Shown here: piece after piece, positions 1 to 64,000 of the stretch
Layout: each line of letters begins with the position of its first letter
Numbering within the stretch: the stretch's first letter is position 1
Assembly: GCA_038231455.1 (NCBI GenBank)
Contig: JBBRLI010000004.1
Location: 64,001 to 128,000, forward strand
Reading direction: 5' to 3'
DNA: 64,000 nt
Source: Vulcanimicrobiales bacterium
GTDB lineage: Bacteria; Vulcanimicrobiota; Vulcanimicrobiia; Vulcanimicrobiales; Vulcanimicrobiaceae
Made by a program: the position numbers and the translations under genes
Notes under the pieces: model-generated
The model's input: only the letters and a program-made list of their open reading frames with translations
What the model was told of the DNA's origin: nothing
Databases searched by the model: none

Positions 1-1
1 C

Positions 2-769
2 ATCGGCACCGTGCTGCTCATCAGCGGTATCGTGTATGCCGTCGTCGGCGGCGCCGCCGCATCGCAACTGCAAAATCCCCCCGCCGGCTATACGGTCGCC
101 GGTGCGACCGCTGCGGCCAAAGCCTCGGATTCGCATTCGTTCACGCCGGCCCAAGTGTTGCGCACGCCGCAACTCTATCTGCTCTGGCTAATGCTCTTCG
201 TCAACGTGGTCGCCGGGATCTTAATCGTCTCGAATGCCGTGCCGATCATCCGCGAACTCATTTCCAAAGGCGTTACCGACCCCGACGCAATCAAGGCGCT
301 CACCGGAACCGCGATCAGCGCGTACGCCTTCGTCGCCGTGTTCAACGGTCTTGGCCGTTTTTTCTGGGGCGCGATCTCCGATCGACTGGGCCGCAACAAT
401 GCGTACGCGATGATCTACGGCGTGCAGGCGGTGGTGTTTTTCCTCTTACCGGGATTCCACTCAATTCCGCTCGTGCTCTTCGCCTTCGCGATCATTCTTG
501 CGTGTTACGGCGGTGGCTTTGCCGTTATGCCGTCGTTCAACGCCGACTACTTCGGAACGAAGTTCCTCGGGCAGAACTACGGCTTCATCCTCACGGCGTG
601 GGGAGCTGCGGGCCTCGTCGGTCCGTACATTGCGGGCGCCGTCAAAGATGCAACGGGCAGTTTCTCCGGAGCGCTGATACCGCTTGCGGTCATGTTGCTC
701 ATTGCAATCGTCCTCCCGTTCATCACCAAGAAACCGGCGGCAACCGCGGCCGCCGTCGCAACCGCGTAA
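2..769 (+). CDS. MFS transporter, oxalate/formate antiporter (OFA) family, 5'-truncated by window edge
   Basis: Multi-TM ORF open from window start; motifs FNGLGRFFWGAISDRLGR, CYGGGFAVMP, DYFGTKFLGQNYG typical of OFA/OxlT-like MFS. Confidence 0.85.
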   Translation: MGTVLLISGIVYAVVGGAAASQLQNPPAGYTVAGATAAAKASDSHSFTPAQVLRTPQLYLLWLMLFVNVVAGILIVSNAVPIIRELISKGVTDPDAIKALTGTAISAYAFVAVFNGLGRFFWGAISDRLGRNNAYAMIYGVQAVVFFLLPGFHSIPLVLFAFAIILACYGGGFAVMPSFNADYFGTKFLGQNYGFILTAWGAAGLVGPYIAGAVKDATGSFSGALIPLAVMLLIAIVLPFITKKPAATAAAVATA

Positions 770-785
770 CCGTACGCGTCACCAA

Positions 786-825
786 AACAAAGGGGCGGCC
801 GTCGCTAGATGGCCGCCCCTTTGTT
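786..825. terminator. Bidirectional intrinsic terminator between convergent OFA and nrfD genes
   Basis: AACAAAGGGGCGGCC-gtcgctagat-GGCCGCCCCTTTGTT inverted repeat with A/T tails on both sides. Confidence 0.85.
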
Positions 826-840
826 CGTTCTGTGCTACCG

Positions 841-1902
841 TTATTCAGGCGGTCGGAGCGTTGCGCGCGCATCGTCGGCCGACGTGCGACCCGCTTCCAT
901 AATCGTTTCGCGCAAGATATAGCCGCCGAAGAGCGTAAGCCCCGCTGCGAGCACGGTTTTTATACGGTGATGTTTTGCCGTACCGCGTTTGGCAAAGAGT
1001 GCGGGCAGATTCATCAAGACGGGTGCCGCGATGCCTAAGCCAAGCGTGTACGTTTTGAGTTTCTTTCCGGTCGTGCCGGTGAAGAATGGCGCGCCGTGTT
1101 CTTTTGCGCGCATCTGGTAGTCGAGCAACAGCGCGGCTTCGGCAGTCGCGGCGAGAACTTCGATCTTCTCGAGTCGCTCGATCGTCTCGGCGCTCCCGCC
1201 GGTAAGCGCGAGCAGCGCGGCGTTCAGCGCGCAGGCCGTACTCGTGGCCGAACAGACGAAGATCGCGGGGATGTGTTTTCGGCCAACGTACCACACCGGA
1301 ATCGCCGTCGCCGAGATGAGGACGCCGGTGTAGGACGCCATAAGGCACGCGCCGAGCGCAAGCAAACCGTTGCGCAAAATCTTCGGCACGAATCCGCCGA
1401 AATGGATCGGCAGAATACCATCGCGAAAAAGCTGATCGGCAACCGCAAGTCCCGCCGCTGCGGAAAAGAGCGAGAGCGAATACACGCCCACCGACATCGG
1501 CGACTTTAGCTTGAAGATGCGGAGCATGTTGTAGAATTTTTCGGGGACGCCGAGATCCTTGATCAAGAGCGCGCCCGACGCAGCCGAAAACACGACGGCG
1601 ATGTAGCGCCCGTTGCGGATCAGCGGCTCATCTTGCTTGGAGCCGACGGTGTCGGCGAGTGCGGCGAGCATCGCACTGCCGCTCATCATCCCGCCGAGAT
1701 AAAAATACCAGACGATTTCCCAGCGCCAGTGCGCTTTGCGCACGACTGGATGTTCGAAATACGAGGTCTGCTCGCGCCCGAATCCGCCGTCGCCCTTGGC
1801 CATCGATGCGGCGACCGCGTCGGGCGAAATGGACGACGCTCCACTCGCGTCGCCGTACGCAGCGCCGTGTTTGCCTTTCCCGTAGTTGAGGTCGATCTGC
1901 AC
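841..1902 (-). CDS. NrfD/PsrC-family membrane anchor of molybdoenzyme
   Basis: HWRWEIVWYFYLGG, LLIKDLG.PEKFYNML, SPMSVG, YTGVL motifs; GTG start just after the Fe-S subunit stop. Confidence 0.88.
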   Translation of the reverse strand: MQIDLNYGKGKHGAAYGDASGASSISPDAVAASMAKGDGGFGREQTSYFEHPVVRKAHWRWEIVWYFYLGGMMSGSAMLAALADTVGSKQDEPLIRNGRYIAVVFSAASGALLIKDLGVPEKFYNMLRIFKLKSPMSVGVYSLSLFSAAAGLAVADQLFRDGILPIHFGGFVPKILRNGLLALGACLMASYTGVLISATAIPVWYVGRKHIPAIFVCSATSTACALNAALLALTGGSAETIERLEKIEVLAATAEAALLLDYQMRAKEHGAPFFTGTTGKKLKTYTLGLGIAAPVLMNLPALFAKRGTAKHHRIKTVLAAGLTLFGGYILRETIMEAGRTSADDARATLRPPE

Positions 1903-1904
1903 GG

Positions 1905-2699
1905 CTAGTCCTTCGCCGCCATGATGTTCCACGCAAGAGCGCCGAGGGCAAGAGCAGCAACAAAGCCACTCGTGTACGCCGCTTTCTGGAACGTCGACGG
2001 AAGTACGGGCTTGGGCGGCAAGTTGAACACTTCGGGACGATCGGGAATCATGAAGAATGCGTTGAGGTCGCCAACCGCACCCATGTCCTCGCCGAGGCCG
2101 TAGATCCGAACGTTCTTGCCTTCGGCATTGAGCTTCTCAAGACGCGCGCTGGCAACGGCCTTGAGTTCTTCAACGGGTCCAAAGAGAATCGAATCGGTCG
2201 GACACGATTTTGCGCATGCGGGTTCGAGCCCGTCTTTCTGCCGGTCGTAGCAAAGCGTACACTTCTGCGCGATGCCGGTGCTGTGCGAAACCGCGACGAC
2301 GCCAAAGGGGCACGACGGGACGCAGTACCCACAGCCATTGCAGATGTCGGGCTGCACGTAGACGTCGTCGAATTCGTTGCGGACGATCGCGCCGGTCGGG
2401 CACGCTTCAAGACAACCCGCATTCGTACAGTGCTTACACACATCGGACATCATCATCCAACGCGAGTCGAGCGGATTGATGCGATCCATCTGTTCGACGA
2501 AGGCGACGTGACGCCACGTATCCGACGAGAGGCGGTTCGTATTGTCGTACGAGTTCCCCGACATCGCGTAGCCGTCGGCGGGCAACTCATTCCACTGTTT
2601 GCAGGCAACTTCGCAGGCTTTGCAGCCGATGCACAGCGTGACGTCGGTAAAGAATCCCATCTTGGTGTGGGGCTCGGCGATCAGATCGATCTCGGTCAC
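1905..2699 (-). CDS. Formate dehydrogenase 4Fe-4S beta subunit (FdnH/HybA-like)
   Basis: Four Cys clusters: CIGCKACEVAC, CKHC.NAGCLEAC, CNGCGYCVPSC, CTLC...PACAKSC; C-terminal hydrophobic helix; GTGA overlap with alpha subunit. Confidence 0.92.
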   Translation of the reverse strand: MTEIDLIAEPHTKMGFFTDVTLCIGCKACEVACKQWNELPADGYAMSGNSYDNTNRLSSDTWRHVAFVEQMDRINPLDSRWMMMSDVCKHCTNAGCLEACPTGAIVRNEFDDVYVQPDICNGCGYCVPSCPFGVVAVSHSTGIAQKCTLCYDRQKDGLEPACAKSCPTDSILFGPVEELKAVASARLEKLNAEGKNVRIYGLGEDMGAVGDLNAFFMIPDRPEVFNLPPKPVLPSTFQKAAYTSGFVAALALGALAWNIMAAKD

Positions 2700-5600
2700 G
2701 GCTGATTCTCTCCTCGGGCATGAACGCGCGCAGAGGCATCCATGACGGTTTGCGCGGAGACGATGCTCTCATCCGTACTCTCGCCGGGTAGCGCAGTACA
2801 TTTTCCGCCGCGCTCGGGTGTCCCAAACGGGGTCTGTTCGCTCGGCGGAACCGGGCGCTGCGTCGCGCCTTCGTGATACGCAAGACGGCGCCCAACGCGA
2901 ATGTTTGCGGTGAACGCTTTTGCTTCATGAATGGAGACGTTCGGATCGGCGACGAGTGGCGGAAGAAGATTCGGCGTGTCGCCCGTGACGATGCCTTGGT
3001 ATCCGAAATGCATCGGAATGCCGATCTGGTGAACGAACTTGCCTTTGCCAAGACGAAACGGCTGGAGTCGTCCGGTGACCAGCGCCTTGAGTTCGATTGC
3101 GCCGCGCTTGGTCTCGACCGTGACCCAATCACCGTTGCGAATGCCGCGTTCCACCGCGAGCTCCGGCGAAATCTCGCAGAAGAGTTCCGGTTGCAATTCG
3201 GCAAGCCACGGCGACCAACGCGTCATCGCACCCGAGAGATGGTGCTCGGTCAAACGGTAGGTCGTAATCACGTATGGATAGTCGGGGTCGCCGACGGCAT
3301 GATACGGATTGTCGCGCCGGTTCCACTCTTTGAGCACCGGATTAAACTGCGCGTTTGGATAGAGGGCGTTTGGGACCGGAGATTCTTTAGGTTCGTAGTG
3401 TGTTGCAATCGGACCATCAACCGTGCCCTGCACGCCAAAGATCTCGGCAACACCAAACTGCTGCATGATAAACGGCGCCGTGCCGTCGTGCGCGTCCATG
3501 CCGCCCGCGCCGGCTTTTGCGCGGAAAGCGGGATCTTTCGCAACGGGAAAATCGGGCACGTCAAAGCCCGTCCACTTCTTCTGCTCGGCGTCCCACCACA
3601 CGAGCTTCTTGTTCTCGCTCCACGGCGCACCGGCGGGATCGGCCGAAGCGCGATTATACAGGTTGCGACGGTTGGCGGGCCACGCCCACGCCCACTGCGG
3701 AGAAACCCAATCGTCTCCCGTCCGACGACGCGTGAGATTCTCGTCTTTGGACGGAAAGTAACCGGTGTAAATCCATGCGCCCGCCGCCGTCGATCCATCG
3801 TCTTTAAGATCGACGAAGGTTTTGATCTGCTCGCCGGTTGTGATGTTGAACCCGTTTATTTCACGCATGATTTTCTCGACGTCGGGTTCACCGTGCGCCC
3901 GTTCGTGCACGTCTTCGGAATCGTAATTCCAGGTGATGTCGAGGATCGGGCGGTCGTTCGGATTCACGGAACCCGCGTAGAGGGCTTTCATCCGTTTGCC
4001 AAGATCGTACAGAAACGCAAGGTCGCTACGGGCGTCGTCCGGCGGATCGACGGCCTTCTCGTGAAATTGTACGAGCCGCATCGTGTTCGTGAACGTGCCG
4101 GATTTCTCGCCGACGGATGCGCTTGGAATGAAGAATACCTCGGTACCCACTTCACGCGGGTCGGTGCCTTCGCGTTTCCAGAACGCGGCCGTCTCCGTCT
4201 CGAAGATGTCGTTACACACCATGAATTTGAGCTGCTCGAGCGCGGCGCGCTGCAAGCCCGCGTTCTGTCCGCCGACCGCCGGATTTTGACCGAAGAGAAA
4301 GAGCCCTTCGATCCCGCCGTCCTTCATATCGAAAAAGAGCGGCATGTGCGAATGATCGCCCGTGACTTTCGGGAGATAGTCAAAGCACCAGTCGTTTTCA
4401 ACGGTGGCAACATCACCCCACCACGCTTTCATTTGCGAGACGGCGTATTTGGGCCAATTCGACCACCAGCCGGTTTTCGCTGTGTGATGGTTCTTCCACG
4501 TCGCAAAGTCGTACTCACCGCGTTCGAACGACGGCGTCTTGATGTAGCCGGGCAGCGTGTCGTACAAGGTGGCGATGTCAGTCGACCCCTGAATCGACGC
4601 GTGTCCGCGCAGCGCCATGATGCCGCCGCCGGGACGACCGACCGAGCCCATCAGCGCGGCGAGCGTCGCAGCGGCGCGAATGTTCTGCACGCCGACGGTA
4701 TGCTGTGCCCAGCCCATCGCGTAGCAGTAGGCCATCGTTTTTTCGCGGCCACCGCTGGAGGCGACGAGTTCGGCAAGTTTGAGGAAGCCTTCGATCGGCG
4801 TACCGCAGATACGTTCGACCATCTCCGGCGTGTAGCGTGCGTAGTGTTTCTTGAGGATATTGATCGCACAGCGCGGATGGTTGAGCGTGAGGTCTTTTTT
4901 CGGACGCGACGGCGTGCCGTCGGCCGGATCTTCCAGCTCGTACGCCCAGCTCGAAACGTCATACGTGCCGGTCTTCTCGTTGAATCCCGAAAAGACGCCG
5001 TCGAGGTCTTCCGTATCGACGAACTTCTCGCTGATGACGTATGCGGCGTTGGTGTAGTTGAGCACGTATTCTTTAAAATAGCGCTCGTTTTGCAACACGT
5101 AATTAATAATGCCGCCGGTGAATGCGATATCCGTCCCCGAGCGGATCGGCAAGTAGATGTCCGCAAGGGCGCTGGTGCGCGTGAAGCGCGGGTCGACGTG
5201 CACGACGGTCGCGCCCCGTTCTTTTGCTTGCGTGACGAAGCGGAACCCAACGGGATGATTCTCGGCAAAGTTCGAGCCTTGGATGAGAATCAGGTCGCTG
5301 TGCTTGAGATCCATCAAGAACGTCGTCGCGCCGCCGCGTCCGTACAAAGTCCCAAGACCTGGGACGGTGGAGCTATGTCAAATTCGGGCTTGGTTCTCGA
5401 TGAATGGTGTGCCGATCGATCGAAAGAGTTTGGTGATGAGATAATTCTCTTCGTTGTCGAGCGTTGCACCGCCGAGCGATGCGAGCGCCATCGTGCGCTT
5501 CACGCGCTGACCCGCCGCATCGGTCTCGACGAACGTGCGGTCGCGCGTCTCTTTTACTTTTTCCGCGATACGCGTCATCGCCCAATCGAGCGTGACGTCT

Positions 5601-5980
5601 TCCCAGTCGGTCGCAAAAGGCGCGCGGTATTTGACTTTGGTCCAGCGATTCGGATTGACGTGCAATTGGAACGTGGCCGCACCTTTGGGACACAGCGTTC
5701 CGCCGTTGATCGGACTTGCCGGATTGCCCTCGATGTCGATGATCTTCTCGTTCTTTGAGTAAATCATCGTGCCGCAGCCGACGGCGCAATACGGACACAC
5801 GCTGGGCGTGGCTTTGGCATCCTTGATGCGCGAGTGCAGCGTCTGCGAGCGCTTCGAGAGTACGTTCGGTAGCGGCGCGATCCGTTTGCCGAGGGCACCG
5901 GCGGCGCGCGCGAGCAGCGAAGTCAGATCGAGCGGCGGACCCTGCGTTTTTGCCATTGTTTCTGATTCGACGACAGACAA
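2696..5980 (-). CDS. fdnG: Selenocysteine-containing formate dehydrogenase alpha subunit (FdnG-like), 1094 aa with Sec at codon 201
   Basis: ORFs 5378-5980 and 2696-5347 are the same frame joined through one TGA (5378-5380): ENQARI-U-HSSTVPGLGTLYGRGG, the FDH active-site context; CPYCAVGC...LCPKG Fe-S motif; GGAG upstream of TTG start. Confidence 0.93.
5349..5380 (-). promoter_or_regulatory. UGA codon plus bacterial SECIS-like hairpin
   Basis: Minus strand TGA-CATAGCTCCACC-GTCCCA-GGTCT-TGGGAC: 6-bp stem with G-containing apical loop beginning 12 nt after the UGA. Confidence 0.8.
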
Positions 5981-6004
5981 AGCGACTCCATGCCGGGAAT
6001 CGTC

Positions 6005-8731
6005 TTATCGTGGAGCGGAACGGACCAAGGCCCGACTTGCTGCCGTTTCTACCGCAAGCTGCAAATCTTTCATGAGGAACGGCTTACTTACGAACGCGTC
6101 CCACGCATCTTCGCGCGTTCTCGGAGCCTGACCGAGCCAGACGAAACCCGTCCGTTCGCGCACGCCCGGATCGATTGTCGCCAAGAAGTCACCCGGTTCG
6201 CCTTCGAGGCGGTCGACATCGATGATTGCAACGTCGCTCGGCGTCTGCGTCGCCGCGAGTGCGACGTCCGAGGCTTTGCCCAGGATCGTCACGGCATAGC
6301 CGGCCCCGCGCAGTGAATGGCCGATATACGATCGCGAGTCGCCGTCGCGATCCTGCACGAGCACCCGGCGCGTGCGGGGACGGTGCTGACTTGTCGAACT
6401 CGGTAAATAGACGCGAAAAACGCTCCCCGCCCCTTCGGTGCTCTCGACATCGATTGCACCGCCGTGCAGATCCACGATCGTTCGGCAGAGGAAAAGCCCA
6501 AAGCCGGTTCCGGTGATTCCGAGCCGGCGGGCGTTCGAGGCCCGTGCGAAGCGGCCGAACAGACGTGCTCGATCGGCGTCCGGAATGCCGATGCCGTGGT
6601 CGTGAATCGCGGTTTCCACACCGTCGCCAAACGCCCGCATCGTGACCTCGACCGGCTCGCCGCCCGGTGAATATTTGATCGCGTTGCCGATCAAATTTTC
6701 GAACACTTGCCGCAGGCGCGCCGCATCGCCCGCAACGATGAACGATTCGGATTCCGTCGTCAGCTCGACGGGCCGCTGATGCGCGAACGACCGCGCGACG
6801 TCGCGGACGAGATAGCTTAAGTCGACGTCGGTAATTTCGAGGACGAGTTCGTTTTGTTCGAGACGCGAGAGGGCTAGCGTATCGGTTGCCAAACCCGCAA
6901 GACGCATCGCACTCGACGAGATCAAATTCAGATATTGCAGCGTATCGCTCCCGGGCGGAGCGTCTTCGGCGAGGACGTCGGCAAAGCCGACGATCGTGGT
7001 GAGCGGTCCTTTGAAATCATGCGCGAGCATCGCGATGAGATCGTTCTTGATCTGATTGAGTTCGACAACCGATGCCCGCCGGCCGGCGAGTTCGTTGTAG
7101 AGCTCGACGTTGCGTGCCGCAACCGCGAAGTACTGGGCAAAGAGTTCGAGCGAAGAGACATCGGCGCCCGTCAGCGTCGCGCCCTCCATGTCCAGAACGT
7201 AGGCGACCTTGCCGGCCGGCGAGCGAATCGGCACGATCAGGCGATGCGCGACCTCATCGAACGTCGAACGTTCCGAAAGAACCGCTGCATCGAGGGCCAT
7301 ATCCGCGCGCGCTTGCTCGTTCGCGTCGAGCGTTAGGTCGCGCGTCGGTACAAACCCGCCGTCGGGCAGCGGGACGTACACGCATGTCGACACGCCGACG
7401 AGCGTTTGCACGCCGAGCGTGAGCGCGTCGATCAGGACGGCTCCGTCAAGCGAGCTAAAGAGTTCGCGAGCGGTCTGCGCGAGCGCCGTAAGGCGCTCGT
7501 TCTGCGCGGTCATCGATCGTTCTCGACGCACTTGTTCTGAGACATCGCGCTGGACGATCACGTAGTGCGTTGCCGCCCCGTCGAGCCCGACGATCGGGCG
7601 CGCGGTCATCGCGGCGTTGTAGGCCGATCCGTCGGCTCGATACGAAACGTACTCGCACTGACCGGCGCGACCGGCGAGAAGCTGCGCGTTGAATGCGCCG
7701 AGCTTCGCGCGGTCGGTGAGCGGACCATCGAAGAGCGCGGTCGACTTGCCGATCACGTCTTCGAGACGCGCGCCCTTTTGACGCAAGAACGCGGAGTTGA
7801 CGTAGACGATAATCTCGCCTCCGCCAGCGTGGGGTTGCACGATCGCGATCGCCTCACTCGCTTCTTCGATCGCCGTCGTGAGCAGCGTGATTCGTTCTTG
7901 CGTCGCTGCCCGATCGGAGAGATCGGTCCCGAAGACGAGCGCGACTTCCGCGCGCCGCGTTCGCACCAGTTCGATGCGAAGTTCGATCGGATAGGTTGTT
8001 CCGTTTTTCCGGGCCGCGATGCTCGTCACGGTCATACGGCCGCTCGGGCTTGCGTGAAGATCGCGAACCCGCTGCGCGAAACGCACCGGATCTTGCAACT
8101 GCGGCAAGAGCGTCGCAAGCGGCAACGACCGCATTTCACTTGCGGAATACCCCAGGTTACGGCACGCCGCCTCGCTTGCGAAAATCACGCGCTGCGTTGC
8201 TTGATCGACGTGAAACAGTTCGATTTGCGAGCTGTCGAAGAGACGCACGAGCGCGCGCCGCGATTCGAATTGTTCGAGGATCGCATCGGCAATCGTGCGT
8301 AGCGCCGTTCTCTGGTCGATCGTGAGTTCGCGCGGTCGACGGTCGAGCACGCAGAGCGTCCCGAGGGCGGCGCCCTCGGATGTGATAAGGGGAACGCCCG
8401 CGTAAAATCGCAAGTGCGAATCGCCCGTAACCAGCGGGTTTTGCGCGAATCGTTCGTCCTTGCGCGCATCGGTGATCTCGAAAAGGTGTTCGCTGCGAAT
8501 CGCATGATCGCAAAAGGCCACTTCACGTGACGTCTCGGTCACATCTTCAAGACCGATATTGGATTTAAACCACTGGCGATCGCTATCGATGAGACTGATG
8601 AGTGAGATCGGCGTGCCGCAGATTTGTGCGGCAAGGCGCGCGAATGAATCGAAGAGTTCCTCGCCGGGCGTATCGAGGAGTTGATAATCGGCGAGGGCCG
8701 CCAGGCGCTCGGCTTCGGTAACGAGTGTCAC
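6005..8731 (-). CDS. Hybrid sensor histidine kinase (GAF-PAS-PAS-GAF-HisKA-HATPase-REC)
   Basis: N-terminal GAF (RFYAGVPL), H-box AHDFKGPLT, NLIGNAIKYS, DHGIGI, GTGFGL, C-terminal receiver-like domain (AIID...SKPF); GTG start overlaps polX TGA. Confidence 0.88.
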   Translation of the reverse strand: MTLVTEAERLAALADYQLLDTPGEELFDSFARLAAQICGTPISLISLIDSDRQWFKSNIGLEDVTETSREVAFCDHAIRSEHLFEITDARKDERFAQNPLVTGDSHLRFYAGVPLITSEGAALGTLCVLDRRPRELTIDQRTALRTIADAILEQFESRRALVRLFDSSQIELFHVDQATQRVIFASEAACRNLGYSASEMRSLPLATLLPQLQDPVRFAQRVRDLHASPSGRMTVTSIAARKNGTTYPIELRIELVRTRRAEVALVFGTDLSDRAATQERITLLTTAIEEASEAIAIVQPHAGGGEIIVYVNSAFLRQKGARLEDVIGKSTALFDGPLTDRAKLGAFNAQLLAGRAGQCEYVSYRADGSAYNAAMTARPIVGLDGAATHYVIVQRDVSEQVRRERSMTAQNERLTALAQTARELFSSLDGAVLIDALTLGVQTLVGVSTCVYVPLPDGGFVPTRDLTLDANEQARADMALDAAVLSERSTFDEVAHRLIVPIRSPAGKVAYVLDMEGATLTGADVSSLELFAQYFAVAARNVELYNELAGRRASVVELNQIKNDLIAMLAHDFKGPLTTIVGFADVLAEDAPPGSDTLQYLNLISSSAMRLAGLATDTLALSRLEQNELVLEITDVDLSYLVRDVARSFAHQRPVELTTESESFIVAGDAARLRQVFENLIGNAIKYSPGGEPVEVTMRAFGDGVETAIHDHGIGIPDADRARLFGRFARASNARRLGITGTGFGLFLCRTIVDLHGGAIDVESTEGAGSVFRVYLPSSTSQHRPRTRRVLVQDRDGDSRSYIGHSLRGAGYAVTILGKASDVALAATQTPSDVAIIDVDRLEGEPGDFLATIDPGVRERTGFVWLGQAPRTREDAWDAFVSKPFLMKDLQLAVETAASRALVRSAPR

Positions 8732-10467
8732 GCTCGGCCGACCAGTGCGCGCTTGCGCGCGACAAATTCCAGGACCCCATCGAGCGGTCGCGTGTTGAGG
8801 ACGTCGTCTTTGGTCAGCCACGCGCGGCGCGCTTGCCCGACCGCAAAAGCGACGTTGTCCAACTGCGTGGCACCGTGCGCGTCGCTATCGCAGGCAAACG
8901 TCACCCCGAACTCGCGCGCCCGGCGCGCAAGTGCGCTTGGCAAATCGAGCCGGTTGGGCTGGCCGTCGATTTCGAGCGCGGTCCCCGTTCGTGCGGCGGC
9001 CGCGAAAACGGCATCGTAATCGAATTCGTATCCCGGGAAGCCGGAGACCTGACGTCCCGTCGGATGGCCGATGATCGAGACGTACGGGTTTTCGCAAGCG
9101 CGGATCAAGCGGGCCGTCATCTCATCGCGCGATTGGTTGGTATTCGCGTGCACACTTGCTATAACGATATCGAGTTCCGCAAGGATGCTATCGTCGTAGT
9201 CGAGCGCGCCGTCGGGCAGGATGTCGACCTCACTCGAGCAGAGCGTGCGAATGCCGTAACGCGTCCCGATCTCCGCGATCCGCGCACGCTGTTCGCGCAA
9301 CTCGCTTGGGTCGACGCCGTAGCGCGACCCGCGGCCCCACGAGTGGTCGCTGATCGAGTGGTAAGCGTAGCCACGCTTTGCGGCGGCTTCGATCATCGCT
9401 TCGAGCGTATCGGCGCCGTCGCTCCAGGTGCAATGCATGTGAAAGTCGCCGCGCAGATCGCCCAGCTCCACCAAGGTTGGAAGCGTTCCGGCACGCGCCG
9501 CCTCGATCTCGCCGATCCCCGAACGCAGTTCGGGCGGAATGTACGCCATCCCAAGCGCCGTGTAGACCTCGGCTTCCGTGCGGCACGTGGTGGTCGTCCC
9601 CGCGCGCAAGTCGACGATACCGTTTTCACTCAAGCGCAGATCCGAGCGTACGGCAAACTCGCGGAGTTGGATGTTGTGTTCGCGGCTGCCGGTGAAGTGT
9701 TGCAGCAAGTTGCCGTACAGATGCGCTTGCAGCACGCGCAGATCGATCTGCAAGCCGCCACTCAGCCAAATACTTGCCTTCGTCTCGCCTTCTGCCAGCA
9801 CGGCCTCGGCTCCGGGATATGCCACGAACGCTGCGATGACGGCTGCGGCGTTTGCCGAGGTACAGATGATGTCGATATCGCCGACCGTCACCTCCGCTCG
9901 GCGCAGACTTCCCGCGTACGTGAGGTCGGCGGCATCGGTCTTCTCAGCAAGATACGCGATGAGCGAGCGAGCGATTGGCAGTGCCTTGCCGATCGGCGTC
10001 CGTGTTTGACGGCCTTTGTATGCCAGCAGGCCGCGCTTCATGTTTTCGATGGACTTCTTCCCGAGGCGCGGGAGCGAGGCGACGGCTCCCGATGCGATGG
10101 CGGCCTCAAGATCCGGCAAAGACGCCACGCCCAACTGCTCGTAGAGCGCCATGGCGGTCTTCATCCCAACCCCGGTGACACCTAAGAGATCGATGAGCGT
10201 CGGTGGGTATTTTGCGCGGAGCTCTTCGAGGTAGTCGCACGTGCCGGTTGCCGCAAGGTCGGCCACGCGCCCAGCGATCGTTTTGCCGACGCCGTTAAGG
10301 TCCGTGAGGGTTCCGCTTGCGATCAGATCGACCACCGGCGCTGCATTCTCAATCGCATCGGCGGCGCGCTCGTAAGCCATGAATTTGAAAAACGGCTCGC
10401 CGGCAAACTCCATGAGCATGCGCATCTCGGTCAAGCGCTGTGCGATCTCGGCGTTCGAATGGGTCAC
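8728..10467 (-). CDS. polX: DNA polymerase X with PHP 3'-5' exonuclease domain
   Basis: GSLRR, GDIDI, QIDLRV, HFTGS catalytic motifs; PHP motifs DFHMH, SDHS, HPTGR, DSDAH. Confidence 0.93.
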   Translation of the reverse strand: MTHSNAEIAQRLTEMRMLMEFAGEPFFKFMAYERAADAIENAAPVVDLIASGTLTDLNGVGKTIAGRVADLAATGTCDYLEELRAKYPPTLIDLLGVTGVGMKTAMALYEQLGVASLPDLEAAIASGAVASLPRLGKKSIENMKRGLLAYKGRQTRTPIGKALPIARSLIAYLAEKTDAADLTYAGSLRRAEVTVGDIDIICTSANAAAVIAAFVAYPGAEAVLAEGETKASIWLSGGLQIDLRVLQAHLYGNLLQHFTGSREHNIQLREFAVRSDLRLSENGIVDLRAGTTTTCRTEAEVYTALGMAYIPPELRSGIGEIEAARAGTLPTLVELGDLRGDFHMHCTWSDGADTLEAMIEAAAKRGYAYHSISDHSWGRGSRYGVDPSELREQRARIAEIGTRYGIRTLCSSEVDILPDGALDYDDSILAELDIVIASVHANTNQSRDEMTARLIRACENPYVSIIGHPTGRQVSGFPGYEFDYDAVFAAAARTGTALEIDGQPNRLDLPSALARRAREFGVTFACDSDAHGATQLDNVAFAVGQARRAWLTKDDVLNTRPLDGVLEFVARKRALVGRA

Positions 10468-10505
10468 GACGAGGACTGGGTTCGCCCAAGACTAAGAGTC
10501 GTCCC

Positions 10506-11618
10506 ATGTTGCGCACCGAGCGCCGGCGTCTCGACCCGGACATCCTCAATCTGCCGGTCGAAAAAATGCGCGACGGCTACTACGCTGATACCTATTTCAA
10601 TCGCGCGCGGGAAATCCTGAACGCCGACGGCCACCATCCGCGCGTTCGCATGCAAGTCTTCCAGCGCAGTACCGGCATTCTGTGCGGAATCGACGAGGCG
10701 ATCGCGATTCTCAAGCTGTGCTCGGGGACGGCGAATGTCGACGGTACGTGGTCGGACGGCTGGAGCAAGCTGGCGGTGCGCGCGCTCTACGACGGTGACG
10801 GCATCGAACCGTACGAAACAGTGATGACGATCGAAGGCGACTACGCGCTCTTTGCACACTTGGAAACCGCGTATCTGGGTGTGCTCTCGCGCCGCACGCG
10901 CATCGCGACGAACGCGCGCGCCATCGTGGATGCAGCCGACGGAAAAGAAGTGCTGTATTTCCCCGCGCGCTACGACCACCATCTCGTGCAGACCGGCGAC
11001 GGCTATGCTGCGTATATCTCCGGGGCCCTCGGCGTTTCGACCGATGCAAACGCCGAATGGTGGGGCGCAAAAGGGATGGGCACGGTCCCGCACGCGCTGA
11101 TCGCGGCATATGGCGGCGACACGGTACTTGCATCGAAGAAATTCGCGCAGTACATCGACCCGTCCGTCAACTTGATCACGCTCGTGGATTTCGAAAACGA
11201 TTGCGTCGGCACGTCGCTTGCGGTCGCGCGCGAACTCAAAGGGCGGCTGTGGGGCGTACGCCTCGATACCTCCGGGACCCTCGTCGACAAATCGATCTGG
11301 CCGCAGATGGGCACGTTCAAACCGACCGGCGTAACGCCGCAGCTCGTGCGCAACGTGCGCGAAGCGCTCGACGCCGAAGGTTTCGGTCACGTGAAGATCG
11401 TCGCGAGCGGCGGCTTCAACGCCGCGCGCATCATGGAATTCGAAGCCGATCGCGTGCCGGTCGATGCCTACGCCGTCGGCAGCGCGTTTTTCGATAACGC
11501 AGGCAAACACGATTTCACGGCGGACATCGTTGCAATCGAACAAAACGGCGCGTGGGTGGAGTGCCACAAAGTCGGGCGTCCGGAACGTCCGAGCACGCGT
11601 CTTTCGGTTGTCGAGTAG
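10506..11618 (+). CDS. Nicotinate/quinolinate phosphoribosyltransferase family protein
   Basis: GYYADTYF, GTVPHALI, LVDFEND, GVRLDTS, IVASGGF motifs. Confidence 0.82.
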   Translation: MLRTERRRLDPDILNLPVEKMRDGYYADTYFNRAREILNADGHHPRVRMQVFQRSTGILCGIDEAIAILKLCSGTANVDGTWSDGWSKLAVRALYDGDGIEPYETVMTIEGDYALFAHLETAYLGVLSRRTRIATNARAIVDAADGKEVLYFPARYDHHLVQTGDGYAAYISGALGVSTDANAEWWGAKGMGTVPHALIAAYGGDTVLASKKFAQYIDPSVNLITLVDFENDCVGTSLAVARELKGRLWGVRLDTSGTLVDKSIWPQMGTFKPTGVTPQLVRNVREALDAEGFGHVKIVASGGFNAARIMEFEADRVPVDAYAVGSAFFDNAGKHDFTADIVAIEQNGAWVECHKVGRPERPSTRLSVVE

Positions 11619-11621
11619 CGC

Positions 11622-13241
11622 TTAGATCGACCACCGATACGCGTTCGCCATCGGCGTTACGGGGTTGGGTGCGAAGTTCTTGAAGTCGATGCTAATCGCT
11701 TCGTTGGTTCCCGCCGAGCTGATAAAGATATTCGGAACGTCACGCAACAAGAGCGACTCGATTTTCGAATACGCGGCCTTGCGGATCGTACGGTCGTAGC
11801 TGGAGAGCGCGAGTTTTTGCGCGGCGTCCATTTCTTTTGAGCAATAGCGGGTGATCGCGTTCCCTTTGGGCGGCACTTGATCGCAAGAATAGAGCGACGA
11901 GTCATCCGGATCGGTCCCCGATAGCCACGATGAGGTGACCATGTCGAACTTGCCGCCGTAAAGAATACCACCGTTTTGGGCGGATGCAAAATACAGCGGA
12001 CCCGCAAACGCGTGATTCTCGATGTCGATTCCCAGCGGCTTGAGCGCTGCTTGGACTTGAACGACGAGCCCGGCGTCGGTCGCATTTCCCGCCAGCGTGG
12101 AGAAGGCCAGCCGCACGCGGTGGTCCGGCGTGATGCCGGCACTCGCGAGCAGCGACTTTGCTTGGTCGAGATCGTATTTGGGCGCCGTGAGCTTGGGATC
12201 GAATGCCCACATAAAGCTTGGCAGATCGGCGACCGCAAGCGGGAACGAGTCGTGCAGAATATCGTGGTTGATTTTCACGCGATCGACTGCTGCGGAAATT
12301 CCGCGCCGCACGCGCACGTCGCTCACGATCGGGTGCGTCGTGTTGAAACCGATCGAGAGATAGCCGTTGGAATGCGGCTGCACGAGGCGTGCTTCCGTAA
12401 GTCCGCGCAACTGCGGCACCGAGCGATTCGTCGCCTCGAGAATCCAGTCGACTTCATGCGTGCGTAGCTGGACATATTCCGTATTGGTATCGGGGACGAA
12501 CTTCACGGTAACTTTTTCGATGCCGGGTTTACCCAGGAAATAGTCGTCGTTTCGCACGTACTCGATATGATCGCCGCGCTGCCAGTTCACCACTTTGAAT
12601 GGCCCCGTGCCGATCGGCGCACTGTTGAACGGCACGTGATTGATATCGGGGAGCCCTTTAAGCAGATGCGCGGGCAAGATGCAATACACCGCGTCGCTCT
12701 CGCCGAACACGGTCGTAACGAACGGTGCGTATTTTTTGCGCAAATGGAACCGCACGGTAAAGGCATCCGGCGTCTCGATACGATCGACTTCGCGGTAGCC
12801 GTTGCGGCTGACGACGTTATTTGCGGAATTCATAATGGCGTGAAACGTGAACGCCACATCTTCGCTCGTAAACGGCTTGCCGTCGTGCCACTTCACGTTC
12901 TTGCGTAAGTGATACACGATCGTACGACCGTCGGCGCTGATGCCGCCGTTTGCGGTCGTCGGCACGTCAGCTGCGAGCATGGGCGTCGGTTCGCCGCGTT
13001 CGTCTGCAGAGATGAGGACGTCGAACGATAATCGGTTGAGGTCGGTTTCGAATTGACTCGCCTGCAAGAGCGGGTTAAGCGACGCCGGTTCGCTTGCATC
13101 CGCGATGCGCAGTGTGTTCGGAATCGTCCAGCTATGCCGTCCGGTCGTCGCGTCCGTCGACGTATTTGGCGTCGTCGAAGAACAGGCGGAAAAGCAAACC
13201 GCCACGGCAAGTGCCATGGCGATCGGTCGGAACGAGAACAT
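11622..13241 (-). CDS. Peptide/nickel ABC transporter substrate-binding lipoprotein (SBP family 5)
   Basis: Lipobox FSAC; LRKNVKWHDGKPFTSEDVAFT, PIGTGPF, DVRVRRGI motifs; no permease adjacent. Confidence 0.9.
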   Translation of the reverse strand: MFSFRPIAMALAVAVCFSACSSTTPNTSTDATTGRHSWTIPNTLRIADASEPASLNPLLQASQFETDLNRLSFDVLISADERGEPTPMLAADVPTTANGGISADGRTIVYHLRKNVKWHDGKPFTSEDVAFTFHAIMNSANNVVSRNGYREVDRIETPDAFTVRFHLRKKYAPFVTTVFGESDAVYCILPAHLLKGLPDINHVPFNSAPIGTGPFKVVNWQRGDHIEYVRNDDYFLGKPGIEKVTVKFVPDTNTEYVQLRTHEVDWILEATNRSVPQLRGLTEARLVQPHSNGYLSIGFNTTHPIVSDVRVRRGISAAVDRVKINHDILHDSFPLAVADLPSFMWAFDPKLTAPKYDLDQAKSLLASAGITPDHRVRLAFSTLAGNATDAGLVVQVQAALKPLGIDIENHAFAGPLYFASAQNGGILYGGKFDMVTSSWLSGTDPDDSSLYSCDQVPPKGNAITRYCSKEMDAAQKLALSSYDRTIRKAAYSKIESLLLRDVPNIFISSAGTNEAISIDFKNFAPNPVTPMANAYRWSI

Positions 13242-13252
13242 CCCGGGGATGT

Positions 13253-13813
13253 CTACGCCGGAGTCGCTTGCGACGCTGCCAGCTTTTCGAGCAGTGCGCG
13301 ATTGAACATGGCCAGATCTTGCGGGTTGCGCGCGGTGACCCAGTTGCCGTCGGTGACGACGGGCTGGTCGCGGTACAGGCCGCCCGCGTTGCGGATATCA
13401 TCTGCGATCGCGGCAAAACCGGTGAGCGTGCGGCCGCGGCAGATTTGCGCGGAGATTAGGACCTGCGGTCCGTGCCCGATCGCAAACGTCGGCTTCTTCG
13501 CGGTATCGAATTCCTTGACGAAACGCTGCACGTCTTTGTTCATGCGCAAGAATCCGGGCGAGGTGCCGCCCGGGATGAGGAGCGCATCGAAATCATCGGC
13601 CGTGACGTCGGCGACGAGCTCCTCGGCTTTGACCGAGTTGCCTTCGTCGAGACCGCGTTTGCCGCGGATTTTGGCTTGGGCTTTTTCATCGATTCCGACG
13701 ATCGTGACGATCGCGCCGGCTTCTTCAAGCGCGCGGCGCGGCTCCATCAATTCCGCTTCTTCGAAACCATCACCGACCAGCGCGGCGACTCGCTTTCCAT
13801 CTACTTGATCCAT
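13253..13813 (-). CDS. PfpI/DJ-1 (type 1 glutamine amidotransferase-like) protein lacking the catalytic Cys
   Basis: DGFEEAE, DALLIPGG, VTARNPQD motifs; AICHG motif reads AIGHG. Confidence 0.85.
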   Translation of the reverse strand: MDQVDGKRVAALVGDGFEEAELMEPRRALEEAGAIVTIVGIDEKAQAKIRGKRGLDEGNSVKAEELVADVTADDFDALLIPGGTSPGFLRMNKDVQRFVKEFDTAKKPTFAIGHGPQVLISAQICRGRTLTGFAAIADDIRNAGGLYRDQPVVTDGNWVTARNPQDLAMFNRALLEKLAASQATPA

Positions 13814-13857
13814 GTCGGGCTCGATTCAGAACGCAGGGCACGAAGCCCCCCCACGTC

Positions 13858-14856
13858 TTAAAAGTTGACGAATCGGGCGCTAAAGAAGCTGCCAAGCCGA
13901 GCCGCGAGCTGGGAATACCCGGTATCGTTCAGGTGGAATCCGTCGGAAAAATTCGCGGGATTGGCGAACAGCGCCGCGCCCGCGGCGTCCGTCACGTTCA
14001 CGCTCAGCGTGTTCGCCGGCGCGACGTCGGCGAGCGCCGCTGCAAGCGCAGCGTTTGCTTGCAGGGAGTCGGCGGTCAGCGCAGACCGGAGGGTGGACGC
14101 GGCGCTCGCGTAAGCGGGAAAACTCCCGACATCGGGGATTTCCATCACCACCGCCGCATCGGGCGCAGCTGATTTCACGGCACCCAGAATCGCGCGATAT
14201 GCCAAATAGAGCGTCCCGGCCCGCACGTTGCCAGCGGCATCGGCGAGCGTCGTCCCCGAGGCGGTGCACGGGACGGCGAAGGTGGCCCCGCCACCGCCGA
14301 CCGGCGTGCCGCCGCCAGACTTGCAGCTCGCGCTCTCGTAGGCATCGAGCACGTCGTTGATCCCGCTACTCACCAGGATCACGACGGCATTATTCCGCGA
14401 AACCGCGCCGCTCACGGCGCCCGGTACGCTCGGGAGTTGGCCGAGATTGACGACGACATCGCCGCTCGCACTGGCCTCGGGAAGCGGCGCACTCCCGGTC
14501 AGTGCGCCGCGCACGCCGAGGCCGCCGAACAGAAATGTCTGCGAGTTATGCGAGAGCGCGAGGCTGCGCCCGAAAATCTGAGCGAAGCCGTTGACCGGGG
14601 CGTTCGAGGCCAGCGTCAGCGCGGTTCCCGGGCCGGACGCCGTCGTCGGACACGGCGTCGCACCGGTCCCGCACGCCGACGAGCCGATCGCCACAATGCC
14701 GTCGTCTCCGAGTGCCAGCATCGTGATGCCGGATTTGGGCGGCGCGGGCGTTGGGCTCGCCCGTGCGATGATGTTCCCGCCGCCGCCCCCTCCGCATGCC
14801 GCAAGCGCGGCAGCGCAACTCAGCACGGCTAGTGCTGCGAGCGAGCGCAGCTTCAT
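13858..14856 (-). CDS. SGNH/GDSL-like lipoprotein with non-canonical block I
   Basis: Lipobox LAAC followed by Gly run; GIND and DGFHLN blocks; block I reads LGDD rather than LGDS. Confidence 0.7.
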   Translation of the reverse strand: MKLRSLAALAVLSCAAALAACGGGGGGNIIARASPTPAPPKSGITMLALGDDGIVAIGSSACGTGATPCPTTASGPGTALTLASNAPVNGFAQIFGRSLALSHNSQTFLFGGLGVRGALTGSAPLPEASASGDVVVNLGQLPSVPGAVSGAVSRNNAVVILVSSGINDVLDAYESASCKSGGGTPVGGGGATFAVPCTASGTTLADAAGNVRAGTLYLAYRAILGAVKSAAPDAAVVMEIPDVGSFPAYASAASTLRSALTADSLQANAALAAALADVAPANTLSVNVTDAAGAALFANPANFSDGFHLNDTGYSQLAARLGSFFSARFVNF

Positions 14857-15353
14857 AAGGTTCCCCCCGTGCCTTGCACTGCGGCGCGCAGCAAATAGGT
14901 GAGTTCGAGTTCCAGCTTTCCGAGCGCGTCGAGTACGGTATCGTCGGCGAGCACTTTGAGGAGCGGATTGCGTTTGGTCATATCCCCCTCGGGGACCGAG
15001 TGGCGCGGGTTAATCTCACGCATATAGATACGGGCGTCGTAGCGGGTTTGGCCGTCCGGCAAAAAGTAGAGCGGGTCAAGGCCCGAGGCGTACACGCCGA
15101 GCGAGAGCAGATCCGTCTTCTGCATGAACTCGATCGGTCGCACGCGCAGCGCGCTTGCCAGACGAGCGAGTACCGGGATGGTCGCCCGGTCGGTCCCCGT
15201 GGTGAGGCCTTCGAGCAAGGCGACGTCGAGTTCGGCTTTTGCCGCAAGCGCCGGGAGGTCGAGCGATTTTGCGGTCGCGAGAGCGAGCAGCCCGGCACCG
15301 AATTCGGCGCCGCCTGCGGTGCCCGTCGCGCCGTCGTATGTTGATGATTGCAT
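14853..15353 (-). CDS. XRE-like helix-turn-helix protein with C-terminal domain of unknown function
   Basis: LAAKAELDVALL...ATIPVLARLASALRV resembles a Cro/XRE HTH; start uncertain; stop overlaps next gene start. Confidence 0.55.
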   Translation of the reverse strand: MQSSTYDGATGTAGGAEFGAGLLALATAKSLDLPALAAKAELDVALLEGLTTGTDRATIPVLARLASALRVRPIEFMQKTDLLSLGVYASGLDPLYFLPDGQTRYDARIYMREINPRHSVPEGDMTKRNPLLKVLADDTVLDALGKLELELTYLLRAAVQGTGGTL

Positions 15354-15400
15354 GATGACGATAGGAGAATAGCGAGCGCGGCTCATACCGTCCTTCGACC

Positions 15401-16414
15401 GTGGACCAAACCGAAGAGCGAAAATCGCGCCACCTCGACATCTGCCTCGACGACGACGTCGCCTCGCGCGCCGATGCGGGCTTTGCCGCGGTTCGTCTGC
15501 GCCACGAAGCGCTCCCGGAGTTTGCGCTCGAGGATGTCGACACCAAAACACTTTTCCTCGGTCACAGCCTCCGCGCGCCGCTGCTCATCTCATCGATGAC
15601 CGGCGGCACCGAGCGCGCGGGGACGATCAATTGCAATCTGGCGATCGCGGCCGAGGCCGCGGGAATCGCGCTTGCGCTCGGGAGTCAGCGTGCGGCAATC
15701 GAGAATGGCAAACTGCTTGCGACCTACGACGTGCGCTCCGTCGCGCCGAACGTCGTGCTCTTCGCAAACCTCGGCGCCGTGCAACTCAACTATGGCGTGC
15801 GGATCGACGACGTGCGCAAGACCATCGCAGCGATCGGTGCGCACGGTCTCTTCCTGCACTTCAATCCGTTACAAGAAGCATTACAAGCCGGGGGCGATAC
15901 GAATTTCCGCGGTCTCGAAGGCAAAATTCGCGCACTCTGCGCGGCGCTCGACGTTCCGGTAATCGCCAAAGGCGTCGGCTCCGGCATGTCGCCGCAAACG
16001 GCGCGCCGCCTCATCAATGCCGGCGTGCGCGCAATCGACATCGCCGGCGCCGGTGGAACGTCGTGGGCGCGTGTTGAGGGCAAACGCTCGGAGGATCCGA
16101 TGCGCGAGCGACTCGCCGAATCGTTCGGTGATTGGGGCTATCCCACGGCGGCCGCGACCGCGCGTATGCGGGCGGAATTTCCAACGGCGAAGATCATCGC
16201 AAGCGGCGGGATACGCAGCGGCGTCGATATGGCAAAAGCGCTCGCAATCGGTGCCGATCTTTGCGGCATCGGACTCCCGTTTTTAGATGCCGCGACCGAG
16301 TCCGCGGATGCCGTCGCGCGGTTGATCGAGGAATATTGCACGGGGCTGCGCATCGCGCAGTTCGCCAGCGGCTCAAAGTCGCTCGTCGCGCTTCGCGACG
16401 CGCTCGCGACCTAA
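15401..16414 (+). CDS. fni: Type 2 isopentenyl-diphosphate delta-isomerase
   Basis: RKSRH, SSMTGG, GSQR, NLG, HFNPLQE, GGTSW, ASGGIR motifs. Confidence 0.95.
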   Translation: MDQTEERKSRHLDICLDDDVASRADAGFAAVRLRHEALPEFALEDVDTKTLFLGHSLRAPLLISSMTGGTERAGTINCNLAIAAEAAGIALALGSQRAAIENGKLLATYDVRSVAPNVVLFANLGAVQLNYGVRIDDVRKTIAAIGAHGLFLHFNPLQEALQAGGDTNFRGLEGKIRALCAALDVPVIAKGVGSGMSPQTARRLINAGVRAIDIAGAGGTSWARVEGKRSEDPMRERLAESFGDWGYPTAAATARMRAEFPTAKIIASGGIRSGVDMAKALAIGADLCGIGLPFLDAATESADAVARLIEEYCTGLRIAQFASGSKSLVALRDALAT

Positions 16415-16746
16415 ACTTCGCGCGTCTCGGGACGCGACTCGCGCGCGACGCTGATCTGCGTGCCCTCCACACGGACATCGAACACCTCGACGGTCGAGTA
16501 GTCGCCGAGCGTCATTTTGCCGTCGCTCAGCCGATAGCACCAGGCATGCCACGGGCACGTCACCGTCCCGCCTTCGATGTAGCCCTCGGAGAGCGGACCG
16601 CCTTGATGGGGACACGTGTTGTCGATGGCGTGAAATGTGCCATCGATGTTGAAGAGACCGATCTCGCGGTCGCCGACCATCACGATTTTCGCGGTGCCGG
16701 GCGCGATTTCGGCAACGCTTGCGACGGGAACGAACTCATTTGACAC
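16411..16746 (-). CDS. Rieske [2Fe-2S] ferredoxin
   Basis: CPH...CPWH ligand motifs. Confidence 0.9.
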   Translation of the reverse strand: MSNEFVPVASVAEIAPGTAKIVMVGDREIGLFNIDGTFHAIDNTCPHQGGPLSEGYIEGGTVTCPWHAWCYRLSDGKMTLGDYSTVEVFDVRVEGTQISVARESRPETREV

Positions 16747-16780
16747 AGGGCGCGCACTTCGCGCGCCGGGGAGGCACGCC

Positions 16781-17059
16781 TTGTTAACCGATTACCGCGC
16801 CTGGCTCGATTCCGAACTCAAACTCTTAGGCAACGCGAGCCACCATGCGTACTCGTTCGGCCAAGCCAATATGGCCAAACGCGCGATCGAACAACTCGAC
16901 GCGGAACTCGAAAAATCGACCTACGTTGCGCTCGACCCGGACCTGGCGCGACGTGCGCTGACGGCGCTCGAGATGGTCGCGCAAGAGGCGACCGTCCTCG
17001 ATCCCGCACTCGATGATCTGCGCACGGCGCTTCGAGCTTCGCTTGCACCGCGTCCGTAA
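16781..17059 (+). CDS. Hypothetical protein (92 aa)
   Basis: GGAGG SD before TTG 16781; fills intergenic gap; helical-looking sequence. Confidence 0.6.
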   Translation: MLTDYRAWLDSELKLLGNASHHAYSFGQANMAKRAIEQLDAELEKSTYVALDPDLARRALTALEMVAQEATVLDPALDDLRTALRASLAPRP

Positions 17060-17108
17060 TGCGGCATCGTCGCCAGCGTCATCACCAAAGAGCGCGTGAG
17101 GCCGTTCC

Positions 17109-18161
17109 TCAGTCAACCAAGCTAGAGAATTCGTAGCGGCCCTTGCCGGATCGTTTCGCCCGGTACAGCGCAGCATCAGCATTCGCGCTGAGCTTTTCGT
17201 AGGTGACTCCGTCATACGGATAAATCGCGACCCCCGCCGACGCCGAAAGTCCGGTCGTGGCGAGCCGGCCGTAAATGCGTCCCAACACCGATCGTGCGCT
17301 TTTGTGGTCGGCATGCGTCAAGGCAAGCACGAACTCATCGCCGCCAAGACGCGCGACGCAATCCCCTTGGCGTGACGACGATTCGAGAATCTCCCCAAAC
17401 GAACAAAGGGCAGCATCGCCGGCAGCGTGACCTTGCAGGTCGTTGATCGTCTTGAGGAAGTCGAGATCGAAGAGGAGGAGCGCCATGCCCGTTCCATGGC
17501 GCGCGGCGCTAGCGATCTCGCGCCCGACTGCCTCGAGGAGTCCGCGCCGATTGAGCAGGCCGGTCAAGACATCGCCGCTGGCCTGCGCCGAGAGTTCTTC
17601 GAGTAAGCGCGTCTGCTCGGCATAGAGACGCGCATTCTCGATGACCATCGAGGCTTGCGCTGCAAAGTCGAAGAGGACTTGCACGTGAAACTCTTCGACG
17701 TCGTAGCGGCCGGCGTCGGCGTAGAGCAGGCCGCGAACGGTATCGCGCGCGGTGAGCGGGACCATATAATACGTACCGGACGGGTTGCCAACGGGCGCCT
17801 GACCGTCGCCGGCCTTCCCGACGAAAAAGTCCTCGCTACCGTTCGCGAGCCGCGCGACGGTCGGCGTGTTGAGCGCTTCGGCTGACGTTGAGACGTCGTC
17901 GACCCCGCCGGAAGCACCGCTTCCCAAATGCGGTTCGATCATGCCATCGCGAATGCGGAAGATCGCGACCTGCTCGAACGGGAGTGCTTCGCGGATTCCG
18001 CGGATGACGACCGCGAGGATGTCGTCGATATGCATGTCCGAATTGATCAGCGAGAAGACTTGCTGGAGGACGAGGAGTTCGGCGTTTTGTTTGGCCAGGA
18101 GATCGCGCTCACGTTCGACCCCCCGCAGTCGTTCGAGCGAATCTTGTTCAGAAAAGCTCAT
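17109..18161 (-). CDS. GAF-GGDEF diguanylate cyclase
   Basis: DVLTGLLNRR, RQGD I-site, RLGGDEF; N-terminal GAF. Confidence 0.9.
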   Translation of the reverse strand: MSFSEQDSLERLRGVERERDLLAKQNAELLVLQQVFSLINSDMHIDDILAVVIRGIREALPFEQVAIFRIRDGMIEPHLGSGASGGVDDVSTSAEALNTPTVARLANGSEDFFVGKAGDGQAPVGNPSGTYYMVPLTARDTVRGLLYADAGRYDVEEFHVQVLFDFAAQASMVIENARLYAEQTRLLEELSAQASGDVLTGLLNRRGLLEAVGREIASAARHGTGMALLLFDLDFLKTINDLQGHAAGDAALCSFGEILESSSRQGDCVARLGGDEFVLALTHADHKSARSVLGRIYGRLATTGLSASAGVAIYPYDGVTYEKLSANADAALYRAKRSGKGRYEFSSLVD

Positions 18162-18221
18162 GACGGTCTCATTGATATCGGCCGCTTACCGCGAATCCTC
18201 TCGCGAGTCAGGCGTGGTCGC

Positions 18222-18250
18222 TTGTCCTGCGGTGCTCGATCTGGTATGAT
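18222..18250 (+). promoter_or_regulatory. sigma70-type promoter of rpsO
   Basis: TTGTCC-N17-TATGAT about 70 nt upstream of rpsO. Confidence 0.7.
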
Positions 18251-18319
18251 TCGTCGGTCGCCGGCCTGGAGTCACATCTGGAGCCGAAGCGAGGCTATCC
18301 TTGAATTAGGAGTTTTCCC

Positions 18320-18589
18320 GTGCCGTTGACCAAAGAACAAAAATCAGAGATTTCCGCGAAGTTCGCTCGCACGCCGGGCGACACCGGATCCGCCGACGTC
18401 CAAGTCGCCGTCCTGACTGCGTCGATCAACATGCTCACCGAGCATCTGAAGATCCACAAGAAGGACCACCACAGCCGCCGCGGCCTGCTCATGCAGGTTG
18501 GCCAGCGCCGCCGTCTTCTGGGCTACCTCCAGAAGACCGAGCTCGAGCGCTATCGCAAGCTGATTGCGGATCTCGGCCTGCGCCGCTAA
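18320..18589 (+). CDS. rpsO: 30S ribosomal protein S15
   Basis: [34 protein letters not shown]. Confidence 0.98.
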
Positions 18590-18615
18590 CCGCGAAACTC
18601 GGTTTCACAGAATTG

Positions 18616-18645
18616 GACCGGCGAAGAAACTCGCCGGTCTTTTTT
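18616..18645 (+). terminator. Intrinsic terminator after rpsO
   Basis: GACCGGCGA-agaaac-TCGCCGGTC followed by T6. Confidence 0.88.
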
Positions 18646-18663
18646 GTGGTAGGAATAAGAGCC

Positions 18664-19089
18664 ATGTTCCGCACGATGCTCAAATCCAAGATCCACCGGG
18701 CGACGGTCACCCAGGCCGATCTCCACTACGTCGGCTCCGTGACGATCGATTTGGACCTCTTGGAAGCAGCAGACTTGCTCCCAGGCGAGCAAGTCGCAAT
18801 CGTTGACATTAACAACGGTGCGCGCTTAGAAACGTATACGATCGCCGGCCCACGCGGCAGCGGCATCATCGGCATCAACGGCGCAGCCGCTCGTCTGATG
18901 CAAACCGGCGACTTAGTCATCATCATCAGTTACGCCACGCTGAACGACGCCGAGGCGCGCGACTTCAAGCCGCGGATCGTCCACGTCGATGAAAACAACG
19001 CGATCGTACGGCTCGGCAGCGATGCAGCGGAGGCCGCCGGCCAGCTCATGCGCGGGGACTTCGACTTTCGGGCACTGCTCAGCCCGTAG
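18664..19089 (+). CDS. panD: Aspartate 1-decarboxylase proenzyme
   Basis: [19 protein letters not shown] self-cleavage site, [14 protein letters not shown]. Confidence 0.96.
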
Positions 19090-19222
19090 CGTCCGAGGGC
19101 CGGCTCCCAAGGCATTTTCCGCGGATTCTCCGAATCGGCGCTCGTTCTATAAGAATAAACGATTGAACGAAAAAAACGCGTCCGCCCGGCGTTTTGACCG
19201 AGGGGACCACTAGGAGAATCTG

Positions 19223-21445
19223 TTGTTAGAATCCGTCTCACTTGAGATCGGAGGCCGTCTGCTGGTCATTGAAACCGGCGAGCTTGCAAAGCAAGCGAAC
19301 GGCTCCGCGGTCGTCCGTTACGGCGACCAAAACGTTATGATCGCTGCCGTCACGGCGTCCGAAAAACCGCGCGAAGGCATCGACTTCTTCCCGCTAACGT
19401 GCGACTTCGAAGAAAAAATGTATGCGGCCGGAAAAATTCCGGGCGGTTACATCAAACGCGAAGGCCGTCCGAGCGAACACGGCGTGCTCAGCGCGCGCCA
19501 AATCGACCGCCCGATCCGTCCGCTGTTCCCCGAAGGCTTCCAGAATGATGTGCAAATCATCACGACGGTGCTCTCGATCGATCCGGAACTCGACAACGAC
19601 GTGATCGCGGTTTGCGCCGCCGGTGCCGCGCTTGCCGTCTCCGATATTCCGTTCGATAAGAACGTTGCCGCCGTGCGCGTCGGCCGCGATGAAAACGGCA
19701 AGTACATCATCAACCCGACGCTCCCGCAGTACGAAACGGGCGGCATGGAAATCGTCGTTGCCGGCACGATGGATGCCGTCATGATGGTTGAAGGCGGCGG
19801 CCACGAAATGTCCGAGGAAGATTTCCTCGGCGCCGTTGAGTTCGCTCACACCGAAATCAAAAAAATCGTCAAGCAGATCGACGCGCTCGCGAAAAAAGCG
19901 GGCAAGAAGAAACGCGTCTATCCGCTCAACACCGTCGATGCAACGCTCAAAGCGTGGGTCGAGAAGTCGTTCAAGAAAGACGTCGCAAAAGCGATGCGCG
20001 TCATCGAGAAGGGCGAACGCAACGCCGCGTTCGACAAACTCTCAAAAGCTGAAGCCATCTCACGCGTCAAAAAAACCGAAGGCGCGATCCTCGAACTGCT
20101 CAATGATCCCGCGAAGGCAAAAGACTTTGGCAAGATCATCAAGACGATGGAAGAGGAAGAGCTGCGCGTGATGGTCGTGGACGAAAAGATTCGTCCCGAC
20201 GGTCGCAAAGCTGATGAAATTCGCCCGATCTGGTCGAAGGTCGGCTATCTTCCGCGCGTGCACGGAACCGGCGTGTTCCAGCGCGGACAGACCCAAGTGC
20301 TCACCGCTGCGACCCTCGGGTCGATCAGCGACGAACAGCGTCTGGACGGCATCATGGCGATCCCGAACAAACGCTACATGCACTATTACAATTTCCCGCC
20401 GTACTCGGTCGGCGAAACGCGCCCGATGCGTGCCCCCGGACGTCGTGAAATCGGCCACGGTGCACTTGCCGAACGCGCGCTGGTACCGATCCTCCCGCCC
20501 GAAGATGAATTCCCCTACACCCTTCGCCTCATCAGCGAAGTGCTCGAATCGAACGGCTCCTCATCGATGGCTTCGGTCTGCGGATCGACGCTCGCGCTCA
20601 TGGATGCCGGCGTGCCGATCAAGAAGCACGTCGCGGGTATTGCGATGGGCCTCATCTTGCACGGCAAGAAGCATGCGATCTTAAGCGACATTCAGGGTCT
20701 CGAAGATGCACTCGGCGAGATGGACTTCAAAGTTGCCGGTACCGTCGATGGTATCACCGCAATTCAGATGGACATCAAGGTCGCGGGCATCACGATCGAC
20801 ATCATGCGTGAAGCGTTAACAGCCGCGAAGAAGTCGCGTCTGTTCATCATCGAGAAACTCAAGGAGACGATGCCCGCCCACCGCGAGCAACTCTCACCGT
20901 ACGCTCCGCGCATGATCGTGCTCACGATCAGCCCGGATATGATCAAGAACGTGATCGGGCCCGGAGGCAAGATCATCAACAAGATCATCGCGGATACCGG
21001 CGTCAAGATCGACATCGAAAACGACGGCCGCGTGTTCATCGCCGGTCCCGACGGCGTCGCTGCGGACAAAGCAAAAGCGATGGTCGAAGCGCTTACAAAA
21101 GAAGTCAAAGTCGGCGAACAGTACCTCGGTACGGTCACGCGTCTGATGAACTTCGGCGCGTTCGTTGCGTTCTTGCCCGGCAAAGAAGGCCTCGTCCACA
21201 TCTCGCAACTCGCGGCAGACCGCGTCGAAAAAGTGGAAGACGTCGTCAAGATCGGCGATCAGATCATGGTCAAAGTGATGGAAGTCGATTCGCAAGGGCG
21301 CATCAACCTCTCGCGCAAGGCCCTGCTCGCACCGAGCGAAAACGGTGCCCCCCAAGAAGACTACGTCCCGCGCGGACCGCGTCCGGGCGGCGACGGCGGC
21401 GGACGCAGCGGCGGCAACGGCCGCGGCCCGCGTCGTCGCGACTAA
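19223..21445 (+). CDS. pnp: Polyribonucleotide nucleotidyltransferase
   Basis: [40 protein letters not shown] and S1 domains; AGGAG before TTG. Confidence 0.98.
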
Positions 21446-21460
21446 CCGCTAGCAACTAGC

Positions 21461-21501
21461 AAACGAAAGGGGCGTCGAGCAATCGGCGCCCTTTCCGTTT
21501 T
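21461..21501 (+). terminator. Intrinsic terminator after pnp
   Basis: GGGCGTCGA-gcaa-TCGGCGCCC stem flanked by A- and T-rich tails. Confidence 0.8.
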
Positions 21502-21714
21502 AACGCAAGCTTCGGTTTTGCTAAGATCCCGTAAAGAATTTTTGGGAAAAGGCTGTCCATCCTACGCCGGCTCAGGCCTGTAGTCGATTGAGACTAAGAC
21601 ACGTTTCGCGGCCGTACGCGAGGATGTCGATGTCGAACAGAACAGCATTCTACGCGTCGCTTACAGGACGCGAGATTTCGGCTGCCCGCAGTGCTCCGCT
21701 AAGAGAGTGTTTAC

Positions 21715-23806
21715 ATGAAAATTCGTGTTGGTACGCAACTCGCGCTTGGATTCGCCGTTCCACTACTCTTTATCGTCATAACGGCGGCCGTCTCGTTCTT
21801 CTCTTTTCAAAGAATCAGCGAGGCCAACAGCGCCATTGCCAAGGCAACCGCGATCAATACCCTCGCCCGAGACATCGTCGCGAAACGGATCAGCAAGCGG
21901 TTCGCAATTCGCAACATCGTTCTCAAAGGCAAGGCTGCGGATTTTGAGGCAAATGATAAAAGCGCAAGCCGCGATGGTCGAAGATATAACGGCAATCATG
22001 CGTCAGGCTGGCGGCAACTCCGCGATGACCGCGATCGTCGGCGACCTTTCGGCGCTCTCAGAAACGATCAATCAGCGTGACGATCTGCAAATCGCGAGCG
22101 CTCGCCGCGATCCCGAGCAAACGCTGATTGCTTTTCGCGGTAAAAGCTCCACGGGGCTTGCAAGCGGCGTTCTCGAGTCTCTCAAGGCGAATGCAATTGA
22201 CATTCCGCGTGAATCAGAGATGTCGAAGAATCTCGTCGCCCTCGCCGAGGAAACGAGCACGCGGGCAACGCAGAACTTCGCCGCCGCTTATCGCTCCGCG
22301 CTCTTTGCCGGCGGAATTGCCTTGAGTATGGCCCTGCTCCTGAGCGGTCTCATTGCCGTACTCCTCGGCCGCCATATCTCGCGACGTTTGAATCGCGTTC
22401 GTGACGCGCTAAACGCGGTGGTGGGCGATGATGTGAACGAGCTCACGAGCGCGTTTCGTTCGATGGCCAAGGGCGATCTCACCGCGACATTCACCTCAAA
22501 TCGCGCGCGCATCGACGATCGCTCAAGCGACGAAATCGGCGAGCTGACGCAAAGCTACAACGAACTTACCCGCGCCCTGTCCACCATGGGCGGGGAATTT
22601 ACGAACACCACCGACCGCCTGAGCGAAGTCATTCGCAACGTCCAGAGCGGAGCGACGGAGTTGTTTACCGCTGGCGTTCTCGTGAGTGCGTCGACGAGCC
22701 AAGCGGATGTGGCGATGCAGCTCATCTCCGCAAATATTGAGAGCGTCGCGCGCGACGCGAGCGATCAATCGCGACGCATCGGTCAGGCGAGCGGCGCGCT
22801 CGAAGAGCTTACGCGCGCATCGTCACAGATCGCCTCCGGCGCCGCCGATCAAGCCGGCGCAGTTCAAGCAGCGGCGAATGCGGTTGACGAGATGAACGGG
22901 CAGATCGCCGGACTGGCCTCACTCGGCGAGGCGCTCACTAGCGCCGCGCGAGTCGCTGCGAACGAAGCGACGGCGGGCTCGAATGCCGTCCAGATCACCG
23001 CAGAGACGATGCGCGACCTGCAGGCACAGGCTAGCGGTACGCAGACCGCGATGGAGGCACTCCAAGAACGATCGCTGGCGGTCGTCGAGATCGTCGATAC
23101 GATCGATGACATCGCGGATCAAACGAATCTTCTCGCGCTGAATGCCGCGATCGAAGCGGCGCGGGCAGGCGAGAACGGACGCGGCTTCGCTGTCGTTGCC
23201 GACGAAATCCGCAAGCTCGCCGAGCGCGCTGCGCGTTCGACGAAGGAGATCGGTCACATTTTGAATGCGATTCGGAAAGAAACGGCGACGGTCGCATCTG
23301 CAATGCAACGTTCGTCCTCGGCGATGGAAGACGGCATGACACGAGTCGATCACGCGACTACCGCCCTGCAAGCGATTGGTGCGGCAATTTCGAGTACCAC
23401 GCACACCGCAGAAGAGATGGCGGTTCGGGCGGAGCAGATGAGAGCATCGAGCGTTCAGCTTGCTGAAAACTTGAACAGCGTCTCAGCGGTTGTCGACGAA
23501 AACGCCACAGCTACCAATCAAATGAACATTACCGCGGGCACGATCACGGGTGCGATCCTCGTCGCGCTGACCGCGCAACAGCAATCGGAAACGGCGGCGG
23601 AGGTCGCAACCTCAAGCGTCGAGCTAGCCGCTCAATTCGCCGAAATCACGACGGCTTCCGAAGCGGTCCGGACGCAGGCCGATAGACTGCGTGCTCTGGC
23701 CGACACGTTCGAGGTAACGGATACCCTCGCGAAGCCCGAGCAAATCCCGTCGCTTACCGGTTCTGCCGCGGCCTCGTTCGACGCGATCGTCGCCTCAGCG
23801 CGCTAA
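21715..23806 (+). pseudogene. Methyl-accepting chemotaxis protein interrupted by a one-base frameshift near 21958-21961
   Basis: TM1 is in ORF 21715-22080; TM2, HAMP and signalling domain ([38 protein letters not shown]) are in frame 21836-23806; removing one A from AAAA gives ...[14 protein letters not shown]... Confidence 0.8.
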
Positions 23807-23815
23807 TTGGCCGGC

Positions 23816-24271
23816 TTACGCTCGCGTAGTGCCGTTCTCGCCGTTGAGGCGATGTAGGAGATCGAAGAGTTGCGCGCGCTGCGCCGGTGAGAGTGCGGCG
23901 GCGAACGTGTCCTCCGATGCTTCCACTTTGGGCGTCGCGCGACGGATCAGATCGCGACCCGTGGCGGTGAGCGTCGGGACCATGACGCGGCGGTCTTTCG
24001 TCGAGGCGACGCGCTGCACGAGCGAGAGCTTTTCGAGCTGATCCAGCATGCGAACCATCGTCGACGGGTCGGCACCCAGGGCGTCGGCGACCTCGCGCTG
24101 GGTGATCCCGCCGCCCTCATCGATCGTCACGAGGACGGCGAAGAGCATCGGGGTGAGGCCATCCGAGCCGATGGCGTTAGAAAGCGCGGCGAACGCGCGG
24201 AGCTGGGCCCGGCGTAGCTGGTAGCCTAGGCGTCCATCGAGCGAGTGAGCCCGCTCCTGAGTCGACTTCAT
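23816..24271 (-). CDS. MarR-family transcriptional regulator
   Basis: LTPMLFAVL, TQREVA...DPSTMVRMLDQLE, DRR wing motif. Confidence 0.9.
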   Translation of the reverse strand: MKSTQERAHSLDGRLGYQLRRAQLRAFAALSNAIGSDGLTPMLFAVLVTIDEGGGITQREVADALGADPSTMVRMLDQLEKLSLVQRVASTKDRRVMVPTLTATGRDLIRRATPKVEASEDTFAAALSPAQRAQLFDLLHRLNGENGTTRA

Positions 24272-24376
24272 CGCGAAAGCCTCGTTTTCGTGGCAGCGAT
24301 TCCTTTGGCGAACCGAAAGAGAGGAAACTTTCTTTCGCGGTCGCCTTGGGAAGCTCTTCCGCCGAGGCAAACGAAC

Positions 24377-24667
24377 CTAAGGATTACGTGGTGCGAACCC
24401 TCGGTAGGCGGTCAAGCCGACGATTTGGACCTCGAGCATCCCGTTCTTCACGAGGGGCAATCCCGCGAGGATCTCGTGCACGTGCTCGGCCGAATCCGCC
24501 TCGATCATCATCGCTGCGCCCGAAACGTCGGTGCGGCCCCAGATCTGGCGCACGTGAAACTCCTTATGGAGCCGGCGTGCCGCCTCGGCCTCGCCTTCCA
24601 GTAACGGGGCGAAGTCGGCCTCGGAAAACGACTCGAGCTTGCGGCGGAGGAGCGCGAAAAACTGCAT
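24377..24667 (-). CDS. Muconolactone delta-isomerase-like small protein (96 aa)
   Basis: E...ARRL...RQIW...IEADS.E...L..LPL pattern of MIase-like dimeric alpha-beta barrels. Confidence 0.6.
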   Translation of the reverse strand: MQFFALLRRKLESFSEADFAPLLEGEAEAARRLHKEFHVRQIWGRTDVSGAAMMIEADSAEHVHEILAGLPLVKNGMLEVQIVGLTAYRGFAPRNP

Positions 24668-24746
24668 TGAGCGTTTTGCGTTCACAATCGCGCCTGCGCC
24701 TGTTCGGTGCCGGGGATCGACACCACGTCGTCCAACCCTTTCTGCA

Positions 24747-26360
24747 ATGGCTTTCGATTCGCTCTCGGCATTTGTCGCAGCACTCCGTTCCGCAGGCGAG
24801 CTCGCGGAGATTTCCGCGCCCGTCGATCCGCATTTGGAAATCGCCGAAATTACCGATCGCGTGGTGAAGGCGGGCGGTCCGGCGCTGCTCTTTACCAACG
24901 TCGTCGGTTCCAAATTTCCGGTGCTGACCAATCAGTTCGGCTCGGAACGACGCATGGCGATGGCCTTTGGCGCCGACTCGATCGAAGCGGTCGCAAATCG
25001 CGTACGCAGCGCGATCGATTTGAGCGTGCCGAAAACGCTCGGTGCGAAGCTCGGTAAAGCATTCTCGCTCACCTCGCTTGCCAGTGCAATCCCAAAGACC
25101 GTTGCGAACGGATCGTGCCAAGATGTCGTTCTCGAAGGAGACGATGTTGATTTACTTGCGCTGCCGGTTCTCACGACGTGGCCGCTCGATGGCGGACCGT
25201 TCGTCACGCTGCCGCTCGTCTTTACGAAAGACCCCGTGAGCGGGACGCAAAACGTCGGCATGTATCGCGTGCAGCGGTACGACAAGACAACCACCGGCAT
25301 GCACTGGCAACGCCACAAACAAGGTCGCGCGCAAGCCGCGAAATGGGGCCGCCGCGTGCCGGTTGCCGTGGTGATTGGCGCCGATCCCGCCGTCACGTAC
25401 GCCGCTACCGCGCCGCTCCCGCCGATCGTCGATGAGATTTCGCTTGCCGGATTTCTGCGCGGCAAATCGGTGAAGATGGTCAAGTGCAAAACGATCGACA
25501 TCAAAGTGCCGGCGGATGCGGAGTTCGTGCTCGAAGGCTACGTCGACAACGACGACTTGCGCGTCGAGGGCCCGTTCGGCGACCACACCGGCGTCTACAG
25601 TCTCGCCGATTTGTATCCAACCTTTCACGTGCAGTGCGTCACGCACCGCGCGAAGCCGATCTACGGCGCAACCGTCGTCGGCAAACCGCCGATGGAAGAC
25701 GCGTGGCTCGGCAAAGCGACCGAACGTATTTTCTTACCCCTCTTGCAGATGGTCGTGCCGGAGATCGTCGATTACAATTTGCCGGTCGAGGGTGGGTTTC
25801 ACAACCTCGCAATCATCAGCGTGAAGAAATCGTATCCGGGTCAAGCAAAGAAAGTGATGAACGCGCTCTGGGGACTCGGGCACATGATGATGCTCACGCG
25901 CTGTTTGCTCGTCGTCGATGACGACGTGGACGTTCAAGACGTGCGCAGCGTCGTTTGGTTTGCGCTGAACAACGTCGATGCGTCGCGGGATCTGGTAGTC
26001 ATGCCCGGACCCGTCGATGACCTCGACCACAGCGGTTCGTATTTACCGTCGATCGGTTATAAGCTCGGCATCGACGCGACACGAAAGACCGCCGCCGAAG
26101 GCTACGCACGTGAGTGGCCGCCGGATATCGTCATGGACGATGCGACGCGTACGCGCGTCGATGCGCGCATGCGCGAACTCGGACTCGATACGATTCTCGC
26201 GCGTAAGTGCGCGCCCGACGCGTGGTCGGGGCAGGGCCCGGCAGCCCTCGCACGTCTGCTAAACGCGCCTGCAATGGATCCAAACGCGCAACCGCCGCGC
26301 AGCGCCGCAGCACTTGCAGCTCTCGCTGCCAAGGCACTCACCAGTAGCGATACGGCATGA
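24747..26360 (+). CDS. UbiD-family decarboxylase (menaquinone biosynthesis, MqnL-like)
   Basis: WPLDGGPF, NVGMYR, EGPFGDHTG, GKPPMED, GIDAT motifs. Confidence 0.9.
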   Translation: MAFDSLSAFVAALRSAGELAEISAPVDPHLEIAEITDRVVKAGGPALLFTNVVGSKFPVLTNQFGSERRMAMAFGADSIEAVANRVRSAIDLSVPKTLGAKLGKAFSLTSLASAIPKTVANGSCQDVVLEGDDVDLLALPVLTTWPLDGGPFVTLPLVFTKDPVSGTQNVGMYRVQRYDKTTTGMHWQRHKQGRAQAAKWGRRVPVAVVIGADPAVTYAATAPLPPIVDEISLAGFLRGKSVKMVKCKTIDIKVPADAEFVLEGYVDNDDLRVEGPFGDHTGVYSLADLYPTFHVQCVTHRAKPIYGATVVGKPPMEDAWLGKATERIFLPLLQMVVPEIVDYNLPVEGGFHNLAIISVKKSYPGQAKKVMNALWGLGHMMMLTRCLLVVDDDVDVQDVRSVVWFALNNVDASRDLVVMPGPVDDLDHSGSYLPSIGYKLGIDATRKTAAEGYAREWPPDIVMDDATRTRVDARMRELGLDTILARKCAPDAWSGQGPAALARLLNAPAMDPNAQPPRSAAALAALAAKALTSSDTA

Positions 26361-27211
26361 CCGCTTTCAAACTTTTTTTGCGCGATATCCGTCTCGAGCA
26401 CACGTTCTTTGCGTTGCCGTTCGCGTATGTCGGCGCGGTGATGGCCGCGCACGGTTTCCCAACGCTCTGGCAATTCGTGTGGATCACCCTTGCGGTGCTC
26501 GGCGCACGCACCGCGGCGATGGCCGCGAACCGGTATTTCGATCGCAAACTCGATGCGCAAAATCCGCGCACCGCAAAACGCGCGCTCGCCAGCGGCGCGC
26601 TCGCTCCGAGCGTGATGCTCTGGGCGATTGCAGCGGGCATCGGCCTTTTGATCCTCTCCGCCGCGATGCTCAACCCGCTTTGTCTTCTGCTCTTGCCCCT
26701 CGCGGCGCTGGGCATCATCATCTATCCGCTCTGCAAACGCTTCACGTGGTTCGTGCATTTCGTGCTCGGTGCAGTCGACGGCTGCGCGCCGCTCGGTGCG
26801 TTCGTCGCCGTCGCCGGACACGTGACGCTTCCAGCGCTCTTGCTGTTCCTCGCGGTAACGGTCTGGGTCGCCGGTTTCGACATCGCCTATGCGCTCATGG
26901 ATTACGACGTCGACCTGGCGCAAGGCATCAACTCCGTCCCCGTCCGCTTCGGGAAATCGAGCGGCCGCTGGTTGCCGATCGCACTGCATGTCGTGATGGC
27001 CGCGGTCCTGTGGTACGCGGGCGCTCTCGCCGGCGCCGGAATCGTCTACAACATCGGCGTCTTGCTCGCCATAGCGCTCGTCATCTATGAAGAGCGTCTC
27101 TTTGCGATCGCAAAGAACGTCTTCGTGCTCAACGATCGGATCTTCGTGACCAACATGGCCTTCTCGGTTGCGTTTCTTGCAACGACCCTTGCGAGTTATC
27201 TCGTTCGATGA
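26357..27211 (+). CDS. UbiA-like polyprenyltransferase (MqnP-like)
   Basis: EHTFFALPF, NRYFDRKLDAQNPRT, GFDIAYALMD..D; ATGA overlap with UbiD gene. Confidence 0.9.
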   Translation: MTAFKLFLRDIRLEHTFFALPFAYVGAVMAAHGFPTLWQFVWITLAVLGARTAAMAANRYFDRKLDAQNPRTAKRALASGALAPSVMLWAIAAGIGLLILSAAMLNPLCLLLLPLAALGIIIYPLCKRFTWFVHFVLGAVDGCAPLGAFVAVAGHVTLPALLLFLAVTVWVAGFDIAYALMDYDVDLAQGINSVPVRFGKSSGRWLPIALHVVMAAVLWYAGALAGAGIVYNIGVLLAIALVIYEERLFAIAKNVFVLNDRIFVTNMAFSVAFLATTLASYLVR

Positions 27212-28374
27212 TGACCCGTCGCGCGGCACTCGCCGCAGCGAGCGCGTCGCTTGCAGCATTTGCGAGTCCACGTCTTGCCGATGCATTCGATTCGCCGTTC
27301 GCAGCCTCCACGACGTTTGGCGTCGTCGGCCCGTTCTCCGGTCAGGAGAAATCCGGCGGCGAACAACTTGCCAACGGCGTCCGGGCGGCGATCGAAGAGG
27401 CGAATCGCTCGCGCGGGGGTCTCGACCGCGTGTATCTGATGCGCACGTTTGACGATCAGAATTCCGTTGCATCCGCAATCGTCAACAGCCAGTTCGCAAC
27501 GAGTGATGGCAACGTTATTGCCGTGATCGGTCATCTCGGCGGTCACGCAACGGATGCCGCCCTGCGGACGTACGGTGCAGCCGCGATGCCGGTGATCGTG
27601 CCCGCATCGTCGTACGATAAAATCACCGCCGGCGGGTATCGCAACGTATTCCGCTTACCGACGCGCGATACCGATGAAGGCACCCTTGCCGCGCGCTATG
27701 TCATCGATACCGCGAGGCCCAAGAACGTCTACGTGCTGGTTGTCGACGGCGATTACGGTTACGACGTCGCACAAGCATTTACGCAAACGCTCAGCTCGCA
27801 GAAGATCCCCTGGAATTCCACGCTCGTCTCCTATGATAAGCCGGAGTTTCCCAAAGTCGTCGCCGCCGTGCTCGCCGCGAAACCCGACTACGTCTATCTG
27901 TGCGGCGCGACCGCCGAGATGGGCGATGTTATCCCGCTCTTGCGCAAAGGCGGGTATACCGGAGCCCTTGGCGCGCCGCAAGGCTTCTTCACGCCCGAGA
28001 CGATCCGGAAGTATGGTGCCGGGGTCGAGGGTCTGACGATTTCCTCATCGATGCCCTATCTTGCGATCGCACCGGCGGCCTATCGAATCAAAACGGATTT
28101 TGAGGCCCGCTACGGGGCGTTCACGCCGCTCTCCGCCTTCGGTTATGCAAGCGCCCAACTGCTCATGAACGCGATCAAGCGAAGCGGCGCGCAGAACCGG
28201 TTAGCACTTGCGCGAGCGATCGCAACGGGCGGGGTTTTCGATACGACGGTTGGTTCGTTCACCTTCGGGCCGACCGGGGATGTTGTGGATCCAAACGTGT
28301 ATTTTTATACCGTGCGCGACGGCAAATGGGCGTTCGTACGCTCCGCGCACCCCTCGTCGTTTCTGTCGAAATAG
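27208..28374 (+). CDS. Branched-chain amino-acid ABC transporter substrate-binding protein
   Basis: TRRAAL Tat-like leader; VGPFSG, VIGH, NVFRL, DYG motifs of LivK family. Confidence 0.85.
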   Translation: MMTRRAALAAASASLAAFASPRLADAFDSPFAASTTFGVVGPFSGQEKSGGEQLANGVRAAIEEANRSRGGLDRVYLMRTFDDQNSVASAIVNSQFATSDGNVIAVIGHLGGHATDAALRTYGAAAMPVIVPASSYDKITAGGYRNVFRLPTRDTDEGTLAARYVIDTARPKNVYVLVVDGDYGYDVAQAFTQTLSSQKIPWNSTLVSYDKPEFPKVVAAVLAAKPDYVYLCGATAEMGDVIPLLRKGGYTGALGAPQGFFTPETIRKYGAGVEGLTISSSMPYLAIAPAAYRIKTDFEARYGAFTPLSAFGYASAQLLMNAIKRSGAQNRLALARAIATGGVFDTTVGSFTFGPTGDVVDPNVYFYTVRDGKWAFVRSAHPSSFLSK

Positions 28375-28452
28375 AAGAAAAAGCGCTTTCCAATTCGTGA
28401 AATGAACGCAGTTAACCGATAGCTTGGAATATAAGGGTACTCGGAACAACCG

Positions 28453-29826
28453 ATGATCGATTTCCTAGCTTGGCGTCCGACGACGGCTCAAAAGCGGGCT
28501 GCAACAGCAAGCCTTGTGTTTATGCTGGTCATCTCAGCCGTCTCGACGCCCTTCGCGCGGATCCCGGGACCGCAACTGCCGGTCGCAATCGCCGCCTTTT
28601 TCGGCGTCATTTGTTTCGCTAGCGCCATCACCGCGGTGCTCTTCTTCAGTCAATACCGGACCACGCGGGCAACGCCACTTGGCATCCTCGGCTTTGCGTA
28701 TGCGTATCTCGCCTTTACGCAGCTCATCTACATTTTGACGTATCCCGGCGTCTTCGGCCCACTTGGGATGCCGGGCGCGCACCGCTCGACCTCGAGCTGG
28801 ATCTACTATATAACCCGACTTGGTTTTGCGAGTCTTGTGGCGCTCTACGCATGGTCGCGCCTGGCGTTTGCGGAGTCCACGAAGCGCGATGGCGGCCCGT
28901 TCCTTTCGCGCGTGATCGTGGGCTTCTCGACCTTCGCACTCGCCGCGATTGCATCGACCTTCGTCTTCGACTTGCCGCCGACGTTCTTGAACGGCGCGTG
29001 GACGCCGACAATGCGCTATGGACTCTTGCCGATCACCGCGATCGGCTTACTCGTGGCGATCGGCATGGTAGTTCGGTTCACGAAGCGCGACACGATCGTC
29101 GATTTGTGGCTGAGCGTCGCGCTTACAGCGAGCATTCTCGATCTCTATCTGACCTTTTTGGGACTTAATGCATATACGCTGGGTTGGTGGCTCGCGCGCC
29201 TTGCAATTCTCGCATCGTCAACGTCCATTCTCGTGATCTTTCTCTACCAGATCGACCGCATGTACGGACAGCTCAGCACGATGGCGCGCCATCTCTCCGA
29301 GCAGGCGCTGGTCGACGGTCTCACCGGCATCGCCAATCGGCGCGCATTCGATCAGTACGCATCGACTGCTTTACGCATGGCGCTCCGGCACAATCACGAT
29401 ATCGCCGTCATGATTATCGACATCGATCACTTCAAAATGTACAACGACACGTTCGGCCATCTCGCCGGCGATGACTGTCTGCGCCGAGTTGCCGAAACGA
29501 TCAACGCTCAGATCGGCAGGCCGAGTGACTTTGCCGCGCGCTACGGCGGCGAAGAGTTCGTCGTCGTGCTCATCGATATCGATCGTGCCGGCGTCGCGAT
29601 TGTTGCAGAACGCATCCGCGTCGCGATTCTAGCCGAAGCGATTCCGCACGCGCCGCAGGCGGGGCTCTTCGTCACCGCAAGCCTGGGCGCGTGCATGCTG
29701 CACGACGGTCGCGCGACGGCCGAGGAACTCATCGGGTGCGCCGACGCCGCGCTCTATCAAGCTAAGGCCCAAGGTCGCAATCGCGTCGTTCTCGCCGATG
29801 CGGGTCAAGCAGCCGTACACACTTAG
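28453..29826 (+). CDS. Membrane-bound diguanylate cyclase (MASE4-like sensor plus GGDEF)
   Basis: About 8 TM segments with LTYPGVF and SSWIY; DGLTGIANRR, RPSD I-site, RYGGEEF. Confidence 0.88.
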   Translation: MIDFLAWRPTTAQKRAATASLVFMLVISAVSTPFARIPGPQLPVAIAAFFGVICFASAITAVLFFSQYRTTRATPLGILGFAYAYLAFTQLIYILTYPGVFGPLGMPGAHRSTSSWIYYITRLGFASLVALYAWSRLAFAESTKRDGGPFLSRVIVGFSTFALAAIASTFVFDLPPTFLNGAWTPTMRYGLLPITAIGLLVAIGMVVRFTKRDTIVDLWLSVALTASILDLYLTFLGLNAYTLGWWLARLAILASSTSILVIFLYQIDRMYGQLSTMARHLSEQALVDGLTGIANRRAFDQYASTALRMALRHNHDIAVMIIDIDHFKMYNDTFGHLAGDDCLRRVAETINAQIGRPSDFAARYGGEEFVVVLIDIDRAGVAIVAERIRVAILAEAIPHAPQAGLFVTASLGACMLHDGRATAEELIGCADAALYQAKAQGRNRVVLADAGQAAVHT

Positions 29827-30575
29827 GCTTCGAGTCGGCGCCAACGCAGAATCGCAATCGCCAGACCCAATGCGATGAGGACGCTTGCATCGAGCAACGC
29901 GGGTATTCCCCAGATTTGCATGCGTAGCATGTTCGTCGTGATTCCGTCGTTAGTTCGCACGGTCAGAAGCGCTAGCGGGTTGAGGTAATTCACGAGCTCG
30001 AATACACGCTTGATCGGGGCTGGAAATCCGATCGAAGGCGCGGCGAGGAGAAACATGAGCACGGGCCATGCAACCCCGGCAATCGTGGCAGCCATCCGCC
30101 GCTGTCCGGATGTTGCGGCCTGGAGCACCATATAGAAAGCGATGATAAAGAGCAACTCGATCGCTGTGCGTCCAAACCCAAGCGCCGTCACTTCGATCGG
30201 CATGCGGCCGAATATCGTTGTGAGAATTCCGATCCCCACGACGATCGCTGCCCCATAAGCAATCGCAATCGCCGCGATGTCGACGAGCATCGTTTCGAAT
30301 ATCAGCCGCTCGCGTCCGACCGGTTTCGTCCAGGAGAGCTCGAGATGTCCGGCAACGTGATACGCAAGGCTGGTGGCGAGCACGGTTGCAAACACAGTGG
30401 CGATTGCAGCCGCTATATAGGCAACGCCCTCGATCGGCTGGTTATCGATGTGATCGGTGTGCGCGTGGAAGGCAGCGTAGATGCGAAGAGCGACGGCGAC
30501 GAGGACCATGAACAGCAAGAAGAGCGCGTAGACTCCAAGCGCACGCCGAGCGCGGATGAATTCAACGTACCACAT
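29823..30575 (-). CDS. Putative ABC exporter permease, paralog 2
   Basis: About 6 TM; downstream of ABC ATPase; similar to neighbouring paralog. Confidence 0.75.
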   Translation of the reverse strand: MWYVEFIRARRALGVYALFLLFMVLVAVALRIYAAFHAHTDHIDNQPIEGVAYIAAAIATVFATVLATSLAYHVAGHLELSWTKPVGRERLIFETMLVDIAAIAIAYGAAIVVGIGILTTIFGRMPIEVTALGFGRTAIELLFIIAFYMVLQAATSGQRRMAATIAGVAWPVLMFLLAAPSIGFPAPIKRVFELVNYLNPLALLTVRTNDGITTNMLRMQIWGIPALLDASVLIALGLAIAILRWRRLEA

Positions 30576-31319
30576 TTAGACCTCCAACCGGCGCCATTGA
30601 ACGAGCGCGACGATAAAGCCGAGCACGACGATGAACGCCCCATCGACGATCGCGATCGGCGACCATGGCTCGAGACTGAGGAGATTGCTCGTGTGCCCGA
30701 GGTGCATGTTTGTCGAGATCAAGGCGAGTGGGTTGAGGTAGTTGATGGCCAGCAGCACGTGATGGACGGCTTCGGGGACCGGCGCCTGGATGACACCGCC
30801 CGCCAAGAGCAGTACCGGCCATGACAGCCCGGCGATCATGCCCGCGCGACGGCCGACTCCCGCCGTTACGCCTTGCACGAGCGCATAGAGCGAGATTGGA
30901 AAGAGCAACTCGGCCACGAGATGGCCGAGCTGCGTCGCTGAGAAGTCGAGGTGCGCCCCGTAGACGACACTGATGCCGATGAGGACGACGATCGTTGCCG
31001 TATATGCAATCGCGAGCGCACCAATATCGATTGCGAACGTTTGCGCAACGAGCCGATCTCGAGGAATCGGCTTGGTCCATGCGATCTCGAGATGACCGTT
31101 CACATGGCTCGAGAGACTCGTCGCTAGCACCGTACCGAGGATCGCGATCATGAATCCGGCGATGATCGTAAGGATATCGAGCTGGATGTGACTCGGTCCC
31201 GACTGCGGATGAACGTTGACATTAAAGCGGATCGTTAATGCGAGTGCGACGATTGCTACGACGATGATGCCATACACCGTGAGGGCGCGACGCGCTCGCA
31301 CGTATTCGATATACCACAT
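30576..31319 (-). CDS. Putative ABC exporter permease, paralog 1
   Basis: About 6 TM; MWYIEYVRARRAL...WTKP...NYLNPLAL...WRRLE shared with 29823-30575. Confidence 0.75.
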   Translation of the reverse strand: MWYIEYVRARRALTVYGIIVVAIVALALTIRFNVNVHPQSGPSHIQLDILTIIAGFMIAILGTVLATSLSSHVNGHLEIAWTKPIPRDRLVAQTFAIDIGALAIAYTATIVVLIGISVVYGAHLDFSATQLGHLVAELLFPISLYALVQGVTAGVGRRAGMIAGLSWPVLLLAGGVIQAPVPEAVHHVLLAINYLNPLALISTNMHLGHTSNLLSLEPWSPIAIVDGAFIVVLGFIVALVQWRRLEV

Positions 31320-31320
31320 A

Positions 31321-32223
31321 CTAGACGTCCTCTAAAGTGTTAGCGCGCGGCTCTTCAACCGCGTTGAAAAAGATTTCTTCAAGATTGAGATTGAGAATCG
31401 CGAGGTTGTTTGGAGCGTGCGCGTTGATGGCGACGGCAATCGCATCATGATCGCTCTGTACGAAGGCGCGCATCGTGTTGCCGCGCCACTCGATGCGCCT
31501 CACGCGCACGTCGGAGGCGAGTCCGTTCAGATCGGGCTTGCGATCGAACGTCGCCTCGATGAGTTTTTCGTTGTCTTTGAGTTCGTCGACGATTCCATCG
31601 ACGATGAGTTTGCCGCGTTTGAGAATTGCAACGCGATCGGCGGCCCGCTCGACTTGGCCGATTTGATGAGACGAGAAAAGAATGGTTGCGCCGTTTGCAG
31701 CGGCTTCGATTAAGAGATCGAGCACCGCACGCTGATTGATCGGATCGAGGCCCGAGGCTGGTTCGTCGAGGATCATGACACTCGGACGGATCGCAAAGGC
31801 GAGTGCTAACGCAAACGCGTTTTTCTGGCCCTTCGAATACTTGCGGACGCGTTTGCGCGCATCGAGGTCGAAGATCGATAGCATCTTCCGGGCTCGGGCG
31901 GTTTCGAACGTCTTATACGCGTGCTTCGCCATCGAGAAATGTTCTTCGCCCGTCATATCGTCGTATAGAGCGCTTCGTTCGGGAATGAACGCGACGCGTT
32001 CGAACATCTCGGGTCGCGGCGGACCCCCAAGGATCGAGAGACGTCCTGCGGTCGGGCGAGCGAGGCCGACGAGGCACTTGATCGTCGAGGTCTTGCCGGC
32101 GCCGTTGGGGCCGAGCAATCCGCAGATCGAGCCTTCGGGCACGTCGAGTGTGAGCTGCGAGACGGCTTCGAAATCGCCGTAGCGTTTGGTGAATCCGTCG
32201 ATTGCGATGGGGCCGGTCATCAT
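31321..32223 (-). CDS. ABC transporter ATP-binding protein (YtrB-like)
   Basis: GPNGAGKT Walker A, YSKGQ signature, LDEPASGLD, SSH. Confidence 0.93.
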   Translation of the reverse strand: MMTGPIAIDGFTKRYGDFEAVSQLTLDVPEGSICGLLGPNGAGKTSTIKCLVGLARPTAGRLSILGGPPRPEMFERVAFIPERSALYDDMTGEEHFSMAKHAYKTFETARARKMLSIFDLDARKRVRKYSKGQKNAFALALAFAIRPSVMILDEPASGLDPINQRAVLDLLIEAAANGATILFSSHQIGQVERAADRVAILKRGKLIVDGIVDELKDNEKLIEATFDRKPDLNGLASDVRVRRIEWRGNTMRAFVQSDHDAIAVAINAHAPNNLAILNLNLEEIFFNAVEEPRANTLEDV

Positions 32224-32624
32224 TCGTTCTCCGTCGGGTACCAGCGTGCGACGAGCGTCGCGATCAGTGCGGTCAATTCTGGTCGCGAGACGCCGATCGA
32301 GCGGGCGTCGCGGATGGCGGCTTCGAGGGCGCCGGCGGCAACGTCGGCGAGTGCGCGGCGCGCCAGCGGTGCTGCACCGTCGCGGTTTTTCACAAATGAT
32401 CCGCGGCCGGGGCTGGTCTCGATCACTTCTTCGCGTTCGAGATCGCGGTAAGCACGGGCCACCGTGTTGGGATTGACGGTGAGTTCGAGGGCGAGCGCCT
32501 TCACCGTGGGGAGACGTTCGCCAGGGGCGAGCGCACCGACGGCGACCGATCGCTTCACTTGATCGATCAGCTGGACGTAGATCGGGACGCCGCTGCGCGT
32601 GTCGATATTCAAGTTCACGGGCAC
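32220..32624 (-). CDS. GntR-family regulator, YtrA subfamily
   Basis: PIYVQL, LPTVKALA...VNPNTVARAYRDLE...GRGSFV; short C-terminus; GTG start at 32624 or 32618. Confidence 0.92.
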   Translation of the reverse strand: MPVNLNIDTRSGVPIYVQLIDQVKRSVAVGALAPGERLPTVKALALELTVNPNTVARAYRDLEREEVIETSPGRGSFVKNRDGAAPLARRALADVAAGALEAAIRDARSIGVSRPELTALIATLVARWYPTENE

Positions 32625-32628
32625 CAAA

Positions 32629-32748
32629 TTAGAACTTCGGGCCCCAGCCGCCAAACATGCGGACATCGGCCGTCGGACGGGCGAGCGAACGACGTTCGTT
32701 CGTCTCGGGGATGGCGATCGGGCGGGGGCGATTCACGCGGACAGTCAT
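32629..32748 (-). CDS. Unannotated 39-aa peptide, FGGWGP family copy 1 (MTVRVNRPRPIAIPETNERRSLARPTADVRMFGGWGPKF)
   Basis: Translated by hand; lies between the promoter/operator and the GntR gene; similar to peptide at 45088-45195. Confidence 0.75.
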   Translation of the reverse strand: MTVRVNRPRPIAIPETNERRSLARPTADVRMFGGWGPKF

Positions 32749-32765
32749 TGCTGTGTTCTTTCTGC

Positions 32766-32815
32766 GCTATTGAACTAGCACATTAGTACAATAGCACATT
32801 AGAACGGCGTGTCAA
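32766..32815 (-). promoter_or_regulatory. sigma70 promoter with overlapping YtrA-type operator
   Basis: Minus strand TTGACA-N16-TATTGT with TG extension; palindrome GCTATTGAACTA-gcacat-TAGTACAATAGC (32766-32795); TAGCACATTAG occurs twice. Confidence 0.8.
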
Positions 32816-32850
32816 GGGGGTCGCCCAAGCTTGTTCAAATTCTCCCGGCC

Positions 32851-33345
32851 ATGCGACCGAAGCGTATCGAGCCGGGTCCGGGGCAAGAATCGGTCTGGGA
32901 TTACCCGCGCCCGCCGGCGATCGAGGCCAATCGCAAGTCGCTCCGGGTCGAGTTCGCCGGGAAGATCGTCGCGCAAAGCAGCGGCGGCTACCGGGTGCTC
33001 GAAACGAGCCACCCGCCCGTGTTCTATCTTCCGCCCGAAGACTGCGATTTAAGCGTGCTCCGGCGCGGCGCGGCGACGACGTTTTGCGAATTCAAAGGCG
33101 TCGCGAACTATTACGATCTCGTGGTAGGCGATCGGATCTCGCGCGATGCAGGCTGGTTTTACGCGCATCCCTCCGCGCGGTTCGCTGCGCTCGTCAATCA
33201 CGTCGCGTTCTATGCCACGCGCGTCGATGCGTGCTATGTCTACGACGAACGGATCGAGCCACAACCGGGTGATTTCTACGGCGGCTGGATCACGAGGAAC
33301 GTGGTCGGCCCGTTCAAAGGCGCGAGTGGAACGTGGGGATGGTAG
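32851..33345 (+). CDS. DUF427 domain protein
   Basis: QESVWDYPRPP, LETSHPP.FY, CEFKG, FYGGWIT motifs. Confidence 0.88.
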   Translation: MRPKRIEPGPGQESVWDYPRPPAIEANRKSLRVEFAGKIVAQSSGGYRVLETSHPPVFYLPPEDCDLSVLRRGAATTFCEFKGVANYYDLVVGDRISRDAGWFYAHPSARFAALVNHVAFYATRVDACYVYDERIEPQPGDFYGGWITRNVVGPFKGASGTWGW

Positions 33346-34790
33346 ACGGCGCGCCGCAGGGACTCTTTCGCGGTCCGCTATCGCTGCGGATCAAAGGTGA
33401 ATGGACGCTGCTTGCGATTTGCATCATCCTCGTGGCCGCCGTCGTTCCGGGCGCTGCGCGGCTGATCGGCAACTCATTTGCGATCCAGGAATTCGCGCTG
33501 ATCATCATCGGCGGCATGCTGCTCATCTCACTTGGGCGCGGTCGATTACTCGGCTCGAGTATCCGCGTACAAGAAAAGCAGTTCGGCGACATCGCCGAAC
33601 TCGTTGCCGACTGCGCGCGAATCCTGGGTGTTTCGATGCCGCAGGTCTTCGTGCGCGACGACCCCTTCGTGCCGCTGGTCGCGATCGGCATCGGCGAACC
33701 GTACGCGCTGATCATCTCCGCCCAGTGGGTCGGTCATCTCAAACCGCAGGAGCTGCGCTTTCTCGTTGGGCGCGAACTCGCGCACATCGCAGCGGGGCAT
33801 ACACGACTCACCTCGCTGCTCAGCACGAACGGTCGCGAAAATCCGCTGGTCGCGTTCGCCTTCGGTGCATGGCTCCGGCGCGTCGAATACACCGCCGATC
33901 GGGTCGGCTTACTGTGCTGCAATACGCTCGAAGAAGCATACAACGCGATCGCCGTCTCGGCGTTCCACTCACTTGGCAGAACGATCGATCACCGCGCCTT
34001 CGCCGAACAGCGCGCATCGATCCAAAGCGATCAGACACTGCGGATGGGCGAATGGCTGAGCGCAACTCCGTATGCAACGAATCGTATGCACGCGCTCGCC
34101 GCGTTTACCGCACATCCGCTCTATGCCGCATGGCGTCCGCGATTTGAAAGCGGTCATCCCGTCGTCGCTCGGTCTAGCGCCGATCGCAGCGGCGGTGTGC
34201 CGATTAAAGCGTTCGCGAGTTTTCCGCGTCGTCTTTCGGCACTCGTGATCGATAGCACGCTCGTCTCGATCATTTTTTCAAAAGCGGCTGCGATCAAAGC
34301 CGATTTCAGCGAATCCGCCGTTACCGTCGCACCGAACGCGGCGAAAGCCGTAAAAAAACTCAGCGAGCTCGCTCAAAAAACGACCGACCCGGATGCAAAA
34401 GCCGGCATTGAAGCCGCACAGCATGCGATCTCGCAACTACCCGTAAGCGCGACACCCTTTTTGACACTTCCGCACGTGACGATCAGTCCGGGGTATTTCT
34501 TTCTCTTCGCGTATGTCATCATTTTTGTTGCCGTCGCGGGTCAAACATTCGGAATGATGGTGATGGACTTACGCGTCCTCACCGAGCGTTTTTCTCGCGT
34601 CGGCCTTGGTCGCGCAATCGCGCGCTACGTCATCGGCGTTCTAACGTTCGCGTTTGTCTACGGATTCGTGCGCGTGTTCTCGCGCATACAGCCGTTCGAG
34701 AAAATCAGCGGCACCCGACTCGTGCAAGGAAACGCGGTCCCGCAATCGACGCTACCGTCCCTTAGCGAACCCCAACCGCAACGCGCGTAG
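33339..34790 (+). CDS. M48-peptidase-like domain fused to RDD domain
   Basis: N-terminal TMs; GRELAHIAAGH and EYTADR (M48-like); FPRRLSALVID...GQTFG (RDD-like). Confidence 0.75.
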   Translation: MVDGAPQGLFRGPLSLRIKGEWTLLAICIILVAAVVPGAARLIGNSFAIQEFALIIIGGMLLISLGRGRLLGSSIRVQEKQFGDIAELVADCARILGVSMPQVFVRDDPFVPLVAIGIGEPYALIISAQWVGHLKPQELRFLVGRELAHIAAGHTRLTSLLSTNGRENPLVAFAFGAWLRRVEYTADRVGLLCCNTLEEAYNAIAVSAFHSLGRTIDHRAFAEQRASIQSDQTLRMGEWLSATPYATNRMHALAAFTAHPLYAAWRPRFESGHPVVARSSADRSGGVPIKAFASFPRRLSALVIDSTLVSIIFSKAAAIKADFSESAVTVAPNAAKAVKKLSELAQKTTDPDAKAGIEAAQHAISQLPVSATPFLTLPHVTISPGYFFLFAYVIIFVAVAGQTFGMMVMDLRVLTERFSRVGLGRAIARYVIGVLTFAFVYGFVRVFSRIQPFEKISGTRLVQGNAVPQSTLPSLSEPQPQRA

Positions 34791-35682
34791 AAGAAGCGGG
34801 GGTTGTCGCCGCAACGACGGCGTGCGAACCGTGGCGACGCGCCCAGACCTTCGTAAGCTCCGCACCTAAGAGCAACACGAGCGCGGAGTAATAAGCCCAG
34901 AGTAAGATGACGAGGACCGAACCCGCGGCGCCATAGTTCGAAGTGACGCCACTCTTCCCAAGATAGAGTGAGAGCGCAATCTGACCGATCTCGAAGAGCA
35001 CGGCGGTCGCGATGCCACCGAACCACACGTCGCGCCACGCGATCTTCGCGTTGGGCAAGTAGCGAAGGATCATCGCGAAGAGCAGGCTCAGAACGACGAC
35101 GGAGAGGAGGGTGTTCGCAAACCCAAGGATGAGCCCCATGCCGGGGAACGGCAAGAGCGCGCTCAGATGCGTCGAGACGAAAGCGAGTGCGGCGCTTGCA
35201 AGGAAGCTCGCAAGCATCACAACGCCGATCCCGATTACCATCAGGATCGCCATCAATTTATTTTTGATGATTTCGCCGATGTTACCGTGCGGCGGCTCGA
35301 CATTCCACACCGTATTGAGCGCACTCTCGAGCGCGGCAAAAACCCCGGATGCGCCCAGGAGTACCAGCACCCAACCGACGATGCTCGCAAGCAATCCGTG
35401 ATGCTGTTTATAGCTGCCGACGATCATCCCGTTGACCGTCGCACCTGCGTCGCGGCCCATTGCCGCGGAGATCTGGGCGACGATCTTCTCTTGCACGATA
35501 TGATGGCCGTGGCCACCGTTTGACAGGCCGAAATACCAGCCGGCAATCGCAATCGCGATGATAATCAGCGGTGCGATCGCGAAAATCGCCGAGTACGCAA
35601 TCGCAGCTGCCAGCCGCGGCGACTTATCGGTCGTAAATTCGGTCCACGTTTCCTTGCCAAGAGCAAGCATATCGACGCTCAT
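34762..35682 (-). CDS. YihY/virulence factor BrkB family membrane protein
   Basis: LAAAIAYSAIFAIAP, YGAAGS...LLWAYYSA...LGAE. Confidence 0.9.
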   Translation of the reverse strand: MSVDMLALGKETWTEFTTDKSPRLAAAIAYSAIFAIAPLIIIAIAIAGWYFGLSNGGHGHHIVQEKIVAQISAAMGRDAGATVNGMIVGSYKQHHGLLASIVGWVLVLLGASGVFAALESALNTVWNVEPPHGNIGEIIKNKLMAILMVIGIGVVMLASFLASAALAFVSTHLSALLPFPGMGLILGFANTLLSVVVLSLLFAMILRYLPNAKIAWRDVWFGGIATAVLFEIGQIALSLYLGKSGVTSNYGAAGSVLVILLWAYYSALVLLLGAELTKVWARRHGSHAVVAATTPASSTRVAVGVR

Positions 35683-35785
35683 GCTGCGTTGTTCCCCATT
35701 TCGAGCCGTCTCCACACGCGGCAAGATCGGGTTTGCAGGCATGATGCTCGCGGTACAAGATAACCTCACCCTCGTGGAGCACTCC

Positions 35786-36340
35786 ATGACCGATCACAGC
35801 GCCTCTCTCACGGTCGCCGCACCCATTCACCAGGTGTACGGGCTCTTCGGACGTTTCGGTGACTATCCGAAATTCTTGACGTACGTCAAAGACGTGCAGT
35901 TCGTCAACGAGCAGACAACGCGCTGGGTTGCTGATATCGCCGGACGCCACGAGTGGACGGCCGCAAACGACAACTGGATCCCTGACCGTCAGATCGGATG
36001 GCAATCGACCGATGGTTTTCGGAACTCCGGTCGCATCGAACTTCTCGCACTCCGCGCGGACCAGACGCAGGTGAAGGTCACGATTTCCTACGATCCGCCC
36101 GCCGGGCCGATCGGCATGGCGGGCGAGGTGCTTGGCATCGGCGCGACGTTCGAGTCTGCGCTGCAGCGCGATCTCGACGCTTTTGCAGCGAAGGTTGCGG
36201 CCGCGCCAAGTGGCGGGCTCGATCCGAACTCCTCGGCGTACGTATTAAGCAACGATCGTACCACGACCGAGCCACCGGGTCTTACCGAGGTCGTACCGGT
36301 TGTGCCGGGCACATCGCGCGCATCGCGCGACGCTTTGTAA
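35786..36340 (+). CDS. SRPBCC/START-like (polyketide cyclase family) protein
   Basis: GGAG SD; YPKF, TTRW, IGWQS, YDPPAG. Confidence 0.82.
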   Translation: MTDHSASLTVAAPIHQVYGLFGRFGDYPKFLTYVKDVQFVNEQTTRWVADIAGRHEWTAANDNWIPDRQIGWQSTDGFRNSGRIELLALRADQTQVKVTISYDPPAGPIGMAGEVLGIGATFESALQRDLDAFAAKVAAAPSGGLDPNSSAYVLSNDRTTTEPPGLTEVVPVVPGTSRASRDAL

Positions 36341-36391
36341 CCAAAAAGAAACCAGGGGCGGGCCTCTCACCGTAGGGAAGAAGGCAGGCCA

Positions 36392-38746
36392 ATGCTTGAT
36401 ACCGCGGATTTGGCGACGGTGGTTTTTGCGGAGCATCCGCGACCGATGTGGGTGTACGACCCGCAGACGCTTCGCTTTGTTACGGTTAACGAAGCCGCGA
36501 TTCAAGCATATGGATACAGCGCTGAGGAATTCGCGCGCATGACGATCGCCGATCTTTCGGCGACACCCGATTCGCGCTCAAACGGTCCGTGGAAACACCG
36601 CATTGCCTCGGGCGAGACGATCGATGTCGAGATCTCAAGTCGTACCGTTCAGCTCGACGGTCGCACGCTGCGGCTGGTCGAGGCGCGCGACATCACGCGC
36701 CGCGTCCGCCACGAACGCGAGCTGCTCGAAAGCCAATCGCGCGCGCAAATCGTCCTCTCCCAAATCCCCGCGCTGATCTGGACGACCGACCTCGACCTGA
36801 GGTACACCTCGATCGCCGGCAACGTCTTAAATGAAATCAATCCCGATTTCGAACGCTCGACGCTCGGACGCGCACTACTCGACGTCTTCAATAGCGCAAC
36901 GGAGCGCGAAGCCATGGTTTTGGCCGCGCACGAGCGGGCGCGAGCCGGCGAACGCGTTACCTTCGAGGGTCAGTGGTTCAAGCGTTATTTCGAGGCCGCC
37001 GTCGAGCCATTGCGCGATCGCGAGGGATCGATCGTCGGAACGATCGGGATGGCGATGGACGTCACCTCGCGTCAACGTGTCGTGCGAGAGCTCGAAGAGC
37101 GGCGCGGCGAACTGAGTAAAGCGCAAGAGATCGCGCATCTCGGGAGTTACAGCTCCGCGATCGACAACGACCAAGACACGTATTGGTCACCCGAACTGTA
37201 CCGCATTCTGGGCGTCAAGCCAAACGACAGCAACGCTTCGCGCACGCTCTTCCGATACGATCATCCCGAAGATGTCATCCTGGTTCGGGAAGCGTACGAG
37301 CGCGCGATTGCAAAACTCACGACCTTCGAACTCGAACATCGCATCATCCGGCGCGACGGAGAGATCCGGTTCGTCCGCGAGAAGGGCGAGTTTGTCGTCG
37401 TCGGCGGGAAACCCGTGCGCATCGTCGGCACGTTGCTCGATATCACCGATCAAAAACTCGCGGAAGAACGGCTCGCGCACCTCGCGCAATACGATGCGCT
37501 CACCGACCTGCCGAATCGCTCGTTGCTCGGTGACCGACTCGTTCAAGCGCTCTCGCGCGCCAATCGCCGCAACAAACTCGTCGCGGTGCTCTTCCTCGAC
37601 GTCGACCGCTTCAAATCGATCAACGATTCACTGGGCCACCTCGTCGGCGACGAGTTGCTCGTCCAACTCGCCGAACGGCTCGCCGATCTGATGCGCGACG
37701 AAGATACGATCGCGCGACCGGGCGGCGATGAATTCGTCGTGGTTTTGAGCGATATTGCCGACGAGCAAACGGCGCGGGACCTTGCAACGCGGATCCAACG
37801 CTCGCTCGCGCGTCCGATGGAACTGAAATCCGGGACGCAGTTCGTTTCGTGCAGTATTGGGATCGCGCTCTACCCGAACGACGGCCGCACGCCCGACGAG
37901 CTTTTGCGCGCAGCGGATGCAGCGATGTACAAAGCCAAACGGCGCGGCGGCGGTAACTATCAGTTCTACACCTCCGCTCTGCACGAGTCGGCGGTGCGTG
38001 CGCTCGAACTCGAAAACGCCCTACGCTCGGCGATCGATCGCGGCGACCTGCGCGTTCACTACCAGCCGATCTACCGGATCGACGATCCGAGCGCACCATG
38101 CAATTTCGAAGCGCTCGTGCGCTGGAACCGTGATGGGACGACGATCAGCGCCGCCGAATTCATCCCGCTTGCAGAAGAAACGGGCCTCGTGCATCCGATC
38201 GGTGAGTTTGTTCTCGACACGGTCTGCACGCAAATCGCCGCTTGGACGCGTGCGGGTCGCGCCTTCGATCGCGTGGCCGTCAATCTTTCGGCGCGACAGC
38301 TTCGCGATCGCGAGTTCGGCGAGCGTATCGAGCGCCTACTTCAAGAACGCGCGATCGATCCGCGCCGCCTTGAGTTCGAACTCACGGAGTCGACGCTCCT
38401 GGAGGGCGGCGCAACCGTGCTCTTCAACGTCGACCGACTGCGGTCGCTCGGCATTACGTTTGCAATCGATGACTTCGGCACCGGCTACTCGTCGCTTGCG
38501 TACCTGAAGTGGTTACCGATCGACAAGATCAAAATCGATCGTTCGTTCGTTACCGACCTGACGAGCGACCGTGCGAACCAGGCGATCGTCGAGGCGATCA
38601 TCCAAGTCGGGCACAAACTCGGCAAGACGATCGTAGCGGAAGGCATCGAATCCGCCGCCGAACTCGGAGCACTCGCCGCAATGGCATGCGACCACGCCCA
38701 AGGGTATCACCTCGGGCGTCCGGTCAGCGCTCCGTTCGGCGACTAA
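36392..38746 (+). CDS. PAS(x3)-GGDEF-EAL c-di-GMP signalling protein
   Basis: PAS repeats; YDALTDLPNR, GGDEF; EAL, ELTES, DDFGTGYSS, KID, EGIE, QGY all intact. Confidence 0.93.
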   Translation: MLDTADLATVVFAEHPRPMWVYDPQTLRFVTVNEAAIQAYGYSAEEFARMTIADLSATPDSRSNGPWKHRIASGETIDVEISSRTVQLDGRTLRLVEARDITRRVRHERELLESQSRAQIVLSQIPALIWTTDLDLRYTSIAGNVLNEINPDFERSTLGRALLDVFNSATEREAMVLAAHERARAGERVTFEGQWFKRYFEAAVEPLRDREGSIVGTIGMAMDVTSRQRVVRELEERRGELSKAQEIAHLGSYSSAIDNDQDTYWSPELYRILGVKPNDSNASRTLFRYDHPEDVILVREAYERAIAKLTTFELEHRIIRRDGEIRFVREKGEFVVVGGKPVRIVGTLLDITDQKLAEERLAHLAQYDALTDLPNRSLLGDRLVQALSRANRRNKLVAVLFLDVDRFKSINDSLGHLVGDELLVQLAERLADLMRDEDTIARPGGDEFVVVLSDIADEQTARDLATRIQRSLARPMELKSGTQFVSCSIGIALYPNDGRTPDELLRAADAAMYKAKRRGGGNYQFYTSALHESAVRALELENALRSAIDRGDLRVHYQPIYRIDDPSAPCNFEALVRWNRDGTTISAAEFIPLAEETGLVHPIGEFVLDTVCTQIAAWTRAGRAFDRVAVNLSARQLRDREFGERIERLLQERAIDPRRLEFELTESTLLEGGATVLFNVDRLRSLGITFAIDDFGTGYSSLAYLKWLPIDKIKIDRSFVTDLTSDRANQAIVEAIIQVGHKLGKTIVAEGIESAAELGALAAMACDHAQGYHLGRPVSAPFGD

Positions 38747-38895
38747 GCCTTCTTCGGGGCGATCTTCCCGTCGTCGTCTTCGGGATCGTTCTCATCGGTG
38801 TCGAGCACTTGGGTATGCGCCACGTCCTCACGGTCGCCGGGCGTTGGGTAGCGCTCTTCGGTAAGGTCGTCTTGGTAGAGATCTTTGCGTTCCAT
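38743..38895 (-). CDS. Small acidic hypothetical protein (50 aa, MERKDLYQDDLTEER...)
   Basis: Fills gap between EAL gene and oxidoreductase; TACGAT 6 nt upstream of ATG. Confidence 0.55.
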   Translation of the reverse strand: MERKDLYQDDLTEERYPTPGDREDVAHTQVLDTDENDPEDDDGKIAPKKA

Positions 38896-38967
38896 GATCG
38901 CATCGTACCCCGCTCCGCATCGCGCAAAGCAGCAACTCAACCGATCTTGTGCGTTGTCCTCGCATTC

Positions 38968-39933
38968 GTGAAAGCGATACGCGTCGAACGTACGGGCGGA
39001 CCCGACGTTCTCAACCTTACCGACATCGAGAAGCCAACGCCAAAAGCCGGCGAGGCGCTCATCAAGATGACCGCAATCGGTGTGAACTTCATCGATATCT
39101 ACATCCGCACCGGGTTGTATCCCGCACCGCTTCCGTATACGCCCGGCGGTGAAGCCGTTGGCGTGATCGAGTCGGTCGGCGAAAATGAGTATGGCCTTGC
39201 GATCGGCCACCGTGTCGCCTATATGGGGTCGGGTAGCGGCAGCTACGCAGAATACAACTGTGTGGCTCTGGACAAGCTCGTTCCCGTGCCGGACGGCGTC
39301 TCCGATCAAGTCGCCTGCGCCGCGATGCTCCAAGGCGTTACCGCTCAGTATCTCTCACACTCGACGTATCCGATCGAACGCGGCGACACGGTGGTCGTGC
39401 ATGCCGCCGCTGGCGGCGTCGGCAACCTGCTCGTCCAGTTCGCAAAAGCCCGCGGCGCGACCGTCGTCGCAACCGCCTCAACGCCGGAAAAACGTTCGCT
39501 TGCCGTTGCCGCCGGTGCGGACGCCGCGACCGATTACGACGGCTTCGTTGAGAAAGTCAAAGAAATTACCGGCGGTGAAGGCGCCGCGTGCGTGTACGAT
39601 TCCGTCGGCAAAACGACGTTCGATCACAGCATCAAAGCCCTGCGTCCGCGCGGGTTCATGGTGCTCTACGGCGCGGCCAGCGGCCCCGTCCCGGCAATCG
39701 AACCGCAGATGCTCGCCGGCGCGGGCTCGATCTATCTCACGCGCCCGACGGCGGTGCACTTTACGCGCACGCGCGCCGAATTGCTGCAACGCACACACGA
39801 GATCTTCGACCATATCGAAAAGAAAAGCATCAACGTGCGCATCGGCGCAACCTATCCGCTCGCGGATGCCGCCCGCGCGCACACCGACCTCAATGCGCGC
39901 GCGACAACCGGCAAGCTGATCTTACTCCCTTAA
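38968..39933 (+). CDS. qor: NADPH:quinone oxidoreductase (zeta-crystallin type)
   Basis: GVNFID, HAAAGGVG, VYDSVGK, TTGKLIL. Confidence 0.9.
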   Translation: MKAIRVERTGGPDVLNLTDIEKPTPKAGEALIKMTAIGVNFIDIYIRTGLYPAPLPYTPGGEAVGVIESVGENEYGLAIGHRVAYMGSGSGSYAEYNCVALDKLVPVPDGVSDQVACAAMLQGVTAQYLSHSTYPIERGDTVVVHAAAGGVGNLLVQFAKARGATVVATASTPEKRSLAVAAGADAATDYDGFVEKVKEITGGEGAACVYDSVGKTTFDHSIKALRPRGFMVLYGAASGPVPAIEPQMLAGAGSIYLTRPTAVHFTRTRAELLQRTHEIFDHIEKKSINVRIGATYPLADAARAHTDLNARATTGKLILLP

Positions 39934-41384
39934 GGTGATTTGAGGTTCGCCGCGCCAAGGTCGAGCGCGGCGAACGGAATCACTTCGACGTCGCTGTACA
40001 CGGCACGAATGCCGGGCGCGAATTTCGCTGCATCGCCGACGAGCACCACAAAGGGCTTGTCGGCGATATATTTTTTCGAGAACGCGGCAATCGCCGCGGC
40101 GTCGATTGCATTCACGTGCGGGATGAACGTGCCGATATCGGCCAGCGGCACGCCGTTGAGCGCAAGGTCGCCGAACGTTCCGGCGATGCCGTCGATCGTC
40201 TCGATGCCGCGATAGAAGTCACCGGTGACCGTTGCCTTGCGCGGAGCGAGTTCCTCAGCCGGAACCGGCGTATCGGCAAGCGATGCGAGCGTATCGAGCA
40301 CGACCTTCGTGCCTTCGACCACTTTGGTGTGGTCGACGAGCGTTGCGGCCGTAAAGACGCCGGAATCTTTGCGCGCACCAAGACTCGCGCCCGCGCCGTA
40401 CGAGAGTCCGCGTTTGACGCGCACTTCCTGGTTGAGGCGACCGGAGAATCCGGAGAGCACCGCAGTCGAGACGACGCCCGCGTAGTAATTCGGATCGAGA
40501 CGCGCAACCGATGCGCGCCCGGCGACAATCGCCGTGCGACCGGCATCGGGTTTATCGATGATGATGACGCGCGAGCGCGCGGGCACGGGGGTCGAGACGG
40601 GCGCAGCGACGAGTGCCGTCGCCGGTTTCGTCCAGCCACCGAGCACGCGCGTGACGAGCGCGATCGCCGCATCCGGTGCAATGTCGCCGCCGATAACGAG
40701 TAAGGCGTTATCCGGACGATACGCGCTTGCGTGAAACGCGACGACGTCATCGCGCGTGAGGGCTTTGAGCGAGCTTGCCGTTCCGCTCAGCGGGTGCGCG
40801 TACGGTGATGCGCCGTACGCGACGCGGCCGGCAACGAGTCGCGCAAGCGAACTCGGCGAACTATAACCGAGCTGCAGATCGCTAATCGATTTCGTCCGCA
40901 CGCGCTCGACTTCGGCCGCCGCGAACGCCGGATGCAGCACGACATCGGCAAAGAGATCGAACGCCGCCGGAAACGTCGGTGTCGTCGCGCTCACGCTCAC
41001 AAGCGATGCATCGTAACCCGCACCCGCATTGAGCCGCGCGCCAAGCGCATCGACGGCTTGCGAGATGGCAAGCGCGCCGCGCGTTTTCGTGCCCGAGGTC
41101 AGGAGCGTCGAGGTCATGTTCGCAAGGCCGGCGTGCGCTTCGTCTTCCGACGAACCACCGCTACGCACGATGAGCTGTGCGGCGATGAGCGGCACGCTCT
41201 GGGCTTTTGGCTGCGATTTCACTTGGAAAGCGATAACGCGTAGGCCGTTGGGTAGCGTCGCTTCTTGCGCGGTCGGCAGCACGGCGGTGCGGACGGGTCC
41301 GGGCAGCGGCGGGGTTTGGACCTGTTGGGCGCTCACGGCCATCGGTAATCCTACGATCAAGAGAAGGGCGGCGATCGACTTCAC
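39930..41384 (-). CDS. M16 peptidase family, non-catalytic subunit with signal peptide
   Basis: LPNGLRV, EVRVKRGLSYG; no HxxEH. Confidence 0.85.
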   Translation of the reverse strand: MKSIAALLLIVGLPMAVSAQQVQTPPLPGPVRTAVLPTAQEATLPNGLRVIAFQVKSQPKAQSVPLIAAQLIVRSGGSSEDEAHAGLANMTSTLLTSGTKTRGALAISQAVDALGARLNAGAGYDASLVSVSATTPTFPAAFDLFADVVLHPAFAAAEVERVRTKSISDLQLGYSSPSSLARLVAGRVAYGASPYAHPLSGTASSLKALTRDDVVAFHASAYRPDNALLVIGGDIAPDAAIALVTRVLGGWTKPATALVAAPVSTPVPARSRVIIIDKPDAGRTAIVAGRASVARLDPNYYAGVVSTAVLSGFSGRLNQEVRVKRGLSYGAGASLGARKDSGVFTAATLVDHTKVVEGTKVVLDTLASLADTPVPAEELAPRKATVTGDFYRGIETIDGIAGTFGDLALNGVPLADIGTFIPHVNAIDAAAIAAFSKKYIADKPFVVLVGDAAKFAPGIRAVYSDVEVIPFAALDLGAANLKSP

Positions 41385-42718
41385 TTCGGCAGATACTCCA
41401 CCACGGTGCGGTTGGTCGGCACGAAGTATTTCTTCGCGACGCGCGTGATGTCGGCGGGCGTGACCGCTTGCAGCTTCGCAAGATCGGAATTCACCAGCGC
41501 CGGGTCGCCGCGATAGACGACCGCACGCACGAGTGCAAGCGCAATGCCTTGATACGTCGCACGCGAACGCACGAGCGAACTTGCAATCTGCGTTTTGGCT
41601 TTGTCGAGTTCGGCTGCATCGACCGGCGTCGTCTGCAGATGTGCGATCTCCACGTCGAGCGAGGCGTGCGCGTCGCTGAGGGCTTTGCCTTTATTGAGGA
41701 TCGTGCGGAACGTGAAGAGTCCGGGCTGCTGGCGCGCATCGAAACCCGCGTACGCACCCGAGGCGAGCTGCTGATCGTACACCAGCGCCCGATAGAGGCG
41801 CGAACTCTTGCCTGCGCCGAGGATCGTCTCGATCACATCGAGGGCTTCTGCATCGGGGGCGCTTGCCGCCGGAACGTGATACGCATATTCGAGCGCGGGC
41901 AGCGGCACGTTGTTGCCGTGATAGGTGAAGCGCCGCTCTTCGGTTTGCTTGGGTTCCACCACGCTCACGCGCGGCACCGTGCCCGCGGGCTTCACGATCG
42001 GCCCGAAGTATTTGTCGATCCACGCGTTCGTCTGCGCCGGATCGAAATCGCCGACCACGACGAGCACGGCGTTGTCGGGACGATAGTACGTCGTATGGAA
42101 GGCGACGACATCATCGAGCGTGGCGGCGTGCAAGTTGTCGGGATCGCCGATCACGCCGCGCCGATAGGGATGCGTGGTGTACGCTTCGCGATCGACGAGT
42201 TCTCCGAGCATGCCGTACGGTTCGGCAAGCACGCTCTGGCCGTACTCACCGATCACGACCTCGCGCTCGGTCAGGAAGTTCGCTTGCGTTACGTTGAGTG
42301 AGGCAAGACGATCGGCTTCGGCCCACAGCAGCGTCTCGAGATAATTTGCCGGCACCACTTCGTAGTAATTCGTGATGTCTTCGGCGGTGAAGGCGTTGTT
42401 GTAACCGCCCACGTCTTCGGTCAGCCGGTCCATCGTCTCGGACTTGGTGTTGGCCGTGCCTTTGAACATCAGATGTTCGAAGAGATGGGCAAAGCCCGAG
42501 CGGCCCGGCGGATCGTCTTTGCCGCCGACGCGGTAGCCGACGTTGATCGCAACCGACGGCACGCGATGATCCTCGACCAGGAGCACGCGCAGGCCGTTGG
42601 GGAGGGTCCGGTCGGTAAAGCTAAGGGGGGCGAGAACGATCGCCGCCGCCGTTGGTAGGGTCGTCAGCGACATCCATCCGATTCCGAGAATGAGGGCAAA
42701 GAGCCGAGAAAGGCGCAT
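41381..42718 (-). CDS. M16 zinc peptidase, catalytic subunit with signal peptide
   Basis: AHLFEHLMFKG, NAFT, YYRPDNA. Confidence 0.92.
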   Translation of the reverse strand: MRLSRLFALILGIGWMSLTTLPTAAAIVLAPLSFTDRTLPNGLRVLLVEDHRVPSVAINVGYRVGGKDDPPGRSGFAHLFEHLMFKGTANTKSETMDRLTEDVGGYNNAFTAEDITNYYEVVPANYLETLLWAEADRLASLNVTQANFLTEREVVIGEYGQSVLAEPYGMLGELVDREAYTTHPYRRGVIGDPDNLHAATLDDVVAFHTTYYRPDNAVLVVVGDFDPAQTNAWIDKYFGPIVKPAGTVPRVSVVEPKQTEERRFTYHGNNVPLPALEYAYHVPAASAPDAEALDVIETILGAGKSSRLYRALVYDQQLASGAYAGFDARQQPGLFTFRTILNKGKALSDAHASLDVEIAHLQTTPVDAAELDKAKTQIASSLVRSRATYQGIALALVRAVVYRGDPALVNSDLAKLQAVTPADITRVAKKYFVPTNRTVVEYLPK

Positions 42719-42763
42719 CGGCCGACGATTCCCCCGGGACCTCCGGTGTCCTCGGTCCATCGC

Positions 42764-42792
42764 TTGACATCGAACATACGTTCGATTATGGT
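42764..42792 (+). promoter_or_regulatory. SOS promoter of imuA with LexA box in the spacer
   Basis: TTGACA-tcgaacatacgttcgat-TATGGT; palindrome ATCGAAC-ATAC-GTTCGAT 42769-42786. Confidence 0.9.
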
Positions 42793-42801
42793 GGGTGTCC
42801 C

Positions 42802-43575
42802 ATGGCCGTCAATCCGGCGTTCGCCGCCCTGCGCGAAGCCTTCGACACCCGTCATCGCGAGACGAGTGCGGCCGCCTTTGTCCTGGGCGAAGATGCCATC
42901 GTGAAGACCGGATTTGCGGATTTGGACCGGGTGCTGGGCGGCGGATTTCCACGTGGGGTCATCTCCACGCTCGAAGGGTCGCCGAGCGGCGGCCGCACGG
43001 CGATCGCCGCTCGTCTGCTCGCGACGGCGACCACCCGCAGCCTGGGCGCGATCATCGGCGATGAACTCTATCCGCCCTCGCTTGCGGCCGCCGGGGTCAA
43101 TCTCGAGCGCCTGATGATCGTGCCGGTGAGCGAGCCGATCCAGATCGCCCGCGCTGCGGATATCGTGGTGCGTTCGGGTGCGTTCACGGTCGTCATCATC
43201 CCGACGCTCCCCAGCGGCCGCGGCACAGGCGCCGCCACCTGGACGCGCCTGGCCAGTCTCGCTCACCGCAGCAATACGCTGCTCGTGGCGCTTGGGGTTG
43301 AAGCCTCAAGCGAACTGCGCTACTTCGCCTCGGTGCGGTTGGAACTGGCGATCGAGCGCGTACGCTGGAACGGCCCCTCAGGTCCCTATGGGGAGCTCGC
43401 CGGTTACGACATCCGCGCGCTCGTCAAAAAGCACAAGCGCGCAGCACCCGGCGCAAACGCGCTCGTCTCATGCGGGACTTTCGAGGACCGCCCGATCTTC
43501 ACCGAAACGCGCGAACGCGCGATCGCCGAAGACCACCAGCCGCACTACGCGCGCCCGCGCATTCGCTCCGCGTAG
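42802..43575 (+). CDS. imuA: RecA-like mutagenesis accessory protein ImuA
   Basis: TGFADLDRVLGGGFPRG, degenerate Walker A GSPSGGRT, YPPSLAAAGVNLERL; SOS box upstream. Confidence 0.82.
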   Translation: MAVNPAFAALREAFDTRHRETSAAAFVLGEDAIVKTGFADLDRVLGGGFPRGVISTLEGSPSGGRTAIAARLLATATTRSLGAIIGDELYPPSLAAAGVNLERLMIVPVSEPIQIARAADIVVRSGAFTVVIIPTLPSGRGTGAATWTRLASLAHRSNTLLVALGVEASSELRYFASVRLELAIERVRWNGPSGPYGELAGYDIRALVKKHKRAAPGANALVSCGTFEDRPIFTETRERAIAEDHQPHYARPRIRSA

Positions 43576-43577
43576 CT

Positions 43578-43832
43578 TTAGGGCGCGAGAATCTCCTCGA
43601 GCGTTGCACGGCGGTCGACGACAACGGTCGAGGCCGGTCGATCGACCCAAGCGCGCGTGACCGTCACCGCGCGCTTGGGACACACGTCGAGACAATCGCA
43701 CGCAACGACGCGGACGTCTTTACGCCCGTCTTTCTTGAGCGCGGCCTTCAAGTCGCGACGCAATCGCTTGCCGCCATCGCACGATTCACAAACGAAGAGC
43801 AGATCGCGATTTTTTACGGATTGCACGGACAT
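43578..43832 (-). CDS. Small Cys-rich protein, thioredoxin-like [2Fe-2S] ferredoxin-like
   Basis: FVCESC...CDCLDVCP pattern. Confidence 0.55.
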   Translation of the reverse strand: MSVQSVKNRDLLFVCESCDGGKRLRRDLKAALKKDGRKDVRVVACDCLDVCPKRAVTVTRAWVDRPASTVVVDRRATLEEILAP

Positions 43833-43899
43833 CTGGCATCCGTACCATCGCATCAGCATCCGCAAACAAAAAATAGCCGCGAGCGGCTTGGAAACCGAT

Positions 43900-44121
43900 C
43901 TACGAGGTTACGGTAATCGTAACGAGTTCGTGGATCGAAGGTTTAGGAACCGGCAAGCCCTCAGCACGCAATGTATCGAGGTAATCGGTAATTGCACCCG
44001 GAGCGTCGTCTAACAATGCTTCACGAGTATCGCCAATCAAAAGAAGACCGGGCAAATCAGGTGCGAGTGCAGCCCAGCCATCACCACGTTCATTCTTCTC
44101 GATGAGAATCGTATACGTCAT
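43900..44121 (-). CDS. hicB: HicB-family antitoxin (short form, 73 aa)
   Basis: YTILIE...PDLPG...GDTRE...YL...G.PVP; ATGA overlap with hicA. Confidence 0.88.
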   Translation of the reverse strand: MTYTILIEKNERGDGWAALAPDLPGLLLIGDTREALLDDAPGAITDYLDTLRAEGLPVPKPSIHELVTITVTS

Positions 44122-44321
44122 CGCGGTCTCCATTTTCCCTCGATTTGTTTCAAGATTACTCTCCGTATTCCCCGCGGTAGATCGCGGTTTCCATGAACCG
44201 GAATTGAAAGCAGATACGGATACTCAGGGTGCTTAAAAATCCAATGACTCGCTTTCGATCCAATTCGCAAGAATTGCCAACCGCAACTATCGGCATAAGC
44301 GATAAGAGCACGAGCATTCAT
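44118..44321 (-). CDS. hicA: HicA-family mRNA interferase toxin (67 aa)
   Basis: GW..LR...SH..FKHP, IPVHGNRDLPRG...ILKQ. Confidence 0.88.
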   Translation of the reverse strand: MNARALIAYADSCGWQFLRIGSKASHWIFKHPEYPYLLSIPVHGNRDLPRGIRRVILKQIEGKWRPR

Positions 44322-44386
44322 TGTTGCAACGTCGTTCTGAAAAGCACGAACGAACCGTAGCTTTGCCTTGTTACCTCGCCATTTCC

Positions 44387-44420
44387 AAAAGAAAAACGCG
44401 CCGTCCCCAAGGGCGGCGCG
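44387..44420 (-). terminator. Intrinsic terminator downstream of the secreted-protein gene
   Basis: CGCGCCGTCC-ccaa-GGGCGGCGCG preceded on plus strand by AAAAGAAAAA (U-tract on minus). Confidence 0.75.
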
Positions 44421-44441
44421 CTTGCTTATGACTGCTGGATT

Positions 44442-44759
44442 TTAGAGGCCGGGCTGGTCGGCGCGGTTGTGTTTGGTGAAGTAGACGCCGTTTGAGGTGC
44501 GGTTGAGCTCGCGATTGAGTTTTGCGCGCTGCGCCGGTGAGAGATTCTTATTGTCGATCGAATGGTCGCGCTGACGGCGGATGCTGTTGAGACGGCGTTC
44601 GTCGACGGTGTATTCGTGGCGCGTGAGCTGACCCGACTGCACGCCTTGATTGATGCGGTCTTGTTGGTTCTCGATGCGGTTATGGAGTTCGCCGGCGTTC
44701 GCGGCGAGCGGCAGTGCGATGAGGGCGGCGACGAGGGCGGTTGAAAAAAGTTTGATCAT
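44442..44759 (-). CDS. Secreted helical protein (105 aa)
   Basis: Signal peptide ending ANA; NQQDRINQGVQSGQLT..E motif; GGAG SD. Confidence 0.75.
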   Translation of the reverse strand: MIKLFSTALVAALIALPLAANAGELHNRIENQQDRINQGVQSGQLTRHEYTVDERRLNSIRRQRDHSIDNKNLSPAQRAKLNRELNRTSNGVYFTKHNRADQPGL

Positions 44760-45023
44760 TGCAGAAACTCCGTGAGTGCTTGCCCAGTACATGTGAGCGA
44801 GTGATGGATTGAACCCGCTGTACGCGGATTCAATCCGCTAGATGACTCGACAACGACCGCGATCTGCATCGCATTACCGAAGCCGGACACATCTCACCCA
44901 AGCCTAAGCACGCTCTTGCCGCGCGTTCATTTTCCATGTCCGAACCGAGCAAACGGCAAGCTTTCTTAGCTCACGGAACACCAACCGACTTCTCACCCGT
45001 CTCTAAAGCGAAACATTTCCAAC

Positions 45024-45047
45024 TGTGCTACTATATCTTTAGTTGCA
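45024..45047 (+). promoter_or_regulatory. Extended -10 promoter with ACTA-N6-TAGT palindrome
   Basis: TGTGC-TACTAT; TGCTACTA-tatctt-TAGTTGCA, same core and spacing as site at 32770-32791. Confidence 0.55.
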
Positions 45048-45087
45048 AGCCCGATCGGCCCGATTGAGGCCACTGGAAAGGACAACC

Positions 45088-45195
45088 ATGAGACTCGCAA
45101 CCACCCGCCCCGAACCGCCGCGCGAGAATCGCGTACTTACGAACCGGCCCGTAGCGAACGTGCCCTTTGGGGGCTGGGGTCCGCGTCTGGGGTAG
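45088..45195 (+). CDS. Unannotated 35-aa peptide, FGGWGP family copy 2 (MRLATTRPEPPRENRVLTNRPVANVPFGGWGPRLG)
   Basis: GAAAGGAC SD-like before ATG; similar to 32629-32748; overlaps the 3' tail of the convergent MFS ORF by 59 nt. Confidence 0.7.
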   Translation: MRLATTRPEPPRENRVLTNRPVANVPFGGWGPRLG

Positions 45196-46330
45196 CCGCA
45201 AAGCGTGCGAGCACCAGTGCCGCGCACGCGATGAAACCGAACGCCGTCGCACAGACGCCCGTCCAGTTCCACCACTGCCAGGCAACGGCGCCCACGAACG
45301 ACCCCACCGCCCCACCCGAAAACGTCACGAACATATACGTTGTATTGAGTCGGCTCCGAGCCGAATCGTCGAGCGCGAAAATGCGCGACTGATTCGAGAT
45401 CTGATTCGACTGCATCCCGATCGCAAACACGATCGCGCCGATGATGAAGAACGCAACGACGTTCGCGCCGCTCCAGTAGATCGTCCAGGCGATCCCGAGC
45501 ATGACCAGTGCGAACGCACCCGTGACCACATTCCCGTACTTATCGGCAAACGTGCCGACGTTGACGGCAATGAATGCACCGATCATTGCGGTGAGTCCGA
45601 GGGATCCGACGAACGCCGGGCCGAGGCCCATCGATGCGAGATGAAACGGAACCGTCGTCCAAAACGCACTGAACGTGGCAAATGCGCAGAAGCCAAGCGC
45701 GCAGGAAACGCGGAGTGCGCGATGTTCGCGTAAGAGCGGCGCAAGCGATGCCAGCAATTGCCCGTACTTGAGTTTATTGTGACCGCGGTGAACCGGAAGC
45801 GCGCGCCACATGGCAATCGCAGCGAGGGCACTCGCACCGCTGCCGAACCAAAACACCGGACGCCAACCAAAATGTCCGCCGATGAATCCACCGACTACGC
45901 GCGCGAAGATAATGCCCATGATCACGCCCGTCTGCACCTGCGCGATCACGCGACCGCGTTTGTCGTCGCTTGCAAGATCGGCCGCAAACGGAATGAGGAT
46001 TTGCGCGGTAATCGAGGTGATACCGGCGATAAATCCCGCTATTGCAAGCACGAAAAGATTCGGTGCAAGCGCGCAGCCCGCAAGCGCGATGACGGAGACG
46101 GACGCAAGCGCAACGCAGAGCGTGCGCCGCTCGGCAATATCGCCGAACGGAACGAAAAACAAAATCCCCAGCGCATAACCCACTTGAATGGCGACGGCGA
46201 CGAGACCGACGTCTTTGGGTGATGCGCCGAAGGTGTGCGCGATTTCCGCGAGGACCGGCTGCGCGTAATAGATGTTCGCAACCGCGACCCCGGATGCAAT
46301 CGCCTTGACGAGGACGGTTTGTGGGGTCAT
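45137..46330 (-). CDS. MFS transporter
   Basis: VANIYYAQP, GYALG..F.VPFGD..ERR, RSRLNT.YM; about 12 TM. Confidence 0.9.
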   Translation of the reverse strand: MTPQTVLVKAIASGVAVANIYYAQPVLAEIAHTFGASPKDVGLVAVAIQVGYALGILFFVPFGDIAERRTLCVALASVSVIALAGCALAPNLFVLAIAGFIAGITSITAQILIPFAADLASDDKRGRVIAQVQTGVIMGIIFARVVGGFIGGHFGWRPVFWFGSGASALAAIAMWRALPVHRGHNKLKYGQLLASLAPLLREHRALRVSCALGFCAFATFSAFWTTVPFHLASMGLGPAFVGSLGLTAMIGAFIAVNVGTFADKYGNVVTGAFALVMLGIAWTIYWSGANVVAFFIIGAIVFAIGMQSNQISNQSRIFALDDSARSRLNTTYMFVTFSGGAVGSFVGAVAWQWWNWTGVCATAFGFIACAALVLARFAATPDADPSPQRARSLRAGS

Positions 46331-46354
46331 TGGCTGCGGTTTTAAACGCGCGCT

Positions 46355-46798
46355 TTAGAACATCCGGTTATAGACGAAAAAGACCTCATCGCGGACGTAG
46401 CCCGCGCGCTCGTACAGCCGCTGCGCGACGTGATTGTTGACCGCGGTACTCAAGGTCAGTCCGACCGCATCGTCCTCGCGTGCGAACCGCTCCGCTGCCG
46501 CCATCAGCGCCGCGCCGACGCCTTCGGTGCGCACGTAGGGATCGACGAAGAGATCGTTGAGAATCCATATCCGCTGCACCTGCGCGCTATCGAACGACGG
46601 ATAGAGCTGCACGAAGCCGATCGCCGCGTTATTGCCGTCCCGGGCAAGAAAAATAACCGACTCGTCACGAGCCAGCCGTTCGGTGATGAAGTTGTGCGAG
46701 GCTTGCAGATTGCTCGCAGCCTTATAGAAGACGCGATACGCATCAAAGAGCGGGGCGATCGCATCGACCTCATGCTGGGCGGCGCGGGCGATCGTCAT
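46355..46798 (-). CDS. GNAT-family acetyltransferase
   Basis: LFDAYRVFY, GFVQLYP, WILNDLFV, N..AQRLYE..GY. Confidence 0.9.
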   Translation of the reverse strand: MTIARAAQHEVDAIAPLFDAYRVFYKAASNLQASHNFITERLARDESVIFLARDGNNAAIGFVQLYPSFDSAQVQRIWILNDLFVDPYVRTEGVGAALMAAAERFAREDDAVGLTLSTAVNNHVAQRLYERAGYVRDEVFFVYNRMF

Positions 46799-46883
46799 CG
46801 GGGCAAGCGGCAAAAAACCATACCGTGTGATTCAACGCACATAGCGCGAGGCTTGTTCGCATCGCGGGACTTCCGGCCCCACA

Positions 46884-46912
46884 TTGACATCGAACATACG
46901 TTCGATTACACT
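46884..46912 (+). promoter_or_regulatory. SOS promoter of imuB with LexA box in the spacer
   Basis: TTGACA-tcgaacatacgttcgat-TACACT; palindrome 46889-46906. Confidence 0.9.
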
Positions 46913-46921
46913 TCGTCTCCC

Positions 46922-48406
46922 ATGCCGGTTCTTGCGGTCCTCATCCCCGCCTACAAGCTCGCGGTCGCGCGGCGGGATACGGCTGTTGGCGAAGGGCCCG
47001 TGCTCGTCGCCGACAAGCGCGAGCGTGGCCGCGTCGTCGAGTGTTCGGCTGCGGCAGCCGCACTTGGCGCGCGGCGCGGGATGACGCTCGTTCAAGCGCA
47101 AGCCGTCGCCCGCGATGCGCTCACCCTCATCGACGATGCCGCCACCGGCACGGCACTCTGGAGCGAACTGCTCGATGCGCTCGATGCGGCATCACCGCTC
47201 GTCGAAGATGCGGGCGAAGGCTGTGCGTACCTGGAGATGCACGGGATCGAGGGCGGTGCCCCGGGCTGGCTGGCCGCCGTTCGCGAGACGCTCGCCGGGT
47301 TCGATCTCCCCATCCGCTTGGGGCTGGGGTCGAGCAAATTTGTTGCCCGCGCGGCGGCGATGATCGCCGACGGCACGATCGCGCAGGCCGACGCGCGTAC
47401 GCTCCTCGCCCCCCTCCCGCTCGAACTCTTAGAATGCCCGCCGGGCGTGCTCGACCGGCTGCGTCTGCTCGGCGTTACGACGCTCGGCGAACTCGCCGCA
47501 CTTCCGCACGGCCCGTTCGTGCGCCGGTTCGGCACCGAGGGTGCGCGCTGGCATGCCTTGGCGCGCGGCTTCGACGATGCGCCGCTCGTGCCGCGGCCGC
47601 GTGCGATGAAGATCGATCGCGCCCGCTACGGCGAGGGGACGGCCGAATCCGAGGAAGCGGTGCTTTTCGCGCTGCGAGGCCTTGTCGCCGAGGTCGTCGC
47701 CGATCTCGAACTGGCCGGTAAACGCTGCGGCCGCCTCATGCTCACGCTGGAATGTGAAGACGGCGAGACGCACGACGTGACCACCAGCGTCGCCCAGCCC
47801 ACCGCGCAGCCGCACACGCTCTTCGAACTCTTACGTGCGCGGCTCGAAGGGTTGCGCCTGAGCGCGCCGGTCATCGGCGCACGTCTGTCGGCGGGAGCGC
47901 TGGAGAACGGCGGGGTTCCCCTCACGCTCTTTGCCGGCAGCGACCCCGACCCCGAGGCGCTGGGCCTCGTGCTCGCACGCTTGGATGCGGCGCTTGGGGA
48001 GCATCGCGCGCTGCGTGCGCGGGTGATTGCGGGGACGCGGCCCGAGCAGCGCTACGCCATCGAGCCGTTTACGATCGAGACGCTGGTGACGAAAACCTGG
48101 ATGGCGCTGCCGCCGGGCATGAGCGCGCTCCCCCCGCAGGCAACGCTCCAGTACCGGGCCCGCGATCCCGTGCCGATCGCGGTGAGCCTCGACCGTGGTC
48201 GACCGGCTTTCGTCGGCACGCCGCCGCAGGCGGTGCTGGAGTTCGGGGGGCCCTGGCGGGTCGATGAGGCCTGGTGGTCGCGCGCAACCGGCGCCGGCAC
48301 GATCTCGCTCGAGCGCGACGACTACGACGTGCTCCTCGAAGACGGGGCGCTCTACCGGATCGCCTGCTCCGGCGGCGCCTGGACGCTCTGCGGGACGTAT
48401 GACTGA
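46922..48406 (+). CDS. imuB: Inactive Y-family polymerase-like protein ImuB (494 aa)
   Basis: AAAALGARRGMTL.QA, SPLVE, LG..TLGELAALP...RRFG; C-terminal GPWRVDEAWW...RDDY...W...G.YD. Confidence 0.88.
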   Translation: MPVLAVLIPAYKLAVARRDTAVGEGPVLVADKRERGRVVECSAAAAALGARRGMTLVQAQAVARDALTLIDDAATGTALWSELLDALDAASPLVEDAGEGCAYLEMHGIEGGAPGWLAAVRETLAGFDLPIRLGLGSSKFVARAAAMIADGTIAQADARTLLAPLPLELLECPPGVLDRLRLLGVTTLGELAALPHGPFVRRFGTEGARWHALARGFDDAPLVPRPRAMKIDRARYGEGTAESEEAVLFALRGLVAEVVADLELAGKRCGRLMLTLECEDGETHDVTTSVAQPTAQPHTLFELLRARLEGLRLSAPVIGARLSAGALENGGVPLTLFAGSDPDPEALGLVLARLDAALGEHRALRARVIAGTRPEQRYAIEPFTIETLVTKTWMALPPGMSALPPQATLQYRARDPVPIAVSLDRGRPAFVGTPPQAVLEFGGPWRVDEAWWSRATGAGTISLERDDYDVLLEDGALYRIACSGGAWTLCGTYD

Positions 48407-48426
48407 AAAATTTTCATCCCGGCCGC

Positions 48427-48453
48427 TAAGGTTGCCCAGCAATGTGCCGATAC
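48427..48453 (+). promoter_or_regulatory. Putative sigma28 (FliA/SigD/WhiG-type) promoter
   Basis: TAAG-N15-GCCGATAC versus consensus TAAA-N15-GCCGATAA. Confidence 0.6.
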
Positions 48454-48584
48454 AAGTAGTGGTTGAGGTAATTCGGTCCACGCTTAGAAGCGGGCCGGGT
48501 TTTCCGTTCTACCAGCCACCGACCACCAGCGTCCCTCACTTATGAGAACGCTCGGTTTCTCATGGACTTGCGTGCACGACACCC

Positions 48585-48725
48585 ATGGCATACGTGACCC
48601 TCGCGAACATCTGTCTCTTCGGTTCAACCGTTATCACGCTAGCGACGATTGCGTCGATCGCGTTCGATCGTGCCCCGACCGTACGCAAACGCCCTCTGCC
48701 CGAACGTTTTTCCCGGTCGCGGTAA
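48585..48725 (+). CDS. Putative 46-aa membrane peptide (MAYVTLANICLFGSTVITLATIASIAFDRAPTVRKRPLPERFSRSR)
   Basis: Hydrophobic N-terminal stretch and basic tail; no clear SD; embedded in structured region. Confidence 0.45.
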   Translation: MAYVTLANICLFGSTVITLATIASIAFDRAPTVRKRPLPERFSRSR

Positions 48726-48803
48726 CGCACGCGACCCGCATGAGTCGAAACGCGAAATGCGTTCACCGACTCCGATGAGCGTGCTGGTCACACGCTCGTC
48801 CAC

Positions 48804-48844
48804 AAAACCCGGCGAACGTATTGGTCATACGTTCGCCGGGTTTT
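48804..48844. terminator. Bidirectional intrinsic terminator
   Basis: AAAACCCGGCGAACGTAT-tggtc-ATACGTTCGCCGGGTTTT perfect inverted repeat. Confidence 0.85.
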
Positions 48845-48855
48845 CTCTTTGTCGC

Positions 48856-49758
48856 TTAGGGATATTTTTCGAACGCGATCTGACCGCCCGGATAATCCAG
48901 CGTCACGATGTAGCGTTCGAGCAGACTCATGCCGATGAGTCCGGCCGCATACGGATCCGACCAGATGCCGGTGTTTGCCGTTGAGAGTTGCGTTGGCACC
49001 GGACCCAGTGCCATCGATCCGAGCGTGAGCGCGAGCGGTCGCGATTCCAGAAAGCGCGTGTCGCCGGGATTATCCGTCGCGGCACTGCCGGTCGTCCGTG
49101 TGTAGAGCGTATGCGAACTCACGAACGGCGAGGTGAGAATCAAGCTGCTCGTGGTGTTCGTATCGAGCATGAACACACCGGCGATACCATCGACAACGCC
49201 TTCAACGGCGGGGACTTGCCCGCGCTTGATCTCCAGCGGCAGGACGCTTCCCGCAAGCGGAACCGTATCGGTTACGGGATCGGAGAACGTGATCGTTGCC
49301 GCGCGCACGTCGATACGCGACCGCAACCGCGCGAAGAGCGGATACCCGATCGCTCCATCGAGCGAGCCGTGCTTCCAATTCGCGACTGCCGTGAGGTTCT
49401 TGAGCTGGACGCCTTCGATATCCATGAGCGGAACGACGGCGATTTTCGGCTGCGGCGTCCCGCTCAAGGCCGACGTTGCCGCTGCGGACGGCGGCGGCGG
49501 CGGCTGATCGACGAGCGGAATCTTTGCCTCCGCGAGCGCTTCGGGCGAGAGTTGGAGACGCGCGTTCGAACTCAGCATCAGAGAGAACGGCCCCGCACCG
49601 TTGATCGTGGCTTGAATCACGATCCGTTTGCGCGAGTAGGTCATCGGAACGACCACGCGCGGGGATGCGAGGACGACCTCACCCGGCGCCGGTGTCGGCG
49701 CAGGCGTCGGCCCAATTCCAAGCTGCAGCGCGGCCGCAGCAACGACGGCGAGGATCAC
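48856..49758 (-). CDS. Secreted tandem retropepsin-like (aspartyl protease-like) protein with degenerate active sites
   Basis: ATINGAGPFSLMLSSNA / DGAIG and GVFMLDTNT / AGLIG...VTLDY two-domain pattern. Confidence 0.65.
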   Translation of the reverse strand: MILAVVAAAALQLGIGPTPAPTPAPGEVVLASPRVVVPMTYSRKRIVIQATINGAGPFSLMLSSNARLQLSPEALAEAKIPLVDQPPPPPSAAATSALSGTPQPKIAVVPLMDIEGVQLKNLTAVANWKHGSLDGAIGYPLFARLRSRIDVRAATITFSDPVTDTVPLAGSVLPLEIKRGQVPAVEGVVDGIAGVFMLDTNTTSSLILTSPFVSSHTLYTRTTGSAATDNPGDTRFLESRPLALTLGSMALGPVPTQLSTANTGIWSDPYAAGLIGMSLLERYIVTLDYPGGQIAFEKYP

Positions 49759-49875
49759 GACGCGAACGGCCCGGCGTCACTGCGCGCGACTACGATACGC
49801 ATACACCCCTCATTTCGCTCTGCGATACCAACGCCTCGCGCGCGAGTTTCGTTCCGTCGTCCTGGCCGACGCAGT

Positions 49876-50853
49876 CTACGCCAAATACGGTTCGAAGGGC
49901 GCGACCGGGACCAAAATCCGATCGAGGTCGGCGAAAATCTCTGCGTCGAGGCGCAGATCGGCCGCAACGACGTTGTCCTCGACGTGGGCGGTCTTCGTCG
50001 CCCCCACGATGACCGAACTGACGACGTCTTCGCGCAAACACCAGGCAAGGGCAAGCTGTGCAAGCGTGCACTGTGCGCGCTCGGCGATTGGTTTGAGATG
50101 CTGGACGGCCTCGAGGATCGACTCCGTGAAATATTCTTCGAGCGTCCATTTTTGTGCATCGTTTCCGGCGCGCGTGTCGGCGGGCGGGTGTTCGACCGAG
50201 GCATATTTCCCGCTGAGTACGCCCATCGCGAGCGGCGACCAGACCACGTTCCCAAGCCCGTATTCACGACACGTTGGAAACACGCGATCTTCGACGCGAC
50301 GCCACAGGGCGTTATATTGCGGCTGATTGCTCGTCGGCTCGGCCCAGCCACGCGCGCGGCACAGTTGGACGGCGCTTGCGATCTGATCGGCCGTCCACTC
50401 CGAGACGCCCCAATAAAGAATCTTTCCGGCGCGCACGAGATCGTTCATCGCGGCGCACGTTTCGTCGAGCGGTGTATGGCGATCGAACCGGTGGCATTGG
50501 TAGAGATCGATGTAATCAACACCCAGACGTTTGAGCGAGAGATCGCTCTGCTCGCGAATGTGTTTGCGTGAGAGGCCACTTTGATTGGGACCCTCACCCA
50601 TCGGAAAAAACACTTTGGTCGCGAGCACGATCGAATCGCGCGGATAGTCGCGCAGCGCGCGTCCGACGACTTCTTCGGAACGGCCGCGCGCGTACACATT
50701 CGCGGTATCAAAGAAGTTAACGCCGAGTTCGTAGGCGCGTGCGATGCACGCGCGCGCTGTGTCTTCCTCGACGCTGCCGCCATACGTGAGCCACGAACCG
50801 AGACCGACTGTAGAAACCTGGACGCCCGCGCGACCTAACCGACGATACTGCAT
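49876..50853 (-). CDS. Aldo/keto reductase (Kv-beta-like)
   Basis: GLGSWLT, FDTANVY, ATKV, YQCHR, GVSEW, WSPLA. Confidence 0.93.
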   Translation of the reverse strand: MQYRRLGRAGVQVSTVGLGSWLTYGGSVEEDTARACIARAYELGVNFFDTANVYARGRSEEVVGRALRDYPRDSIVLATKVFFPMGEGPNQSGLSRKHIREQSDLSLKRLGVDYIDLYQCHRFDRHTPLDETCAAMNDLVRAGKILYWGVSEWTADQIASAVQLCRARGWAEPTSNQPQYNALWRRVEDRVFPTCREYGLGNVVWSPLAMGVLSGKYASVEHPPADTRAGNDAQKWTLEEYFTESILEAVQHLKPIAERAQCTLAQLALAWCLREDVVSSVIVGATKTAHVEDNVVAADLRLDAEIFADLDRILVPVAPFEPYLA

Positions 50854-50931
50854 GACGCGTTCTTACGCGTTACGGACCGAAAACCATTACTTCTTGCTTG
50901 CAGCAAGCACCGGGCAGTATACTGCGTACAC

Positions 50932-52647
50932 ATGGTAGCCTTGCGCGCACTGGCGGCCTTCGGGATCGTCGCCCTCGTTCTTGCGATCGTCGCACCGGCG
51001 ATGTTCGCGAATCCGCCGCGCGCGTTTAGCGGGATCTCGCTACAGGAGCACGACGGTGCGTACATCGGTTCGACGACCGTTCGCATCGAGCCGGACTCCC
51101 CGGCCGCGCGCGCCGGCTTACAAACGGGTGATGCGATCTCGTGCATCAGTCCGCGAACGTTAACGATCCTCGTCGAACGCAATGGCGAAACGGCACGCTA
51201 CGTTCCGGGAGCCCGTCCGCTCTGCGTGCGGCGCGACGGTCGCTGGCAAGCCTACTCGGTGACGCCGGCGCAGCATCCCATGAAAGGCAACCAGTACGGT
51301 TCGCTTTACGTGTCGGCGTTGCGTCTTGCCGTGTTCGTGGCGTTCGCGGCGATCGGGATCTTTCTCGTCATGGTGCGTCCGGGTGCGCTGACGTGGATTT
51401 TCTACGCCTTCGCACTTTCGAACGTACCGATACACGTTGCAGGTCTCAATAATACGAATTATCCGGAGCTCGCATACAATATCGTCGATACGCTGCTGCG
51501 ATCGTTCACCATTGCAAGCTCGGCATTCATGTTGCTCTTTGCGCTACTCGTGCCGGACGATCGCGCGCCGAGGGGTTGGCGACTTGTCGCCGCCCGGAGC
51601 GCGTGGCTGCTGGTCATCGCGATGGCCGGGGTGCAGATCGCTCAAGCATTCCGTTTGGATATCACCTTCGCGCGCACGTTGGAAATGGTCCTCGATTGGA
51701 TCGCGACGGTGGGTATCGCGATCGTGCTGATCGCGCGACTCGCCCTAACGCGGGGCGAGGTACGTGCCCGCGTCGCGTGGGCAGCGGGAGCGATCCTTCT
51801 CGGCGCGCTCATCAGCGACTTGCGCCACCGACTACCGCTCGAATACGGCGCGTTGTCCGGCTCGGCGACAATCGTAACGCCCCTCGCCCTGATGTACGCG
51901 ATCGTGAAGCGCCGCATCATCGATATCCGTTTCATCATCAGCCGAACCGTGGTCTACGCGACCCTGACGACGATCGTCGTTGCCATCATCGGGCTGCTCG
52001 ACTACGCGACGACCACGCTCCTTGCCCGCGCTCGCGTGGCGATGGCGATCGAGGCGCTCGTGACGGTGGCACTTGGCTTCGCCCTCAACAGCGCGCATCG
52101 GCGGATTGAAAACGCCGTTGATTCATTGATTTTCCGTAAGAAATATATGGCGCAGATCTATCTACAGCGGCTGGGTAAGACGCTGCTTCGTGCATTACAC
52201 GAAGAGACCATCGACCGCGCACTCGTCCACGATCCCTACGAAAAATTAGGCCTGACGATGTCCGCACTCTTTCGCGCCGAAGGCACGTCGTTCGCGCTTT
52301 CTTGCGCAGCGGGTTGGAGCCACCCAACGGCACAGATCTTCGAGGGCGATCACGATCTGGTTCGCTTTCTGCTCACCGAACGCGCCCCGCTCCACGTGGA
52401 CGAGCTGCGTTCGGCGATCGCAGCGCAACTGCGGGAGAACGACATCGACCCGGCCGTTGTCGTTCCGATATTCCAGGACGACGAGCTCACGGCATTCGCC
52501 CTCTTTGGTCTCCATCGCAATGGAACGCGCCTCGATCGCGACGAGATCGAAACGCTGGAGCGGCTGTGCGAGGCCGGTGCTCAGGCCTACACGCGGGTCG
52601 AAAATCTGCGCTATCGCGCGCTGGCGCGCACGCAGACGACCGTGTAA
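50932..52647 (+). CDS. Membrane sensor-like protein: PDZ-like, multi-TM, GAF-like, no output domain
   Basis: EPDSPAARAGLQTGD.I (PDZ-like); YAIVKRRIIDIRF; C-terminal VVVPI...FG.HRNG..LDRDE...L..L. Confidence 0.6.
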   Translation: MVALRALAAFGIVALVLAIVAPAMFANPPRAFSGISLQEHDGAYIGSTTVRIEPDSPAARAGLQTGDAISCISPRTLTILVERNGETARYVPGARPLCVRRDGRWQAYSVTPAQHPMKGNQYGSLYVSALRLAVFVAFAAIGIFLVMVRPGALTWIFYAFALSNVPIHVAGLNNTNYPELAYNIVDTLLRSFTIASSAFMLLFALLVPDDRAPRGWRLVAARSAWLLVIAMAGVQIAQAFRLDITFARTLEMVLDWIATVGIAIVLIARLALTRGEVRARVAWAAGAILLGALISDLRHRLPLEYGALSGSATIVTPLALMYAIVKRRIIDIRFIISRTVVYATLTTIVVAIIGLLDYATTTLLARARVAMAIEALVTVALGFALNSAHRRIENAVDSLIFRKKYMAQIYLQRLGKTLLRALHEETIDRALVHDPYEKLGLTMSALFRAEGTSFALSCAAGWSHPTAQIFEGDHDLVRFLLTERAPLHVDELRSAIAAQLRENDIDPAVVVPIFQDDELTAFALFGLHRNGTRLDRDEIETLERLCEAGAQAYTRVENLRYRALARTQTTV

Positions 52648-52658
52648 TCCACCTTCCG

Positions 52659-53189
52659 CTACGGTTGGGCTTTCGGTTCCTCGCTGACGTGCGGGAATTT
52701 GTGTAATACCACGCGTTCGAAACGGCGCAGCCAGTGCGTGTTCCACGGATCGTGCTTCGAGAGCGGCGGCACGAGAATCGTATCGAGCCCGCAAATGCGC
52801 GCTCCTAAAATATCGGTAAAGAGCTGATCCCCGATCACAATGACCGCCTCTTTTGGAAGTTGCATCAGCTCGAGCGCGCGCCGATAGCCGCCTTGAAGCG
52901 GTTTGCGGGCGTTCGGAACGATCGGAATGTTCAAGAGTTCGGCGACTTCGCGCGCCCATGGGCGGCCGTTGTTCGTGAGCATGACGACTTGGATTCCCGC
53001 CGCTTGCGCGCGCGCGATCCAGGCCGATTCTTCCGGCAGCGGCTCGTGCGTACGATAGCCGACGAGCGTATTATCGAGATCGATCAACGCACCGCGAATT
53101 CCGGCAACGCCGAGTTTAGCGATATCGATTTCGGATATCCGTTCGGCATACGAAGTGGGCCAGAACCAGCGGCGTCCACGCAATCTCAT
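52659..53189 (-). CDS. yqeG: YqeG-family HAD IIIA phosphatase
   Basis: DLDNTL, TNN, ARKP, IGDQLFTDILG. Confidence 0.9.
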   Translation of the reverse strand: MRLRGRRWFWPTSYAERISEIDIAKLGVAGIRGALIDLDNTLVGYRTHEPLPEESAWIARAQAAGIQVVMLTNNGRPWAREVAELLNIPIVPNARKPLQGGYRRALELMQLPKEAVIVIGDQLFTDILGARICGLDTILVPPLSKHDPWNTHWLRRFERVVLHKFPHVSEEPKAQP

Positions 53190-54103
53190 CGGATTTTCGG
53201 GATCCGATCTTTGGGCACGAGTACGGCAAGCGCACCGGGGTGCGTCTTGAATTCGGCCGGCAGGCGCGTTGCAGGTTCGCCGTCGGCGAAGACGTGGTGC
53301 GCCTTGCGACCGCGCACTTTGAACGACTTTCCGCGCAGCGTCTGCACTTCGTCGACCTCGGTGAATTTGTGGAGCGCGACGGCGGCTGCGACTTTGAGGC
53401 CGCTCCGCCAATCGGCAACATCGATCGAATACAGTTCCATCACGCCGTCGTCGATCGAGGCATTCTCATTCTCGACCACTCCGCCGAAACGATAGGAGTT
53501 GGCAACCGTCAGTTGCACCGTCTTAAACGCGCGCACGCTCCCGTCTTCCAGCTCGACTTCGAGATGATAGGGATGCACGTGTGGAAAGGCGCGCAGCGTC
53601 GTGATGGGCACGGTAAGCATGCCGAGCTTCTTCTTAAGCGGACCGGTCTGCTGGCGCGCGATGTGGGTCGAGAGCCCGATACTCGCTTCGTTCAAATAGT
53701 ATTTACCGTTGACCGATGCGACGTCGATCGTCTGCACGACACCCTCATCGACGAGCGCGCACGCTGCTTCGAGGTCGAACGGAATTCCGAGCGTGCGCGA
53801 GAGTTCGTTAATCGTCCCCAGCGGCAAGATCGCAAGCGGCACGTTCGCCGCGCGTAGTCCGTCGATCGCGGAGATTAAGGTACCGTCGCCGCCGCCGATG
53901 ATTGCCACATCGATCTTGCCCTGGTGTTCTTTGAGGGCACGGACGAGCGATTCTGGACCATCCATCGGCACGCGCAACACCGTATGCCCGCGTGCTTCGA
54001 GGAATCGGACCGCCTGCTCGGCGGCATCCGCACCCCGGCGTGCACGGGTGTTCACGGCGAGGAAGACGCGTTTGCGTGCACCGGTATCTGGATGACTTGC
54101 CAT
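53186..54103 (-). CDS. YegS/BmrU-family lipid (diacylglycerol) kinase
   Basis: GGGDGT, PLGTINE, N...FGG, ADGE. Confidence 0.9.
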   Translation of the reverse strand: MASHPDTGARKRVFLAVNTRARRGADAAEQAVRFLEARGHTVLRVPMDGPESLVRALKEHQGKIDVAIIGGGDGTLISAIDGLRAANVPLAILPLGTINELSRTLGIPFDLEAACALVDEGVVQTIDVASVNGKYYLNEASIGLSTHIARQQTGPLKKKLGMLTVPITTLRAFPHVHPYHLEVELEDGSVRAFKTVQLTVANSYRFGGVVENENASIDDGVMELYSIDVADWRSGLKVAAAVALHKFTEVDEVQTLRGKSFKVRGRKAHHVFADGEPATRLPAEFKTHPGALAVLVPKDRIPKIR

Positions 54104-54125
54104 CTCGGCTGGTAAAGGTTTACTC

Positions 54126-56192
54126 ATGCGCCGTTTCCTTACGCTCGTTACGCTCGTTCTTATCGCTGCATTTGCCACGATCGCCCGCCCCGCCGTGGCG
54201 GATGAAGGCATGTGGACCCTCGATAACTTCCCAACTACGGCGGTCGCCAAGCAGTATGGCTTCAAGGCTACGCCGGCGTTCCTCGATACGCTGCGTACGG
54301 CGTCGGTCCGCCTGCCGGGCTGCTCGGGCTCGTTCGTCTCGGCCAGCGGCCTGATCATGACGAACCACCACTGCGCGCGCGGCTGCATCACGAACAACTC
54401 GAACGAGAAAAACGATTACATCAAAACCGGCTTCTTCGCGGCAAAACAGCAAGACGAACTCGCCTGTCCCGGGTTTTCGATCGTCTCGCTTTTGACCATC
54501 ACCGACGTCACCACGGGCGTGAACGCTGCGACCGCCGGCACGACGGGCGCTGCGTTCAATGCCGCCCAACGCGCGATCTTCTCGAAACTCGAGAGTGCGT
54601 GTGCGCCCGATAAGGGGACGCAGCAGTGCCAAGTCGTCACGCTCTACAACGGCGGACGGTACGCGCTCTACGCGTATCGTAAATACAGCGACGTGCGTCT
54701 GGTGTTCGCGCCCGAAGAAGCCGCCGCGTTCTTCGGCGGCGATCCGGACAATTTCAACTTTCCGCGCTTCGATTTGGATTGCGCGTTCATGCGCGCCTAC
54801 CAAGACGGGAAGCCCGTCACCTCGCCGAATTTCTTCCGTTGGAGCAAGGCCGGACCCTCAGCAAATGAATTGATCTTCGTCCCCGGCAATCCGGGTTCGA
54901 CCTCACGCCTCGAAACGGTCGCCGAACTCGAGTCGCTGCGCGACGTGCAAAACATCGCCGCATTGCGCAGCCTTTCCGAACGCCGCGGACTCTACTCGCA
55001 GTTTGCAACCGAGAGTCCCGAGCACGCGCGTCAAGCAACAAGCGTGCTCTTCGGCATCGAGAACTCGCTCAAAGCGACCATCGGTCACGAGACGACGCTG
55101 CTCGACCCCACGTTCATGGCGAAGAAACGCGCGCAAGAAGCCGCCGACCGCGCAGCGATTGCAAAAAGCCCCGTGCTTGCGAAAAAATTCGGCGGCGCGT
55201 ACGACGCGATCGCCGCCGCGGAATTGCGTGCGCGCGATCTACAAATTACGTATACATACCGCGAGACCCAAGGCGCCCCGGGCTTCTATCTTGCAACAGC
55301 GCGTACGCTCGTGCGAGCCGCAGCCGAGCGAACCAAACCCGATGCGCAGCGTCTGCGCGGCTTCAACGATGCCGCCTTGCCGCAACTCGTCGCGGTCCTG
55401 GGCGCACCCCGTCCGATCTTCGCGGATCTGGAAAAAACCACACTCGCCTACAGCCTGACGAAAACGCGCGAATTTCTTGGGCCTGACGATGCGTACGTCA
55501 AAGCACTGCTTGGCAACGATTCGCCCGAAACGGTTGCAGCACGCATCATCGAGGGTTCGAAACTCGCCGATCCTGCCGCACGCAAAGCCCTCTACGATGG
55601 CGGCGCGGCGGCGATCGCCGCATCGACCGATCCCGCAATCGTCGTGGCTCGCGCGACCGATGCGATGAGCCGCGCAGCCCGGCAAACGTTTGAAGATCAA
55701 GTCGGCGCGCCGATCGCAAAAAACGACGCGCTCGTCGCGCAGGCGCAATTCGCGCTGCACGGTCTCACGACGTATCCCGATGCAACCTTCACGCTGCGCG
55801 TCACCTACGGAACCGTCAAAGGATGGATGGAACGCGGCGCGCCGGTCGCACCGTTCACGACGTTCGGCGGCGCATTCGCGCATGCAACCGGTAGCGATCC
55901 TTTCGCACTGCCAGCATCGTGGACCGCAGCGCGAAGCACGCTCGATCCGGCAACACCGCTCGATTTTGCAAGCACGGCCGACATCATCGGCGGCAACTCC
56001 GGTAGCCCCGTCGTCAACGCGAAAGCCGAAATCGTCGGCTTGATATTCGATGGAAACATCCACTCACTCGGCGGCGACTACGGCTACGACATGCGCGACA
56101 ATCGCGCGGTCGCGGTCGATTCCCTCGGATTGCTGGCAGCGCTACGCACGATCTATCACGCCGACCGCCTCGCAAGCGAACTTGCCCCCTAG
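54126..56192 (+). CDS. S46 dipeptidyl peptidase (DPP7/DPP11 family)
   Basis: Signal peptide then DEGMW, TNHHC, GGD.DN, PDATFTLR, GGNSGSP, FDGN. Confidence 0.93.
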   Translation: MRRFLTLVTLVLIAAFATIARPAVADEGMWTLDNFPTTAVAKQYGFKATPAFLDTLRTASVRLPGCSGSFVSASGLIMTNHHCARGCITNNSNEKNDYIKTGFFAAKQQDELACPGFSIVSLLTITDVTTGVNAATAGTTGAAFNAAQRAIFSKLESACAPDKGTQQCQVVTLYNGGRYALYAYRKYSDVRLVFAPEEAAAFFGGDPDNFNFPRFDLDCAFMRAYQDGKPVTSPNFFRWSKAGPSANELIFVPGNPGSTSRLETVAELESLRDVQNIAALRSLSERRGLYSQFATESPEHARQATSVLFGIENSLKATIGHETTLLDPTFMAKKRAQEAADRAAIAKSPVLAKKFGGAYDAIAAAELRARDLQITYTYRETQGAPGFYLATARTLVRAAAERTKPDAQRLRGFNDAALPQLVAVLGAPRPIFADLEKTTLAYSLTKTREFLGPDDAYVKALLGNDSPETVAARIIEGSKLADPAARKALYDGGAAAIAASTDPAIVVARATDAMSRAARQTFEDQVGAPIAKNDALVAQAQFALHGLTTYPDATFTLRVTYGTVKGWMERGAPVAPFTTFGGAFAHATGSDPFALPASWTAARSTLDPATPLDFASTADIIGGNSGSPVVNAKAEIVGLIFDGNIHSLGGDYGYDMRDNRAVAVDSLGLLAALRTIYHADRLASELAP

Positions 56193-56318
56193 GGAACGCA
56201 GCGTTACGGAGTCTCGGCGGAACAAACGCGCACCGCGTAACGTATAAAGCCACAGGCCCCCGACGCGCAATGAACTCCTGAGTCGCCCAAACCCACTATT
56301 GCACCGTAAGGATTGTTT

Positions 56319-56903
56319 ATGCGAAAGATTCGCTTCGCGATCGCTGCCCTCGCCCTGTCTCTGATCTGCGCGCCTGCAGGCGTGCGTGCCGCCGAGTTTT
56401 CGGATACGATTTGCCCGCAGGCTACCCCCAAAGTGATCGAATTCACCGAGATGGGTGCGCAGCCGAAGATCAACCTCGCCGATCTGCGGAAGGTCACGCA
56501 CGAAGTGGTCGACCGTTACGACGATTGCGCGAAACAAAAATTGGCCGACAAGTACATCGAACCGAAGATGCACTACGCGCAGACGCGCAGCGCGTCGTAT
56601 CTCGTCGTCGCCGCACGCGTCGAGGCGAGCATGACGGACTTCGAGAGCGCGCAGTCCGATCTCGATCGCGCGAAGTTCCTTGCTGCCGAAGTCAGCGATT
56701 GGACGCCGATGTCGCAGTCCTATAGTAGCTCGAATAAGACCGGCCTGAGTTCTGACCATAATACCAGCAAGCGCGATTCCGACTACAAAGAGGCCGCCAA
56801 AGCCATCCTCGCCTCCATCCCCGCTGCTCAGGCGCTCATCCCCAAAATGCAAGTCCAGCCGGCAGCCGACGCGCCGGCACCACGGCCGTCAACGCGCCCC
56901 TAA
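56319..56903 (+). CDS. Secreted hypothetical protein
   Basis: Signal peptide MRKIRFAIAALALSL; AAGGA SD; fills gap. Confidence 0.65.
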   Translation: MRKIRFAIAALALSLICAPAGVRAAEFSDTICPQATPKVIEFTEMGAQPKINLADLRKVTHEVVDRYDDCAKQKLADKYIEPKMHYAQTRSASYLVVAARVEASMTDFESAQSDLDRAKFLAAEVSDWTPMSQSYSSSNKTGLSSDHNTSKRDSDYKEAAKAILASIPAAQALIPKMQVQPAADAPAPRPSTRP

Positions 56904-56933
56904 CTGCCGGGTAAACTCCTTCGCTCGGGCCCC

Positions 56934-56962
56934 TTGTTATCGAACATACGTTCGATTATCAT
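56934..56962 (+). promoter_or_regulatory. SOS promoter of dnaE2 with LexA box in the spacer
   Basis: TTGTTA-tcgaacatacgttcgat-TATCAT; palindrome 56939-56956. Confidence 0.9.
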
Positions 56963-56970
56963 AGGGGCCC

Positions 56971-59900
56971 ATGTCGTCTTCCCCCGGCTATGCCGAGCTC
57001 CACTGCTGGTCGAACTTCAGCTTCCTCGAGGGTTCATCGCACCCCGAAGAGTTGATCGGGCGCGCCCACGCGCTCGGCTTGCGCGGAGTCGCCCTCACCG
57101 ACCGGGACGGCGTCTACGGGGCGGTCCGCTTCGCCAAAGCCGCGCGCGACCTCCCCGGTTTTGCCGCCATCTGCGGCGCCGAGCTGACGCTCGAATTGGA
57201 ACCGCCTGCGCGCGTTCGGGGGCGTGAAAAAGGCGCGCGTCCCGCAAGCGAAGTGCCGACCGATACGCCGCGCATCGTGCTCCTCGCCGAGAACGCGACC
57301 GGCTATGCCAATCTTGCCCACCTCATCTCCGCTGCTCAACTGCGCGGCCGCAAACGCGACGCGCGCCTCCATCTCGAGGATCTTGCGGGTCGTACCGAGG
57401 GGCTCATCGCGCTCTCCGGCGGACGTAACGGTCTGCCCGAACGCGCGCTCATCCGGCGCGACGACGCGCAGGCGCTGGCGTGGGGGGCGCAACTGCGCGA
57501 TGCGTTTCCGGGCCGCTTTTACATCGAATTGCAGCATCACTTACGGCCGGAAGACGGGGCGCTCGTCCAAGCGCTGGTGCGGCTAGCGGCGCAGCTCGAC
57601 GTGCCGTACGTCGCGACCAACGGCGCGGCGTATAGTGTCCGCGAAGATGCGCGGCTGTGCGATATTCTGACCTGCGTCAAATACAAGACGACGTTGCAGA
57701 ATGCCGGTACCATGCTCCGGCCCAACGCCGAGTCGTATCTGAAATCGCCCGCGCAGATGGCGCGGCTCTTCGCTCCATATCCGCTCGCGCTTGCAAACAC
57801 GCTCGTCATTGCAGAACGCTGTGCGTTTCGCCTGGACAAACTCCACGGACAGTTCCCGCACTTCCCGATTCCCGCAAGCGAAACAAGCCACCAATCGTAT
57901 CTGCGCACGCTCGTTTATGCGGGCGCGAAACGACGCTATGCAATGCCGCTCGATCCCAAAGTCGAACGCCAGCTCGAATACGAACTGGGGATCATCGCGC
58001 GCATGGATCTGGCGGGTTACTTCATCGTGGTGTGGGACATCGTACGCGCAGCCGAAGAACTCCAAGTGCTCTGCCAAGGACGCGGTTCGGCAGCAAATTC
58101 CGCGGTCTGCTACGCGCTGCACATTACCGCGGTCGATCCGGTGGGACACGGTCTGCTCTTCGAACGCTTTCTCTCGGAAGAACGCAAAGAAGTGCCCGAT
58201 ATCGATATCGATTTCGCGCATCAAGATCGCGAAAAAATCATTCAATACGTGTACGACCGCTACGGCCGCGAACATGCGGCGATGGCAGCGGAGGTGATTA
58301 CGTATCGCACGCGCTCGGCGATTCGCGACGTCGGTAAGGCGATGGGACTCTCGCTCGCGCAAGTCGATACGATCGTGAACGATTACGACGCACGTGAGTC
58401 GCTCGCGGGTGCGCTCGGTGCGAGCGCCGCGGCGGTGAGCGCGCTCCCCGAGTCGGTGCGCAAACGGCGCGATCTCGATGCGGGGTCGAATCAGCGTCTC
58501 TCGCGAGCGGAGGCGGGCGACCAACCCGCCGCGTCGAGCGGCCGCGCACACACACCGGGCTTCGGTTCGGTCGACGACCTCGCGCGCGACGTGCGAGCGC
58601 GCACCGATCCGTCGCGCGCGATTCCATCCGTCGTCAAACCGCGTCCCCAGCATCTCTACGGGTTCGTTGCCAAAGACTTTGGCCCCGATCCCGATCCCGC
58701 GCATCCCAGTTCCGTGGGCGGAGAACTCGGCGATACGCTGATGGCGATCTGCCGGCGCATCGATGGCTTTCCGCGTCATATGGGTATCCATTCCGGCGGC
58801 ATGGTGATCACGCGCGATCCGCTCGTGCAAGTCGCGCCGGTCGAATGGGCGACGATGCGCGACCGCACGATCATTCAGTGGGACAAAGACGACCTCGGCG
58901 ATCTTGGTCTGATTAAAATCGATCTGCTCGGTCTTGGCATGCTCTCGCTCTTACGCGATGCCTTTACGCTCTTTGGGCGCGTGTATCCGCAGCGGCCGCC
59001 GCTCTCGCTTGCCTCGATCCCGCAAGACGATCGGCCGACGTACGAGATGCTGCAGCGCGGCGATTCGATCGGCGTCTTTCAAGTCGAGTCGCGCGCGCAG
59101 CAATCGATGCTGCCGCGTCTTAAACCCGCGTGCTTCTACGATCTCGTCATGCAGGTCGCGATCATCCGACCCGGTCCCATTCAAGGCGACATGATCCACC
59201 CGTTTCTGCGCCGCCGCAATGGCCTCGAACCCGTCACCTATCCGCATCCCAAACTCAAACCCATTCTCGAACGGACGCTCGGCGTACCGCTCTTTCAAGA
59301 GCAAGGCATGCGCATGGCGATCGAAGCGGCGGGGTTCACGCCCGGCCAAGCCGATCAACTGCGGCGCGCGATGGGCAACAAACGTTCGCGCCAGCGCATG
59401 GCCGAGATCTATCCCAAGCTCATCGACGGAATGGTCGAAAACGGCATCGACCGTGCGAGTGCCGACGCACTCTTTCACATGCTCGAAGGCTTCGCCGACT
59501 ACGGCTTTCCGGAATCTCACGCGGCCAGTTTTGCACTGCTCGCCTACGCATCGGCGTATGTCAAATGTCACGAACCCGCGATTTTCTGCGCAGCGATTCT
59601 CAACGTTCAGCCGATGGGATTCTACGCAACCGAAGTACTCGTCAACGATGCCAAACGTCACGGCGTCGTGGTGAAACCGATCGCGGTGAACGAGAGCGAG
59701 TGGTGGAGTTTTGTCGACAAAGCCGGTTCCTTGCGCCTGGGTTTCCATCTCGTGCGCGGCATGGGCGAGGCGCAGCGCGAGAAACTGGAGGGCGCACTCC
59801 AAAGCGGCGGCGAGTTCGAAGACGTCGTCGATTTCGCGCGCCGCACGGGACTCGCGCGTGAGGCGCTCGAGAATCTGGCTGCGGCAAATGCGTTCTCGCC

Positions 59901-60438
59901 GTGGTTCGATTCGCGCCGCGAGGCGATGTGGGCGCTGCGCGGACTCGACGAACGCGAAGCGCGTGGGGAACTCGGCCGCGGGATGGAGATCGAAGAACCT
60001 GCCGCGCAGTTCGCCTCGTTGCAGCCGCTCGAAGCAACGGCGCTCGACTTGCATGCAACCGGCGTCTCCGACGTCCAGCCGATCGACCATTTCCGCCCCG
60101 AACTCGATCGGCAAAACGTGCTCGCGGCAAACCGCTTACCCGCGATGCCGAAGAATCTGGTGTGCAAAGTCGCCGGGATCGTGATCACGCGTCAACGCCC
60201 CGGCACGGCGAAAGGCTTCGTCTTTCTCACCCTCGAGGACGAAACGGGTCTGGTCAACGTGATCGTGCGCCCAGACGTCTACGAACGCAATCGCCGCGTC
60301 GTGCGACAATCGCGCGCGCTCATCATCGAGGGTGTACTGCAAAAAGATCAAGGCACGATCGACGTGATCGCCAAGCGCTTTTGGCCGCTCGATACGAGCG
60401 GCACGGCCGACAACGTCCGCGCGCGAAACTTTCACTAG
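56971..60438 (+). CDS. dnaE2: Error-prone DNA polymerase DnaE2 (ImuC)
   Basis: YAELH..SNFSFL, GRGSAANS, PDIDIDF, FPESHA, RQRPGTAKG, C-terminal ARNFH (SRDFH-like). Confidence 0.96.
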   Translation: MSSSPGYAELHCWSNFSFLEGSSHPEELIGRAHALGLRGVALTDRDGVYGAVRFAKAARDLPGFAAICGAELTLELEPPARVRGREKGARPASEVPTDTPRIVLLAENATGYANLAHLISAAQLRGRKRDARLHLEDLAGRTEGLIALSGGRNGLPERALIRRDDAQALAWGAQLRDAFPGRFYIELQHHLRPEDGALVQALVRLAAQLDVPYVATNGAAYSVREDARLCDILTCVKYKTTLQNAGTMLRPNAESYLKSPAQMARLFAPYPLALANTLVIAERCAFRLDKLHGQFPHFPIPASETSHQSYLRTLVYAGAKRRYAMPLDPKVERQLEYELGIIARMDLAGYFIVVWDIVRAAEELQVLCQGRGSAANSAVCYALHITAVDPVGHGLLFERFLSEERKEVPDIDIDFAHQDREKIIQYVYDRYGREHAAMAAEVITYRTRSAIRDVGKAMGLSLAQVDTIVNDYDARESLAGALGASAAAVSALPESVRKRRDLDAGSNQRLSRAEAGDQPAASSGRAHTPGFGSVDDLARDVRARTDPSRAIPSVVKPRPQHLYGFVAKDFGPDPDPAHPSSVGGELGDTLMAICRRIDGFPRHMGIHSGGMVITRDPLVQVAPVEWATMRDRTIIQWDKDDLGDLGLIKIDLLGLGMLSLLRDAFTLFGRVYPQRPPLSLASIPQDDRPTYEMLQRGDSIGVFQVESRAQQSMLPRLKPACFYDLVMQVAIIRPGPIQGDMIHPFLRRRNGLEPVTYPHPKLKPILERTLGVPLFQEQGMRMAIEAAGFTPGQADQLRRAMGNKRSRQRMAEIYPKLIDGMVENGIDRASADALFHMLEGFADYGFPESHAASFALLAYASAYVKCHEPAIFCAAILNVQPMGFYATEVLVNDAKRHGVVVKPIAVNESEWWSFVDKAGSLRLGFHLVRGMGEAQREKLEGALQSGGEFEDVVDFARRTGLAREALENLAAANAFSPWFDSRREAMWALRGLDEREARGELGRGMEIEEPAAQFASLQPLEATALDLHATGVSDVQPIDHFRPELDRQNVLAANRLPAMPKNLVCKVAGIVITRQRPGTAKGFVFLTLEDETGLVNVIVRPDVYERNRRVVRQSRALIIEGVLQKDQGTIDVIAKRFWPLDTSGTADNVRARNFH

Positions 60439-60561
60439 CGGGAAAGCAAACGCTTCACAGATCGCTCGCTGGAAAGCTCGTCCATCCGACCGTCCGTAGC
60501 CTCGTACAGAGTAGCTCACCGACCCCACGTTAGGTTGCCGATTTGTGGGTATGTGGCGGGC

Positions 60562-61104
60562 ATGAAGCACCGTATATTCGCAACGACTCTTGGCCTCGCG
60601 GCTTGCCTCACGCTGGGCGCAGGCGCATTCGCACAGACCGCTCCCACAACGATGGCAACGCCCGACCCGAGCGCGACCACGGTTCCCGCCGTTCTCGTGA
60701 GCCCGCCGCCCGGCACCACGGTGATCCCGGGTGAAGTTCCGAGCGATAACGGTGACGGCATCCGGCGCCTGCTCTCGCAGCAGAATAATTCCGGTGAACT
60801 CGGTAGCGTCACGCTCTTCCGCATGCCGAACAACAAGACGCGCGTCGTTCTCAACCTCAAAGGCGCCAAACCCGGCACGATGCAGCCTGCGCACATCCAT
60901 CGCGGCCGCGATTGCAGCAATCTCGATCCCAAACCCGCTTTTCCGCTAACGACGGTGATGACGTCGGAATCGGGCGGTTCGTCGACGACGATCGTCAACG
61001 CCCCGATTGCAAAGCTGCTCTCGGGCAACTATTCGGTCAACGTCCACGCGAGCACGACGAACATCGCGCGCTACGTGTCCTGCGGGAATCTCTACCTGAA
61101 GTAG
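60562..61104 (+). CDS. Secreted CHRD-like domain protein
   Basis: Signal peptide; QPAHIH.G..C, Y.VNVH, CG. Confidence 0.65.
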   Translation: MKHRIFATTLGLAACLTLGAGAFAQTAPTTMATPDPSATTVPAVLVSPPPGTTVIPGEVPSDNGDGIRRLLSQQNNSGELGSVTLFRMPNNKTRVVLNLKGAKPGTMQPAHIHRGRDCSNLDPKPAFPLTTVMTSESGGSSTTIVNAPIAKLLSGNYSVNVHASTTNIARYVSCGNLYLK

Positions 61105-61121
61105 TCGTACATCATCCGGTT

Positions 61122-62120
61122 ATGATACGTACCGGATTCTCAGGAACGATCGGCAACACGCCGCTCATCGAACTGCCGAACCTCTCGGCTGCGATCGGGC
61201 GGCGTTTGCTTGGAAAAGCGGAATTCCTCAACCCCGGCGGGTCGGTGAAAGATCGCGCCGCGCGCGGCATCATCGATGATGCCGAACGCAGCGGCAAACT
61301 TCTCCCCGGCGGCACGATCGTCGAAGGCACCGCGGGGAATACGGGAATCGCACTCGCGCTGCTCGGCAACGCGCGCGGCTACCGGACGATCATCTGCATT
61401 CCGGATGACCAGTCGGAAGAAAAGTATGCTTTACTGCGCGGCTTCGGTGCGGACGTGCGGGTGATCCCCGCCGCACCGTACACGAATGACGAGAACTACT
61501 ATCACGTCGCGCGGCGCACGGCCGAGTCGATTCCAGGCGCATTCTGGGCCGACCAATTTAATAACACCGCCAATCGCGACGCGCACGCGGCCACGACCGG
61601 ACCGGAAATCTGGGAACAAACCGGCGGCACGCTCGATGCATTCGTCGCCGCCGCCGGTACCGGTGGGACGCTAGCTGGGACTTCGCTGGCACTCAAGGCC
61701 CGCAATCCAAAGATTCGCACGATATTGAACGATCCGTACGGATCGTCGCTCTATTGTTATATGAAGAACGGCACGCTCGAAGTCGAGGGTGATTCGAATG
61801 CCGAAGGCATCGGGATCAAACGCATCGTTGCCAACTTCGAAGGCGCACCGATCGACGATGCCATTCGCACGGGCGACCGCGCGATGGTCGAGATGGCGTA
61901 CTGGCTCGTACGTGAAGAAGGCCTCTTCATCGGCGGCTCGGCGGCACTCAACGTTGCGGGTGCCGCGCGCTACGCGATGTCGCTGCCCGAGGGAAGCGTC
62001 GTTGCAACGATTCTGTGCGACGGCGGCGAACGTTACCGCTCGCGACTTTACAACCGCGCGTGGCTCGAAGAAAATGACTGCGTGCCGACCGCGACCGACC
62101 TCTCGTTCCTCACTGCATAA
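61122..62120 (+). CDS. cysK: Cysteine synthase family PLP enzyme
   Basis: IGNTPL, NPGGSVKDR, EGTAGNTG, QFNN, GTGGT, CDGGERY. Confidence 0.9.
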   Translation: MIRTGFSGTIGNTPLIELPNLSAAIGRRLLGKAEFLNPGGSVKDRAARGIIDDAERSGKLLPGGTIVEGTAGNTGIALALLGNARGYRTIICIPDDQSEEKYALLRGFGADVRVIPAAPYTNDENYYHVARRTAESIPGAFWADQFNNTANRDAHAATTGPEIWEQTGGTLDAFVAAAGTGGTLAGTSLALKARNPKIRTILNDPYGSSLYCYMKNGTLEVEGDSNAEGIGIKRIVANFEGAPIDDAIRTGDRAMVEMAYWLVREEGLFIGGSAALNVAGAARYAMSLPEGSVVATILCDGGERYRSRLYNRAWLEENDCVPTATDLSFLTA

Positions 62121-62134
62121 CTAAAGGATACATT

Positions 62135-62998
62135 ATGGATACGCTCAATCGCGGCGCGTTCGTCGCCGTCACCGCCGGCGCAACGGCAACGCTTGGAACC
62201 ATCGCATCGGCGCTTGCCGCAGGCGAAGGCTTCGGCCAACCGCACCCGCCGATCGTCGCCGAGAACGATCCCGCGATCGTCGCAACGATGGTGCAGCTCG
62301 ATCGGCCCGGCATCAAACTCAACGCCTACATGGCGCACCCGAAAACGATCACCGCAACGACACCCGGTATCGTCATGGTGCAGCATATTTGGGGCGTCGA
62401 CGCGCAGATTCGCGACACCGTTCGCCGCTACGCAAAAGAAGGCTACATCTGCATCGCTCCCGACCTGTTCCAACGCACGAATCCGCCGAGCGGCGATGGA
62501 CTGAGCGACTACACGGTGTTCCGCGCGAGTGCATCGGCGCTCACCGACGAACAGACGCACGGGGATCTTAAGGCCGGCTACGATGCGATTCGCAAACATG
62601 CATCCAAGTCGAAGATCGGCGTGACCGGCTTCTGCATGGGCGGCGGCATCGCGCTCAAACAAGTGATCGGCAATAGCGACTACGGTGCCGTCGCGGTTTT
62701 CTACGGCGATGTGCGCCCGGGTACCGCGGACCGCAAAGCGCCTTCGACCGATGAGACGTTCGACTATGCAAAAAAAATCACGACGCCGGTGGCCGGCAGC
62801 TGGGCGGGACTTGACACGGGGATTCTGCCCGTCGACGTGCTCGCGCTCGAAAAGCATTTGACCGTACCGCACGACATCAAAGTCTATGAAGGCGCAAACC
62901 ACGCGTTTTTCGATGACACCCGCAAAGCGTACAAGGCCGATGCCGCTGCCGATGCGTGGACACGAACCCTGGCGTGGTTTAAGAAGCACCTCGCCTAA
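62135..62998 (+). CDS. Dienelactone hydrolase family protein
   Basis: GFCMGG nucleophile motif, YEGANHAF; AAGGA SD; Tat-like leader. Confidence 0.9.
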   Translation: MDTLNRGAFVAVTAGATATLGTIASALAAGEGFGQPHPPIVAENDPAIVATMVQLDRPGIKLNAYMAHPKTITATTPGIVMVQHIWGVDAQIRDTVRRYAKEGYICIAPDLFQRTNPPSGDGLSDYTVFRASASALTDEQTHGDLKAGYDAIRKHASKSKIGVTGFCMGGGIALKQVIGNSDYGAVAVFYGDVRPGTADRKAPSTDETFDYAKKITTPVAGSWAGLDTGILPVDVLALEKHLTVPHDIKVYEGANHAFFDDTRKAYKADAAADAWTRTLAWFKKHLA

Positions 62999-63004
62999 AG
63001 AGTG

Positions 63005-63039
63005 CGCGGTGTCGCTTGGAACGATTCCAAGCGGCACCG
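63005..63039. other. GC-rich hairpin downstream of dienelactone hydrolase (terminator or processing stem)
   Basis: GCGGTGTCGCTTGGAA-cga-TTCCAAGCGGCACCGC; no U-tract. Confidence 0.5.
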
Positions 63040-63067
63040 CCGCCCTGCTCGTTGAATCGACCGTTTG

Positions 63068-64000
63068 ATGGCGTATACGCTCGTACACTGTTCGGACGTT
63101 CACCTCGAAACCGTTTTTACCGAACTGCGCGGCGGCGCACGGCGGCGTGCGGCTCTTGCAGACGCGTTCGTGCGCATCGTCGACCTGGCGTGCGAACGCA
63201 AAGCGGACGCCCTCACGATCGGCGGCGACCTTTTTGAATCCGCTCGGGCAAGCGAACAGACGGCCCGGTTTCTTGCAGCACAGTTCGCCCGCTTCGACGG
63301 AGCGATCTTCATTGCGCCGGGCAACCACGATCCGCACGGTGAGAGCGCACTGCTCTCGCGCAGCGATTTGCCCGCCAACGTCCGCATCTTTCGCGAGGCG
63401 GCTTGGAGCGCGTTTCCGCTTGCAGACAATCTAACGCTCTATGGCTACGGCCACACGCCCGCCGAGCCCGGCCGTCCGTTTGCCGGCGCACGCTTCGAGC
63501 GGCCGGGCGTACGCATCGCGCTCGTTCATGGCAGCGATGAAGAACGGTGTCCGCCGAATAAGCGCGCGACCGCGCCGTTTACGGCGATGGAAATCGCGGC
63601 TTCGGGCGCGACGCTGCTGTTGACCGGACACTATCACGGCGGCTACATCGCCGAACACGACGGTCGGCCGCTCATCGCGTATCCCGGCTCGCCCGAACCG
63701 ATCAAATTCGGCGAACGCGGCACGCACGGCGCGCTCGTCGTCACGATCGAGGACGTGTCCGTTGCAATCGAAAGCGTCGAAATTGCGCGCACGCGACTGA
63801 TCGACCTCGACATCACGGTGGACGGTGCGTCGAGCGAACACGCGATCGCGGAGTTAGTCGAAGCGGCACTCGTCCCGTACGGAAACGACGACTACTTGCG
63901 TGCCCGCCTGACCGGCACGATTCCCAGTGGTACGCGCATCGATCGCGCGTTTCTCGAAGAGCGCTCGAACGCACGTCTAGGCGCACTCGAACTCATCGAT
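63068..64000 (+). CDS. SbcD/Mre11-like DNA repair metallophosphoesterase, 3'-truncated by window edge
   Basis: Hand translation MAYTLVHCSDVHLE...GGDLFE...PGNHD...HGS...GHYH...YPGSPEP; absent from ORF track because it runs off the window. Confidence 0.88.
   Translation, partial: MAYTLVHCSDVHLETVFTELRGGARRRAALADAFVRIVDLACERKADALTIGGDLFESARASEQTARFLAAQFARFDGAIFIAPGNHDPHGESALLSRSDLPANVRIFREAAWSAFPLADNLTLYGYGHTPAEPGRPFAGARFERPGVRIALVHGSDEERCPPNKRATAPFTAMEIAASGATLLLTGHYHGGYIAEHDGRPLIAYPGSPEPIKFGERGTHGALVVTIEDVSVAIESVEIARTRLIDLDITVDGASSEHAIAELVEAALVPYGNDDYLRARLTGTIPSGTRIDRAFLEERSNARLGALELID

What the first reader, a model, noticed from the sequence alone, without database searches (positions are those of the whole stretch)
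32629..45195. Unannotated two-member small-peptide family with a conserved FGGWGP tail, linked to a YtrA-ABC exporter operon
Seen: two ORFs below the ORF-track cutoff, 12 kb apart on opposite strands: MTVRVNRPRPIAIPETNERRSLARPTADVRMFGGWGPKF (32629-32748, minus) and MRLATTRPEPPRENRVLTNRPVANVPFGGWGPRLG (45088-45195, plus). They share RP-x-P near the N-terminus, R-x-L, RP-x-A-[DN]-V and FGGWGP-[KR]-hydrophobic. In the motif the DNA differs at synonymous third positions (TTT GGC GGC TGG GGC CCG vs TTT GGG GGC TGG GGT CCG), which points to selection on the peptide. Copy 1 is the first gene of the GntR-ATPase-permease-permease operon. Established: Bacillus subtilis has a small ORF (ytrG) ahead of ytrA, so the position has precedent, but I do not recognise this sequence family. 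Inference: exported signal or RiPP-like precursors (leader plus aromatic core), ligands of the regulator/transporter, or ribosome-arrest leader peptides.
Basis: partly seen in the sequence, partly recalled or inferred. Interest (0 to 1): 0.88.

Follow-up and report, generated by a model that had tools for sequence, protein, structure and literature searches.

The report
Conserved GWG-tailed micro-peptides leading a repressor-exporter operon
Two tiny unannotated genes in this window belong to a real, previously undescribed family of 35-55-residue peptides found across one class of the uncultured phylum Eremiobacterota, one form of which is almost always the first gene of a repressor-plus-export-pump operon, so it probably controls or is carried by that pump.

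Summary
Both small ORFs exist as written. They belong to a conserved micro-protein family with the C-terminal motif [LIMF]-F-x-G-W-G-[PVI]-[KR]-hydrophobic. No Pfam or NCBIfam model matches it. No relevant paper was found.

The genome holds three members, not two; the third is on another contig. A family profile matches 216 of 401 genomes of the phylum: families f1, f2 and f3 give 214 of 331, and all other families give 1 of 68.

Copy 1 is the leader type. Among orthologues of the window's YtrA/PmtR-like GntR gene picked without regard to peptides, 39 of 40 have such an ORF ending 0-22 nt (one 75 nt) before the GntR start. Leaders carry a Shine-Dalgarno core in 45 of 48 cases, the GntR starts in 11 of 48.

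Codon patterns show selection on the peptide.

Other members, including copy 2, are stand-alone genes.

Function is inferred. Most likely (0.4) it is a trans-acting peptide that is inducer and/or cargo of the repressor-exporter module, as in the staphylococcal PSM-PmtR-Pmt circuit. The main rival (0.25) is a ribosome-stalling leader. RiPP and double-glycine readings are not supported.

The parts
32629..32748 (-). Copy 1: a 39-residue leader-type peptide gene (stop included), first cistron of the operon. Its C-terminus is MFGGWGPKF followed by TAA.
   Evidence: Translation. The same-genus orthologue differs by 13 synonymous and 3 non-synonymous changes, pN/pS 0.08. An equivalent ORF lies upstream of 39 of 40 GntR orthologues.
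32767..32815 (-). Promoter-like TTGACA (32810-32815), a 16-nt spacer and TATTGT (32788-32793). It is overlapped by repeated TGTGCTA/GTACTA operator-like words (32767-32800).
   Evidence: Read. The same architecture, TTGACA-N16/17-TATT(G/A)T plus GTACTAGTGTACTAGTAC-like repeats, is visible upstream of most of the 40 leaders printed (L083 is one exception). It is almost invariant between the window and the same-genus genome. Binding by the GntR protein is inferred, not shown.
32223..32627 (-). YtrA/PmtR-like GntR-family regulator, 135 residues if it starts at TTG 32625-32627, which is 1 nt after the leader stop. It has no Shine-Dalgarno core of its own.
   Evidence: Pfam PF00392 at E 8e-15. The nearest NCBIfam models are Rv1152 (E 6e-21) and PmtR (E 2e-18), both below their cut-offs. 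The nearest solved relatives are 125-134-residue YtrA-type proteins. Orthologues occur in 283/296 genomes of f1, 29/30 of f3 and 0/68 of the other families.
31321..32223 (-). ABC transporter ATPase (300 residues). Its start overlaps the GntR stop.
   Evidence: Pfam ABC_tran at E 1e-22. NCBIfam best hits are DrrA, GldA, lantibiotic-protection and PmtA-type exporters, all below cut-offs.
29823..31319 (-). Two contiguous paralogous permease genes (30576-31319, 247 residues; 29823-30575, 250 residues), ABC-2-like.
   Evidence: ORFs. There is a weak Pfam ABC2_membrane_2 hit for the second (E 4.5e-4, below cut-off). Both are conserved downstream of the ATPase in related loci.
45088..45195 (+). Copy 2: a 35-residue stand-alone peptide gene (stop included). 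An AAGGA Shine-Dalgarno core lies 7 nt upstream (the letters ggaaaggacaacc directly precede the ATG). There is no downstream gene on the same strand.
   Evidence: Translation, upstream sequence. Against the same-genus orthologue, the last 24 codons show 0 non-synonymous and 3 synonymous changes.
45137..46330 (-). Convergent MFS transporter gene. Its last 19 codons and stop overlap copy 2. It is a neighbour, not shown to be part of the system.
   Evidence: Pfam MFS_1 at E 3e-38. In the 59-nt overlap, the 2 substitutions against the same-genus genome are synonymous for the peptide and non-synonymous for the MFS tail (read).

Best explanation
The two ORFs are real, translated genes of a micro-protein family restricted, as far as searched, to one class of Eremiobacterota. 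The peptides are 33-55 residues long, hydrophilic, rich in Pro and Arg, and predicted to be disordered. Their variable N-terminal part is followed by an almost invariant C-terminal motif, [LIMF]-F-x-G-W-G-[PVI]-[KR]-hydrophobic. Copy 1 is the leader type. It is the first cistron of an autoregulated operon (leader, YtrA/PmtR-like GntR repressor, ABC ATPase, two ABC-2 permeases). It carries the operon's ribosome-binding site and feeds ribosomes into the repressor gene by translational coupling. Copy 2 and a third copy on another contig are stand-alone paralogues with their own expression signals. Proposed mechanism (inferred): the released peptides act in trans on the operon's own products. The conserved GWG tail is the epitope recognised by the repressor, which has no effector-binding domain, and/or by the exporter. 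Peptide accumulation would then lift repression, and the pump would remove or secrete the peptide. This is the logic shown for phenol-soluble modulins, PmtR and PmtABCD in Staphylococcus aureus. Shown here: the genes, their conservation, the protein-level selection, the operon linkage and the coupling signals. Inferred: translation, binding, export and the direction of regulation.
For: Family and frame. The FGGWGP pattern hit 17 places in 15 of 61 relatives, against 2 hits for the reversed control pattern. In all 17 places the motif lies in frame at the C-end of a short ORF, and 12 of the 17 have a clear Shine-Dalgarno sequence. A profile search found 137 short proteins at E<=0.01 among 5.8 billion, all named 'hypothetical', and 40 representative clusters among 1.84 billion. 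Selection on the peptide. In 48 leaders the two invariant Gly codons have entropy 0, 0 and about 1.2 bits at codon positions 1, 2 and 3. pN/pS is 0.08 for copy 1, 0.14 for copy 3 and 0.36 pooled over 9 pairs. Operon link. 39 of 40 GntR orthologues chosen from the GntR hit list carry the leader, as do 18 of 18 in a peptide-selected set (2 of these from unpublished genomes). The link holds in family f3, where the other flanking genes I annotated are different and mostly housekeeping (mutL, hfq, dapF). Coupling. A Shine-Dalgarno core is present at 45 of 48 leaders against 11 of 48 GntR starts, with median spacing of about 6 nt. The single leaderless orthologue has its own GAGGAG. Evidence for a trans-acting product. 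Stand-alone paralogues exist: copy 2 has no downstream gene on its strand, and copy 3 is followed by an intrinsic terminator. Long-tail members conserve a further 11-13 residues ending in WN. One genome has a tandem duplicate leader. Precedent. The regulator's nearest named models include PmtR, and the ATPase's include PmtA. PSM peptides induce their own ABC exporter by direct interference with the GntR-type repressor PmtR (PMC5080381, abstract).
Against: There is no direct evidence of translation, binding or export. No RNA run could be listed, and the one complex prediction gave no verdict; neither counts either way. The peptides are not amphipathic helices like PSMs: the AlphaFold2 model has mean pLDDT 62 and almost no secondary structure, and Pro makes up 12% of leader residues. 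They carry no export signal. In all 48 leaders the stop lies exactly two residues after [PVI], and the repressor start sits within a ribosome footprint of it. A cis-acting stalling leader explains this more naturally. A motif that is invariant across a whole class is unusual for a secreted signal. In genus g37 (family f2), four of five genomes lack the GntR orthologue (best hits 32-41% identity). Yet three of them have profile matches and one, G041 (82% complete), has a clear stand-alone member, so the peptides may not depend on this operon. The NCBIfam matches to PmtR and PmtA are far below the curated cut-offs. The operon has one ATPase and two permeases, not PmtABCD's two and two (recalled).
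Confidence: 0.4

Rival explanations
1. Cis-acting regulatory leader (ribosome-arrest peptide). The nascent F-x-G-W-G-[PV]-[KR]-hydrophobic chain interacts with the exit tunnel and peptidyl-transferase centre. This slows termination at the stop codon two residues later. The stalled ribosome covers the repressor start 1-22 nt downstream and so gates translational coupling into GntR and the pump, possibly in response to a small molecule or to translation stress.
For: The leader is always the first cistron, with 0-22 nt (one 75) to the GntR start in the GntR-selected sample. A Shine-Dalgarno core is at the leader in 45 of 48 cases and at GntR in 11 of 48. Conservation is confined to the C-terminal ~9 residues plus a (D/E)RRP.V.LP-like motif 12-18 residues upstream, both within tunnel length, while the N-terminus varies in sequence and length. 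The stop position is fixed in 48 of 48 leaders. The peptide is predicted to be disordered. Other members also sit upstream of operons: genus g25 peptides lie 30-110 nt before a MaoC/acyl-CoA dehydrogenase/CoA-transferase operon in 10 loci, and copy 3 is followed by a terminator and then an ABC exporter. That last arrangement resembles the BmrB leader of bmrCD (recalled, not checked).
Against: Many members cannot act in cis. Copy 2 and the 16 loci of the 'DUF5916 then peptide' arrangement are followed by convergent genes. Long-tail members carry 11-13 further conserved residues after the motif, ending in WN. One genome has a tandem duplicated leader. There is no room for an attenuator between leader and GntR. 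Leaders use TAA, recalled to be the most efficiently terminated stop, in 35 of 48 cases against 138 of 465 neighbouring genes. This does not suggest selection for slow termination.
Confidence: 0.25
2. Accessory small subunit or protective partner of the transporter, the role recently assigned to YtrG in Bacillus subtilis, or some other trans function unrelated to the repressor, such as a stress-induced binding peptide.
For: It occupies the same position as ytrG: a small first gene of a ytrA-type operon. YtrG is a functional part of that operon (PMC13729164, abstract). Some stand-alone copies carry a TGAAAC-N16/17-CGTA motif of the ECF-sigma promoter type (9 of 26 loci against 0.018 expected per 420 nt). 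This would fit envelope-stress control (the promoter consensus is recalled).
Against: YtrG is a single-pass membrane protein (PMC13729164, section 5). None of 152 family members has a 15-residue window with Kyte-Doolittle mean >=1.6, so they cannot sit in the membrane with the permeases in the same way. No sequence relation was testable.
Confidence: 0.15
3. Precursor of a modified or processed secreted peptide: a RiPP, a ComX-like Trp-modified pheromone or a double-glycine bacteriocin. The variable N-terminus would be the leader and the GWG tail the core.
For: The leader-plus-conserved-core layout fits. There is an invariant Trp flanked by Gly, several paralogues per genome and one tandem duplication. 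An ABC exporter lies next door. In family f1 a neighbourhood recurs that contains an M48 peptidase-RDD protein, a membrane-anchored regulator with a TPR domain beyond the membrane helix (periplasmic by inference), and a DUF5916 protein with an N-terminal hydrophobic signal-like segment.
Against: No RiPP-type modifying enzyme (radical SAM maturase, YcaO, lanthipeptide synthetase, prenyltransferase) was among the neighbour clusters I annotated around the 57 loci L018-L074 plus the two window copies. The one radical-SAM gene seen, in L020, lies in the mutL/hfq/dapF block. The residue after F is G in only 9 of 48 leaders, so there is no double-glycine site. The transporter has no peptidase domain. 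The f1 neighbourhood is absent from f3 and is dispersed in the window's own genome, so it may be inherited synteny. The peptides contain almost no Cys (5 of 152 members contain any).
Confidence: 0.08
4. Chance ORFs, or conservation at the DNA/RNA level only.
For: None beyond the small size and the high G+C content (64% over the loci), which makes short open frames common.
Against: Third-position variation with invariant first and second positions. pN/pS is well below 1. Shine-Dalgarno cores sit at the right distance. There are 0 Rfam matches in 28000-48000 at E<=1. The frame and stop position are conserved across three families.
Confidence: 0.02

Closest known systems
PSM - PmtR - PmtABCD circuit of Staphylococcus aureus
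   Same: Small peptides without signal sequences; a short YtrA-type GntR repressor encoded at the head of an ABC-2-type exporter operon; the peptide is reported to induce its own exporter by direct interference with the repressor (PMC5080381, abstract). PmtR and PmtA are among the nearest named NCBIfam models of the window's regulator and ATPase.
   Different: The matches are far below the curated cut-offs (66.6 bits against 200; 123 against 350), so these are not orthologues. PSMs are amphipathic helices encoded elsewhere in the genome (recalled). Here one peptide gene is the translationally coupled first cistron of the operon, and the peptides are Pro/Arg-rich and predicted to be disordered. 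The operon has one ATPase and two permeases. The organism is an uncultured, probably diderm lineage.
ytrGABCDEF operon of Bacillus subtilis (YtrG)
   Same: A small ORF (45 codons) directly ahead of the YtrA repressor gene and the ABC transporter genes, and functionally part of the operon (PMC13729164, abstract and section 5).
   Different: YtrG is a single-pass transmembrane helix. The present peptides have no hydrophobic segment and carry a conserved C-terminal GWG motif. Sequence similarity to YtrG was not compared here.
Ribosome-arrest leader peptides (TnaC, SecM, SpeFL, BmrB-type attenuation leaders; recalled, no paper read)
   Same: A short upstream ORF, a variable N-terminus, a conserved C-terminal segment containing Trp, Gly and Pro, and a fixed relation to the stop codon.
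   Different: Control here would have to work through translational coupling alone, because there is no attenuator or Rho site between leader and GntR. Stand-alone paralogues with conserved extra tails exist, which no known arrest peptide family has.

Membership tests
YtrG-like small membrane protein of ytr operons | Small ORF immediately upstream of the ytrA-type repressor gene in the same operon | tested here: met
   Copy 1 ends 1 nt before the GntR start. The same arrangement is seen in 39 of 40 orthologous operons.
YtrG-like small membrane protein of ytr operons | Single transmembrane helix (PMC13729164, section 5) | tested here: not met
   0 of 48 leaders and 0 of 104 other members have a 15-residue Kyte-Doolittle window >=1.6; the family maximum is 1.40.
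PSM/PmtR/Pmt-type self-induced peptide export | Short YtrA-type GntR repressor heading an ABC-2 exporter operon | tested here: met
   A 135-residue GntR (PF00392) followed by an ATPase and two permeases. The nearest solved relatives are 125-134-residue YtrA-type proteins.
PSM/PmtR/Pmt-type self-induced peptide export | Orthology to PmtR/PmtA (NCBIfam equivalog cut-offs) | tested here: not met
   PmtR scores 66.6 bits against a cut-off of 200; PmtA scores 123.4 against 350.
PSM/PmtR/Pmt-type self-induced peptide export | Peptide binds the repressor and releases it from DNA | not testable with these tools
   This needs EMSA or ITC. The single complex-prediction job returned no verdict (see Tried and rejected).
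PSM/PmtR/Pmt-type self-induced peptide export | Amphipathic alpha-helical peptide | tested here: not met
   The AlphaFold2 model of a long-tail member with a 104-row alignment has mean pLDDT 61.9 and one 4-residue helix. Pro is 12.3% of leader residues.
Ribosome-arrest leader peptides | Upstream ORF in cis to the regulated gene, with a conserved C-terminal segment and a variable N-terminus | tested here: met
   for the leader type.
Ribosome-arrest leader peptides | All members positioned to regulate a downstream gene | tested here: not met
   Copy 2 and the stand-alone members in the DUF5916-peptide loci (16 loci carry the DUF5916 gene) are followed by convergent genes.
Ribosome-arrest leader peptides | Demonstrated translational pause | not testable with these tools
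   This needs toeprinting or ribosome profiling.
RiPP precursor | Modifying enzyme encoded next to the precursor | tested here: not met
   The conserved neighbour clusters I annotated are GntR, ABC, an OmpR-type wHTH-TPR regulator, DUF5916, aldo-keto reductase, DAG kinase, M48-RDD, CMD, MaoC, acyl-CoA dehydrogenase and others. Not every cluster was annotated, and enzymes encoded elsewhere cannot be excluded.
Double-glycine leader peptides exported by peptidase-containing ABC transporters | Gly-Gly cleavage site and a C39 peptidase domain on the transporter | tested here: not met
   The residue between F and the invariant G is G in 9 of 48 leaders; otherwise it is Q, L, S, R, P or A. The ATPase and permeases have no peptidase domain.

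The most novel reading that the evidence does not exclude
The F-x-G-W-G-[PV]-[KR]-hydrophobic-stop leader is a new class of nascent-peptide sensor. It stalls the ribosome at termination and thereby gates translational coupling into an effector-domain-less YtrA repressor and its pump. The released peptide and its stand-alone paralogues also act in trans on the same repressor. This would be a dual cis/trans micro-protein switch conserved across a whole class of an almost uncultured phylum.
Probability: 0.15. Interest if true: 0.88.

Novelty: new variant of a known kind. Interest (0 to 1): 0.64.

Why it matters
YtrA-type GntR regulators lack a ligand-binding domain (recalled), and how they sense signals is poorly understood. 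The one worked example I found is PmtR, which is reported to be released by peptides. Here, a peptide gene is fused into the repressor's own operon in 39 of 40 sampled orthologues across at least two families. This suggests that peptide control of such repressors is older and more widespread than a staphylococcal speciality. It also offers a clean, testable case with a 9-residue invariant epitope, a conserved operator and a 135-residue repressor. If the leader instead stalls ribosomes, it is a new arrest motif. Either way it adds a class-wide micro-protein family that annotation lacks: the database copies that carry a name are all called 'hypothetical', and no curated model matches. The phylum now has one cultured member in the same family (Vulcanimicrobium alpinum, Baltobacteraceae; PMC10582173, abstract of the correction notice), so bench tests are possible.

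Tried and rejected
- Complex prediction: two copies of the GntR protein plus the leader, each with a 48-row alignment, gave no verdict (score 0.00, mark 0.32). This is not evidence either way.
- RNA evidence: the look-up of sequencing runs on window 29000-38900, kind rna, listed no RNA holder.
- Earlier findings: nothing was on record for this genome or for the search words.
- ESM Atlas with copy 3: no usable hit.
- Rfam on 28000-48000 at E<=1: 0 matches.
- Pfam and NCBIfam: 0 families for both window peptides and for all 104 members of alignment A4.
- Longer or fused forms: none at E<=0.01 among 8000 scored candidates of 98-2000 residues. The tool itself calls this weak evidence.
- Structure: the AlphaFold2 model has low confidence, so no fold search was run.
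- Double-glycine leader idea: dropped because the position after F varies.
- A quorum-sensing reading was built on the f1 neighbourhood (ToxR-like TPR regulator, DUF5916 protein, M48-RDD peptidase). I did not adopt it because the neighbourhood is missing in f3 and is dispersed in the window's own genome.
- The idea that the invariant TGGGG serves as the GntR Shine-Dalgarno sequence: rejected, because it lies at least 17 nt from the start, and stand-alone copies keep the motif without a downstream gene.
- Supplementary files of the two papers read were not opened and are not needed for the claims made.

Full report
**Observation**

Both ORFs are present exactly as described. The degenerate DNA pattern for FGGWGP occurs twice in the window and in none of 100 shuffles. 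Copy 1 (32629-32748, -) is followed after 1 nt by the first possible start of a 135-residue GntR-family gene. Then come, without gaps, an ABC ATPase and two paralogous ABC-2-like permeases. Copy 2 (45088-45195, +) has an AAGGA Shine-Dalgarno core 7 nt upstream and no following gene on its strand. Its 3' end overlaps the last 19 codons and the stop of a convergent MFS transporter gene.

**A real family, larger than two**

The pattern hits 17 places in 15 of 61 related genomes (G000 included), against 2 hits for the reversed control pattern. In all 17 places the motif is in frame at the C-end of a short ORF. Twelve of the 17 have a clear Shine-Dalgarno sequence before the chosen start.

A profile of these peptides finds 137 proteins of 35-87 residues at E<=0.01 among 5.8 billion. 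Every named one is 'hypothetical protein' from Candidatus Eremiobacteraeota, Baltobacteraceae, Eremiobacteraceae and related MAGs, and none has a Pfam domain. A search without a word index over 1.84 billion representatives gives 40 clusters. All but one weak 773-residue hit are short.

A six-frame profile search of 401 genomes of the phylum matches 216. By family the counts are f1 187/296, f2 4/5, f3 23/30 and all other families 1/68. These tallies include up to 14 unpublished genomes.

The same search shows a third member in the window's own genome (G000:C11:75577-75744). It is a 55-residue 'long-tail' form, followed by an intrinsic terminator and then an MsbA-like ABC exporter gene.

Across the database members the motif reads F-x-G-W-G-P, with x mostly G but also S, A, T, N, D or E. 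The tails are 2-4 or 11-13 residues long, and the long ones end in WN, FN or LN.

**Selection acts on the peptide**

In 48 leader ORFs from published genomes, the two invariant Gly codons have zero entropy at positions 1 and 2 and about 1.2 bits at position 3. Phe uses both of its codons.

Against the same-genus genome:
- Copy 1 shows 13 synonymous and 3 non-synonymous differences (pN/pS 0.08).
- Copy 3 has pN/pS 0.14.
- Copy 2 has pN/pS 0.51 overall, but 0 non-synonymous and 3 synonymous changes in its last 24 codons.
- The pooled value over nine pairs is 0.36.

In the 59-nt overlap with the MFS gene, the two substitutions are silent for the peptide and change the MFS tail (read). Rfam finds nothing in 28000-48000.

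**The operon link is the main result**

The window's GntR has orthologues (E<=1e-25) in 283/296 genomes of f1, 1/5 of f2, 29/30 of f3 and 0/68 of the other families. This is the same taxonomic range as the peptides.

In loci first found through peptides, 18 of 18 orthologous GntR genes have a small ORF ending in GWGP-x-x-stop just upstream (two of these loci are from unpublished genomes).

As an unbiased test I took 40 GntR places from the GntR hit list. They included genomes where the peptide profile had found nothing, and none was unpublished. Of these, 23 have G-W-G-P and 16 have G-W-G-V or G-W-G-I, always followed by two residues and a stop, 0-22 nt (one 75 nt) before the GntR start. That is 39 of 40.

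The one exception (L091) has no leader, and its GntR carries its own GAGGAG. Otherwise a Shine-Dalgarno core precedes 45 of 48 leaders but only 11 of 48 GntR starts (a few GntR starts were assigned only approximately). The leader therefore appears to be the operon's entry point for ribosomes, and GntR appears to be translated by coupling. This is an inference from the sequence.

The promoter is TTGACA-N16/17-TATT(G/A)T, overlapped by GTACTAGTGTACTAGTAC-like repeats, in most of the 40 leaders printed (L083 is one exception). This fits autoregulation by the GntR protein, which is also inferred.

Leaders are 33-52 residues long (median 38-39), with 12% Pro and 11% Arg. Thirty-five of 48 end in TAA, against 138 of 465 neighbouring genes.

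**Surroundings**

In family f1 many stand-alone copies lie directly downstream of a DUF5916 protein with an N-terminal hydrophobic signal-like segment. That gene is itself divergent from a regulator with an N-terminal OmpR-type DNA-binding domain, one membrane helix and a TPR domain beyond it (periplasmic by inference). The leader-GntR-ABC operon often follows that regulator. An M48 peptidase-RDD gene, an aldo-keto reductase and a diacylglycerol kinase are recurrent neighbours.

In family f3 the leader-GntR-ABC unit sits among mutL, hfq and dapF instead. In the window's own genome the best relatives of the regulator and of the DUF5916 protein are on other contigs. Only the peptide-GntR-ABC unit is conserved across families, so I treat the rest as f1 synteny.

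In genus g25, peptides resembling copy 2 lie 30-110 nt upstream of a MaoC/acyl-CoA dehydrogenase/CoA-transferase operon in 10 loci.

**What it is not**

- No Pfam or NCBIfam model matches any of 104 members or the two window peptides.
- No member has a membrane-helix-like segment, unlike YtrG, a 45-residue single-pass membrane protein (PMC13729164, abstract and section 5).
- There is no Gly-Gly site and no peptidase domain on the transporter.
- No RiPP enzyme was among the neighbour clusters I annotated.
- AlphaFold2 with a 104-row alignment gives a disordered model with pLDDT 62.
- No longer or fused forms were found (weak evidence).

**Mechanism**

The regulator's nearest named NCBIfam models are Rv1152 and PmtR. 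The ATPase's nearest include DrrA, the lantibiotic-protection type and PmtA, all below the curated cut-offs. In S. aureus, PSM peptides induce their own ABC exporter by direct interference with the GntR-type repressor PmtR (PMC5080381, abstract only).

That logic fits several features here:
- a repressor of YtrA size (135 residues; nearest solved relatives are 125-134 residues), a subfamily that lacks an effector-binding domain (recalled);
- peptides without export signals;
- an invariant short epitope;
- paralogues elsewhere in the genome with their own controls.

I therefore rank 'trans-acting peptide that is inducer and/or cargo of the module' first (0.4).

The strongest rival (0.25) is a ribosome-stalling leader. 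It best explains the fixed stop position, the tight coupling and the C-terminal-only conservation. It explains poorly the stand-alone paralogues, their conserved extra tails, a tandem duplication and the TAA preference. A dual role is possible.

The remaining readings are an accessory subunit or other trans role (0.15), a RiPP or processed pheromone (0.08) and a chance ORF (0.02).

**Novelty**

Full-text searches for the motif, for Eremiobacterota together with peptide, GntR and ABC terms, and for Eremiobacterota together with sORF, RiPP and small-protein terms returned nothing on this family. I rate it a new variant of a known kind, namely a small first gene in a YtrA-type repressor/ABC operon with a peptide-repressor-exporter circuit. 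It has a new sequence family and a new architecture.

**Dependence on unpublished genomes**

G059, G020 and G022 contribute 3 of the 17 pattern hits and 2 of the 18 loci. The tallies include up to 15 unpublished genomes. The 39-of-40 count, alignments A5 and A6 and all codon statistics use none of them.

Noticed in passing
G000:C11:75577-75744 (+), = L033:7983-8150; outside the window: Third family member in the same genome. It is 55 residues long, of the long-tail type ending in RRLN, downstream of a 340-residue ORF that reads like a DnaJ/CbpA-type chaperone (by eye from its translation; not run against Pfam). It is followed by a clear intrinsic terminator and, about 100 nt further on, by an MsbA-like ABC exporter (606 residues). 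This is an attenuator-like layout.
   Followed up: partly
Upstream of stand-alone copies, e.g. L021, L027, L028, L036, L041-L045: TGAAAC-N16/17-CGTA lies roughly 60-110 nt before the peptide start in 9 of 26 stand-alone loci, against 0.018 expected per 420 nt. It resembles an ECF-sigma promoter, or an OmpR-type half-site that could serve the neighbouring wHTH-TPR regulator. Both resemblances are recalled, not tested.
   Followed up: partly
Window about 44936-45048: About 110 nt directly upstream of copy 2 are absent from the same-genus genome. The extra stretch carries a TGTGCTAC word like the copy-1 operator repeats and an AT-rich promoter-like segment.
   Followed up: no
Window 45137-45195: Copy 2 and the convergent MFS gene overlap by 59 nt. 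The MFS tail encoded there is hydrophilic (…AATPDADPSPQRARSLRAGS). It changes at 2 residues between the two genomes of the genus, while the peptide does not change.
   Followed up: yes
L083 (G302:C14:497152-497938): Two leader ORFs in tandem upstream of one GntR gene. Both end in LFGGWGVRF-stop, and the upstream copy is cut by the end of the fetched stretch.
   Followed up: no
L091 (G168:C1:1069114-1069900): The only one of 40 GntR orthologues without a leader. The promoter and operator are kept, and the GntR start has its own GAGGAG. The genome keeps a stand-alone peptide hit about 32 kb away.
   Followed up: partly
48 leader ORFs (alignment A5): The stop codon is TAA in 35, TAG in 8 and TGA in 5. 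In 465 neighbouring ORFs of at least 150 residues the counts are TAA 138, TAG 162 and TGA 165. The genomes are related, so no test statistic is given.
   Followed up: partly
Loci L021, L024, L026, L036, L041-L044, L048, L053, L054, L057, L059, L063 and others (family f1): A recurrent cluster. On one strand: OmpR-type wHTH, one membrane helix and a TPR regulator, then the leader-GntR-ABC operon. On the other strand: a DUF5916 protein with an N-terminal signal-like segment, then a stand-alone peptide. These are flanked by an aldo-keto reductase, a diacylglycerol kinase, a CMD-family protein and an M48-RDD peptidase.
   Followed up: partly
L051, L052, L055, L060, L061, L064, L065, L071, L073, L074 (genus g25): Peptides resembling copy 2 (…RPVRTLARPTGADS.PFGGWGPRVPGL) lie 30-110 nt upstream of a MaoC dehydratase/acyl-CoA dehydrogenase/CoA-transferase operon. 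Some of the spacers hold short hairpins.
   Followed up: partly
Downstream of long-tail copies in L010-L014: A conserved 'tttaaagtttcat' word and hairpins, one with a CCUCCAC-containing loop, lie between the peptide stop and the convergent aldo-keto reductase gene. Their meaning is unknown.
   Followed up: no
Window 32809-34790 (+) and 28453-29826 (+): Divergent from the leader promoter are a DUF427 gene and an overlapping M48 peptidase-RDD gene. Beyond the permeases lies a 457-residue membrane protein with a GGEEF motif, read from the translation and not run against Pfam.
   Followed up: no
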